DNA of 64,000 nt from Laetmonice hystrix (GCA_965235115.1 OZ249436.1:34908001-34972000); one strand, 5' to 3'. Counted from the first letter of the stretch, positions 1 through 64,000 are shown. Program-made: numbers and translations. The notes: a model not told the origin generated them from the sequence alone.

Positions 1-3000
1 GTGGGGGGTGGGGAGTCTGTACCGCTGAGGTCAGCTCAAACTTTTCTCGTTTATACAACCTCCGCATGGAACAAGTTATTTCGAAACCCCCAACCTAAGA
101 CGGTTTATTTATAATACTCTCATGCCCTGGACTCTTGCTGATGCACAGATAATTTCGACCTTCAATGGACAGAACAGGTCACGAGATTCTAGCTTCATGC
201 GGCGTGCAAAACTTCAATTAGAGTTCTATTAAAAGTTCTTCTAATGGAATGTCGGGCCTACTAATAAAACACTTACAAACGCTCGAACAAATTAAAAAGA
301 AAAAGTCGGCTGGCACAGTTGAGATTGTTTGCACCTCACAAAACGTTGCGTCGCTATAACGCTAAGAAGGTCATCACTCATTTAGCATCTTAACTGAGGA
401 GGAGGATCACGCAATAGTCCGTCTCCGGCGTCAGTCCGACAACGTGCCCCGGCCACCGACCCTCAACCCCCACTCCCACCCCCACCTCACCCACACACCG
501 AGCCAAACAGATCCATCATTAGTTTAGGCAGTTGAAGGAAGGAAACCTAAAAGAATGGCAGTGACGGGAAGGGGAGGTTGATGGACATGCGTATCAATGC
601 CACATAAAGCTCTTAATCCCCGTCTTCCGTTCGTCTGAGGATATAGCGCGGGGATGGGGATTTAAAACAGACATGTGAGAAGATCCTTCGACGTGTGTGT
701 CTGCCTTGACCGGGCGACGCCTATCTTGTAAGTGCGCCTCCAGTGGTTCTAATATATAACGTATAGAACAATTTTTTCTCTCCATAGTTCAATGTACAAC
801 AATGTCACCATTCCATCCATAGGATACGTTTTTAACAAATGTAGGGCCCCACTGGCATAGAGTGATGACTCAGTTATTGGTGCAGCTGCTCATACAGATG
901 AAATCTATGCGGTTCAAAAATCAAATTCCTGACCCAGCACGCATTGGCTGCACCTTACAACTGCCTATAAATTAGATCAGTCAAGCATCACAGCAAAATG
1001 CGGTCTAAATCCAGAATATTGAGATAACCCAACGTAATTTTCTCTTTAATCAATGATCACAACGAACATAAATACATCGAGGACTTGCATGGGTCCACCA
1101 GCTGAATGGCCTCTCCGCACACAAATATTGCGTGCGGGCATTTATCGGCGCTAGGCGGCGCTGCGGTATCTTGGGGGACTCGTCACGAAGAGGGCACCCT
1201 CGGGGAAAGACGTCCTCGTAGACCGCGGCAGTTAGGTTTACAGCACAGTGACCTGGGCAAGCCATGGGACCTGCTAGGACGGTGCGGTCATTTCACCCTG
1301 AGAACCTTTACAATATATTCATGTGAAGAAGGGGTTCTTACAATCTGTAGTAGCCTAACATTTGCCTAATTAGCTGGGCACTGTTCCCTCTGTTGGTGGC
1401 CTTATACTGGTCCACATAGTTGTCAGAGTAGACATGTAGGTCTACTATATGGCATGGAGGACGTAGTATATGGGCCTCGTGGGTCAACACAAGAGCCATC
1501 CATTTACTGTGAAGCGTGGTTTTTATTGTATCATATCGCCCCTTGAAAGTGTCTGACAACGATCGCCATACAAACACCCGAACAACCGCAATAGTGTGAT
1601 TTTATTATTTTCCGAGTTTTGAAGGAGTTTCATGGCGTAGACACAACGCTGGCCCTATGTTGGTTTAACCGTTAACGCCATGACCTAGAATCAAACATGA
1701 ACCAACGTTCACGTTGTTCCTACGTCGTATACCTTCTATCAGGTAATAGGTTTAGGCCTAATGGCAATGCTAATTTGTCTTTTATCAAATCTAGTCATGA
1801 AAGTATGAGTGCTATCTTGTCAGACGACGTTACGTCATACGGTGCGGGCCAGCTGCCGACGTTACGCGATTTTCTGCGCTGATAAACCAAAGTAATGGTC
1901 TACTGTCGATGGTTGACAGAGCACCGTAATCCTAGCGTTGTCTTCCTCAATGCACGGACTAATGTGACAAGAATGAGATTAGATAAGGGCTCAGCACAGG
2001 GTGGCGGGGAAGTGGATGGATGGCCCGTAATGATTCAGTCTGCATATCGCCGCAGAACATCGGTCCCTCGCTCCAGTCTCCCTCCATTGCACACGCGCGC
2101 TGACGAAGCGATTAGCGCCATTGTGCATGATAACAAAAGCATGGACCGATAAAGACTGCAAACTGAATGCTTCGCGAGGATTACAGCACCAGCCCATTGG
2201 AGACCAGCGCCATGTACGTCTTTGATGGACTCCTTCTTGTGTGTTGGGGGATCAAGATATGGTTGCAATCCATATTCATGGTTTCATTCTTGTGTTCGTC
2301 GATAAAGAGCCTCAGAGGAGACCACAAAATGTGTGTGGGAATGAAAAACGGCATCCACGCTTTTTAGGCGACAATTCAAAGCCGTTGCCTGGTCCTCTCT
2401 ATGCAGAGGTTCGACCAAGATAACTGGTTTCGTTTTTAGGGGATGCAAGGACGAGTGCTTACGAAGAATGAACATATGCCTTTCCCCTAACATGTCATGA
2501 ATAGACATGTCAAATAAATCAGCAAGAGATAGCGAGTATATTCATGGCCATGCCGATGAGGGGCTGGGTGTACCAGGGCTGTTCTTGAAGACTGCTTGCA
2601 GGAGAGAGATCGCCCTTTAAAAGTAAAATGCAAGTTGCGTATTCACCAATTATAGCGACGCGTTTAGACGATTGTTTTCTTACTTCCCAAAGTGTTATCT
2701 GATTGAAGCCATCGCCGTCGACTTCATGAAGATTGTTTCCTTTCATGAAAATTTACGTGGGATTCGCACCATTTTTGCACTTTATTTTCATTTCTTTCTA
2801 TTTCCTTAAATAATTTGTTTCATCTTTAAATTTGCCAGGACCATCTCAAGCCAATTTGCCGCATCGATGTTTATCGGCAGGAGATCTGGCCCATTGGCGT
2901 AAATTTTCATTCGCATTTATCAATGGGCAGAGACTCCAATGAATCTGCATGTTGTCGATGGCAGCCAATCCTTGAGATGGAGACGTGTTATCCTTCACTT

Positions 3001-4181
3001 AACGTATCTCCACCCGACCAAACACAGCCACGTGAGTCCGTCTCTCTGCACGCTTGGTTGGAGTCGGCGCGTTTGTCACTGAACATGTCAACAGAGGGCG
3101 CTAATGTGCTGTACAAACGTCTTCTGCTCAGTGAAGCACGACAGACGATTAGACGAGCCGACTTCGCCATGGAGATTTATCCGTGTGACACACCGCTGTT
3201 CGTCTTGAATCTGATTAGTCTCCTGAGTCCATCCAATACGTTATTTTACAACCATCATGAGCATCAGGTTTATATTCTTGGCGTAAGATAGGTCTATATT
3301 GCTCACCTATATTATATGCCATATCAAAACAGACTACATTTGTATATTGTGATGGTGGATCAGGTGCTGGAGAGATCTGCGTGACGATTGTTATCAAAGA
3401 TATATGAATAATATGTCAATCACCAACTCCGAGAAAAAAAATGTCATTTACGTCATACGGATACGTCAATACGTCTGACGGAAGTCAATGTCGTAAACTG
3501 TTACAGGGCCACACATATTTTTGCAGAAAGCGGTCATATATTTTACAGTTTAGTCTATGTTATACATGAATCAGCAATGACTAAAGAACCATCTCTCACT
3601 GGTAGATGTCATCGTGGTCGACCAGCAACACCTATGTGTCCCAGATCTACGTGCAGTGTATAGTTTTGCTGGCTGTCGTGACTACGCACACTATGTGTTG
3701 CGAGCTCTAGGGAGGTTTCTTTAAGGCCCAGAGATGGCGGGCGGGGTTGGTAAATAATTGATGTAGAATTCGCTGCGAATCGTAAAGAAGAAACTGGCAA
3801 AGTTATCTGGGCCATGAATGTTTCATCCGAAGACCGAGAGAAAGCCCGGCTGATGGGAGAAAGGAGGCATGAGGACATGGCGTGGGTTTCTTCCCGAGAG
3901 GCGCGAATGCCTCCTATTAATAAAGCATTAGATCTCAAAAGATTGCCAGACGTCCTTAATGGGACGAATGACGTTTCGTGTTCCGTGCAAATGTTGCTGA
4001 GCTGCAATTTAAGTCGGACTCGGGCATTTAGAGTGTCTGTCATGCAATCAGGGCTGCTGTGAATGTCGTCTGCATACGATTCATCAAAACGGCAACGGGA
4101 ATGATTGGAACGCCAAAATTGATTTGACTGCACCAAATTCGGTCCAGCATCCACGCACTTTTCTAGTATCCACCATCCGAA

Positions 4182-6178
4182 TCAAATACGCCTCTTTTGT
4201 AATTGGGGTGAGAAGTAATTCTTCCATCTGGAGACCAACCCTATACCTGCTTCAGACTTTTCCCGCCAGACCTTCAGTGCTGCAAGGTTCGGTTTCTCCT
4301 CCCTTGGCCTTTGTACCGAGGATTTCTGCACCCGCCCCAACCCTCCATCTCGACGTCTGAATTGAGAGATACGTTGGCCACATTTCATCATAGAAAAAAG
4401 TTCTTATAAGGTAAGCCTGCGTGCATTGTCGAAGTATATTATGCACATGCGATCGAAAACTAGATTTGCCATGCCCATTCTATTTACATTCTCCAACCAA
4501 CCACAATTATGTCTCCAGTCGTAATTGGACCACTATACTTTTAAATTCTATTTCTATTTCAACAGAGCAATTAACCAAGTTAATTTCGCAAACAATTTTA
4601 CATGAGGAAAGGGTACGTGATCAATTTTAGAGCCTGCACTTGTATTTTCTGTGCCACCTGCACCCGTATACAGTGGCTCGTCTGTTTACAGATACACACT
4701 GGGTCCCATCCGAACCCACTGAGATCAGGCCAGGCGTTTGTCAGCAGTAGCCGTCCGCAAATAAATGTTGTTTGACTAATGTTAACTCGGAATTAAAAGG
4801 GCACGAGTTCTCCGCATGACCTTACAGGCAGCCCACACCCAGACATACACTCACACACGCACCCAACCAGTGACACGGAGAGAAGAAAACAGATAAAGCG
4901 ACAGCTTGGGGCGAGCAGATAGACAGGATGAGCGAGAGGAGCAGAGTATATGGATATAGCCGGCGGCGGAACATTATAAGGTCGTGTGCTGGAAAAAGAA
5001 GAAAAAGGACATTAGGCGACATGATATACAGCATATAATTCTCGTACCTGATGAACACTGTCAAACCTTCAAGAAATCTTAGACCGCCCGATATTCTATA
5101 CCTAAACCGCCCAAGGCAGCAAGAGTTGGCAGCTGATGCGTTTCCAACAGACTTGAATTGAAGGCTTGGAAACTACGATGGGCCCTACTGTGTGCACACA
5201 CTCGGGTAAAACTTCGGCTTCATGTCACCGAGGAGCAGAGGCTGTACCAACGGCTCGCGGTTAACCAAAGTAGACAGCTATGGAAGGCCAAAGGGTAGGG
5301 TGATGATAAAACTAACTTTCTGATAACGCTCTAAGCCTGGGTATGCTTTGTTTAGCGATCACTGATATGTGATACAGTTTGACTCTGACAGGCACGTACA
5401 TGGAATCGGTGAGGCGTACATTAAAGGCGTCACGAAACCTCACATCTACCAGTTCAACCAGACCTCTGGACTTTGAAACAGCTATACTAGCTCGTAGCGG
5501 TAGGTAAAAAATGGGATTCGCCAAAAACGTTAAAGGTACACTTCGACACCATAGCCTGCAGGGATACAGTTTCGGACTGAACCAAACAGGCGGAAAGGGC
5601 TCCGGGTAAAAAATAACATACAGACAGAACCAGCATGTGTTTTTTGTATGTTAACAGAACTATGGGTTACCATCCGGGACATATCACGCCAGAGTTATGT
5701 CTCAGTCACGCCATGAACGTCCTATGTTTACTAAAGCATGTGCATCATTATGAACGGCCATGAGGCCGAGCACACCCAGCTCTCCACCTGAGCAGATTCA
5801 CCTTGAAAACGGATAGACCTGGCGAGCGCTCAAACTCAAAAGGTGAATCAGTCTCTAAAATGAGAATGCGTTGATTCGTGTGCGTGTCGCCAGGGCTGGG
5901 AGTGTAAGCAGAGCTGCTCCATGAGGCCGAGATAGAACATGCTATATACGGAAAGTGATACGACATACTTCACCTTAAAACCGGAGCCCGCCTTCCCTGA
6001 CCGTCATTCCGGTCACACACATACACTCCAAAGGTAAGTCGGCGTCTGTAGGGTATATACGGGAGAGAGAGGAGAGAAAAAACGGTAACGCTATACTGTA
6101 TTCACCAAACACAGTTAAAACGTTGTACCTGTTTGATTCCATCCATTTCAAGATGAAAGTGTTCATCTTTGCGTTCAT
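4182..6178 (-). CDS. Hand-built 5-exon gene, about 168-aa basic protein of unknown function
   Basis: Exons 6178-6129, 6045-5974, 5555-5400, 5101-5048, 4356-4182. All four introns are GT..AG and phase 2; internal exons are 72, 156 and 54 nt. Spliced ORF reads MNAKMNTFILKWMESNRRRLTFGVYVCD...LWCRSVPLTFLANPIFYLPLR...YRISGGLRFLEGLTVFIRRRDGG...QKRRI*. No recognisable domain. Confidence 0.45.
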
Positions 6179-7049
6179 CTTTGGCGTGCCAACAACGTCG
6201 GACACTATAATCACGACAACCGTAGGTATACAGTGTACACCTAAAGCTGGCCCCGGCTCGTAATATACAAATCTGTTTATTTAATACAGGGTTCCATTAT
6301 GCATATTATGAAATACTTCGTACACACTTGCACTTACATGGGCGTACTACAGAGTCATACATATCTTCAGCATGCGTGTATACGTTTATGCCCCGTACCT
6401 CCCCATGTACATCTTCAGCCTGTGTGTATAGACGGGCCTTAGCATGCATGACATGTACTCACATACGATATGAAGACATGCATGTCATATACCCATCATT
6501 ATTATGCATAGCATACGTAGACAATGTATGCTTGATCAGACATCAGCCCTAGGATCTGTGCTGTGTAGTTTGCCACTTCAAGCCGGAGGGATCCCCTGCC
6601 TGGCTCAATTTGTCACCAAATCCTGCAGGTGACTCGAACGGGCTGGACATCCATCAACACGTTTCCCAATTTCCGGGATTTCTCACTCCGTGTCGAGGTT
6701 ACCCTCCCTGTCAATCAGTCTTACGCTTAGCCCTTTCTCTGGAAATCACAGGGACACTCTTGACATTTTGTCCCTTGTGGTAAACAGTTTCCAACGTGTT
6801 TCCACGGCCTAGACCGGCTTAGCAATCTTGCTTTGAATTGTTACCCCATACAACGTTTGTCATAATTTCTCGGTCAGTTTTGCTTCATGACGCCTTATAC
6901 CTGTAAATGTATTTTTAACCTTCTAAAGGGGCAATGTGGCAACAGTTGATCAGTTAAGTCTATTATAGCATGGATCACGCAATGTGGTAAAAATTTGAAT
7001 TTCTATAATTATGTTTCAGACGCTACGGCATGGGACAATGTGGTGAACA

Positions 7050-8528
7050 ATGCGAGGATGGTACATGATGTGGAAAGGAGCGGCAGTTTTCGTCTGCTGC
7101 TCTGCTTACGTCACAGTCATGGTCGTCATGAAGATGGCGGCCGAAAGACATTTCACTGCAGGCCGCCGCCTTTACGTAATGGACGGGGGCGACAAAAGTA
7201 AGGGCAGCCGGTCGCCAACACCAGCTGCCACCCATACGCCCTCAACGTCTCGATCTGGCTGTGCTCTTCAGCCATCGCTCCAGGGAGGAGGTAACGAGGA
7301 AATAATAGTCTGTAGTGATATCAAAGGATCTTCAAACACTGGTGATTTCCGGACAAAATCGGCCAGTGACAAACCCAGAACATATGGCGAGACAATAATG
7401 AAACTAGATAGTTTCCGCCGTCGCTCCCATGAGATGTCGGATGATTTGGAGGCTGAAGCGACCATACCGTCCGATGACTTGCCCCCTCTCCTGGGTGACG
7501 TGTTCAACATGATCGACAGCGCCAAGGCCCTAAGCGCTGACGCTGCACGCGACCAGGCCGTTTCCAGCCGAAATAACGCCGACCCATTTCCCGGTAAACA
7601 CGTTAAAAACCGCGTCCAGGGTAAACCGTGGGATTACTCAATAACCCTGGCGGTGGATCAGTCTCATCTGTGCCAGTCAGGCGACGAGGAAAAGCCTGTC
7701 CCAGGGCCCTTTCTATTCATATTAATCCATTCCCATCCCTCCCACAGATATCGGCGAAATGCCATACGCGACACATGGGGCGGCGTGGTCAAAAATTACA
7801 CCAACGTGCCGCGAATTGTCATTGGCTTCCTCCTTGGTAGCCCCGAAGTAAACGTAGATGGCAACCGATTGGCCCGGGAGATATCGTTATATCGTGACAT
7901 CATTCAGTACGACTTCAGGGATGGATACGGCAATCTGACGCTCAAGTCTGTCCTTGCCTTGAGCTGGATTCATAACTTCTGTCCACAAGCAAAGTTTGTG
8001 CTAAAAACGGACGACGATGTATATTTTAATATTTCGAAATTACTTGGAATATTAACACAAGAGCGCAACCATACCTTACTCATGGGCTCTATGAACCCCA
8101 GTTCGCAGGTTCAACGTTTTGGACAGTGGAAGGTCCGGGAGAAAATCTACCCAGGACCAACATATCCGCCATATTGCTCCGGGGCTGCCTACGTCATGTC
8201 AGCGGATGTATCGGACGCCCTCTATCGGGAACACTGTAAAACAGCAGGGCGCTATGACCTACTTGTACCGATAGAGGACGTCTATGTAACTGGGGTCCTG
8301 GCCACCAAGGTAGGAGTGACCTGCAAGAATAACCGCTACTTTCCAAGCTGGACTACAGTCCCCTCCCCCAAATCCGTCTTCAGATTTCTCAGGGGAGACA
8401 TTCTCGGCGTCCATGGATTATCCCACTCGGGAATGTATGGATTATCTAAGATCGTCAAGCAGTGCCGTGGTTGCCATTCAAATATGAAAGTCCTCCGGAA
8501 GTGGTTTTCCTTATTGGCTGGGTCTTGA
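7050..8528 (+). CDS. Beta-1,3-galactosyltransferase-like protein (GT31/Galactosyl_T), type II membrane protein, single coding exon
   Basis: 492-aa ORF with an N-terminal hydrophobic anchor, a long stem and GT31 motifs: RRNAIRDTWG, DIIQYDFRDGYGNLTLKS, FVLKTDDDVYFN (DxD), YPPYCSGAAYVMS, EDVYVTG. Acceptor tttcag ends at 7019 upstream of the ATG; AATAAA at 8542 and further downstream. Confidence 0.93.
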   Translation: MRGWYMMWKGAAVFVCCSAYVTVMVVMKMAAERHFTAGRRLYVMDGGDKSKGSRSPTPAATHTPSTSRSGCALQPSLQGGGNEEIIVCSDIKGSSNTGDFRTKSASDKPRTYGETIMKLDSFRRRSHEMSDDLEAEATIPSDDLPPLLGDVFNMIDSAKALSADAARDQAVSSRNNADPFPGKHVKNRVQGKPWDYSITLAVDQSHLCQSGDEEKPVPGPFLFILIHSHPSHRYRRNAIRDTWGGVVKNYTNVPRIVIGFLLGSPEVNVDGNRLAREISLYRDIIQYDFRDGYGNLTLKSVLALSWIHNFCPQAKFVLKTDDDVYFNISKLLGILTQERNHTLLMGSMNPSSQVQRFGQWKVREKIYPGPTYPPYCSGAAYVMSADVSDALYREHCKTAGRYDLLVPIEDVYVTGVLATKVGVTCKNNRYFPSWTTVPSPKSVFRFLRGDILGVHGLSHSGMYGLSKIVKQCRGCHSNMKVLRKWFSLLAGS

Positions 8529-11500
8529 CCGTCAAGATTTCAATAAAGCCAAGCCAGGCATGCAAGGTGCTACAAATTTCCTTCGATTTCTTTAAATCAG
8601 ACTAAAGAATTCAGGCTTTCCACGCAGGCAATATTAAACCTATGGCAGTCCAACAAGGGTTCTACTAAATAGGCCAAGGCTGGTCAGTGTTCTCACTGCA
8701 ACAAGGCCAATACGAAAACAGGAAACAATATGCCACATTACATACGGGGCCTACCTGAATAAAGTCTAAACTTGAACAACACGAAAGAAAGCCGATCTGC
8801 CGATGACACAGTTTGCGTGATTCAAGGCCCTGAGAAAGGCACTAGCTCAATCAGGCGATATCTCCGCAAAGAGCTGGTGATTATTTATTTTGAGAGTGAC
8901 CTATGGTGGAATTTGATTGAACACACACGGCATGAAGAACCCTAATTTTGTAAGGGGTCCGAACTGGAGCCTACCCCAGACTAAACTCATTTGGTTCCTT
9001 TTTAATAATGTCGTACCACCATTATTCTGTGTAAATGTTAATAAAAGATTTGTGAGCGTGTGCAGATATATGTGTGAATGAATTTATTTCTTGAAGTAGT
9101 TTATATAATAAAGTGGGGGGGGGGGCTTGTTTGTAAATAAATGTAACTGAACCTTTATGTGCTGCCTTTACTTTATAGCCAACCATCCCAATAAAATATT
9201 AAAAGAAGGCTTACTTGGCCTATACTACAGGTAGGTTATAATCAACAGAAGGAATCCCATTAGACCTATTTGACCGTCACCCCGTAACTTTTCAGAATAG
9301 AAAGTTAAACTTATTACTGTTTACTGGTATACAATAGTGTTTCTCAGATATTTTAGGCTGTATTGACAATCCATAATGTGCGGGCACTAATCGAGCTCTT
9401 CAATCCCAGCGTACAGCAGGAACCTTTCGCTTGCCATGCAGTTTGCGATCCCTGCTGGACGGTTCCCGCACACCGAACGATGCGACATCTGGCGGACACT
9501 GGTGATACTACGAGAGAACCTGCTATTTTCAGCTCGTTCATCTGGTGGACCCACCACCAGCATAGCCAGGGTAGGTCGGGATTCACTCGGAAATTTGACG
9601 TCACTTCCTGCTATTCCAAAATACCCTCGGGTGAATTGAGCGCCATTATAAAACCAGATACATGGCGAAATGGACCTGGGTAGCGAGGCACTGAGTGAAC
9701 CGACATATCCAATCGAGCCAGAAAGTAGTGCATTATTGAAACCTGCTCCGTCGGCATTGAGGGCGTGTCGGTGGCTACTTGTATCATGAACAATATGATA
9801 CTGTCGTAATATTGCCCACTGGCTTTGAGAAGGCCTATTTTAGTTGCTTCCATGCCTGATGCAGACAAAATACTGTAAGCACTGCCATGATGGCCAGAGT
9901 CTCGGCTCAATGTACCCGCGGTGCAATGCTCAAAATGGCGCTGAATTCACCCGAGGCTACTTTCGAAAAAATGACCGAGGATTCTCGATTGCGTAGGTCC
10001 ATAGCGCAGCAGCTGTAGCAGAGCGCAGAGTGACTAGTGCATGGAATTTTCTGATTGGCTGTTCTGTATATAGATCCAGCAGCAGTTTGAACTTGGGATA
10101 GACCCAACCCCGGGAAACCACGAAGCGAATAAAATAGAATAGGTACTACAACTACAGACATGTACGTCCAGGCTACTGGGGTATCAACATCCTTCTCCAT
10201 AGACTTAGTTGGACTAGAAAATATTGACCCTTCGTGGCGGTCCGCCGCCATCTCGACAGTTGTCATCTCTAGAGTTTCCAGTGATATGCGTATACAAACC
10301 CACTTTCGTAACGGGAATTCCCTATGAAAATGGCTGCTGCGCTACAATCCCACTCTGCGCTCCAATTTGCTGAAATGGCCGGTCACTGATCTTGCACAGG
10401 ACCCTGGGTAAGCCGCAGGGGGCCAGGCTAACGAGGACACCGCTTGCCGAACTAAGCCTATATATTTCTTTTGAGAAGCTAGAGGACTATGGCGGATTTC
10501 CCCGTGACACCAGCCGAACCGGTCCATGGTTAATCCAAAGACAAACAACCAGCTGCGTGACGCCCCTCTTCGATAGGCCTAGGCCTACTTTATGTCACTG
10601 GTGTAGTAACCTAACGAGTGAGGTGGCGCGCATGTTCCTATTTGGGCCGTGAGTGATATGTAATCCGTAAGAGTCCTTTCTCCGAACGACCCGAAGATTG
10701 CCAAAAGGACTCGAGCGTGAGAATGGCTTTATCTTTCAACTGAGAATTGGGCTCAGAGCTTGTCAGGGATCACCAATCATAACAATCGAAACTACCGAGC
10801 CATTTCCGGTTTACTTTAAATTGCTATTCGGGAAATAGGCTCGGACAGTAAAAGTGTAGAAATTCTACGGATATTTAACGGCAATCCGCCGAGGGTGTGG
10901 TGAGGTCTCTGATCCAGCCGATTGAAAAAGTAGTGCAGTCGATTGACCACCGGGTTTCGGTGTTGTGTGCATATAAACAACTTTTCACCAACTGTAGATC
11001 TACATATTGATAATGAGCAAACAAGTAACAGGTTCACATAATTCGATGTCACAATACGATTTCGGCAGTCCGACTTTTCCCATAATGGCGGCGCCCACGA
11101 TGACAACATGTCGTCTAGTGTACACGTGTGCGATAGATTACGCCTGCAATGGAGAGCCTTGGAAGATGTTGTATTTCTAAGTGCGGTACACTATTTTAGC
11201 GACAGCATGTAACACTGCCATTTTGAAAATAGTTTTGTGGCGTCAGCCGAGAAAGATGGCGTTCTTACTATACGAGTCTATATCCCAAAATGGACTCGGT
11301 CGTTCCGATTGCAATCGTAAATTAGGCCTACAATGTAGGTCAAGAAGTAGAAAGAGAGGTGGCAGGAATCAACTCTATATTAATTTTGCCTTCTTCTTCG
11401 TCCCCCTTCCGATACACCCTACATGTGGTTTCCCTGTCTGCAAGAAAATTGCAAAAATAGGTCGCTCCATGGAGTGGATCAAGGTGTTGAGTGTCCTGTG

Positions 11501-12291
11501 TGAATTTCACCTTCGTACGACCCTCCACGGGAGAGTAATATGATTTGCTATAGTCCCTCTTCTATAGCCTTGTGTTATTGGTCCATGCCAATTCTGATTA
11601 GGGCTGCATGGCCTACAGATCAAACACAGCTGACGTCGCTCCATAAGGAACTTATCTCACTCGTCAGCCTGAAGTCTACCACACCTGTTCGCCACAACCA
11701 CGCAATGAGGCCAATCCGTCTCTTTTATCGGCTCAAAGTAGTGGCCATGCATGCATGGCTAGACAATCGGGGACTGGAATTGGTTTTAAACAAGGAATTA
11801 CAAACACCTTTGTTATAATTACCACTCCTGAGTTGGTCGATACCTCTCGCTCATCGGAGACTGACGTATGTTCCGTTTATCATACAGATCCATTGATACT
11901 GGACTTTAATAACTGGGAACGCTTGGGATCGGGTGGCATTTAGGGAATAGATCTAAGCCTAGTTCGACCACACCAAGAGGTTTTTAGTGAATGGTCGATA
12001 GGCCTATATTCATCTCAAGAAATTCATTTCCAATAGGCCTATAGATACGGATTTTCAACAAAACACCACCCGTACAGTTATCAGTTAAGTCTACAGTAGT
12101 ACAGAAAGTCCGAAGAAGACTAGGCCTAATCTAGAATAGAAATTACATCTTTGGATGTCGGCACTGCGATCCCCTAGCAACCTGGACAGTCATGGGCTAC
12201 TCTAGGCCTAGACGGGTCCGAAATGGAATAGACCTCGATCATTCGAAACTCCATCTTTTGGCCCTCTAGTGGCTAAACCCAGCCTTAAAAC

Positions 12292-15151
12292 ATGCCCCAA
12301 CATGCTACAACTTCAGTGCCCTCTAGCAGGAAACCGCCACACCAGACTTTGATAGACGAGCAGACGACATTAAGCCAGCGAATGATGTCAGAGGAAGGCA
12401 GTCACGTGACTCATACCGACAACATTCGGCGGGTCGCCTTTGCCAAGGGAACGAGCGCAGACGAAGCAGATCTCGCATTTCGGGTGACTGACACGGGACA
12501 TGATTTTTCAAACAGAAAGCTGAAAGTGAAAAGCCCACCTGTCAGTTTTAATGTCGCTGGTGGAAGGCGGCCAGGTGGTAGTGATGCCGTCTCCAAGGCC
12601 TCAAATTCAGTTTACAATTTCAGCTCTCGTGCCATGCTGACGGCCCGCCGACAAAATAACAAAACCAGTCTTCCGTACGACTATTCGGTTTTAGAAACTA
12701 TCTCTACTTACGTGAACCCAGAAATCATGGAGTTTTATTCGGCACACAAGTTCATTAACAGGACCTGTCCAGCTACGACAAATTTTGGCTGCGATGGTGG
12801 ACAGACCGAACACAGCAACAGATACAGGGATCGACAAACGGCCTCTCCCAAGGTTGTCGACGTCATCCCCAGAAATCTGCCCAACAGTAAGAAAGAACCG
12901 AGGGGAGTGTACGGGTTCTTTCCTCCCGTCAAGCTCAGGTCGCCTGCAGACTCAAACAGTGGTACGAGTGGTCATTGTGAGAGGTCGGTTAGCAAACGGA
13001 AACGAGTCAATATGGTAGGTGGATTTTAAGTCAAATCATTCTGTCTGCAGGGGCGTCGGAACTTGGAGGGGGGGGGGGTCTTCCTCGGGTAAAAATTCCC
13101 CTGTCCCCTTTATACTTCAAATATAACTTCGAACGCCCATAATACACGAAAAGCGTTTGACTATAGGGAGTTGGGGGTGACTATGGGGGTTGCCGCATTT
13201 TTTCTGATTTCTTATACAGTAGCATACTAATTATTCATAAGGTTTAAGAGTTTGGCTTCTTTCATTCTTAGTCCTGCTACATGCCAACTGTGCCTTTTAA
13301 ATATTTATTTGAATTTCAGAGTAAACCGTTACCTCATACAGCCCTCTGCTTTCTCACATAAAGTTCTACTGTATTATTAATTGTTATTGGCCATGCAAGT
13401 GACGTAAACAACGCGGGGGGTATAGCCGAGGTAGACTTAATCAGATTTCACCTCATGGTCACGCATGCAGCCCGTAAATAATCGGCTTTTAGTATTTAGA
13501 TCTACACCCGTGTATTTTATGCATGTATCTACTTACCGTAATAAATCAAATGTCGGAATCCAATGACTGTATAGGCCTACATAGTCCTATCTGAACTGGT
13601 CAGCTGTAAAATCGTGGTACCGATATGAATATTGAAAATCTGTGCTTAACTTCCACCACCCGGCGCGCCTGAACGTTATAGAAAACATCAGTGGCGAAAT
13701 GGGGGGGGGGGGAGATCTGGTCTAGAGGACTCCCCCGCGTCAATTTTTTTTCCATATAGTTTTCTGAATTAATTGTGTTGGACCCCCCCCCCCCCCCGCT
13801 CCATATATGCCAGATTTTTCCAAGGGACCCCCCTCCCTTCCAAATTCCTGGGTATATATCAATCTATTTTATTGTAGGCCTACATCTAGATCTATATCGA
13901 TCATTTTGCTCACACTTACCATTTTCCATTCTCTGGCAGTGTTGACTTTATTCATGTATTAAACGCGTTGTTCAAATAATCGTATAAATAGTTGTGGTTT
14001 TAGTGTTTACCGAATGAGGAACGAAAGACGTTTAAAATACACTGCGGCGATCGGTGGGATTAATGGTCATACCGTAATTCACTAAACCGACTTGGCCGGG
14101 GTGAGAACGCGGCCTCAAATCACGAAGTATTAATATGGAGTACTTAAGGCCTTTCAGGGTCAGACAAGTTTAAAAATATGCATGTCAAAGACTGCCTCTG
14201 CATGGTGTAAGCCCCTTAAAGCAAAGGCCTAAACTTGACTTGACACTTTACCCTCCAACTGTTTTGTTTTTCACATTTTTCACATAATATATTGCTGAGA
14301 TATAATAAAAGTCCCCTGCTGATGTTTTGTGCTGTGTATTAGTATCCTGTATATTATGATCAAATGTCAAGAAGAATTTATGAAATGTAGCTCTGTAATG
14401 TACTGTAAATTTTATCATAGGCTGAAGATGCTGTAGATTTTAAACCACTATATCCGGGTATCAGAACGTGAATACCCCTATGACATATTCGGGACGTGTA
14501 TGTTAACCCCTCTCGAGGGGGGGGGGTCAACCCGGTGCACCCCTACAGATACGGTCAGACTGGCAGCTGCCAGTTTAAATGAAAAAAAATATTAACCTTC
14601 CTAAACGATACCATTAGTGATCAATGCTGTGTCCTTGATCCTATAGAAGACGCCACCGTTCGTGCTGGAGTTGGCGCCGGAGGAGACGGGAGCAGTGGCC
14701 AGCTATCCGGACCCCGGTCCGGTCAGGGTGCCATCGGCCCGCTCAGACCCAGTGTGGACTACTTCCGTTAACAAGTCATTGTCCATGTCACCGCCCGTCT
14801 ACCCGCATCTCGCCTCCGAGCCAGCCTGTGATGACCTCACGTGAGTATAGGCGGGGGGACCTCCTCAGTGATACCCACAGGGGAAGGCCGTACAAGATTA
14901 GGGGTGAATGCTTTTATTCAAATAAGAAACGAAAATGTTGCAACGGTTGTTGTTTTCATCATGAATTGACCCATGCTCTGTGTATGAACAGGACGATGCC
15001 GAGGCCACGGATGATGGTCTCGAAAGGCGAGTTGCCGTGGGTGTACCGCTACAAAGTGAAGAAAAACATGAACGAGCTGAGTAAGATCATGGCCAGTCGA
15101 CCTGCAAAATCTTTGGACAGTTACTCGTTTACATACCGCTATGACCCATGA
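12292..15151 (+). CDS. 3-exon gene, about 358-aa uncharacterised Ser/Pro/Arg-rich protein
   Basis: Exons 12292-13014 (ATG|gtaggt, phase 0), 14647-14840 (ctatag|AAG...AC|gtgagt, phase 2), 14992-15151 (aacag|G). The splices join three separate ORF-track entries in frame. C-terminus is ...KGELPWVYRYKVKKNMNELSKIMASRP...YRYDP*. Confidence 0.7.
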
Positions 15152-15974
15152 TTGATCGACGACAGCGCCCCTCTCGGCAGGAAACGAGAACTACGTCTGC
15201 TGGTCGAGAGCTTCTCGACTAATGTACATGTACATATATGTCACCTATAGAGTCTTGTTCCTCCCATGCACTCTGGACCCGAACCGACTCGCTGTGAGGT
15301 GACCAAGTCTTTACGAAGAAAAACTGAATTTGGAGCTCTGTGGTTTGGCCTTGAGATTCGTTCGGGGTGACACACGCACAATATTTGTTCAAAAGCGTTT
15401 TGAAGCCACAAGGAAAGAAGATGGCCGAGAGGGCGACACAATAAAGCGTTTAAAGTGGTGACATAATTTTCGAACGAGTATCGAACGAGTATTTGCGACA
15501 TTGTTTGGGATGATCGAACCAAACGTTCAGTCAATAGCACGAGGCAACAGCACGAGTTTGTCTATAATACATGTTGTATTCCGTATTCTCCAAACAGCAC
15601 AACTCACTTAACTATTTACAAAGACAACTTGCGCATAATGTATTCTGATGACGTGAGTTATAGCATGTATGTGTATCACCCTCTATACGATAGTGTATAA
15701 TAAAACATGTTTGTGCATCCATTTTATTTTTAAAGAAATTTTACTCGGAAAGAAAGAAAGAAGAAAGGTTATAAACAATATATTATTAACTACTGGTACT
15801 TACTGACTGTAACATTAATCTTTAGATATTCAGATATAAAATTGTCAAATATTGAGGCCTATTTGTATGAGTGATGAAGTAGGTTTTCGTCTTGGCAGAC
15901 GTAGGGGCCGATAGTCGGCATTCAGTAGGTCAGGACACTTACAACCGACCATTGGGACAATATCCCCACAAGTT

Positions 15975-16961
15975 TCAGTGAAGGTTTCCGATTGCCTCCC
16001 GAGACAGAGGAGTATTGTGGTGCCAGGCTCGTACAAATCGCGGCCTCCTGTTGTTGTGAGCGCTGTGACCGTCCTTCTCGGCCTTAGACTGTCCCTTGAC
16101 GTACTGGCTAACCTTGGACACGAGGTGACACACCTGGCCCCCGAGGACCGCCCCAATACCCGGCGTCGCCATGGGAGCCGCCGCCTGGGTCTCCGGGTGA
16201 AGAATCTTGTCCAGCGGGTTGGATGAGAAGGGGGTCGCCATGGTCGGCAGAGGAGGTCCATGGACAGGAGCGGCCGCAAGAGCCGACAGTTGTAGCGCTG
16301 GGTGCTGACTGAGGCGGAGTTTGGGGGTGACGGGGTTGTCTAATTGTGCAGGAGTTGGCGCTGATCGATTCGCCGGGAGGAAGATGGGCCGATGTTCTCT
16401 CAGAGGTCTCCGGCGGCGGGCAGTGCAGCTCTTTACATGGCAACAGGGGGAGGTAGTCCCAAAGGGGGCACGGATAGCTCTGGTTGGTGTCTCCGTTGTG
16501 TCAGTGTCAGGTACTGGAGCTATCCGATTAGAGCTATGGTTGGGCATTTCGTCCATTCTTGAACTTGTCTCCGAAACCAGAAGTGTCCTGTTGGCCGGCG
16601 ACGTCTGCATCCTTAAGCATTCGCTAACAATGCACAGAAAGACCAGCAGGGCGATAGAAGCGAAAAGTGTTATCGCCATGATAGGTAGATACATACTGGA
16701 GATGCTGGAGTCGCCATCCGTGAAATCTTCGAGTGAGGGCAGAGAGGTGGATTCAGTGTTCCGATCCGACGGAGACTCGTTTTGCACAGGAACGTATCCC
16801 CACCATATATGTGCGTCCCAGGGGAAAATATAGGGAAGTACGGCAAACAGGTCCTGGGCAACCATTGTGTGGGTCCAGCACGACACTGTGTGAAATACAA
16901 TGTACACCCAAAGTAAATTTCTACTCTTCGAAACAGCAGGAACACACATGCACGGAGGCAT
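15975..16961 (-). CDS. 328-aa putative membrane protein of unknown family
   Basis: Long single-exon ORF with a good start context (ccgccATG) preceded by an acceptor-like ttttaattag. Has an N-terminal hydrophobic stretch, a clear TM segment (MYLPIMAITLFASIALLVFLCIVS) and a Pro/Arg-rich tail. Convergent with the 12292-15151 gene. Confidence 0.6.
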   Translation of the reverse strand: MPPCMCVPAVSKSRNLLWVYIVFHTVSCWTHTMVAQDLFAVLPYIFPWDAHIWWGYVPVQNESPSDRNTESTSLPSLEDFTDGDSSISSMYLPIMAITLFASIALLVFLCIVSECLRMQTSPANRTLLVSETSSRMDEMPNHSSNRIAPVPDTDTTETPTRAIRAPFGTTSPCCHVKSCTARRRRPLREHRPIFLPANRSAPTPAQLDNPVTPKLRLSQHPALQLSALAAAPVHGPPLPTMATPFSSNPLDKILHPETQAAAPMATPGIGAVLGGQVCHLVSKVSQYVKGQSKAEKDGHSAHNNRRPRFVRAWHHNTPLSREAIGNLH

Positions 16962-18603
16962 GGCGGAGGCCTCTCTAATTAAAACGAACTCTTCTTTTCG
17001 CTCTCACCCTACGAATTCTTAGCGTCCGTTAATGACATTGACGATATTTATAATATTCAACCATATACTTTGTCCCCAATACACCCTGGCACAATGGTAA
17101 TCATCGATTAAACCAACACTTGGCACCAATAAGAAAACACAACTTTGAATAGCGTTGACTTTGAATAGAATTGTTTCCCGCCAGACCCCCCTCCCCGAGC
17201 CCGAGCGGTTAAGTTAGTTAAGATTAATCTGAACCATAGATTTAACCAATCAGGCACATCTTCGCTTCAGCATATAGGCCTATCATAATATGCATATCCA
17301 ATAGGCCCTCTCTTTTTCCAAACCCCTCCCCAGCAGGTGGGACTAACGGTAAACCAAACCGGCCCACCGAACTAAACTGTCGACACTACCCCATCCCAGC
17401 CACTTAAAATCAACCTGGCTAACGTATCCGTAATGTGTAGATCTGACCTTTTCATGCTACAATATAGTCGATCTTAGAGCTCTCCATTAAATATTTAACT
17501 GTCTTAATAGGTCTATGCCCCGCAGACTGCTTGCTTACAGTAGGGTGCGCCTACCCCCCCCCCCCCCCCCGGATCCAGCCCTGCACTTCAGTGAGTACAA
17601 CACTTCCAGCAGAGAACGCAGTAAGGTCACCAAATGACGCTATCTTTTGTTTGGCAAAACCGATCTTTGCTTATAGGCTTGGGGCATTATAATCTAATTT
17701 TGACATTTTGATAAGAAGTACGTAACCTAATTCAATTAGATTCCAAGAGTGATTAAATCTGATTTAATTGACATATATTATATATTATTGGTACTTAAAG
17801 TATGTTACTTTATCGCTACAGGCTGCTCGAGGTGGATAGAGGCCATTACAGTTGCACAGTTTGCAGTATTATCGTTTCGAACCTCCACGCTAACAACGTC
17901 GATCTAGAATTTAACTACGCTGCTCGGAGGGTGCGGGGAGGGGACAGTCTTGTTGTAAGGATACAATATATCGGAAATCAGATGAATAAAATTGATTTCA
18001 AGATTGCAATTGATTTCGTCTTCACCGTTTATTCTTACCTTATGCACTGATTTACCTTTTTTCATGCCTAACCTAACCTTGGTGCATTGTTATGTCCCAT
18101 CAGTGGGACATACATAAAGTTTACTGTTAGTAGTGTTACCCCATCTTGAGTTGTCAAGCGGCATCGCGCATCCTGCATTCTACCCCTTGAGCCCAGCCCG
18201 GGCGAACCGGGCAGAAGTTGACCCTGAGGTTAACTTAAATGAATATTAATAGGACCTGTCATCGTCGCTCCACCCGCACTGATCGCTGAACGTTTATAGT
18301 TCAGCGATCCGGCCGTCGACCGACCGATCGCTGAGTAAACCTATGTGAACTTTGACCTGACGTCGAGCGATGGTCGGCCGATGGTCGGTCGACGGACTAT
18401 AAACCGGCCTTTAACAAAGGAAATTCCAAAGCTTAGCTCCCCTGTCATCGTCGCTTCGCGCTGGCATCCAAACATTGGGCCTACACTGGCCTGCTCGCGG
18501 CCCGGTGTTGCTAGCGCTGGCGCTGGCGCTGGCTGTCGCTCTCGGCCTCTGGGCCGGGGACGTTCCTACTGGCTAACCAAAAATGCACGCTAATTTTTAT
18601 TAA

Positions 18604-19733
18604 GGGGAAGGAGCACCGAAGCAAATCAGACCACTGCGCAAGTTTACGCGCATAGTAGGCCTACAGTGGCGCCCCAGTGGCACAGACAAGAACTAGCAGT
18701 CACAAATCCAGTGTCTCCATCTGCCAGGGCCCGGTTTCTCTTACACTCAAGTTTCACTCCACTCAGCAAAGTCACTCAGCTAAGTCGAGTGGAGTTGAGT
18801 GGATTATTCTGTTAGACTCAACTGAGTCAATTAGCTGAGTGAATCCTAGTAGAATGACTATGATATTTGACAGAACAGTCCTATTGTCATCACTCAGATA
18901 CTGTGACGTCACAATACTTTTGGAATTACTGAACAATAGGGCCTAATTTCTAACGTCACAATAGTAGCCGGCCTGTACCACTGCCACTGGCCACAGTGTG
19001 ACCTGCCATGGGAGGGGGGGGGGGGTGATTTGGGGCCCTTTTCAACATAAAAGGTGGTCACAGGGACACGTTTATCTGAAATGACATAGATGTCTTAGTT
19101 TATTTTGATGAAAATGGTCATTATCTTTAATTATAGGCCAAAACTGTATAAATACATTCACCACTAATTAGTTTGTAGGAGCAAAAAACCCGAATTTTGG
19201 GTAAAAATGGGTAAATTTCCTACAAAAAAGGGGTCCTACCAAAAAAATTACCCTGGAATGGTATTTTTTTTTTTACTGATTTGATGAGAGTTGGTCATTG
19301 TCTTTAATTTTAGCCAAAAAAATATAACATTTACTACCAGTTTTCTCCTGTTATTGAAAAAGGTGGGATTTTACGTTGAAAAATATATGCAATCACCTCA
19401 GCAAAAATACAAAATCTGAAAAAAATGGTTTAATCGGGATATTTTTTAGTACAGTGTGGTAGGTATGTTACATTTCAGTCCTTCTAGGTAAAAAAAAATA
19501 TACATTTGATATTATTTGATGTATTTCTTTTGCCTGAAACGAGACATGGAAGTGCGTCAGAATTTGCCATATTTTCAGGGAGGGGGCAGTTGAAAAACCC
19601 CCATACTACAAAAATTAGCATGGAAGCATATCATTTTTTTGGTGATTATGTGATGCTTACATGGTAATAAATTGAAAAAAAAACTCAAAAAATGTCAAAG
19701 TTTACTACTGAAATTTTACGGTCCTCCTTCCCC
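18604..19733. mobile_element. Non-autonomous Kolobok-like DNA transposon
   Basis: 15-bp TIRs ggggaaggagcaccg / cggtcctccttcccc (1 mismatch) flanked by TTAA at 18600-18603 and 19734-19737. GG..CC termini with a TTAA target fit Kolobok better than piggyBac (CC..GG). Confidence 0.65.
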
Positions 19734-20651
19734 TTAATCGCGCCTCAGGCATTGCTGTAATCTGGGGTCCCGTAGCAGGTGGAAAACAGATGGCGCTGTG
19801 AGCTACGCGTTTCTGAGAATAGGCGGGCAGGCGGGAGGGGGTGAATCAATGGAAGCGGTTCAACCCCAAACGGGGGAGGATGCTGTTACCCACAAATGGT
19901 TAAGGTTATACAGGGGCAGCGGAAGATCAAATTGGTTGGGGGGGGGGGTTGAACCGGGCCCCTATAAACATTTTGGATAAAAATTCACTGCTGAAATCTA
20001 AGTCTATCTCGTTCACGTTTCCTGTGTTCTTTTAGCTGAAGTTGTGCCCCGTGCGTGACATGTTGCCTGTTCAACCGTTGCAGTACCTAATCTAATGCGG
20101 ACGAATGTCTGTTTACATTACAAGCACCTGTTGGGGAATCCTCCGCCCCCTTGCGTGGGATGACAGCGTGAGAAACCACAAGATTTTATGTACCGTGGTC
20201 ACAGGCGGGTTGCAAAAAGTGGGACTTTCGGCGAGCCGCCTAATTCGCGAGGCAAAGGAGTCCCAACTTGCCCTCCAGAAATATCCGTTATTATGACTCA
20301 TTGGCCGAGTATCAGGCCAGTTCCTTGTTAAATAAGTTCAAATGATATCATTCGGGTTGGACAGGACCAGTTTGTGATTCTCTACTCAACTCAGGAATAG
20401 CGCCAAAATGGAATGAAATTGAAGATTCACATTGGCTAAAAACGTTCTTTGGAACGCCTGACTCTGAGTTGAGTAGGCCTAGATTTGAGTGAAACTCAGA
20501 CTTAAGTATTTTCGAGAAACCGGGCCTAGAACCTACTCAGTCCCTGTCAATGGCATCTTGAGTTGTCAAGGGGCATCGCGCATCCTGCATTCTACCCCTT
20601 GAGGTCGGCTGACCTTGAGGTCAACCTCATGAATATTAATAGGACCATGCA

Positions 20652-20753
20652 GGGGCTCGTTTCACTAAGACTGTACGAGCTCGTACATTTTGCTATTATG
20701 ATCTATAGAAAATACGAGCTCGTAAAATACGAGTGTTTAGTGAAACGGTCCCC
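20652..20753. mobile_element. Short PIF/Harbinger-like MITE
   Basis: Inverted ends gggctcgtttcactaa / ttagtgaaacggtccc. A related copy lies at 44917-45053, and the host repeat without this insert is at about 18143-18270. Confidence 0.65.
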
Positions 20754-21387
20754 TGGCATCGGCGTCATAGACTCGCCACTAACACGAAACGGTCTTGCCA
20801 GTAGGCTTTCTCGCTAAAATGCCCGATAGCATTATGCTTTTGCCTTGCCCAGTTCGCTGATACACAAATATGGATTTGCCGACTTCGCTAAGAAATCGGC
20901 GCTGAGATTGGCTCACTATGTGTGTAAGTTTATTTTCGTCCATTTTCTTTGCAGCAACAGGGAGTTAGGAAGGAGGAAATATTTTACTGATCCATCAGTG
21001 GTCAAACATCACTGGAAGCGGTTCAATCCTGAGCGTGGGAGGATGTGCCAATGGTAAAGTTGAAATTTCGGGCTCCGTCTTGTGCAGCCTTGATCATTAC
21101 GGCCCTAGCTAGAGCTCCAGGCTTGTGAGACGGGTGACCCAGTCTGAGTCTTGTGCTGCCATCTAACGACGGCTGAAATCAATGCCCCGCCATGCATAGC
21201 TGAGACTGCAGGAAGTCGGCTGTAGACTGTCGTGGGGGTTTAGAGCTTACATTATTCATGATCAGAGTACTGTTGTGACCAGTTCTTTTTCTGCGAGCCA
21301 AAACAACATTCAGTCATTTCTCTGCAGTCGGAGTCCCTCACTACTACGAGTGACGAGTAGGCTAACCGGAATCGGTTACTGCCCTAA

Positions 21388-22314
21388 TAGTCCAGGCGAC
21401 TGGTGCAAAAATTGCTCAGATGGTGATAAAAGCATGAAACTTTGCACAATGATACCCCAGGGTATACCAAGTATTTTTGGGGGCAGAGCCAATTTCTAAC
21501 TCATGTTCCCTAGCAACGGTTGCTAGGCAACCCGTTTTCCTTAGCTATATGCTGATAACATTGCATAGATTTATCATCAATCACATATTTAGACCCCCGC
21601 TCTGGGCTTTCTGCTTTTGATCTGCCCTCCATATCACGTTGTGTCCCCTCTGGAAAAATTTCTAGGGACAGGCCCCTAGCCATACACCATAGCCAGTTGC
21701 TATGGTGAATGTGTTCCCTAGCAACCGTTGCTAGGTAACATGAGTTAGAAATTGGCTCTGCTCCCAAAATACTTGGTATACCTTGGGGTATCATTGTGTA
21801 AAGTTTCATGCTTTTATCACCATCTGAGCAATGTTATCAGCATATAGCTAAAGAAAACTGGTTGCCTAGCAACCGTTGCTAGGGAACATGAGTTAGAAAT
21901 TGGCTCTGCTCCCCAAAATACTTGGTATACCCTGGGGTATCATTGTGTACAGTTTCATGCTTTTATCACCATCTATGCAATGTTATCAGCATAATATAGC
22001 TAAGGAAAACTGGTTGCCTAGCAACCGTTGCTAGGAAACATGAGTTAGAAATTGGCTCTGCTCCCCAAAATATTTGGTATACCCTGGGGTATCATTGTGC
22101 AAAGTTTCATGCTTTTATCACCATCTGAGCAATGTTATCAGCATATAGCTAAGAAAAACTGGTTGCCTAGCAACCGTTGCTATGGAACATGAGTTAGAAA
22201 TTGGCTGTCTCCCCAAAATACTTGGTATACCCTGGGGTATCATTGTGTACAGTTTCATGCTTTTATCACTAACTGAGCAATTTCACCCATATTTTGCACC
22301 AGTCGCCTGGACTA
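21388..22314. mobile_element. Non-autonomous Academ-like element with an internal 149-bp tandem repeat
   Basis: Perfect 23-bp termini tagtccaggcgactggtgcaaaa and its reverse complement; 3-bp TSD TAA (21385-21387, 22315-22317). About 4 units of 149 bp at 21715-22280 plus one inverted unit at the left end. Confidence 0.75.
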
Positions 22315-24710
22315 TAACCAAAACTATAAAGAAATCGAACCTGCATGACGACGGTAGGCCTAGGCCTAGATCTATGCCTTGCGTGTTGTGACTAGGCCTA
22401 TACTTGAACTTCTGTTCTGTGTGATTAGGCCTTACGTTAGTTCTTCAGTAATCGTGGGGCAGATGACTATACGGTCATCAGGCCCTTTCAATGACATTGA
22501 GCCCGCGTAAACCAACCTAAAATGTGGATTAGGCTAGCACCAACAAATCGCCTGAAACAGCTAGGACACTTGATACGACAATCATGAATCAGGGGCGGAT
22601 TTAGGGGGGCCGAAGGGGCCGCGGCTCCCCATTCGTCAGGGTACCAATCAGAAAAAAGGCAAAATGTTGTTGTTCGCAACTGTAAAAGCAAATATTTGCC
22701 TTTTCACTTAATTTCAGAAATGCAGGAAATGCATTTCAGAGACTGTTCAAAATTGTCCTGGGGCATGCTCCCGGACCCCTACCGCTAGGGCTCGGGCTTC
22801 GCCCTCGGACGACCCCCCCCCCCTACCTAACCCTAATCATATCTCACTATCTCAGTATCTGGGCCGAGACACTCCCATCTTCTGCCAAGTTTTGGAGTTC
22901 TGGGGCAACATCCAGTGTCAGAACCCTTTTGTCGCCCTGACCTAAATTAAAATCGGAGATAAGTTGACACTTACCGAAATGTTTTTTCTTTTAGCCCTCT
23001 ACAGATACAGAATATTGACGGTGAAACCATAGGCATAGACGTCTGATGATGGTGAAGCGAAGTGCGTAAGTAGTTTACGCCAATCTCCCGTTGCTAAGTG
23101 ACAAAATGTTGTGAAGTGAATGTCCACAACAATCGACACGTGTCATTGCATACTCCTTACGTCATAGATACCTATTATAGCATGTACGTCACATAGTCCC
23201 ATTATAAATGCGTCACAATTCATAGTGACGTAACATTATAAATGCGTCACAATTTATAGTGACGTAACAACTAACAGTGCCGGTGCGACCCCTGGCGGTG
23301 TTTAAATGTATTTAGAGCAGGGATTACGAAGTGCCCCGTCCGAGCTTTTAGTAGACCCTGAACTCAGGCCTACAGTGTGTGGGGAAAAGGAGTTGAGACC
23401 AACCGTCACCTTGGCGTGAGGCTACTTCTTCGAAGCAGGGGCGTCCGTATAGCTTGGCTGTAGGCACTTTTTTTTGCAGGGGAAGGGGGTTGGGCCAGGG
23501 GGTATTCCGTGTTGGCACACAGGCAAGGGTGTAGCCAGGGGGTTGCCCGGAACCCCCCTCCCCAAAAAAGATCATTAATAGATAATAATATTTAATACCA
23601 AATAGATCAAAATGAATGACTAATATTAGATCTATGGTTGGCAGTGGGGGACCGAGGATTTTGATAAGGGGGGTCCACCTAACCCGAGTAGGCATGACTT
23701 CGAGGCTCAATAAAAACGTCATAGGACGTTGGCATGAGTCGTTGTTGCTTGGATGTAGGCCTACCTGTGTAGGCCTAGGTTTCTTTGATTTTCACTAAAC
23801 CAAAAACCTGACAGTAGGAACAGGTCGGCTCGGTTGGTGTCCACGACTGAGGGAGAGATGAGGGTGAAACTCGAAGATCCGTGGACAACTCTTCTAAAGG
23901 GTTCTATAAATAGAACCCGTACCCCGTCACTGCAGTGTGCTTGCAATCTGCGGCATGGTTCCAAATCAGTTGACTCTCAATGGGCTATCGTGTGTCTCCA
24001 GACGCCAGATACGAACGTTAGGACTTGGACCCTGAAGAGTCAGACCAATCCCTGATTTGTTTTAGTTGTTTGATGTTAAACGATGTTAACTTTCCAAATG
24101 TTCCAGGTTTTTTTTCTTCTAGTTTCAGGGATGTATTAAAACGGATAGATCTATTCCAAGTAAAGGCTGAGCGAGACCGTCAGTTTACATCTAGCTTATA
24201 TTTGCGGACATAACAATTTCTCCGGACACATCTAGCTCATGTTTGTGGGCATATCTCCTGTCGGACATAACTAGCTAAACGCGCCAATGGAAATGCTACC
24301 ATTGGATATTACTAGTTCGATTTCTTCGCAGCCGCCCAGCGGCTAGCCGGCCGGCTAAACCGCGTCAATGGAAAGGCACCTTTAGGCCAGAAGCAAATAC
24401 TGGTGACAGTCCTAGATGCAACATGTCATTGTTTTACCGATACAATAAACCACGTGTTGCATTTCCATGAAGTTCAGTGCCTAGTAGGCGGCCTATTAGT
24501 AGGCTAGTAGGCATATAATAGGCCTAATAATGCGCCAAACGAAATTAACGACTATTTAGGCTACGATCCATCCCAGTGAAGAATCTAACTTCACAGTGAG
24601 CTCACTGTGACCTCACATTAAAGGTATGGAAATATCACATGGTTAGGTCACAGCAGACTCATTTTGAAGCAAGTAGGTTAACTCACTATAAAGTCACATT
24701 GTGAGGTCAC

Positions 24711-25275
24711 CATGTGAGCTAGCTGTGACCTTTCTATGAGTTTGCAAATCTCACACTGTGAGCTTTCTGTGAGCTTTTTGTGAGTTTGAACTCACCATGT
24801 GAACTAGCTGTGACCCCTCTGTGAGTTTGCACAACTCACAGAATGAGCTTCCTGTGAGTTGTTTGTGAGTTTGTACTACAAACTCACCAGGTGAGCTAAG
24901 TGTGACCTTTCTATGAGTTTGCAAATCTCACACTGTGAGCTTTCTGTGAGCTTTCTGTGAGTTTGAACTCACCATGTGAACTAGCTGTGACCCCTCTGTG
25001 AGTTTGCACAACTCACAGAATGAGCTTCCTGTGAGTTGTTTGTGAGTTTGTACTACAAACTCACCAGGTGAGCTAAGTGTGACCTTTCTATGAGTTTGCA
25101 AATCTCACACTATGAGCTTTCTGTGAGCTTTTTGTGAGTTTGAACTCAACATGTGAGCTAGCTGTGACTTCTCTGTGAGTTTGCACAACTCACAGAATGA
25201 GCTTCCTGTGAGCTGTTTGTGAGTTTGCAAGGCAAACTCACCAGGTGAGCTAACTATGATATATTTGTGAGTTTA
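24711..25275. repeat. Tandem array, about 178-bp unit, about 3 copies (left subterminal array of the EnSpm-like element)
   Basis: gtgacctttctatgagtttgcaaatctcacac recurs about every 178 bp. Confidence 0.9.
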
Positions 25276-25384
25276 TATTGTGTATTTTTAGAATTTATCA
25301 AAAACACAGTTATTATGGTTTAAATGTTTATTACATCATAATTAGTACAAAAAGGTCCATGTCCACACTGGAAGGGAAGAAGAT

Positions 25385-25683
25385 GGAGCTCAGTTCGTCA
25401 GACCATAGATCTAGTGCTCAGTTTGTCAGACCAGAGAGCTCAGTTTGTCAGCCCATAGAGCTCAGTTTGACAGCCCATAGAGCTCAGTTTGACAAACCAT
25501 AGAGCTGAGTTTGTCAGACCGTCCATAGAGCTCAGTTTGTCAGACCATAGAGCTCAGTTTGTCAGACTGTCCATAGAGCTCAGTTTGTCAGACCATAGAG
25601 CTCAGTTTGTCAGACCGTCCATAGAGCTCAGTTTGGCAGACCATCCATAGAGCTCAGTTTCTTAGACCAGATAGCTCAGTTTG
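25385..25683. repeat. Minisatellite, 21-26-bp unit
   Basis: Repeated ccatagagctcagtttgtcaga(ccgt). Confidence 0.9.
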
Positions 25684-27194
25684 TTCATTCCGATCTTGTT
25701 CGTCTGGGATGCGGTCGGCCTGCGATTCCTTGCGCTGCGACGGAACCGTCGGCAATTGACGTGAGGTTCATGCTCATGTCGCCTGTGAGGAGATCGGGTA
25801 CACCTTCCTGCGACTGTCAGCATCTTGTCGCCGATCAATTACAACCACGCTCAGGTCGACTGCGCTCGATCGCCGACTGGTAGGCCTATAATCTTGTTCC
25901 GTCGCGGCGTAGAAGTTGAACAATTTCTACTTCTACGACGGCTGATCTTCTCGGTCGACGACGGTCGCCGCGCTGGCCCAACCACACTCATGTTACCCTT
26001 GGTCGACGACTGATTCGTCGTGGATCGTCGTGGCTCAGTCGTGGGTTATCGCCAAATAGGCCTAGGCAGTCGCCGACTGATCCGGCGCGGCGCAAGGGCG
26101 ACCTGAGGCCGGCTTTACTGCTTTGAGCTTTGCCACATCCCTCATGATGTCATGATGGCTGCCTGATTTTGCTTCAGACTTTCTGTAAGATCCGCATGCT
26201 GAAATCTGAAAATGTATAGAAATAAACATTGTAGTGCAGCCATTAGAGTTGATATTGAAAAACTTTTGATATTTGTTATTATTACAACACTGCACAGTGG
26301 CAATTTCCAGAGTTTTGTATATTAATGCCTTTATGTATGGCTCAGGTCGGCAACCTCTGGACAATTCTAATGATTGGCCATTGCAATTCTACATAGTTTA
26401 TTAGTACCACTGGACCTTCAACCTTTGCATGTTGAGATCTAATTAATTTTCCTAAACTAATAGCAATGAGTGATATATAGAAAAATATCTGAAGTGTTTG
26501 TCCCGTCACGTTGCTTAGCCTGGGAGGTTGCAGAGCTGCATCATTAGTTGAGACTTCAAATGTTGGAGTAGATGTTAAAGGAAATAAAAATGATAATATT
26601 TAAACACTGCAAAAGCATTGCATTGTCAAACTGTATTATTCCTGGAAATGGCAATATTAAGGCTTTTCGTAGACAAAGTAATTGGCCATTGCAATTCTAC
26701 ATAGTTTATTAGTACCACTGGATCTTCCACCTTTGCAGATCTAATCAATTTTCCTAAACCAAAATACCTGGAGATGTTCAAGGAAATACAATAATAATAT
26801 TCAAACACTGCAAAAGCATTGCATTGTCAAACTGCACTATTCCTGAAAATGGCAATATTAGGGTTGTTCGTATCCATCTCATTAGACTATAGACTATTAG
26901 CCGTGGAAAAATTGTCATAACTTATGCGAATCTGCGTATTACAACTGATTACAACTAGTTAAATGCACATCACTTTAAGTGTGGTTTGTAGGATAACCGG
27001 ATAAACTACCTGAGATATTGATAGAACTTTCAAATGCGGAATCGAGACGAGACCGAGAGCCCCCTTCTGACATGACTACAGTAAGTCATAATATTTTAGT
27101 ATAGTATTTATAGTGGAAAGTATAGTACATCACTACACTCTTAAGACACGTACCAGCAGTGCTTTATATCTCATCCTTCCAGCTCATGGCCAAA

Positions 27195-29870
27195 TAGTCA
27201 GGGAATATTGCAAAAATCAGGGAACAAATTCCTTACCAAGAAATTTCTTCACCAATGTGTTGATAAAGGTGTCTACTAACATATGTCAAAAAGTTTAAAC
27301 TCAACTCCCCTAGGAGAACCCGTGACACCTGATGAAAGTTGGGGTACCCGGAACCCTATGCTCCATACGGACTAATTTGATTGTACACGTTACAGGGCGG
27401 TGTGACGTTAACTATGGGGCCCTATGGAAGCACAGGAACATGTATTACAAATTACAGATGTGTCCCTTACCCAGAGTGAGTAGTTGGTTGGGTCATAATG
27501 ATGGAAGAAACCCGCACACTGGAGTAACCCTTCACATAGATGTGTGGCGACATTTGATAAAGCAGTCACTCTTGGCAGCACTACTATGCAAGAATGTCCG
27601 TCGCCCGAGGCTCGAACTCAAAACCTTTGGTTCAAGGTCCTGCCCTCAACCCTCCTCCCCTCCCCTCCCGTATCCAGCGTAATTTGGGGACTAAATTATT
27701 TTTTCTTAACTCGGGTGCTTCAAAACGGTTCGCGGTTGGAATAATGAATCAATTCACATGGAAATTGTTGCAAAAACTAACTAGACATATTTGGCTTTTG
27801 TTCATAAATTTAATTATATTCAATGATTCTTTTTCATATGGCCATTTGAAACCTTCAAAAAAGTGTTTTAAAAATCTGAGGACTTGTGCCCTTTCTACCT
27901 AGCAGGGCATGCCACACAAAATCTTTTGCGATGATCAAAAACAGTACCCAGAATTATTCCCACGTCGTAAGGTCTCCGCAGAAGTGTTTCTTTTAGTGAA
28001 ACTCCCAAGAGTTATGAATACAGCAAGCTTTTTTTTTTGGCAATTTAACAGTTCTCGAAACTTTGATACAGCCAATTGCGATCTAAGCTCTGTCGGATCA
28101 GGGGCCTACAGTGATGCTAATTATACAGAGGTATTATAATGCTATAATTTTCTGAGCGTATCCACTGACCTTTGTAGTGTTTGCCTCCTTCACCGCAGGA
28201 AAGTATGGAACGAGATGCACATAAATATGGCACTCCAGTGTCTATCTTCAGTGTCGTGCCGTATTCATGTGCTAGGCATCTCGTTCCACACTTTCGCCCG
28301 GTGAAGGACCCTGTTCCGGCTAGATACGTCCGAACGGCTCGTTATGTCCAATAGGAGATATGTCCGCAAACATCAGCTAGGTGTGTCCGAAGAAATGGAT
28401 ATGTCCGCAAATATCAGCTAGATTTGTCTAGCTGACATTTGCGGACATATCCGGATTACCGGACATATCTAGCTTACATTTGCGGACATATCCAGATTAC
28501 CGGACACATTATATCAATATAATGCATTTCAATACAATGAACAGGTATTTTTGATTTTAAAAAATAGTTAGATACTCTATCTAGGCTTATATGTCACCAT
28601 GGTTACTTTTTTTGTTATAAGCCAAGGTTAAAGGGAAATAATGCCTGTGCAAAGCCTTAATTGCGTTTACCCTAGTGGCCCCCAGATTACGGTCAGGTGC
28701 ACTCAGATTAATAGCAACGTGCATTTTCTATAGACTACCCCACAAAAGTCAGCACGGTAACATAATATTTACTATAAGATATACCTTTTTAACATCAGAA
28801 ACACTTGTTCTTTCTATCAAAATATATAATATTGATATGCAGTGGGCTTGACTTAGTGTAGCACAGGACCTTAAAGCATAATTGAACGTTTTCATTTTTT
28901 TCTAGTTCCAGGTACCCCAACTTTAAGCAGCTGTCATGCCCCCCTTCCAGAATAAAAAGTTAAAAAATGGTCTCCAAATGGCAGTCTCTAGTGCATTCTG
29001 GGACCAAATAGTTGGTATTGAAAAGTGATTTGCCAAGTCAGCATCCTGAGGGCAGGTTGCTAGCATTGTACCCCGTGCCCTGAGGATGGTAAACTCCATT
29101 TTTCATTAACAATTAGTTAAAAAGTCCTGCAAAAAAGGGGAAGCGTCGCAATCGCCATCTATCAGATATGGCTAGATCTAGGCCTATATATAGGCCTAGG
29201 CCACTTGATGTGGACAGGCCCTTATAACCCTAGTTCATGACGCGTATAAGGGTCTATTTTGAGATAATTTGACTAGTTATGTGTGTTCAATTGCTGCAGA
29301 CACAAAGTAGGAGGGATAGGCCTAGCAGTAGGCATCAGTTTTAGGCCTATAGATTTATCATTCAGGCGGGTCCTACGGCTCTCGTCGCGGGTGAGCGCGC
29401 GGATTTTGGTGCCGGTTTGCGGGTCCCAGTAGTGTATCCAGGATTGGTCAGGTGGGGGGGGGGGGGGTCCTATTGATCACATTTCCATGTTATTGCCAGG
29501 GCACGGGAGGGGGTTCCGTGCGAGCCATCCCTTCCCCCCGGGTATGCCAAGTGGGTCCGACCCTCCAGATGCGGGTCACTCTGGGTAAGGGACACATCTG
29601 TAATTTGTAATACATGTTCCTGTGCTTCCATAGGGCCCCATAGTTAACGTCACACCGCCCTGTAACGTGTACAATCAAATTAGTCCGTATGGAGCACAGG
29701 GTTCCGGGTACCCCAACTTTCATCAGGTGTCACGGGTTCTCCTAGGGGAGTTGAGTATAAACTTTTTGACATATGTTAGTAGACACCTTTATCAACACAT
29801 TGGTGAAGAAATTTCTTGGTAAGGAATTTGTTCCCAGATTGCCCCGATTTCTCATAATATTCCCTGACTA
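27195..29870. mobile_element. Non-autonomous Academ-like element with about 285-bp TIRs, nested in the EnSpm-like element
   Basis: 27195-27478 is nearly the reverse complement of 29578-29870. Termini tagtcagggaatatt / aatattccctgacta; 3-bp TSD AAA on both sides. Confidence 0.8.
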
Positions 29871-32573
29871 AAAGACAGTACAGCTACACTGAAAGCCCCA
29901 AGAAAAGAGAAAAGTTTATTAGAAACTTAGCAGCATATAAATAATCACACCAGGCAAAGATGCCATGCATATTCTGAATTCTAATTGAAGACAATGCTTT
30001 GAACCCTACGAACACACACAAACTGATGCGTTGGCGTAGATTAAATATAAAATACTTCACACGTGGCTGGGTGTGCTGACATGTCAAACATCAGGGTTAC
30101 AGTACCCTGACCTAGTCCCGGCCTGGTATCTTATTTCTCCACACTCTAAGTAGGTTAATTCCTATTTTTATGGCCCGCCAACATCCCATAATGATATCTG
30201 CGGTCTCACCCTCTCATTCAGTGTAAGGAACTTTGGGCATATGAGCAAGAATGAGGTCAAACCAACGAGTATAGACTATACTACCTACATGTACTTCCAC
30301 ACACAAATCTACATATATAATTTGTAGACCTTGAAAGTGAAAGAGACTAGGCCTATTATAATAATTACAAAATTGGAACAATATCCAATCAATCCTGTCA
30401 AAAGTATGAATCTTTTGTTCAGAAAGGCGATATGAGACTGTTGGTTTAAAGTTCTGCATGGGACTACATTAAAAAGGGGTGTGGGGGAAGGTCCTCCACA
30501 TATAGGCCTAAATATGTAGCCTATGTCTGTAAGATGGCATCAGAGAACATATGGAATACTCGATCTAAAGTGGCGGGAAATAGCAATTAGTTTCCTTAGT
30601 TGAGGCTTTTCTAAGTTCAATAAATGAAGCAGATCATTACAGATTACATAGCTATACTTACGTGTTTGTAGCCTGTATTGGAGGGACGTAGAATCGAGAA
30701 TGATGTCTTGATGGCTGCACCCGAGCATGCAGGAGGAATTCGGTCAACTGAATTGCGCGCCAACCAGTACACGTGTGCTGAACCTGGGGTACTGCTCATG
30801 ACCCCGAGGTCATATTCCCACTCCAGCGGTCGCTTGTACCTCGTTGCGTGTATTATGCTGTGTGCAGAATGCTGCACTCCAGGAAGGTCTGGGTCAGCGG
30901 GCCGCGGTATAATTTAGGCACAGGCCACATGGAATTTAAAAACGGGTGAATAACTTGATCCGTTGGTGAGGAGGTGTCCTAGAATATGTCAGGTTCGTCT
31001 AAAACGACACCACCGCCTATTACCCCCCCCCCCCCCAACACTTTTACAGCTGCGCGTGTCCTATTTAAATTGCGCCCTCAAAACAAAGTCAGATACTTTG
31101 GTTCCAAACTTGCAGGGTTTTTATTCGGGAGATACTGAGGGGTGTAACCGCAAAGATTCATAATGATCCATATTCGGACAGAAAGACACAGCAAGCGTGG
31201 GATTTCGCTATCAATTCCCCGGCCGACAGGCGGCCGGTTGCCGTGACCGGCAGCGTCGGAGCCCGCGTGCAGGGTGGATTCAGGTCGGGGTAGCTGTATG
31301 GGAAAATTACGGAGGGTCCGTATTTAAAAAAAGTACTGAATCCTTTTATCCCAAACTTAAGACATTTTACGGCAAAAGGTCTTGTGAATATAAGCAAAGT
31401 TGGAGCCTATGAAAGTGAATGAAAGGCACCCCAAATAAGCGATTAAAACAGGCAGACAGATGTATTCAAAGTTTCCTATTCCTGACAGAAGGTTGCGCCA
31501 CAAGTACACTTAGCCCTAATTATTTAGGTTATTAATTAACCAGTTTTCTGTTATAATGGATTAGAAATGGAAGACTCATTGGAGATTTGGTATTCCTAGC
31601 AACGTTGAGAATTTCATTAAGGTTCCTCCAACAGTAAAGTGGATAACAATTTATTTCATTTAAAAGTATAATTAATTCCTAAAGTGTATTTCTATAATAA
31701 GGATTGCGGGGTATGCGTACATAGAGAGTGACCATGCATGCCTGCATACAGGAGCAGTATGATTACTCCCCTGGCATTATCAAAAGAGCTATAGTGTTCA
31801 GATTGTGGAGTCCACCTTTTTATTCAGAATTAATTAATTAAAAATACTTTACCTAAGAAATCTGAAATAGAATCCACTTAGAAATGTGTAGAACACCTAG
31901 GGCTATAATAACGCCACTTTTTATAAAATTTGAACCATTTTTGACCAATTACCACAACTTTAGGAAAGATATCACCTTTCAGTGCAACTCTCCAACAACG
32001 TCTGGGCGGGCCAGAAATGTGTTTTAGTCAATTTTCTTAATTACGCATAAATTCACCTAATTATGTTAATATATCCTCCTTGCCACCTAAAGAAACGATC
32101 TGTGATGTTTTTCTGATTGTTTAAAATTGTACGGGGCCAAAACCCCTCAATTAATCACCCTGCCCCCCCCCAGGCACTTGTGCTGCCACCTATCGGTTAT
32201 CGGACGTTGTGGCCACTTTACTATTGGTATATATAAACTTTACTTTTTCCCGGATTCATTTTCAGATATCTTTTTTCACACAAACACTTCAGTGTTTAAA
32301 TGCACATATAAACCTACGGTGAGGATACCACGTGTATCTTTCGCTATGGATTTGTACAAATGCAACGAATCGAGTATATTATATATCAGACCCATAGAGG
32401 AGTCTATACCTGCTGTTAGGCCGTCTACTGAGGTCAATTTGTCGACGTCCTGTTAACGTAAGACAGACGTCGCAATATGGTTGTCAACGTGGCAACTAAG
32501 ATTCACCCAAAATATGATGTCCTGCGCCCACTGTGTATCTCCATGTATATGGGATATAGCCTTGTCACCAACA

Positions 32574-34800
32574 TGTCACAGAAAGCTCACAGAAAGCTCA
32601 CAGTGTGACCTCACACTGTGAGAAGTTGTGACACCACTGACTACATCACCATGCACGAATTCACCATGCATGAACTCACAGCAACCTCATATTGTGACCT
32701 CTCAGGATGACCTCACAATGAACTCAAAGACCATGATGTCAGTAGCTAACGGATAGATCACAGTATGACCTCACAATGTGAGTTCCCTGTCAGGGCTGGA
32801 ATTTCCCACTCGTCCGGCTGCCCGAGACGAGTAAGTTTCGGTCCGGACGAGTAAGTCTAGCCCAGTATCTCGTCCGCCGGCCGAGTAACTATTTTGGTTA
32901 CTGTTGTTTAAAGGGGGTGACCTTTTGGCGGCTCAATCTTTCTCCAGTGCAGTAACAACAGCGGGGGTCATTTGGCTGGCTCAGCTGACCCCGGCCGTGT
33001 GTTTCAACTGGCCACCTGTGTGTCGCCAGAGTGCTCCTTTTGTTCACGTGTTTTTGTTTGTTCAGTGTGTGTCCTGAGTGGCTGTCGCAGCATCAGCGTG
33101 GCCCAGCTACACTAATCTCTGAGCCAGGTAATCTGCCGACATGCATCAACTGGAAACACGTGCCTCCCCCCACCAACCAGCATCGTCCCCAAAGCGCTGA
33201 TTGAATGATGAAAAAAGACGTGATCATGACAGGGACGCCTGTGGAATCAGCATGGCCGCAGGAGGCCAGACACAAGGCCTTATGGCCCACGTCATAAGGA
33301 ATTCAAAGTCCTGAAAACAACCCCTGTTCTTCTCTGGTGGAGACAAATAGCGACTTTTTTGGAAAACCTTGAGAGGGACTTTGACATGTGATTCAATTTG
33401 CTGTCCTGATTAACTGAAGCCCAAATCTGAAAAGCATTCAGTGGTCCATGAAGCCCATAGATCTATATGCTCAAGTTTATTGAACGTTTTTATGTATGAC
33501 AGAGGTATATGAGGCAAATAACTTGACTGGCTGGTAAATTACGACTGTTTAATTAAAGCATAATACTCATAGACCATGCCTATTATCTTAAATTCTCTCT
33601 GAAATCCGGGCAAGTAACTTTTGATCTGGGCAAGTAACTTTTGCAGGCTACTTGCCCGACGGGCAAGTAGCCTAAAATTTGAAATTCCAGCCCTGCCTGT
33701 GTCATCATAGTGAGGTAGTTTTTCGTGAAGTCACATCATGATAGAATTGTGACATCACTGTGATGCTTTGACAAATACATCACCAACAGGTCACAGAAAG
33801 CTCACGATATGACGTCAGAACTTGGTATGGTGAGAGCTCACCATAAGCTCACAGAAAGCTCACAGTGTGACCTCACACTGTGAGAAGTTGTGACACCACT
33901 GACTACATCACCATGAACTCACAGCAACCTCATATTGTGACCCCACAGGATGATCTCACTATGAACTCAAAGACCATGATGTCAGTTAGCTAACGGATAG
34001 ATCACACAATGTGAGTTCCCTGTGTCATCATAGTGAGGTAGTTTTTCGTGAAGTCACATCATGATAGAATTGTGACATCACTGTGATGCTTTGACAAATA
34101 CATCACCAACAGGTCACAGAAAGCTCACGATATGACTTCAGAACTTGGTATGGTGAGACCTCACCATAAGCTCACAGAAAGCTCACAGTGTGACCTCACA
34201 CTGTGAGAAGTTGTGACACCACTGACTACATCACCATGAACTCACAGCAACCTCATATTGTGACCTCACAGGATGATCTCACTATGAACTCAAAGACCAT
34301 GATGTCAGTTAGCTAACGGATAGATCACAGTATGACCTCACAATGTGAGTTCCCTGTGTCATTATATAGTGAGGTAGTTTTTCGTGAAGTCACATCATGA
34401 TAGAATTGTGACATCACTGTGATGCTTTGACAAATACATCACCAACAGGTCACAGAAAGCTCACGATATGACTTCAGAACTTGGTATGGTGAGACCTCAC
34501 CATAAGCTCACAGAAAGCTCACAGTGTGACCTCACACTGTGAGAAGTTGTGACACCACTGACTACATCACCATGAACTCACAGCAACCTCATATTGTGAC
34601 CTCACAGGATGATCTCACTATGAACTCAAAGACCATGATGTCAGTTAGCTAACGGATAGATCACAGTATGACCTCAAAATGTGAGTTCCCTGTGTCATCA
34701 CAGTGAGGTAGTTTTTCGTGAAGTCACATCATGGTAAAATTGTGACATCACTGTGATGTCAGTGTTAGGTCATCTTTATGATCTCATCCTGTGACTTTCA
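32574..34800. repeat. Tandem array, about 325-335-bp unit (right subterminal array of the EnSpm-like element), interrupted by a MITE
   Basis: The block containing gtgaggtagtttttcgtgaagtcacatcatg recurs at about 33700, 34022, 34357 and 34692; a partial unit lies at 32574-32790. Confidence 0.9.
32791..33695. mobile_element. hAT-like MITE with a 5-bp TSD
   Basis: Perfect 15-bp TIR cagggctggaatttc; TSD cctgt. Neighbouring repeat units show the empty site agttccctgtgtcatc. Subterminal ggacgagtaa / gggcaagtaa repeats. Confidence 0.8.
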
Positions 34801-35207
34801 GGTGAGCTCATTATGAGTATGGCATGAGCTCACGTCTTCACTGGGATGGCTGGCAAGGATAGGGGATGTCCATCCATTAGGCTACTTAACGCCTTTTGGG
34901 GGCTATTTTAAAGACCCCACCCCCTGTAATGACAAGATAAACGGCCCAAAAAGTGAAAGAAATATGGGATATCCCAGGGATGACGTCATTTTCATGGAAT
35001 TCCCTGGCGGCTGAGCCGCGCTGTTCGTAAAAAAAATCGAACACTGCTCGATTCTCTAGCCGGCCGGCTAGCCGCCTGGCGGCTAAACGCGCCAATGGAA
35101 ATGCTATCATTGCATGGATACTACTAGTTCGATTTTTTCGCAGCCGCCAGGCGGCTAGCCGGCCGGCTAGCCGGCCGGCTAAACCGCGTTAATGGAAAGG
35201 CACCCTT

Positions 35208-37635
35208 ACACTCGAACAAACAGTGAGGGCTCCCAACATGTACTGTTTGGCCTTATACTCGAGCACACACTACAGTGAAAGCTCCCCACATGTAGTGACT
35301 ATTTTCCCCCCATGTCCCATCGAGGGCTCCGCCAAAAATGAACAAATAAAAATGCCACAATATTGAAGGAAATAACGGTAGGCTACTGTCTGGCCTTATG
35401 CTCGAGCACACACTACAGTAATGGCTCTCTACATGTATTGACTGAGGTCAGACTTAAGCAAACACTACAGTGAGGGCTCCCTACATGTATTGACTGGCCT
35501 TATACCTGACCAAACACTACAGTGAGGGCTCCCAACATGTACTTTATGGCCTTATACTCGAGCATACATGTATTGACTGGGCTTATACTCGAGCAAACAC
35601 TACAGTGAGGGCTCTGCACATGTATTGGCTGGCCTTACACTCGAGCAAGCACTACAGTGAGGGCTCCTAACATGTACTGTCTGGCCTTATACTGGAGCAA
35701 ACACTACATTGAGGACTCCGCAGATGTACTGAGTAGCCTTATACTCGAGCAAACAATACGGTGAGGGCTCCCTACATGTATTAACTGGCCTTACACTCGA
35801 GCAAACACTACAGTGAGGGCTTTCAACAAGTACTTGGCCTTATACTCGAGCACACGCTACAGTGAGGGCCCCCCACATGTAGTGACTGGCCTTATACCTG
35901 AGCGCGTGTACACTACAGTGAGGGCTCCCTACATGTATTAACTGGCCTTACACTTGAGCAAACACTACAGTGAGGGCTTCCAATATGTACTTTCTGGCCT
36001 TATACTCGAGCACACACTACAGTGAGGGCTCTCCACATGTACTTTATGGCCTTATACTCGAGCATACACTACAGTGAAAACTCCCCACATGTAGTGACTG
36101 GCCTTATATTCGAGCAAACACTACAGTGAGGGCTCACCACATGTACTGAATAGCCTTATTATCTAGCAAACACTACAGTGAGGGCTCTCTACATGTATTG
36201 GCTGGCCTTAGATTGGAGCAACCACTACATTGAGGGCTCACTACATGTATTGTTTGGCTTTTGGAGCAAACACTACAGTGAGGGTTCCCTATATGTATTG
36301 ACTGCCCTTGGGCTAGAGGAAACACTACAGTGAGGGCTCCCTATATGTATTGACTGCCCTTCGGCTGGAGCGAACAGTACAGGAAGGATCCCTACATGTA
36401 TTGAGTGGCGTCAGACTCGGGCAAACACTACAGTGAGGACTCTCTAGATGTATTGAGCGGCCTAAGACTGGAGCAAACATTACAGTGAGGGTTGCCCACA
36501 TGGACTGACTGGCCTTATACCCGAGCAAACACTACAGTGAAGGCTCCCTACATATATTGAGTGGCGTCATACTCGAGCAAACACTACAATGAGGGCTCTC
36601 TACATGGATTGGCTGGTCTTATACTCGAGCAAACACTACAGTGAGGGCTCCCAAGATATACTGTCTGGCCTTATACTCGAGCAAACAATACAGTGAGGGC
36701 CCCCAACATGTACTGACTGGCCTGAAACTCGAGCAAACACTCCATTGAGGGCTCGGTACATGTATTGGCTGGATTTAGACTGGAGCAAACACTGCAGTGA
36801 TGGCTCCTTACATGTATTGACTGCCCTTGGGCTAGAGCAAATACTGAAGTGAGGGCTCCCTACATGTATTGACTGGCCATATACTCGAGCAAACACTACA
36901 GTGAAGGCTCCCTACATGTATTGAGTGGCGTCATACTCGAGCAAACACTACAGTGAGGGCTCTCTACATGTAATGACTGAGCTTAGACTGAAGCAAACAC
37001 TACAGTGAGGGCTCCGCACATGTACTTTCTGGCCTTATACTCGAGCAAACACTACAGTGAGGGTTCCCTACATGTATTGCCTGGCGCTTCGAGTAAACAC
37101 TACAGTGAGGGCTCCCTACATGTGTTGACCGGCCTTATACTCGAGATAATACTACAGTCAGTGTTCTGTACATGTATTGGATGGCCTTAGACTGGAGCAA
37201 ACACTGCAGTGAGGGCCCCTACATGTATTGACTGAGCTTAGACTAGAGAAAACACTACAGTGAGGGCTCCCGACATGTAGTGACTGGCCTTATACTCGAG
37301 CGAACACTACAGTTGAGGGCTCCCTGCATGTATTGACTGGCCTTATACTCGAGCAAACACCATAGTGACTGCTCTCTACATGTATTGGCTAGCCTTAGAC
37401 TGGAGCAAACACTACAGTGAGGGCTCACCACATGTACTGAATGACCTTATTCTCTAGCCAACACTACAGTGAGGGCTCTCTACATGTAGTGACTTGCCTT
37501 AGATTGGAGCAAACACTACAGTGAGGTCTCCCTATATGTATTGTCTGACCTTAGACTGGAGCAAACACTACAGTGAGGGTTCCCTATATATGTATTGACT
37601 GTTCTTCGGCTGGAGCAAACAGTACAGTGAGGGCT
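35208..37635 (+). repeat. Satellite, about 52-bp unit
   Basis: Consensus ctcgagcaaacactacagtgagggctccctacatgtattgactggccttata repeated head to tail over about 2.4 kb with point divergence. Confidence 0.95.
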
Positions 37636-39254
37636 TGTTCCCGCTAGATATGTCCGGCTAGAGAATCGAGCAGTGTTCGATTTTTTTACGACCCGCGCGG
37701 CTCAGCCGCGAGGGAATTCCATGAAAATGACGTCATCCCTGGGATACCCCAATATTTCTTTCGCTCTTTGGACCGTTTCTCTTGCCATTACAAGGGGTGG
37801 GTCTTTAAAATAGCCCCAAAAAGGCGATAAGTAATGGATGAACATCCCCTATCATTGCCAGCCATGGATAGTGAATGTTCATATGATCCATCGCCTAAAT
37901 AGTCGTTAATTTAGTTTGGCGTAGGCCTATTAGGCACTGAACTTCATGGAAATGCAACACGTGCTTTATTGTAGATCCTCTATCGGTAAAACAATGACCT
38001 GTTGCATCTATCACCAGTATTTGCTTAGCAGCTTGGTTCTGTGATGAGACTCTTCTTGTTGATAAGTGGACCGCTTATGCGTGAGGTCCACTTGGTCGCA
38101 TCTCGGCCGCATCTCATGCTGCATCTCACTTGCGGCCCGGCCTCAAGGACCTCAAGGACCTCAAGGACTGCAACACTTAGCTCCATCAGTGCAGCTAATG
38201 TGAGGCAGGGTTCTTGCAGTTTACACCATCCCCTTCATCTATAGTTCATTCTATGATAATTGTATATAATATCTTTTGAATTGATATTGCCAAATTTAAA
38301 CATCATACCTACAAGACAGGGTGCGAGGTGATTACACAGGCCTACTGGGTACAGATTCTGCATGTAATGAGATAGAAATTCAGGAGATATATTCTGATTT
38401 ATAGGTGCTTTTTTGACCCTTGGCAAAATTGATCGGCTTTTAAAAATAAATTTCAATGTTACCTCTGGGTTGTGTGTGTGTGGGGGGGGAGAGGGGTTAT
38501 GGGTGTGTGTGTGTGTGTGTGTGTCGGGATGCGTGTGTGTGTCTGGATGGGGGCGGATATAGGCGGGGCGGAGAAGGGTGTGTGTGTGTGTGGGGGGGGG
38601 GGGGTTAATTAAGGGTGTCTTCAGAATTTGTAGTCAAGTTTGAAAATTTTAAGTCAATGTTTAGGGGGTACTTTATCAGCATAGGTTAGCATTTACGGGG
38701 TACCTGTTTTGATAATCTTAGGTCTGTGGTTAGGGTACCAAATTAGGTCTGATGTCCACACATGATAGGAATGATAGCAAGTGGCCCTGGGCCCCCCTGG
38801 GAGAAATATTAAAAATAGCTTTTGTGCATAGAACTGTGACTGAAAATGTGAACCCTTTTGTTCTGTCAAGGTTTAAATCAGAGAGAGGCACATGGCCATA
38901 TTGACTTGCGGCGCCGCAATGTTCTTGCATCTATGCTGCAAGAGTTGCAAGAGGTACAAGCTGCACAATTCCTTGCGACAATATCTTTTTTTTTTATATT
39001 CTAGCGGCCGGCCGCTGGACGCTAGAAGCCCCATTGCGCCTCTTGCAGTTCTGGGGGTTTTATAGCTCCACTATCGCAAGGTTCTTCCGGCCTATCGGCC
39101 CCAACGACCGCAATGACGAAACGCAACGGCCGCAACTGCAAAAATGTGTAGTGGAGCTACCCTATTAGTATTAGCGGCAGCCGCTTCACAGCCGCGTTCA
39201 TGGAAAGATACGTGCTGGCAGGCTAGCCGGCCGGATAAACCGCGTCAGTGGAAA

Positions 39255-40050
39255 GGCCAGTCAATATATGTAGGGAGCCCTCACTGTAGTGTTTGCTTCA
39301 GTCTAACCTCAGTCAATACATGTAGAGAGCCATCACTAGTGTGTGCTCGAGTATAAGGCCAGACCGTACATGTAGGGAGCCCTCACTGTAGTGTTTGCTC
39401 GAGTATGACGCCACTCAATACATGTAGGGATCCTTCCCTGTACTGTTTGCTACAGCCGAAGGGCAGTCAATATATATAGGGAGCCCTCACTGTAGTGTTT
39501 GCTCCAGTCTTAGACCGGTCAATACATCTAGAGAGCCCTCACTGTAGTGATTGCTCGAGTATGACGCCACTCAATACATGATGTAGACAGTTCTGTAGGG
39601 ATCCTTCCCTGTACTGCTCCAGCCGAAGGGCAGTCAATAGATATAGGGAACCCTCACTGTAGTGTTTGCTCTAGCCCAAGGGCAGTCAATACATGTAGGG
39701 AGCCCTCACTGTAGTGTTTGCTCCAGTCTAGGGTCAGACAATATATGTAGGGAGACCTCACTGTAGTGTTTGCTCCAGCCCAAGGGTAGTCAATACATGT
39801 AGGGAGCTCTCACTGTAGTGTTTGCTCCAATCTAAAGCCAGCCAATACATGTAGAGAGCCCTCACTGTAGTGTTTGCTCCAGTCTAAGGCTAGCCATACA
39901 TGTAAACAGCCCTCACTATGGTGTTTGCTCGAGTATAAGGCCAGTCAGTACATGCAGGGAGCCCTCAACTGTAGTGTTTACTCGAGTATAAGGCCAGTCA
40001 CTACATGTGGGGAACCTGTAGTGCGTGCTCGAGTGTAAGGCCAGATAGTA
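39255..40050 (-). repeat. Inverted array of the same 52-bp satellite
   Basis: Reverse-complement units (agggagccctcactgtagtgtttgctc). Confidence 0.93.
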
Positions 40051-40098
40051 GCCTACCATTATTTCCTTCAATATTTTGGCATTTTTATTTGTTCATTT

Positions 40099-40469
40099 AT
40101 GGCGGAGCCCTCGAAGGGACATGGGGGGAAATTATTATCGCGAGGGAACGCGATATTATCGCGAGGAAACGCAATATTATCGTGAGGGAACGCGAGGCGA
40201 GTGGCGAGTGGCGAGTAGCGGGTCGGGGGGAAGTAGCGGGGCGAGTGGCGAACCGCGAGTGGCGAGTGGCGAACCGCAAGTAAAGGGTAATGTCACCTTC
40301 AACTCTCGCTTGGGGTCGCTGGCGCTCAGCAGTCAACCCTAGTGTCAGAGCCGGCAACCAGTGGCGGTAGGCCTACATGGCCGCCTGAAAAGGTCGCGTT
40401 CCCTCGCGATAATTATCGCGTTCCTTCGCGATAATAATTTTTTTCCACATGTCTCCACATGGCTCCGTA
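40099..40469. mobile_element. MITE-like inverted-repeat element
   Basis: Imperfect inverted ends ggagcc..gacatgggggg..attattatcgcgagggaacgcg / cgcgttccttcgcgataataat..catgtc..ggctcc, with internal gtggcga repeats. Boundaries are approximate. Confidence 0.5.
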
Positions 40470-42673
40470 GAAATGAGTCTAGGCACGTGTCAATAGGGGC
40501 CTACTGCAGTCCTAATGGAAGTAGGCTACACGGCCTAGGAAGTTGGCCTAGGGGGGCCTAGTATAGGCCTTATTAATTGGGCCTAATCATGTTATTGCGT
40601 GTCTAATAGAAAGAGGAATGAAGAAAACCAAAGCCTATGATCGGAAGTAGGCCTAGCTAGCCCCACCCCCAAGTCACTCTTCAGGCTAATATCTAGGCCT
40701 CTATAATATAGGCCTATACTATCGGCCTATTTACCATACCGATGTGAATGATCCTTGCTTAGGGCAAAATAGGGCATAGCCTGATCTGGTCTGTTGGGTG
40801 CAAATTGAAATTAGGGCAGACATGCCCGGGCACACCGACAGGTTAAGTCTACTGAGATAGCAGCTCCTCACGTACATGTGACGGTGATATATAGTGCTCC
40901 CAACTTAGGACAACCGATCGTGCATATTTGCATTGGTGGATATAATAATAGCCTACTTGGAAATTTACCGGGATTTTCCAAGTTTCGGATCCTCAGCCTC
41001 ATGCAGACTGTGAGTTGTTATTGGTGGTTTTAGTCACGCTTGCCTAGACGCAACGCTGGTATCTGTCCTATTTGTGGGCGAAATTCTGTATTCCCGGGAT
41101 AGCATCCACCAAGCCTGGGGTGTGTGTGTGGGGGGGGGGGGGATAACGAGGCCTAACACGGGGTGCGGGCCTACCTGTCATAATTGTGTAATATGTTAGG
41201 CCTATTATATTTCATACCCTATATAGGCCTACATTTATTAATCTGATCGAAAAGAGCCCCCACGCCCCAAACCATATAGTTTGGCCCTATAGCTTATTTG
41301 GTGGCCCCACCCAAGTAGGCCTATATGGTGGCCTACATAAACCAGTAGGCATACCTGCAGGAATGATCTACTACATAATTGTTATGTCGTAACAAAATAG
41401 TTGCCACCTTTATTGATTCAGAATCAGATCCGCATGGTAGGCCTATGTGTATGGGAGACCGGGGGCAATATTGTAACATTTTTCACACTATTCTATTGGT
41501 GTTTACGGTAAGCCCAACTGAACTGGAAGGCATCCAATAATATTAGCATGTACCCCATTTTTAATGTTTCCTCTATAGTATACAGACCAAAATGGTTGAA
41601 ATCAAACGATAAGTTATGGAGAACGGGATAATTTTCAAACGGGTGTCGAGGTTACAGTCGTCCCCTATACCCGGATCAATAATGTAACACAGAAGCGGTA
41701 AAATGTCATTTAGAAAATATTTTTTATTCTCAATACGATTCGAACAAATACGAAAGACTAATCTTATTTCAGAAAAAGATCACAATTACATGAAACATGA
41801 ATGCCGCCCAACACATTTTATGTATACATAGATGGTTGGAATGATTTGGAATTATCAGTTGCCTGGGTGTTAAATCTATTCATCGTAACGTCTGACATGT
41901 TCATGCTCCCACATGATTTGGCCTAGGCCAAGAACGTTGAATGGTATAGCAATTTACAGCGGAACGTGTACTTAATTCACTGGTAAATTCGACCGTATAT
42001 AGTATCTAAATGTTAGGATATTACAAGAAAAAATACAAAATGCCGGAAAATACTCATGTGGTCGAAAAAGAGTTTTATCCTGACAAAACTTTTAGGGGGC
42101 CTATACGTCGTGCGATTCATTTGCCCCACCTCGTACACCTATGGAAGTAGGCCTATAGATCCCTTGCCTAGATTTTGTGATTTTCTTATGGCAGTGCATC
42201 TAGGCCTTCAAAGGTATGGAACTATAACCTTGTACCCATATTATTGATGCTGGAACTGGGAGGAGGGCAGTGGATTGCGGTTAATCGGTGTATGAAGTCC
42301 GTATAGACCTCGTTAATCCGTGCTTCTTTAATCCGTATACCTCACAATCCGAAAACACTTTATGGTAACCTCTTCTATACCATTTTCAATTTAAAAAGAT
42401 TCAGTCATTCGTATAGGCATAATATGGTTAACAATCCGAACACAGTTTAATGTCACCAGGCTGCATGTTTAGCCTTAACGTATGTCTAGGCCGATACATG
42501 TAATGGGAAGCTTATAGCAAGATCAACTGTTAGAACTGCTGTTCTCAGGCAGACAGTTCAAGCCTGTGTGTATAGTCGTCTCGGGGGTTCACACTACAAA
42601 ATGATTTCCACCCAATTCAACACCCCCCCCCCCATTCCCCCTGGGAAAAAAGCTGGCTACACCCTTTACACAC

Positions 42674-42846
42674 CAGGGCCGTAGCCTGGCCCAAATGCCT
42701 GGGGGGGGGGGGGGCAGTAGGCCTGCCAAGTGATAGGGCGTCATTGTGCCGGTCGAGCTGGCCCGGGGTGTGGGTTAGAAAAACACAAAAAACTGGAAAT
42801 CCCCGGGGGGCAGCTGCCCCCCCCCCCCCCGCAGGCTACGGCCCTG
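42674..42846. mobile_element. Short CAGGG-terminal MITE with a 5-bp TSD
   Basis: Perfect 15-bp TIR cagggccgtagcctg; flanks cacac/cacac; subterminal poly-G and poly-C tracts. Confidence 0.75.
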
Positions 42847-44916
42847 CACACATGGTTATGTCTGTCTGTAAGGCAGGGATCGCCTCTTGTGGTATCTCTT
42901 TATCACATGACACAGCGGAAAGCTCACATAGATATAGCTATCTCAAGGGCACGCTCAATGTGGCAGGAAATTCCCAGTGAATCATAGTACGTGTATTCAT
43001 GAATATACAGTTGGCTTATAGTGCACCCATTAAAACACATACTGTTTCAAAGAACTTAAATACATTTCTTGTCCCCATTTTGCCACGATATTGTGCGCAC
43101 CATATTAATGTATATATCTACATTCAACGGGTAGCCTATTGTTTCAGATTTCCATGTTTCTAAATTCACCCAAAATGCCACCATCATCCACCCTAGTGTG
43201 AGGACACCAGGAAACATTATTTTAAAATAGAAATCTGAAGACATGTCAGATTTTACCAACATTTTAATGGGGGGGGGGGGGGGGGGATAACGTAGTGGTA
43301 ATGCACTTTATACGTTTTTGTATGATATACTTATGTTTACTTAATTAATTAATTGTACATGTACCTGTTCATTGTTGAGTTGTAGAATTGATACAGAGGG
43401 ATCGAAATTATTATCAACTGATTATTCAAATTAATTATACTGCTTGCTTTTTTGACGCTCATATTTAAATGGTTAAGAATTAAATAAAAAATGCATAATA
43501 TATCCACCCACACACTCATAATGTTTGTACGCTATAGGTCGATATGCTTCATGTATTAATGTTCATTATGTACGTGTTTATGAGTTGGCTTCGTGATATT
43601 AAGAAAATCGTGAATCGGATGAAAAGAGTACGACTTCTAGTCTTTATAAAAATCACCAAACACAGAAAATGTTTAAATGTTTAATTAATACATTTGTTAA
43701 AACTACAATGGGATTAAAAACAAGACGAAACATCCCATAGTCTGTATGTACGGTAGTACACTATACATTGCACAACTTGGAAGCACATCATCATGGCACA
43801 CCGTTCATAACCGATGTTCTCCCATGCACAGGTTTAGACACTACCAGATATCAGTCTTCCAGATTACGTCTTAAGCGTTGTTTTGAACATAACTAATTAG
43901 GCCACCAGGCTATGCCTACATTACAATATATTATGCCTACATTACAATATATAAGATATTATTAAGTTGGAGGACCCATAATACTTTACTTTAATATATT
44001 GACAGATATTAGTTTGCGAACAAATATTAAATACCTTACAATGTGAAAGCTTATCTTGTAGGCCTATTATATTTTTAATGTTCGGTGATCTTTTTCCAGA
44101 ATAGAACGGCGCGATATATAGCATTATGTTTACAATTAACACTTGGTCTATAGAAAGAAAATCTCCAAGCATTTCTAGAATTAGTGCGGCAATTGTGCAT
44201 GATTTAAATAGAGTTCAACCACCTTACTCGTCCTGTGCACTGTCGTCCCCTCTCCCCTCACGGGCGGATACTTGTATAAATACGGTGGCCTGAAGCCACA
44301 AACTGGTATAAGAAATAGGCCTAATATACTGTATCGGAAATTTACACTATCCTGGCCGGGATGTTTTTTATTTGGCATGGTGCGTCTCATGTCTCTTGCC
44401 TTGATTGGTATTCTAGCACGGCAGTATAGAGCATAGGACTATTCAGCTATACCGTCTGTCCTGAATAAGTTTGATAGTCTATCTTTGGTCCGGATTCAGG
44501 CTATACGGTAACCAGTGAACATTCGCCCAATCACACTCGTCTGAATGTTCTTATCTCTTTAATAAAAGTATTTTGTCATGTTTCAATAAATTATTATTCT
44601 TTTACGCATCCACGGCCTATACATTATGACCACTGACATGCATGCATGTATTGTAGATTCTCTTTAGGGACAGAATAACGTCCATCGGGTACACTGTCAC
44701 TCACTCTCGCCTTCCACTCATACTCTGTGTAATATTAGTATAAACCTTGAGTAATGATATATAATAATAGTATCATAGTTATGTTATACAAAAGATTCTG
44801 AAGGTTGTCAGCTGATTTCAACAACTGCTGGCGCCATGAGCTCACAGAGAAAACTGTAGACCAATCAGTTCATTTCGTCATCTCATGTATACAGACAGCT
44901 ATGCATTGCGAGTCTG

Positions 44917-45053
44917 GGAACCGTTTCACTAAACACTCGTGTTTTATGAGCTTGTATTTTCTTTAGATCATAATAGCAAAATGTACGAGTGTTTTCTTGT
45001 TTGTGAGCTATAAGGTCATACGATCTCATATATAGTCTTAGTGAAACGAGTCC
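44917..45053. mobile_element. PIF/Harbinger-like MITE just downstream of the TNFR-like stop codon
   Basis: Inverted ends ggaaccgtttcactaa / ttagtgaaacgagtcc; 3-bp TSD CTG. Same family as 20652-20753. Confidence 0.7.
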
Positions 45054-45112
45054 CTGTTCCCCCCCCCCCCTCCCCCCAAACCCCATTACCCTTCCAGTCA
45101 TCGTTCCAGTCG

Positions 45113-47203
45113 TCATCGGCTGCGCGGAGCGTCAAGTTCCACGTCCTCGTCACAGTGGGGTTGAATGCGGCTCAGATCCAGTTTGAGCACCTTTTTATAG
45201 GCCCGCGCTCGGTTGGATGAGTTCGCTGGCATTTTAACCGTCGTCTGGGCGGGGTCACCTTCTCCGGGCTGCTGGCACGAGCATGTCGTTGCAGAGTACG
45301 AGCCGCCGCAGTAAGTGGCGTGGGAGGCCCCGCAATCGATCTCTTGTATCGGGGAGTTCAGTGGAACCTCTTCTTCTTCCTGTGTACCGTAGCCAATATC
45401 CTCCAATGAATGCGATGATTCTCCTGGTGGCGTCGCCGAAATTTCATTTTGAGCAGGAACCGATTCTACTCCTGCCGCTGCGAGAAAAAACAAGTCTGTT
45501 CAGATTACAGGTATATTTCAGGAATAATTTTTGTCACTTCGTCAGAAAAAGGGGGCGCGCGCCCCCCTTGGATCGGCGCATTATCGTCCCAACCTCACCT
45601 GGCATGGGTTCTGGAAGAATCTGAGATAGCTGCGGTGACGGATCACTTCCTTCGTCATCTTGTCCCCTCTGTTGGCAACGCCAGAATTTGCGGACCAGGA
45701 AACCACAAATAACGAGGACCTATACAGGACACAAACGTACTATAGGTCGACATAAACCGTGCACACCCTCCCACCTATGTCATTAGCATATTATAATAAG
45801 AATATTGATCAAAATATAGGCCCATGTGTTACACCGTGATGTGACTCTATGCTACTGAGGAATGCCTCCTTGGGGATCAGAGCAGTTCGTATAAAAACCG
45901 ACCTGCTGGTGAGGGGTAGACGGAGTATCGTCCCAGTATACACACGGCCTATGTGAGAGGCTAGTGAGGGGAAGTGTCGAATCGCAGATCTACGCCGCAC
46001 AGATCTATGGAATTGGATCCTTTCAGTTTTTCTCACTGGCCCTGTCCAGTCCTCCGCAGCTGGGTCAGTTTAAAGGCTAGGCCTATAAGGCGGGCAAAAG
46101 AAGCCTTGCCATGTTTCGAAAAGAGAATAGGGAGTGCCTCCCAGTGGTATAGGTCGGTTTCCTTCTCAGTTCATCCCCCTGACTCGGGAGTCCAAATACA
46201 ATGGGTCCCTTCGGCTTGAGGGAATAAAACTCACCAGCAGGACACTGACGCAGATGCCAAACTTATATAATTCTTGGTTTGTCCAGTCCGGGGTGGGGGT
46301 GGTGCGCCAAGCCGAGGTCAGTCGATCGACACTTGTAGTCGTCTCCGAGAACCCTAAAAAAGGGCATGTTCTGCATGGTAGGCAGTGTTTGAAATCACGA
46401 CTTTACGCTATGATAGGCAGTGTTTGAAATCACGACTTTACGCTATGGTAGGCAGTGTTTGAAATCACGACCTTTACGCTGTAGTAGGCAGTGTTTGAAA
46501 TCAGGACTATGATAGGCAGTGTTTGAAATCCCGACTTTACGCTATGGTAGGCAGTGTTTGAATTAAATCACGACTTTTCGCTATGGTAGGCAGTGTTTGA
46601 AATCCCGACTTTACGCTATGGTAGGCAGTGTTTGAATTAAATCACGACTTTTCGCTATGGTAGGCAGTGTTTGAAATGACGACTTTACGCTATGGTAGGC
46701 AGTGTTTGAAATGACGACTTTACGCTATGGTAGGCAGTGTTTGAAATCACGACTTTACGCTCCGAGTGAGCAAGCCATGAAGTCAGTTCCAGGGGTGGAC
46801 TAACGTCAGCACCGTAATGACAGCTGCCTGGGGGGGGGGGGGGGGGGGGGGGCTGTAGTAGGCAGTGTTTGAAATCAGGACTATGATAGGCAGTGTTTGA
46901 AATCCCGACTTTACGCTATGGTAGGCAGTGTTTGAATTAAATCACGACTTTTCGCTATGGTAGGCAGTGTTTGAAATCCCGACTTTACGCTATGGTAGGC
47001 AGTGTTTGAATTAAATCACGACTTTTCGCTATGGTAGGCAGTGTTTGAAATGACGACTTTACGCTATGGTAGGCAGTGTTTGAAATGACGACTTTACGCT
47101 ATGGTAGGCAGTGTTTGAAATCACGACTTTACGCTCCGAGTGAGCAAGCCATGAAGTCAGTTCCAGGGGTGGACTAACGTCAGCACCGTAATGACAGCTG
47201 CCT

Positions 47204-47235
<32 letters not shown>

Positions 47236-47501
47236 TAAGAGAGCGCTGGTGAGATGGCCGGACGTAGATCTAATCAAGAGGTTTTCTCTTGATAAGGAGA
47301 AACATGAAATCACCCTAGAGGGTGCCGGTACTAAGTAGGCCTAACACAGCTGTTGATTCTAAATTAATACTTATTGTGGCAGTATAGGCCTACATGTAGG
47401 CCTATAGTATATTAAAGGAATATAAATACGTGTGCATGTATAGGTAGGCCTATTAAAAGCAAACTGTTCAAACTGTCAATAAGGAGGGCGGGAGGAAACA
47501 A

Positions 47502-47537
<36 letters not shown>

Positions 47538-47802
47538 AAAAAAGAAAAGGAAAGAGAAAGAAAGAACCCCAAAACCAAATCGTTCGCCCGAATGATGCAG
47601 ATGACATAAAATAGTTAGGATTTTTTAAAGCACATATAGTAGGCCTACATTTTGCTTAAAATTTCCACCTACCTGGGCATTCTCTGCTGCACTCGCCGTT
47701 GAGGACGTTCGTGGATCCCGGCACACAGAGATCTCTGCACGGGGCACACCGATCCATAGGACCGTCCCAATACTCGTGTGGTTGGCACACGACCGGCGCC
47801 AT
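45113..47802 (-). CDS. TNF-receptor-superfamily-like protein with a single BCMA/TACI-type cysteine-rich domain and no signal peptide (type III), 244 aa, 4 exons
   Basis: Exons 47802-47673, 46353-46235, 45719-45599, 45477-45113; GT..AG introns in phases 1, 0, 1. Exon 1 = MAPVVCQPHEYWDGPMDRCAPCRDLCVPGSTNVLNGECSRECP (6 Cys, CxxxEYWDxxxxxCxxCxxxC). Then a Thr-rich stalk, TM FGICVSVLLVLVICGFLV followed by RK, and a tail with TQEE, PIQE and PAQTT. Confidence 0.85.
46376..47234. repeat. 35-bp minisatellite with a 375-bp higher-order duplication, in intron 1 of the TNFR-like gene
   Basis: Unit ggtaggcagtgtttgaaatcacgactttacgctat. The block at about 46478-46852, ending in poly-G, is repeated at about 46853-47234. 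Confidence 0.93.
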
Positions 47803-49392
47803 TCCTGCCGCCCACGCAGTCTCCAGCGGCCAGTAATCCTCTTACAAATGTATGCCGTGAGCATTAATCAAGGTTCTACAGCAGCGCACCTAGTATGCTG
47901 TCCTAAAAACGTGGGATTTCCCACAAGACGGTAGTACCAGTTCACTCCGCCAGGGGGCTGACTGTAGCGGTCACCACAGGAGCTCTATTAGTGCTATATA
48001 ACAGTCAACAAACATGCTATAACACAGTCATGCTGTTAGTAAACACTAGCCAATAGACCTCGAACGGGCGCGGCTCATATGGGCACCCTGCTGACCAATG
48101 TTCACATTAGTCAGTGGCGTAGGAAAAGGGGGCGGGGGGCATGCCTCCGACCTATAAGCTAAAGAAATGGGGTGGGGGGGGTGGGGGGGGGGGGGTATAG
48201 ACATCCCATAGTACTTAGTGCACTATATCCCGACTGATGTCTTCCGGGGATTGCCCATCTTGAGTTGTTAAGGGGCATGGGTGTTTGATGGGACTGTGAA
48301 GGTCTATCGTATTACGTTGTCCCATAAGTACAAACTTGTAGGTACTTCACAATTTAAAATTCCTTTGAAATTCCTTCGCTTCAGTGAAATTCATTCCCTT
48401 CACAGTGCAATACTTTAGCTTCCTAGTGAAATTTCTTGTCATCACAAACAATTATTCCTTCACTTCACACTGAAATTCCTTCGCTTCACATTGTAAATCG
48501 AACTGTGAATCTGTTTGGCGTATCTGACTTCTATGTTTTCTAGGCATGTAACGTCCGTTTGGCCAGAATACGGTTGTGCTTATATAAATTGCATGAACAC
48601 TATAGAAGTGATTTTTCTGGACTAAGTAAACACTGTAGAACCTCTTCATCAACGCCTGTAGATTCCTTCATAATAAAGCACACAATATCTACCCTCATTA
48701 TCACATTAAAAATATATGGATGTAGGCCTATCTAGGAGCTATTACACCGGTTTAGGCCCCTATATCAAGAAGTTTTGCCCCAACTGTAGGCCAATAAATA
48801 ATCTGGCTATAGTGCGCGTTCACATAGTCAGCCACTTGGGTTCACGTAACTCCTACCACGTATTTCGTACGCCAACAGGTCAGAATTGATATATCGGGTG
48901 GATAAAAAAAAACGCCCCGAACTTTAAACTTCAATATGTCAAAGAGTAATGATTGTAATTCAATGACATTTTTCGTAATATCACTTCATGATGTTGTCTC
49001 TTAGTTAGTAATGTTACAACTCAATAGCTTGGATAATATTTCCGTGGGGCTAAAAACAAAAATCATTGTACAAAAGCGCAATGCCGGGCTAAAGTGAGTT
49101 GTAGTCGCACCCAGAGTCCCTGGCCTCACACTAGAGTAGGTGGTCATTTCAAACGTAGATCTAATCAAGAGGTTTTCTCTTGATAAGGAGAAACATGAAA
49201 TCACCCTAGAGGGTGCCGGTACTAAGTAGGCCTAACACAGCTGTTGATTCTAAATTAATACTTATTGTGGCAGTATAGGCCTACATGTAGGCCTATAGTA
49301 TATTAAAGGAATATAAATACGTGTGCATGTATAGGTAGGCCTATTAAAAGCAAACTGTTCAAACTGTCAATAAGGAGGGCGGGAGGAAACAA

Positions 49393-49428
<36 letters not shown>

Positions 49429-51039
49429 AAAAAAGAAAAGGAAAGAGAAAGAAAGAACCCCAAAACCAAATCGTTCGCCCGAATGATGCAGATGACATAA
49501 AATAGTTAGGATTTTTTAAAGCACATATAGTAGGCCTACATTTTGCTTAAAATTTCCACCTACCTGGGCATTCTCTGCTGCACTCGCCGTTGAGGACGTT
49601 CGTGGATCCCGGCACACAGAGATCTCTGCACGGGGCACACCGATCCATAGGACCGTCCCAATACTCGTGTGGTTGGCACACGACCGGCGCCATTCCTGCC
49701 GCCCACGCAGTCTCCAGCGGCCAGTAATCCTCTTACAAATGTATGCCGTGAGCATTAATCAAGGTTCTACAGCAGCGCACCTAGTATGCTGTCCTAAAAA
49801 CGTGGGATTTCCCACAAGACGGTAGTACCAGTTCACTCCGCCAGGGGGCTGACTGTAGCGGTCACCACAGGAGCTCTATTAGTGCTATATAACAGTCAAC
49901 AAACATGCTATAACACAGTCATGCTGTTAGTAAACACTAGCCAATAGACCTCGAACGGGCGCGGCTCATATGGGCACCCTGCTGACCAATGTTCACATTA
50001 GTCAGTGGCGTAGGAAAAGGGGGCGGGGGGCATGCCTCCGACCTATAAGCTAAAGAAATGGGGTGGGGGGGGTGGGGGGGGGGGGGGGTATAGACATCCC
50101 ATAGTACTTAGTGCACTATATCCCGACTGATGTCTTCCGGGGATTGCCCATCTTGAGTTGTTAAGGGGCATGGGTGTTTGATGGGACTGTGAAGGTCTAT
50201 CGTATTACGTTGTCCCATAAGTACAAACTTGTAGGTACTTCACAATTTAAAATTCCTTTGAAATTCCTTCGCTTCAGTGAAATTCATTCCCTTCACAGTG
50301 CAATACTTTAGCTTCCTAGTGAAATTTCTTGTCATCACAAACAATTATTCCTTCACTTCACACTGAAATTCCTTCGCTTCACATTGTAAATCGAACTGTG
50401 AATCTGTTTGGCGTATCTGACTTCTATGTTTTCTAGGCATGTAACGTCCGTTTGGCCAGAATACGGTTGTGCTTATATAAATTGCATGAACACTATAGAA
50501 GTGATTTTTCTGGACTAAGTAAACACTGTAGAACCTCTTCATCAACGCCTGTAGATTCCTTCATAATAAAGCACACAATATCTACCCTCATTATCACATT
50601 AAAAATATATGGATGTAGGCCTATCTAGGAGCTATTACACCGGTTTAGGCCCCTATATCAAGAAGTTTTGCCCCAACTGTAGGCCAATAAATAATCTGGC
50701 TATAGTGCGCGTTCACATAGTCAGCCACTTGGGTTCACGTAACTCCTACCACGTATTTCGTACGCCAACAGGTCAGAATTGATATATCGGGTGGATAAAA
50801 AAAAACGCCCCGAACTTTAAACTTCAATATGTCAAAGAGTAATGATTGTAATTCAATGACATTTTTCGTAATATCACTTCATGATGTTGTCTCTTAGTTA
50901 GTAATGTTACAACTCAATAGCTTGGATAATATTTCCGTGGGGCTAAAAACAAAAATCATTGTACAAAAGCGCAATGCCGGGCTAAAGTGAGTTGTAGTCG
51001 CACCCAGAGTCCCTGGCCTCACACTAGAGTAGGTGGTCA
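47262..51039. repeat. Near-identical 1.89-kb tandem duplication
   Basis: 47262-49146 matches 49153-51039, separated by the 6-nt spacer tttcaa. The only visible differences are homopolymer and microsatellite lengths. Confidence 0.95.
49564..49693 (-). CDS. Second identical copy of exon 1 (CRD exon) of the TNFR-like gene
   Basis: Same 130-nt ATG..CCAG|gtaggt exon, offset 1891 bp from 47673-47802. Confidence 0.75.
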
Positions 51040-51641
51040 ATCGGTCCCCCGTTTTCACTCCATACTGTTCTCAGTCTCTTTTTCCATGAGCCAATGCACT
51101 TCCTGATCTCTGATAGGGAAATATCTTCCCAACATTGGGAAATACGCAACGTTCTGAATGTGTTGCTAAACGTGATAATGATACGATTTCCCTTGAACTT
51201 CTCGTTACATTCATATCGTACTAATGTTGCAGTTTCTGTGTAGGGTTTGGCACATTAAACATCTGTTTTTCTCTAAAAGTATTAGGAATACCACATAATC
51301 TATTATAGCTAGTGGTCCACAACATGATACATATTGTAAAACATGCAAAAACTAAATATTGATTTTTTTTTACCAAGGTACAATGCGGTGCATCAAACAG
51401 GTGTCAAATTGGACACCTGGCAGCTGCATGATATTTGACCTAATTCCGGCATTGCGTTTTTAGACACTGATTTTTGTCTTTAGTGCCACGGGATTATTAT
51501 CAAGGCTATTGAGCCGAAACTTTAACATACCAGAGATAATATCATGAAGTGATATTAAGAGAAATTTTATTGAATTGTAATGCATAGTTTTTGAAATATT
51601 AAAGTTTAAATTTCGGGGCGTTTTTTTTTATCCACCCGATA
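50785..51641 (-). mobile_element. Internally deleted Tc1/mariner element
   Basis: Termini tatcgggtggataaaaaaaaacgccccgaa and reverse complement, with imperfect inverted similarity over about 200 bp; TA flanks. A truncated copy of the left end lies at 48892-49146. Confidence 0.8.
51024..51149 (-). pseudogene. C-terminal remnant of a Tc1/mariner transposase
   Basis: Translates to LRISQCWEDISLSEIRKCIGSWKKRLRTVWSENGGPIDHLL*, matching the usual W..I....I...I..W.KRL..V...NGG.IEH ending of these transposases. Confidence 0.75.
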
Positions 51642-53476
51642 TAACTCCTACATTACATTCCGTAAGAGTTATTCTCAGGTAAGAATACATTTACAGGAGT
51701 TCCCAACGCGCGTTCACTTACTATGTTTCGCCACAGTGCCAGTGGCATCTCAAAAGCCTCACCTCACCACTAATCTTAGACATCTTGTCAAGAACGCCTC
51801 GCGCGCATCATCATAATTTTACTGTGAAGAAAAGGAATTGTTTGTATAGTACAGCAGTTTGTACTTCTGGGCCACCGTACTCGCTCTTATTTCCTAGACA
51901 CCTATTGAGTGAGAGTTTGCTGGCCCAACGTCTCCGTCAGGGCGGGCGGGCGGGTCCTGATTAAAAGATTTTATGAGCCAGCTACATGAAAAAAAGGCGG
52001 GGCTATAACATTTTTTTAAACCGTTAAATTTTATTACTAAAATTCATAAATTAACAAGACGTTGCGGCAATAGATAAAAACACTGTAAATTTGACTTCAC
52101 TGGAGCAGTTTGGCCTGCCGTGAACAGACTTAGGTCATATGTGCTCCAGTCGGAAGGGGAAATGTTCAATACATGTGTACAATGTAACATTGTCATTTTT
52201 TATCTGGTGCGTGCGTCAGTAGAATATCCCTTTACAGTCGTGTAGATTCATTTTAACGTTGCTATTTGTGTATGCGTTTATAGTGATCTATATACTTAGA
52301 TATTAACAAAGTGCACATCACTTACTGACTTACTGAGATCACAATGATGACCTTCGAAAGGTCCTGTCTCGCGGTCTATACCCCCGCCAGGCCAGTGCTT
52401 TCCACCTGGACACGACAATGGAATACATTATTTTCAAGGCCGTCACTTTTTTTCTATCGAATCAGTGATGGGCGTTTCAGCCACCAAACGGACACACAGA
52501 AAATTACAAGCAGAAAGCACCGACTGACGGGAAGGTTTGGCCGGAACACCGGTGGCTTCAGGGCAGGTGACGCTGTCTCAGATCTCCGCAGTCTCACATC
52601 TCCGGGAGAATAGCAACATAACCGGTAGTATTTGTAAAAGTTTTGGGCGAAGTATTTGATATAACAGGTCTCCTCTGCGATATTTGGTCAAACACTTGCC
52701 TATCAAGGCTGTCGTTTATTCTTGATTAGAAGAAAACGCCACCACCCCTCAGCTAGCAGACGCCTGGATGTGTGAGACCAAATAGTGACATACAGCTTCT
52801 AAACAATGCAATCTAAACCATGCTCCCGGAGATCTGAGACCGGCGGAGATGGGAGTACGCGACACCGGTGACCAATGTTTCAGGTATACAAGTATCAGGA
52901 CGGACCGCCTTGAGCAGGTGACAAGGTGGGGGTCAGTGTCTCACCGGGGTATACAACGTGACAGACATCAACCGAGGAATTGGGTTGGGGGGCGGTAGGT
53001 CTGAATTCTGGGCGTCAATCGGTCCAACCCCCAATCACACATCGCTCTGCAGCATTGTCTATAGTGAACCAGGCGAGGATAGTTTAATACAGGGAATGTT
53101 CAATGTCGCAACCCTAAAACTAAATCATTAAATAGTTCAAGAAGAACATGATTAATGTCTGACGAAAGTCTACTACCTTTCCGGTCCAGTGTGAAACTCG
53201 GAAAATAAAAGGCCACTCCACGTACAGTAAAAACTTCACTCTATCGGCTCATGCTAAGTTTTAGGTGATTAAGCGGAAATTGAAGTTGATGTTAGACTAT
53301 AAACACTGACAGCAAGGTTATATAATTGATTCACAAATCTACGCCCCTTCATGAGTAATCACAACAGGCAGATACAAACATGTGCATGTTGGTGGCGGAA
53401 ACACCGGCTTCGAGAGAGTAATAACTATCTAACTCTCATAGTCTTGATATGATTCTTTTGGGCAGAAGATCTATAA

Positions 53477-55565
53477 CTAGCGCCGATGTGGCCAAGGCCA
53501 ACATCTTATATCCCATCCCCCATAAATGAACAATGAGAGGCCCATTATGATGTTAGATGTGTCTTTACATTATCGATATTGGAGTTAATCGAAAATCACT
53601 GTCACCTAATATAAGGCTTGAATAGTAACCATAGATCTCTCTGGCCACGTTTCAGAGTTATAGCTGTTGAAATAATATTGGTGATCTATCAATGACGTCA
53701 TTATGACGTAATACGTCTACCTACGTCATCAGTATTACTGTCAATCGAAGGAGCATCTATGACTTTCTATATGACCTAAATAGTAACCATAGCTCTATCT
53801 CACTTAGTTTCAGAGTTACAGCAATGTGTATCTGCAATAGTCAATTTTAACAACTTCAAGGTCACGTAGTTCTGCTAAAATAGGTCAAATTGCTTATTAG
53901 TGAAGTTTTCCAGTAAAGCTGCCCACAGGAAGCCTGTCATCTAAAAATTGTCTGATTTTCTCCAAAAATGGTGGAGCAGTAGCGATTTCACCACTTTGGA
54001 GCATGTGACCTACTTTTACATGACGTCAGAGGATATAGGTCAAAATAATGGACATAAGTAAGCAGGGTCTATGCAAGATTATTATTCTCTGAAAAGTTTT
54101 AGGAAACTATGGAATATGGTTTGAAGAAATGCCTCTAAGTTTAAAATACAAATTACGTCATGACGTCATGAGGTGACGTCATATGACGTAATGATTATAT
54201 GGGTCGGTTTTCTCTACCCTGGTGAATGTCCCTGCCAAGATTCATTTGGATATCTCTATAAATGACTGAGATAGCGTATCTATGACGTCATTATGACGTA
54301 ATACGTCAGCCTACGTCATCGGTATATGTGTCAATTGAAAGAGCATCTATGACTTCCTATATGACCTCAATAGTAACCATGGCTCTATCTGGCTTTATTT
54401 TAGAGTTAGAGCAATGTGCATCTGCAATAGTGAATTTTCACAAATTCAAGGTCACGTGTTTCTGCCAAAACAGGTCAAATCGCTTATTGGTGAAGTTTTC
54501 CAGTAAAGCCGCCTACAGAGATCCTGTCAACCCAAAATTGTCAGATTTTATTTAAAAATGGCGGAGCAGTAGCGGTTTGACCACTTTCGGATGTGTGACC
54601 TACTTTTCCATGACATCAAAGGTCAAAGGTCAAAATCATAAGGTCTACTAAAAACGGTCTATGCCCGATTATTAGGCTGTGAAAAGTTTTGGGAAACTAT
54701 GGATTATGGCTTCAAGAAATGACTATAAGTCTAAAATGCAAAATACGTCATGACGTCATAACGTAACGTCATATGACGTAATAATTATATAGGTCGATTC
54801 TCTCTACCATGGTGAATGTCCCTGCCAAGTTTCATATGGATATCTCTATAAATGACTGAGATAGTATATCTATGACGTCATTATGACGTAATACGTCACC
54901 CTACGTCATGGGTATATGTGTCAATTGAAAGAGCATCTATGACTTCCTATACGACTTCAATAGTAACCATGGCTCTATCTCGCTTTATTTTAGAGTTACA
55001 GCAATGTGCATCTGCAATTGTGAATTTTAACAACTTCAAGGTCACGTGGCTCTGCCAAATTAGGTCAGATCGCTTATTGGTGAAGTTTTCCAGTAAAGCT
55101 GGCTAGAGAGAGCCTGTCAACCCAAAATTGTCAGATTTTATCTAAAAATGGCGGAGCAGTAGCGGTTTGGCCACTTTCGGACGTGTGACCTACTTTTTCA
55201 TGACATCAAAGGTCAAAGGTCAAAATCATGAGGATTACTAAAAAGGGTCAATGCCCGATTACTAGGCTATGAAAGGTTTTGGGAAACTATGGATTATAGC
55301 TTCAAGAAATGCCTATAAGTCTAAAATGCAAAATACGTCATGACGTCATGACGTGACGTCATATGACGTAATAATTACATGGGTCGATTCTCTCTACCAT
55401 GGTGAATGTCCCTGCCAAGTTTCATTTGGATATCGTTAAAAATGACTGAGATGGACGCACAAATGCAACTACTACAACTACTACTACTACGGGAATAATA
55501 ATACGGAAGACGAAACCATACAACTATAAAATCCCATCCCCCATGGGGGGGATGGGATAATAAAA
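53477..55565 (-). mobile_element. Helentron-associated interspersed element (HINE/DINE-1-like) with about 3 tandem 590-bp units
   Basis: Read on the minus strand: T-rich start, subTIR tatcccatcccc within a palindrome (55531-55559), a (gta)n microsatellite (55467-55490), tandem units (marker at 53691, 54281, 54872), the partner subTIR (53509-53520), a hairpin (53485-53505), then a terminal CTAG followed by TT. Confidence 0.75.
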
Positions 55566-55708
55566 AGTGCAACTGCCTGGCTGGCCCAACCGAGCCGATT
55601 TCTCACAACATTCCCAACACCTATGCTCATTCGGCAAATCAGCACTTCTTGGCACTCTAAGTTTTCCAGCAGCATTTAATGTCAACGCGAATTGAACCGC
55701 GTTTTAAC

Positions 55709-56434
55709 TAGGGCTGAAACAATACACTTGTGCCACGATACGATACGTATCACGATAAATGACAAACGATACGATATGCAATTTTTTCTTCAGGAATACA
55801 ATACACAATGTATGTCAACATTTTCTGCACATACTGCAGCACTGTGCAGTAACACTGTCGAACTCGCCCGGGAGATGGACACTGAGGGCATTCTATACAC
55901 CCCGCCCAATCACTGGGGAACATATTATTGCAGTCCAAGCCGAAAAAACAAAACGTGACCGAAACCTTAAGTTGCTGGAACCTTACGTCTGGTGACGTAA
56001 AACATTTACAGAGTTCAGTGCCGCCTTGGCTGGGGTAAACCCAGGATTATTTAAGCTGCTTGTAAAGAGGGACACAGCCGTCGATGAAAAAGGTAAGCGA
56101 TTTCCTAGTCCTAAATTATTGACCTTTTAACACTTTTTTTTGCAACATATTTGTTTCCGCCCATACTTTAGCGATATTGAAGGTGCACATTCAAAGTACA
56201 GTAACAATACCCCCAGCAGTTGAGAACTTTTGAGAACTCTTTCAGTAGGCAGACGAGTTGTAAGTATGCCCAAATACACTTATTCACCAGGTGTCGCTCC
56301 AGTTGTCCATGCGGTTCTTGCACAGGTGCATGACTTGCGGGCGTATTGTTTTGTATCGATACTTTGAAATTCGTATCGATGTATCGTATCGGACACAAAA
56401 TATCGCGATGCACCGATGTATCGATTCAGCCCGA
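55709..56434. mobile_element. hAT-type MITE with an 8-bp TSD
   Basis: Termini tagggctgaa / ttcagcccga; TSD gttttaac / gtcttaac (1 mismatch); subterminal cgata repeats at both ends. Confidence 0.75.
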
Positions 56435-56782
56435 GTCTTAACACACCCAATTTAGTCTCTCTTATTAAAGCATGGCTTGGCAGGAACAGTGAGGTTGGTT
56501 TACAGGCAAAAACTACCTGTGATATATACTCACTGCCGTGTGCAATGAGCGGTTTATAAATAATGAATATAGCTCATCACATAACGCACAAATACCAGTA
56601 TATCGACAGTATCACAATATCTGAGAGCTCATTTAGTTCGTAAAGAAAATTACCTACCGGGCATTTTGAGGTCAATGATTACTCTCTAATGTACGCATTT
56701 TCCCTGTTCATAAAGGTTGGAGGTACAACGTGTACTTAGTATTCGCAGCCGACGGCCCAGTTGTGTTACATTATGTGCCATA

Positions 56783-57013
56783 GGCGGGATTTTCACCGGA
56801 CGCGAGCGAGCGATTTGTTTTGGTGCGCACGCTCACGTCAAAAGTAGAAATCGTTGAAGTGATTGCCGTAATTTCCACCAGACGCGTGCGCTGCACATCA
56901 TGCCGCGCTCGCGTCTGGTGGAAATTACTGCAATCACTTCAACGATTTCTACTTTTGACGCGAGCGTGCGCACCAAAACAAATCGCACGCTCGCCTCCGG
57001 TGGAAAACCCGCA
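56783..57013. mobile_element. Fold-back (palindromic) MITE
   Basis: Arms of about 110 bp are near-perfect reverse complements around a loop of a few nucleotides centred near 56898. Confidence 0.75.
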
Positions 57014-60000
57014 TAAAGTGGCGTGTACAGCTTGATGATGCGGAATTACCTCAAATATAGCCCTGGCGAGATAAGTACAACAATTGGTTTTTGTTCAATG
57101 TATAAAGATGTACTTAACACAGTCTGTATTCTAAAGTCGTAAGGTCAATATCGGAGCCATTTAAAGCAGTTTTCCTCTACCTCAAGTGTTTCGTCATCAA
57201 TTTCTGTGATAACCCCAGAACTCTTGCCTCAGTGCAAGGGTCAACCTCCATTTAGGCCTACGTCTAGGAACGGACGAGGGACGTTTTTTCTATGACCTGA
57301 ACAGCCTTCTCTGCCATGACTGTATCCAGTATGCGACATACCACACCACTTTTTACAATATATCCAATCTACAAATATACTACAATGAGAACGATATCGA
57401 GGCAGGCCTAATCGATTTGTCGGCCTGATCATGAGCGTGGGAGAGACGTCCTAGGCCCATTCGGAACACCGAGCCCTTTACGATGTAGAGAGACTCGGAT
57501 ACCAATCGGAGGTCGCCATATTGGGTCAGATGGGGTCAGCGCACTAGTCGTAGCGTCCCATGTAAACAACAATGGCCGCCACTCGCTAGTGTCTGGGCTG
57601 TGGTGCTGTCAATAGACGGCTTTCTTCGTTAGTTGGCAAAAAACTGAAACCGGATTTGTCACGGATTGTAGCCTTTCTTGACAATGACATTTAGCCATGA
57701 AAACGTGGACTATTCCTTATTTAGCATGTAGGCCTATTAGTCCATCACATGACCCCTCCAAAAATTGGATTCCGTGGACCCCCCCTTGTTAGCTCACTTT
57801 CTTGGTACCAAACTGCAGGAAAAATCCTCAATTTTTTATTTCCGACAGTTATCTGGTCGGCAATTACCCACAACTGCACTGTTTCCATGGTAACAAAAAC
57901 CAACCTCTGTATTTTAGGTAGTTTAGGGAAAACTGATATTTTGTATTGCCTAGAAGCGAATAATCCACAGAATAGATTGCGTGATAGCTCATATGAAAGC
58001 GCTTACAGAGTACATTCCAGAAAATACAATATTTCTGTTGTCATGGTTATCCGGTTTCCATGGTAACGAGTAAACTCTCTCAATTTGGTGATTTTTGATG
58101 AATTGTTACTTTGTAAGTTGCCACAGGAACCGGAGTGTTATAAATGCTTCATGTCTACACATGCAGTTTGACAGATGCATATGTCTGGAATTTGAATAAC
58201 ATATGAAATGGAAATTGAGGTCGATCGTTTCCATGGTAACAGTGCCAAACTCCAGTTCCACTCGATATTGTAGGAAGGCCGAAGCAGATATTTCAACACA
58301 CCAGAGTCATTTATTTAGGTATCTGTGCACGAGATATCTCATATGAAAGAGCTCAGAGGCCACTTTAAGGAAATGGATAAAAAGAGATGTTGTTGCTATC
58401 TCGTTGCCATGGTAACTAATAAAATGTTTAAATTATGTAGCAAGCCCGCATCAGTTTCAATAGTAACAAAAGTATTAGATATTCCATTATTTTTTATTGT
58501 CATTAATATGTACCTGTGTTTTGTACCTTAATGACATAAGAGATCAAAATTATTTTATTAGGTTTCCATGGTAACAATGAACCATCCTTGCTCACCCCAT
58601 CATTTTGGGGGGTGTTCAACGAATCAAGTTATTTCAACATACTGAATGAAGTTATTAGCGGATCAAGACATGTCATAGCTCAGATGAAAGACCTCGGTGA
58701 TTTCTTTCCAAACACACATGTAAAATTCAATGTTATAGGCCTACGCTTGCCATGGTAACTAATAAACTCTAAAATTGGCAAATATAGGCTAATTGGGGGA
58801 TTTTGTCAGTTCCACCAATTTTCATGTTAAGCAAAAATTTGATTTCGAATTGTTACGAGTGTTGTAAAAATTTATGCAGGTAACTGTCGGTAACTACTAT
58901 CTCTTCCCTGAGACAAGTATAGGCCTAGATGAAAATGTTTTTGTGTTTTCCATAATATTATAAGATAGGCCTAGTCGGCTAGTGCTAGGATGGGGGCAAG
59001 CGAAGTACCGTAGTTAAAAAGTAGTAGTTTCATTATACAACGTGCTCTAGAAGCTTAATAAAATAGGCTAAAAGAAGAAGATTATCGGGAATAAAAGCCA
59101 CTTTGCTGCACAATTATGCCTGCTGGGGCCCCTCCCTCAGTAGGCTGGGCCTCCGCCGCTGTGTTGTCATTGTAGACTGTATTTTGCCACATGGCTGAAA
59201 AGTTTCAGTGTTTATCCTTTCAAGTGTGTACAGTAGTGTGGCGAGTATTCATTGGATTTCCATGACCTGCTACATGGCCCAATATTTGGTAAGGACGTAG
59301 CTGATTGGAAGGCTTCGCGAAAACGTCATGACCGATTTTCATTGTGTCTTGACCCGATTTTATGATTGGCAGTCGGATCGAAGGGCAGTGCTGGAATGGC
59401 TCCCTCAAACAGGTTAGTAGGCCAACGTTGAATATTTATAAGGACGCGTTGTTTGTAAACAGAGAAACCCGGAGTTCGTCCCATTCATTCGAGAGACTTG
59501 TGTTTACATGGGTGATCCTGGAGAGGTTAATAACAGTGTTCATTTAGGCTTAGATCTACTCTTTTTAGATGTGAAAAGAAGTCGTCTGCCACATTCAGAC
59601 GTGTAACGTTAGCCAAGGCATAGCAAGTCTTGCGCTGATCTCGAGACGAGTGTCGAGTTTTGTCGGGTGGGGCCGCTGTCACTGTCAGAAGACCGCCAGT
59701 CATGTGTGCAGGGCAGGATCACTTGCTTTCCAAGGTGGGGGGGGGGGGGGGGGGGGGCTATGAGATGATAATAAAAATAAAAAGGGAAAGAGGAAGTATC
59801 AAAACACAGGTCTCTGATCAAAACTAACTGACTGTGTCTGTCTGTCTGTCTCTCTCTGTCTGAGTCCCTCCCTCTCTCTCTTTCTTCCATGCGGGGGACC
59901 GGGTGGGGGTGGGGGGTGGGGGTGGGGGGAGGGGGGGTTACCACCCGCTGGTACGGCTTTAGTCCTTCATAGCGTGCACCGGGCTGTACAGCACGCAACA

Positions 60001-60395
60001 ATTTTGCCTCACGAGTCCGAATTTGTCCCACTGTTTTGTCCGAATTCGGGGGGGAGGGGGGTGCCCCCTCGGCTCGTACGACTATGACTAAATTCACCGC
60101 CATATATATATCTTAGGACATTCACCACCCATCATCCTAGAAGAGACCCTAACGAGGACATTTACATCCATATCTGCATAAGGCCACATGTAACAGTTAT
60201 GTAATAGTCCTACATGTAGGTGTGTGTGTGTAACTGTAAGGGAAATGGGATAATAATAATAATAATTTAAAAAAAAGAAGATGACCTCACACAAGAACAA
60301 GATCCCATTTCGGGATAATTAGGAAAATTCATGGCCTACTGGCAGCTGATTGATTGCGTTTACAAATGAGTTACATAGGGTTTGTCTGCACTGGG

Positions 60396-60570
60396 CAGGG
60401 CCGTGCCCAGAGATTGGTGCAGGGGGGGTTATTGGTGCGGGGGGGGGGGGGGGGGTTACACTGGACGGATCCAAGTATTAGTTAGGACCTAAAAAGCCTT
60501 AAAAAAGAAATCTTTGGCACTTAGGGGGGTTACAGACACCCAAGGCCCCCCCCCCCCGGGCACGGCCCTG
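60396..60570. mobile_element. Short CAGGG-terminal MITE with a 5-bp TSD, nested in the Academ element
   Basis: 13-bp TIR cagggccgtgccc; flanks ctggg/ctggg. Confidence 0.75.
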
Positions 60571-60906
60571 CTGGGCTCTGATCGGTCAAGCTTTGTCGGT
60601 CTGTAGGCCTATGTATAGGTCAAACTAGTAGCCTACCTTGTTGTGTGTGAGTGGGGGGGGGGGGGGGGCGGGAGGGGGCATAATAATTTGGACATAATAA
60701 TATCCATCAGCGTCGAAATTGCAACTTTTATATAAATTTTGTAAATGGTTAATGTTAACTAATGTTAACAGGCATGACGTCCTAACATGTGTTATTAAAT
60801 ATAATTATTGAAATTCCAATTCAATCATGCTTTCCATATATTGCAGGGCCCTCGGGCAGCTGTTGGTGGTGATCGCTTCTCGATCGTAACTGGATGAACG
60901 AGAATC

Positions 60907-62452
60907 ATGGCTTCGGTAAACTATACTAATGAGTGTGATCGTGATGAAGATGGTTCTTTAGTAAAGCGAGCAAGCCGAAGGACAGTAAACCCTGATAGCA
61001 AGGTTTGTCTGGTATGCCAGACTAGAAAGTACGACAAAGAAAACAAAAGGCTTCTACCCTTGACCCAATGCATGACCTTTGAAGCTGGCAAGAAGCTACT
61101 TCAGGCTGCAGAAACGAGACAGGACTTTCGAATCCTTGGTGAAATTTCAAACAAAGATCCCATTGCAATGGAAATCTGCTACCACCATAGATGCTACGTA
61201 AACTATATCAGGAAAAGGCCTTCAGAGAATTTGCTCCAGACTGAATATGATGACTCATATGAACTTATAGTAGATGAAGTAAGAAAAAATGTTCTTATTG
61301 ACCACAAAACAATGCAAATGAATACTCTCGTAGAGCACTTCAAAAACCATCTTTCAGAACGAGGAAAAGAAGCACCAGCCTACAAATCCCAGAAGTTAAA
61401 GAAACGCCTCCTTAGGACCTTTGGAGACAGGCTGTCCTTCTGGCAACCAAGGCGCAGAAATGAATCTGAGATTTTGTTCCCGTCAGATGTTCCAAAAGGA
61501 CAGCTTGCTGAAGCAGGATGCTACATAACAGAAGATGTCATGCCTGTGAAAAACTTTGAACATGCTGAGAAACCTACTACATGTACTGCAAACTCCAGCC
61601 CCCCAAGTCAGTCTGATCTTTACCATGTGGCAAAGTACATTCGCACGGAACTGAAGAAGATAAAGGGCCAAGTGCCAGACCCACCTTCAGCTGAGACGTT
61701 AACATTCGCTCATGCACAAATACCACAAAATGTGTATAACTTCTTGGTCTGGGTGATGTCTGGTGAAACAGATGAGGATGAAGTTTCAGCTGATTCAGCG
61801 TCAACGAAAGAAGCCCTGTACAGAAGAGTGATGTCAGTTGGTCAAGATCTACTGTATAACGTGTCTAGAGGAAGGGTCAAAACACCTAAGCATGTGTCCC
61901 TTGCTATGACAGTCAAGAACCTGACAGGAAGCTCTCAAGTGGTGTCAATGCTGAACAGATTTGGACACACAGTGTCTTACAATGAATTACTTGACCTCGA
62001 GTCTTCAATTGCATTAAAACATACTCAAAGGGAGACAGGGGGAGTCATTATTCCAAGTAACATCAATCCACATGTTTTCACAAGCTTCTGTTGGGACAAT
62101 ATTGATCTCAACGAACAGACCTTAAGTGGAAGTAACACCACTCACTGCACGAACGGGATCCTTGTTCAACGCCGTGTTCACACATGCGAGCCCGCAACAG
62201 GTCAACAAGAAGGAAGTCAGCTGCAGATGGAGACAACTGCTGAGGTCCCTGGTTTCATGCCATATATTCACAGAGCTAGAAAGGGCCCAGGAATACTGAA
62301 TGTTGACTTCCAAATATGCTCAAGTCTGAAGGAAGCTTTCAGTAAACCAAAAGAGATAGATTTTGCCTGGTTCCTGCTAAGACTACCCGTGAAATCTGGC
62401 AACCTCTTCACTGTCTCTTCGCCTCTTGATGATCAGCAGCAAATGATTCCAG
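60907..62452 (+). CDS. Academ transposase, first coding exon
   Basis: Motifs CLVCQ...DPIAMEICYHHRCY, YKSQKLKKRL, GQDLLYNVSRGRVKTPKHVSLAMTV..LTGS, LNRFGHTVSY and WDNIDLNEQTLSG..TTHCTNGI. Donor CCAG|gtgtgt at 62453, phase 1. Confidence 0.82.
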
Positions 62453-62763
62453 GTGTGTTCTCTTCCTTCTAGTTCCTTGGAGGGCCCCCTACAGTTATTT
62501 TCTCGTGAATATACTGTGCATTGTTACTCTCACCTATGGATGAAGGTTGCTTAATTATCAGTCTATCCAGTAACCCAGCATATTACTGATGGTTTCCTTA
62601 ATTCCAATCCTACAATAAGAAATAATGGAATTATTAAGTACAACTGTAGATAATTGCCATGAATACACACATTATGCTTGTCCAATGGAGGGGCAGCTAT
62701 GTAGAACAAAGAATAAGTTTCATGTCCCACGAATATCTTCGAACAGAACAGACTTTTAACTAA

Positions 62764-63078
62764 GGGGCTGGTTCCTCAGTCGTGAAAGGCCTAAGTACTA
62801 CTATTACTTAGGCAAGAAATCATCCAAAAACGTTACTTAAGTTAACCGTTCCTCATTCGCGCTAAGATGTGCTGAGCCTATCTTAACCATTACTTGCCTA
62901 AGTCAGGTGCGGAGGTTACCAAACAGTCACCGGGTGCAGAGCTGACCGGCACCATGAGCAAAGCGGCCCGCGTGACTCTTTCGACGACTGAGGAACCTAT
63001 TTTGGGGAATGAGCACTGCCCAGCTTACTTGTTACTCAGCCAAGTCGTACTTAGGCGCACGACTGAGGAACCGGCCCC
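62764..63078. mobile_element. MITE inside the Academ transposase intron
   Basis: 21-bp TIR ggggctggttcctcagtcgtg / cacgactgaggaaccggcccc (1 mismatch), extending imperfectly inward. No clean TSD. Confidence 0.7.
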
Positions 63079-63117
63079 TGGTCTATAATCGGATGTTAAT
63101 AAAATCTCTTATTTCAG

Positions 63118-64000
63118 GCTGGAGTCCATTTAATGCTCGGGTACAGCATAACCAAAGTGTGCCAACATCCAATGTGGGATACTGCCAGACTATTGATTCA
63201 AGTCCAACAGAACTAAGCACAGTACATACAATCTTGCAACGGTCACTGGTCATGGGCAATCAGCTCGGACAGGAAGACGTCGTGGTGGTCATGGATCAGG
63301 CCATTTATTGCAAAGCCAAGCAAATCATTTGGTCAGCGCCTGGTGATTACAGAAGGGTTGTTCTCCGTATGGGAGCTTTCCACATTGCATGCAACTTTCT
63401 TGGAATTCTAGGGCAGCGTTTTGGTGAAGCAGGCTTGCGGGATCTGCTAATCGAAAATGGCGTTGTGGCAGCTGGATCCATTGGATGCGTACTGAATGGA
63501 CACCAATACAATAGAGCAGTTAGGGCCAACAAGGCAGTCTATGAAGCACTGCTGAGGATCAAGTGGTCAGACTTCGGATCCTGGTTGGCTGCGAATCCTG
63601 ACATTCCATTTGACCAAGAAGCACTTTGTACCCTTCTGGGGACATTTCAAGATGGCTTCTCATCTGAGGAGATTAAAGATCTGCTTGATTCCCCAAATTT
63701 CAAGCATGCGCTAGCAGCTTACAAGAGGTACACAGCTACTGATCGCGGACCAATGGCTGCCTTCTGGGAATCCTACCTCACTATGTTTCAGCTCTTCCTT
63801 AACTTCATCAGATCTACAAGAGAAGGAAACTGGGCCCTCCACAAAGCATGCCTCCGGAACATGCTTCCTTGGATGTTTGCATATGACCACACTAACTATG
63901 CGAGGTACCTGACTGTCTACCTCTGGGATATGTTGCAACTTCGGGAAGCTCATCCCATAGCTGATGAATATATGAATCAGGGCGAATTTGCTGTGCAGCG
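63118..64000 (+). CDS. Academ transposase, second coding exon (open to the window edge, absent from the ORF track)
   Basis: Acceptor tttcag|GC restores IPGWSPFN. The frame then has no stop and reads SPTELSTVHTIL, VVVMDQAIYCKA, VLRMGAFHI, VLNGHQYNRAVR, REGNWALH, FAYDHTNYARY, GEFAVQ. Confidence 0.85.

Follow-up and report, generated by a model that had tools for sequence, protein, structure and literature searches.

Receptors with a single CRD that resemble Drosophila Grindelwald (grnd-like receptors) and have a CxxCxxxC core are reported to be widespread among invertebrates and to have undergone expansion in annelids (bioRxiv 10.1101/2024.07.27.603686), including the annelid Capitella teleta (bioRxiv 10.1101/2024.07.27.603686; PMC8024323). 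An Asp-x-Leu motif at the tip of a hairpin is present in BCMA (TNFRSF17) and TACI (TNFRSF13B) and is given as absent in Grindelwald (PMC8024323). Human TACI occurs with one or two CRDs through skipping of its internal exon 2, which lies behind a short exon 1, and the long form, with its extra CRD on the internal exon, is reported to bind ligand less well than the short form (PMC6176016).

Rules have also been described for the transcripts of rearranged genes and for the repair events that rearrange them. In human tumors, a first exon that lies downstream of a donor is mostly bypassed, the donor being joined to exon 2 instead, and tandem-duplicated internal exons are predictably reused in transcripts (PMC4987284); hybrid exons, serving as first or as internal exons, are reported to be common in humans (bioRxiv 10.1101/2021.05.27.446076). 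In worms, templated insertions are presented as a hallmark of polymerase theta, tandem duplications of at least 1 kb are reported to depend on this polymerase in repair mutants, and G4 motifs are described as causing replication breaks (PMC7368036, PMC8654963). Here we describe a 64,000-nt stretch of the Laetmonice hystrix assembly (GCA_965235115.1, OZ249436.1:34908001-34972000; hereafter the window, with positions counted from its first letter), in which the CRD exon of a predicted receptor gene is part of a tandem duplication.

A predicted single-CRD receptor gene

Four minus-strand exons with canonical GT-AG ends can be joined into one open frame of 244 residues, a gene model built from splice signals and the open frame. 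The coding part of exon A (47673..47802; 43 codons plus 1 nt) opens with an ATG at 47802, encodes one six-cysteine CRD, and ends at a phase 1 donor (CAG/GTAGGT) after 47673; a distal copy with an identical 130-nt coding part lies at 49564..49693, also on the minus strand. Exon B (46235..46353) would encode a Thr-rich stalk and the first half of a transmembrane helix, exon C (45599..45719), which has a weak match to RELT (E 0.091), the second half of the helix with basic stop-transfer residues, and exon D (45113..45477) the cytoplasmic tail and the stop codon. The CRD cysteines are at residues 6, 19, 22, 26, 38, and 42, giving a single CRD with the CxxCxxxC signature, and the modelled splice form has one transmembrane helix C-terminal to it (residues 74-92, mean hydropathy 2.65) with basic residues directly following. 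TRAF-binding motifs have a PxQE-type form, and candidates of this type are found in the cytoplasmic tail at residues 155 and 166.

The exon A donor is supported by a contig from X4, one of the four sequencing runs described below. This contig, record 24 with 346 letters, matches 49563-49689 and exits the genome exactly at the donor, and 218 of its letters are not listed on the compared stretch 49095-53600; one contig leaving at a donor also suggests that X4 is RNA. Record 24 carries a T at 49681, a base that belongs to a second allele and is found in neither tandem copy, and it is therefore uninformative on the duplicated haplotype. It ends at 49689, before the ATG is reached, and these presence-only data have no X4 depth at 49246-49547 or at 49699-50000.

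No second CRD gene was found within the window, and none of the 155 phase 1 ATG..GT candidates upstream of exon A makes a convincing signal-peptide exon; six of them that fit loosely were set aside because of low hydrophobicity, a weak donor, or a position within repeats. Between 44 and 54 kb, CpG observed/expected ratios vary from 0.46 to 1.04 without a maximum at exon A, and do not locate the promoter. We note that for the neighboring galactosyltransferase the first named matches are Tribolium (rank 21) and the annelid Lamellibrachia (rank 25).

BCMA accounts for eight of the nine matches of the CRD to PDB sequences (E 0.21-0.64), and the Pfam match to PF09257 (BCMA-Tall_bind; E 0.02) scores 15.4 bits against a cut-off of 27; PF09305 (TACI) is not among the Pfam matches listed for the CRD, and the Atlas gives TACI-CRD2 at 0.93. 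With a single-sequence model of the CRD (pLDDT 74.8, pTM 0.40), the top 10 Foldseek rows are all BCMA, albeit with weak scores (E 0.5-2.3). Structure comparison with the same model, also weak, returns a Z of at least 2 for just two of 48161 chains, Grindelwald (6ZSY; Z 2.1, rmsd 3.6, 36 aligned) and BCMA (Z 2.0), a near tie. Aligned to BCMA, the CRD has Asp-Gly-Pro in the place of Asp-x-Leu. Word-index searches, which are weak evidence on this point, found no homologue of the CRD or of the cytoplasmic exon. The best matches of the domain, each of them weak, all belong to the BCMA/TACI/Grindelwald type. The receptor is probably TNF-receptor-like with the Grindelwald/BCMA fold, and its missing DxL motif and its score below the Pfam cut-off place it outside BCMA and TACI.

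The predicted receptor shares with Grindelwald (Drosophila; PDB 6ZSY) and the grnd-like receptors a CxxCxxxC core in its only CRD, a single transmembrane helix, and a hairpin tip without DxL. It is unlike grnd-like receptors in that neither a signal-peptide exon nor a sequence orthologue was found here; toward the binding of an Eiger/TNF ligand and a TRAF, which would be expected of a grnd-like receptor, the sequence offers only the PxQE-like motifs. With BCMA and TACI it has in common a six-cysteine CRD that can be aligned to BCMA and no apparent signal peptide, but it differs from them in the low Pfam score, in the Asp-Gly-Pro, and in its invertebrate host; moreover, the start codon lies within the duplicated exon, in contrast to the internal exon 2 of human TACI. 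The original prediction raised, as speculative, a two-CRD (TACI-like) isoform of a one-CRD (BCMA-like) gene, a comparison that we would keep as an analogy only, given the annelid host, a CRD without the DxL tip, and the single-CRD Grindelwald-like receptors already known in annelids.

Tandem duplication of exon A and its upstream DNA

Self-BLAST and global alignment identify two direct head-to-tail copies, a proximal one at 47262..49146 (1885 nt) and a distal one at 49153..51039 (1887 nt), with a 6-nt insert, TTTCAA, at the junction between them (49147..49152). They have no substitutions, and differ solely in the length of a G run, where the distal copy is 2 nt longer and the alignment has its single gap; zero changes in 1885 sites place a 95% upper bound of ~0.16% on their divergence. 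The copies are adjacent and near-identical with a defined junction, and the duplication is far beyond chance. Of the unit, 411 nt belong to intron 1 and 130 nt are the coding part of the CRD exon; the remaining 1344 nt lie upstream, in agreement with the earlier description of exon 1 plus about 1.3 kb upstream as present twice with essentially no substitutions. The label "exon 1" is an assumption about the 5' end of the transcript. Among the paper titles listed, none concerns this locus; a kilobase tandem duplication with a legible repair scar is a clean case of an ordinary, known process.

The distal breakpoint falls 252 nt inside a MITE-like high-copy element of ~0.85 kb (50788..51638) that has perfect terminal inverted repeats of 27-32 nt and ~200-nt arms at 81%, and the proximal copy of the unit has only the left part of this element (48895-49146). 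This dates the insertion of the element before the duplication, so that an order of events can be inferred: MITE first, duplication later. The proximal breakpoint lies 27 nt from a plus-strand tract of 31 G residues (G31; 47204..47234), the longest of the 20 G or C runs of at least 12 in the window. A second perfect tandem duplication is present in the assembled sequence (46478..47226; 375 nt identical at an offset of 374) and ends in the G tract.

Read-derived contigs and a second allele

Four sequencing runs (X1 to X4) cover the region, all from one sample that is possibly the source of the assembly, and they are not independent individuals. They were compared as assembled contigs over 49095-53600. 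The original prediction proposed a search for the junction at 49146-49153 in long reads or by PCR, and the junction is found in read-derived sequence from this one sample: X2 record 9, from contigs built separately from reads, equals 49119-49370 (252 nt, with 0 other letters) and crosses it. This contig extends 34 letters to the left of 49153 and only 28 to the left of 49147, the latter three letters below the bridging criterion; its left-hand letters are within the high-copy element. X1 record 1 fits from 49153 only and is preceded by 50 other letters; it does not display the junction, and such a start after foreign letters is what is expected at the proximal border. Among the 32 pieces listed (28953 more are unlisted), none from X1 or X3 contains the junction.

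The same runs contain a second allele, which differs at 49681 (C>T), 49974 (G>A), 50048 (A>G), and 50210 (T>G), has a 213-nt replacement at 50466-50680, and joins 50783 to 51639 in X1 and X3, omitting an 855-nt element, so that the MITE-like element is missing from it. The second allele shows 4 differences within 219 nt and 2 within 174 nt. None of the allelic differences is carried by the tandem copies, which therefore do not represent a pair of haplotypes strung together in assembly; haplotype concatenation is rejected. The duplication is a copy-number variant of one haplotype that arose after the alleles had diverged, and we infer that it is heterozygous. The view that it is real and very recent is upheld by the junction-crossing contig together with the distinct second allele.

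Contig depths, which do not equal copy numbers, were expressed relative to one exact-match flank contig taken as single-copy. On this scale X2 contigs have depths of 3.06, 0.97, 0.99, 1.98, and 1.97, and five of the six listed X2 contigs that lie in or enter the unit fit two plus one copies, a weak indication; over all runs, 3 of 13 contig depths fit poorly, namely those of X2 record 9 (1.31) and X1 records 1 and 2 (1.19 and 1.79).

Predicted transcripts and proteins

The reading that we favor, and consider reasonably probable, is that this is a young tandem copy-number variant of the first coding exon and its upstream DNA that leaves the same one-CRD protein. A transcript started at either copy would join a single exon A to exon B and encode the same 244-aa receptor, with the promoter presumably within the duplicated unit and the downstream copy of exon A presumably skipped, and any effect of the duplication would be on expression level. 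The one-CRD versus two-CRD outcome turns on exon A being first or internal, and its status as a first exon is favored because no convincing upstream coding exon is seen. The configuration is like that addressed by the transcript rules for rearrangements, in that an upstream donor meets a second exon copy and the acceptor decides the outcome, although those rules, as described, concern human tumors (PMC4987284) and this is an annelid germ line. Of the earlier suggestion of alternative first exons, the duplicated first coding exon is plausible, but the copies are identical and no change in the protein would follow.

Two candidate minus-strand acceptors lie just upstream of the proximal ATG, at 47840..47842 (the -38 site, an AAG) and at 47804..47806 (the -2 site, a CAG). 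Both had been described as phase 1 compatible with the distal donor and free of stops, and this is confirmed for exons starting at 47804 and 47840: with the distal donor, the -2 and -38 AGs give open two-CRD frames of 288 and 300 aa, respectively. They had also been called weak. This is correct for the -2 site, which is very weak, with a purine-rich tract (7/20 pyrimidines) and three further AGs within the preceding 50 nt. The -38 site has more in its favor than that description suggests: it would define a 168-nt exon, is preceded by branch-like TTGAT and TTAAT motifs at 28 and 24 nt upstream, and has 12/20 pyrimidines, compared with 12, 12, and 13 at the gene's real acceptors (12 at exons B and C), and one AG in the preceding 50 nt. 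Its longest pyrimidine run is 3, those at the three real acceptors being 9, 4, and 9, and a run like that of two of these three is missing from both candidate sites. An open phase 1 AG is present within 60 nt of 597 of the 1222 minus-strand ATGs in the window, and the in-frame compatibility of the two AGs is therefore at chance level. An out-of-frame ATG at 47864 lies upstream of the exon A ATG; together with the branch-like motifs before the -38 site, it makes it possible that exon A is internal, or that its leader is spliced or very short. Neither the -2 nor the -38 joint with the exon A donor is among the 15 joints listed (24 are unlisted), an absence that carries no weight in presence-only contigs.

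If exon A were internal, or a hybrid exon with a working -38 (or -2) acceptor, the distal donor would splice into the proximal copy and the product would be a 300-aa (or 288-aa) receptor with two identical CRDs. We regard this as unlikely, and hold the same of the narrower claim that the duplicated haplotype makes such a receptor through the -38 acceptor. In its favor, both frames are open, the -38 site combines its branch-like motifs and pyrimidine content with a strong donor at the end of the 168-nt exon, and splicing there would take out the upstream out-of-frame ATG; the reported reuse of duplicated internal exons (PMC4987284) and frequency of hybrid first/internal exons in humans (bioRxiv 10.1101/2021.05.27.446076) point the same way. 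Against this, comparable AGs accompany about half of all the ATGs (the 597 of 1222 above), the -38 site is an AAG with a short pyrimidine run and the -2 site is purine-rich, no convincing candidate for an upstream coding exon exists, and first exons are reported to be usually skipped (PMC4987284). Were it true, the change from one to two CRDs that sets TACI apart from BCMA in architecture would be seen in an invertebrate TNF receptor while the allele still segregates, and the ancestral one-CRD allele, on the homologous chromosome of this animal, would serve as an internal control. CRD-CRD transcripts, if they exist, would lend the locus more weight, as TNF receptors normally show a change in domain number only after it is complete, as a difference from one gene to another; the two alleles could be compared within one species for splicing, ligand binding, and signaling. 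Given the weaker ligand binding of the TACI long form, an added CRD would not necessarily be an advantage.

A damaged allele is somewhat less likely still than a two-CRD receptor. It could arise if exon A were internal with an out-of-frame acceptor, inclusion of both copies then truncating the protein and leading to decay of the transcript, or if transcription from the distal promoter silenced the proximal one. Six of the eight AGs within 100 nt of the ATG do give frames of only 45-128 aa from the distal donor, and the single listed X4 contig that covers exon A has the base of the second allele; but that base sits 9 letters from the end of the contig, contigs drop alternative alleles so that allele imbalance is unreadable from X4, and no upstream exon is identified. 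The explanation that we consider least likely, and very improbable, is that the duplication is an artifact of assembly or library, either two haplotypes placed one after the other or a chimeric molecule. The almost perfect identity of the copies would suit an artifact, all runs derive from one sample, and the junction is seen in just one of the three deeper runs among the 32 pieces listed (28953 unlisted). However, the junction words are present in a contig assembled separately from reads, the copies are the same at all sites where the second allele varies, and the junction insert appears to be templated (see below), as no assembler would invent. We therefore retain the young copy-number variant encoding an unchanged one-CRD receptor as the preferred account.

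Possible origin of the junction

The 12-mer at 49143-49154, which consists of the insert with 4 nt to its left and 2 nt to its right, is the reverse complement of a unit variant of a 35-nt minisatellite in intron 1 (46375..47135), the probable template of the insert. This variant has four nearby occurrences, the nearest at 47078-47089, 173 nt from the proximal breakpoint, and the microhomology between junction and template is thus 4 and 2 bases. Within the local 4.6 kb, 10 of the 4096 possible inserts would match a template equally well; over the whole window the number is 140 of 4096, which is less striking. The match points to an insert templated from an inverted minisatellite unit, through templated end-joining or template switching.

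A plausible course of events would start with a break or stalled fork between the G31 tract and the fold-back MITE, with repair by local re-synthesis closed by templated end-joining (of the polymerase theta type) or by a microhomology template switch. The nascent end would leave the unit at GTCA, be extended by a few bases in the reverse direction on the neighboring minisatellite, and then re-enter at the opposite end of the unit. Switching of the MMBIR/FoSTeS type suits the junction scar equally well. Polymerase theta may be the enzyme, and both tandem duplications may have arisen in a single event.

Several features are like those of polymerase theta products, namely a head-to-tail kilobase duplication, a short insert copied from nearby with microhomology, and a G4-type tract beside one breakpoint. 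Unlike the worm cases, this is a natural variant in a wild-type animal, and the template is inverted and lies 173 nt away, farther than the "immediate vicinity" given for the worm insertions (PMC7368036, PMC8654963). The window is repeat-rich in general, with two other near-perfect tandem repeats of >300 nt.

Sequences neighboring the receptor-gene duplication

Within the intron-1 minisatellite, an array of 35-nt units, we found another perfect tandem duplication of 375 nt (positions 46478 to 47226). It terminates in the G31 tract, which lies 27 nt from the main breakpoint (the proximal border of the receptor-gene duplication), and the two duplications may be products of one event. Because of the minisatellite array, numerous AGs precede the exon B acceptor. 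On the minus strand, the final unit runs in frame into exon B (46375 to 46340) and encodes a Cys-x-x-Cys peptide, whose loose likeness to a CRD hairpin is probably due to chance.

The second allele changes codon 5 of the CRD exon from Val to Met (position 49681, equivalent to 47790 in the proximal copy). A high-copy MITE-like element occupies 50788 to 51638 and is lacking from contigs of two separate runs on one sample (X1 and X3). Where the element is missing, the sequence is TATATA, compatible either with a 4-nt ATAT target duplication, or with a TA-type element plus an excision footprint. Positions 52065 to 52412, which precede the distal ATG by approximately 2.4 kb, are covered by contigs of X4, inferred to be RNA, with second-allele letters and depths of 37 and 8.9; the segment may represent an upstream exon, part of a different transcript, or a repeat.

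Other coding frames and repeats

A single-exon galactosyltransferase (7047 to 8525, plus strand; PF01762, E 5e-42) is 66% identical to its best-matching relative. Two long open frames, of 246 aa (12289 to 13026, plus strand) and 342 aa (15978 to 17003, minus strand; with a hydrophobic segment resembling a membrane helix), have no Pfam match. Large transposon-like frames of 524 and 341 aa (60898 to 63998, plus strand; weak DUF6589 match, E 0.093) are broken up by DNA resembling introns or insertions. At 27215 to 29840, 2.1 kb is flanked by 265-nt inverted repeats (99% identity), a structure like that of a young DNA transposon. Further tandem arrays lie at 33696 to 34758, 35204 to 37635, 39253 to 40050, and 53644 to 55538, and among these are a 323- to 336-nt unit with almost identical copies, a 52-nt satellite in both orientations, and a 590-nt unit present three times (85 to 89% identity).
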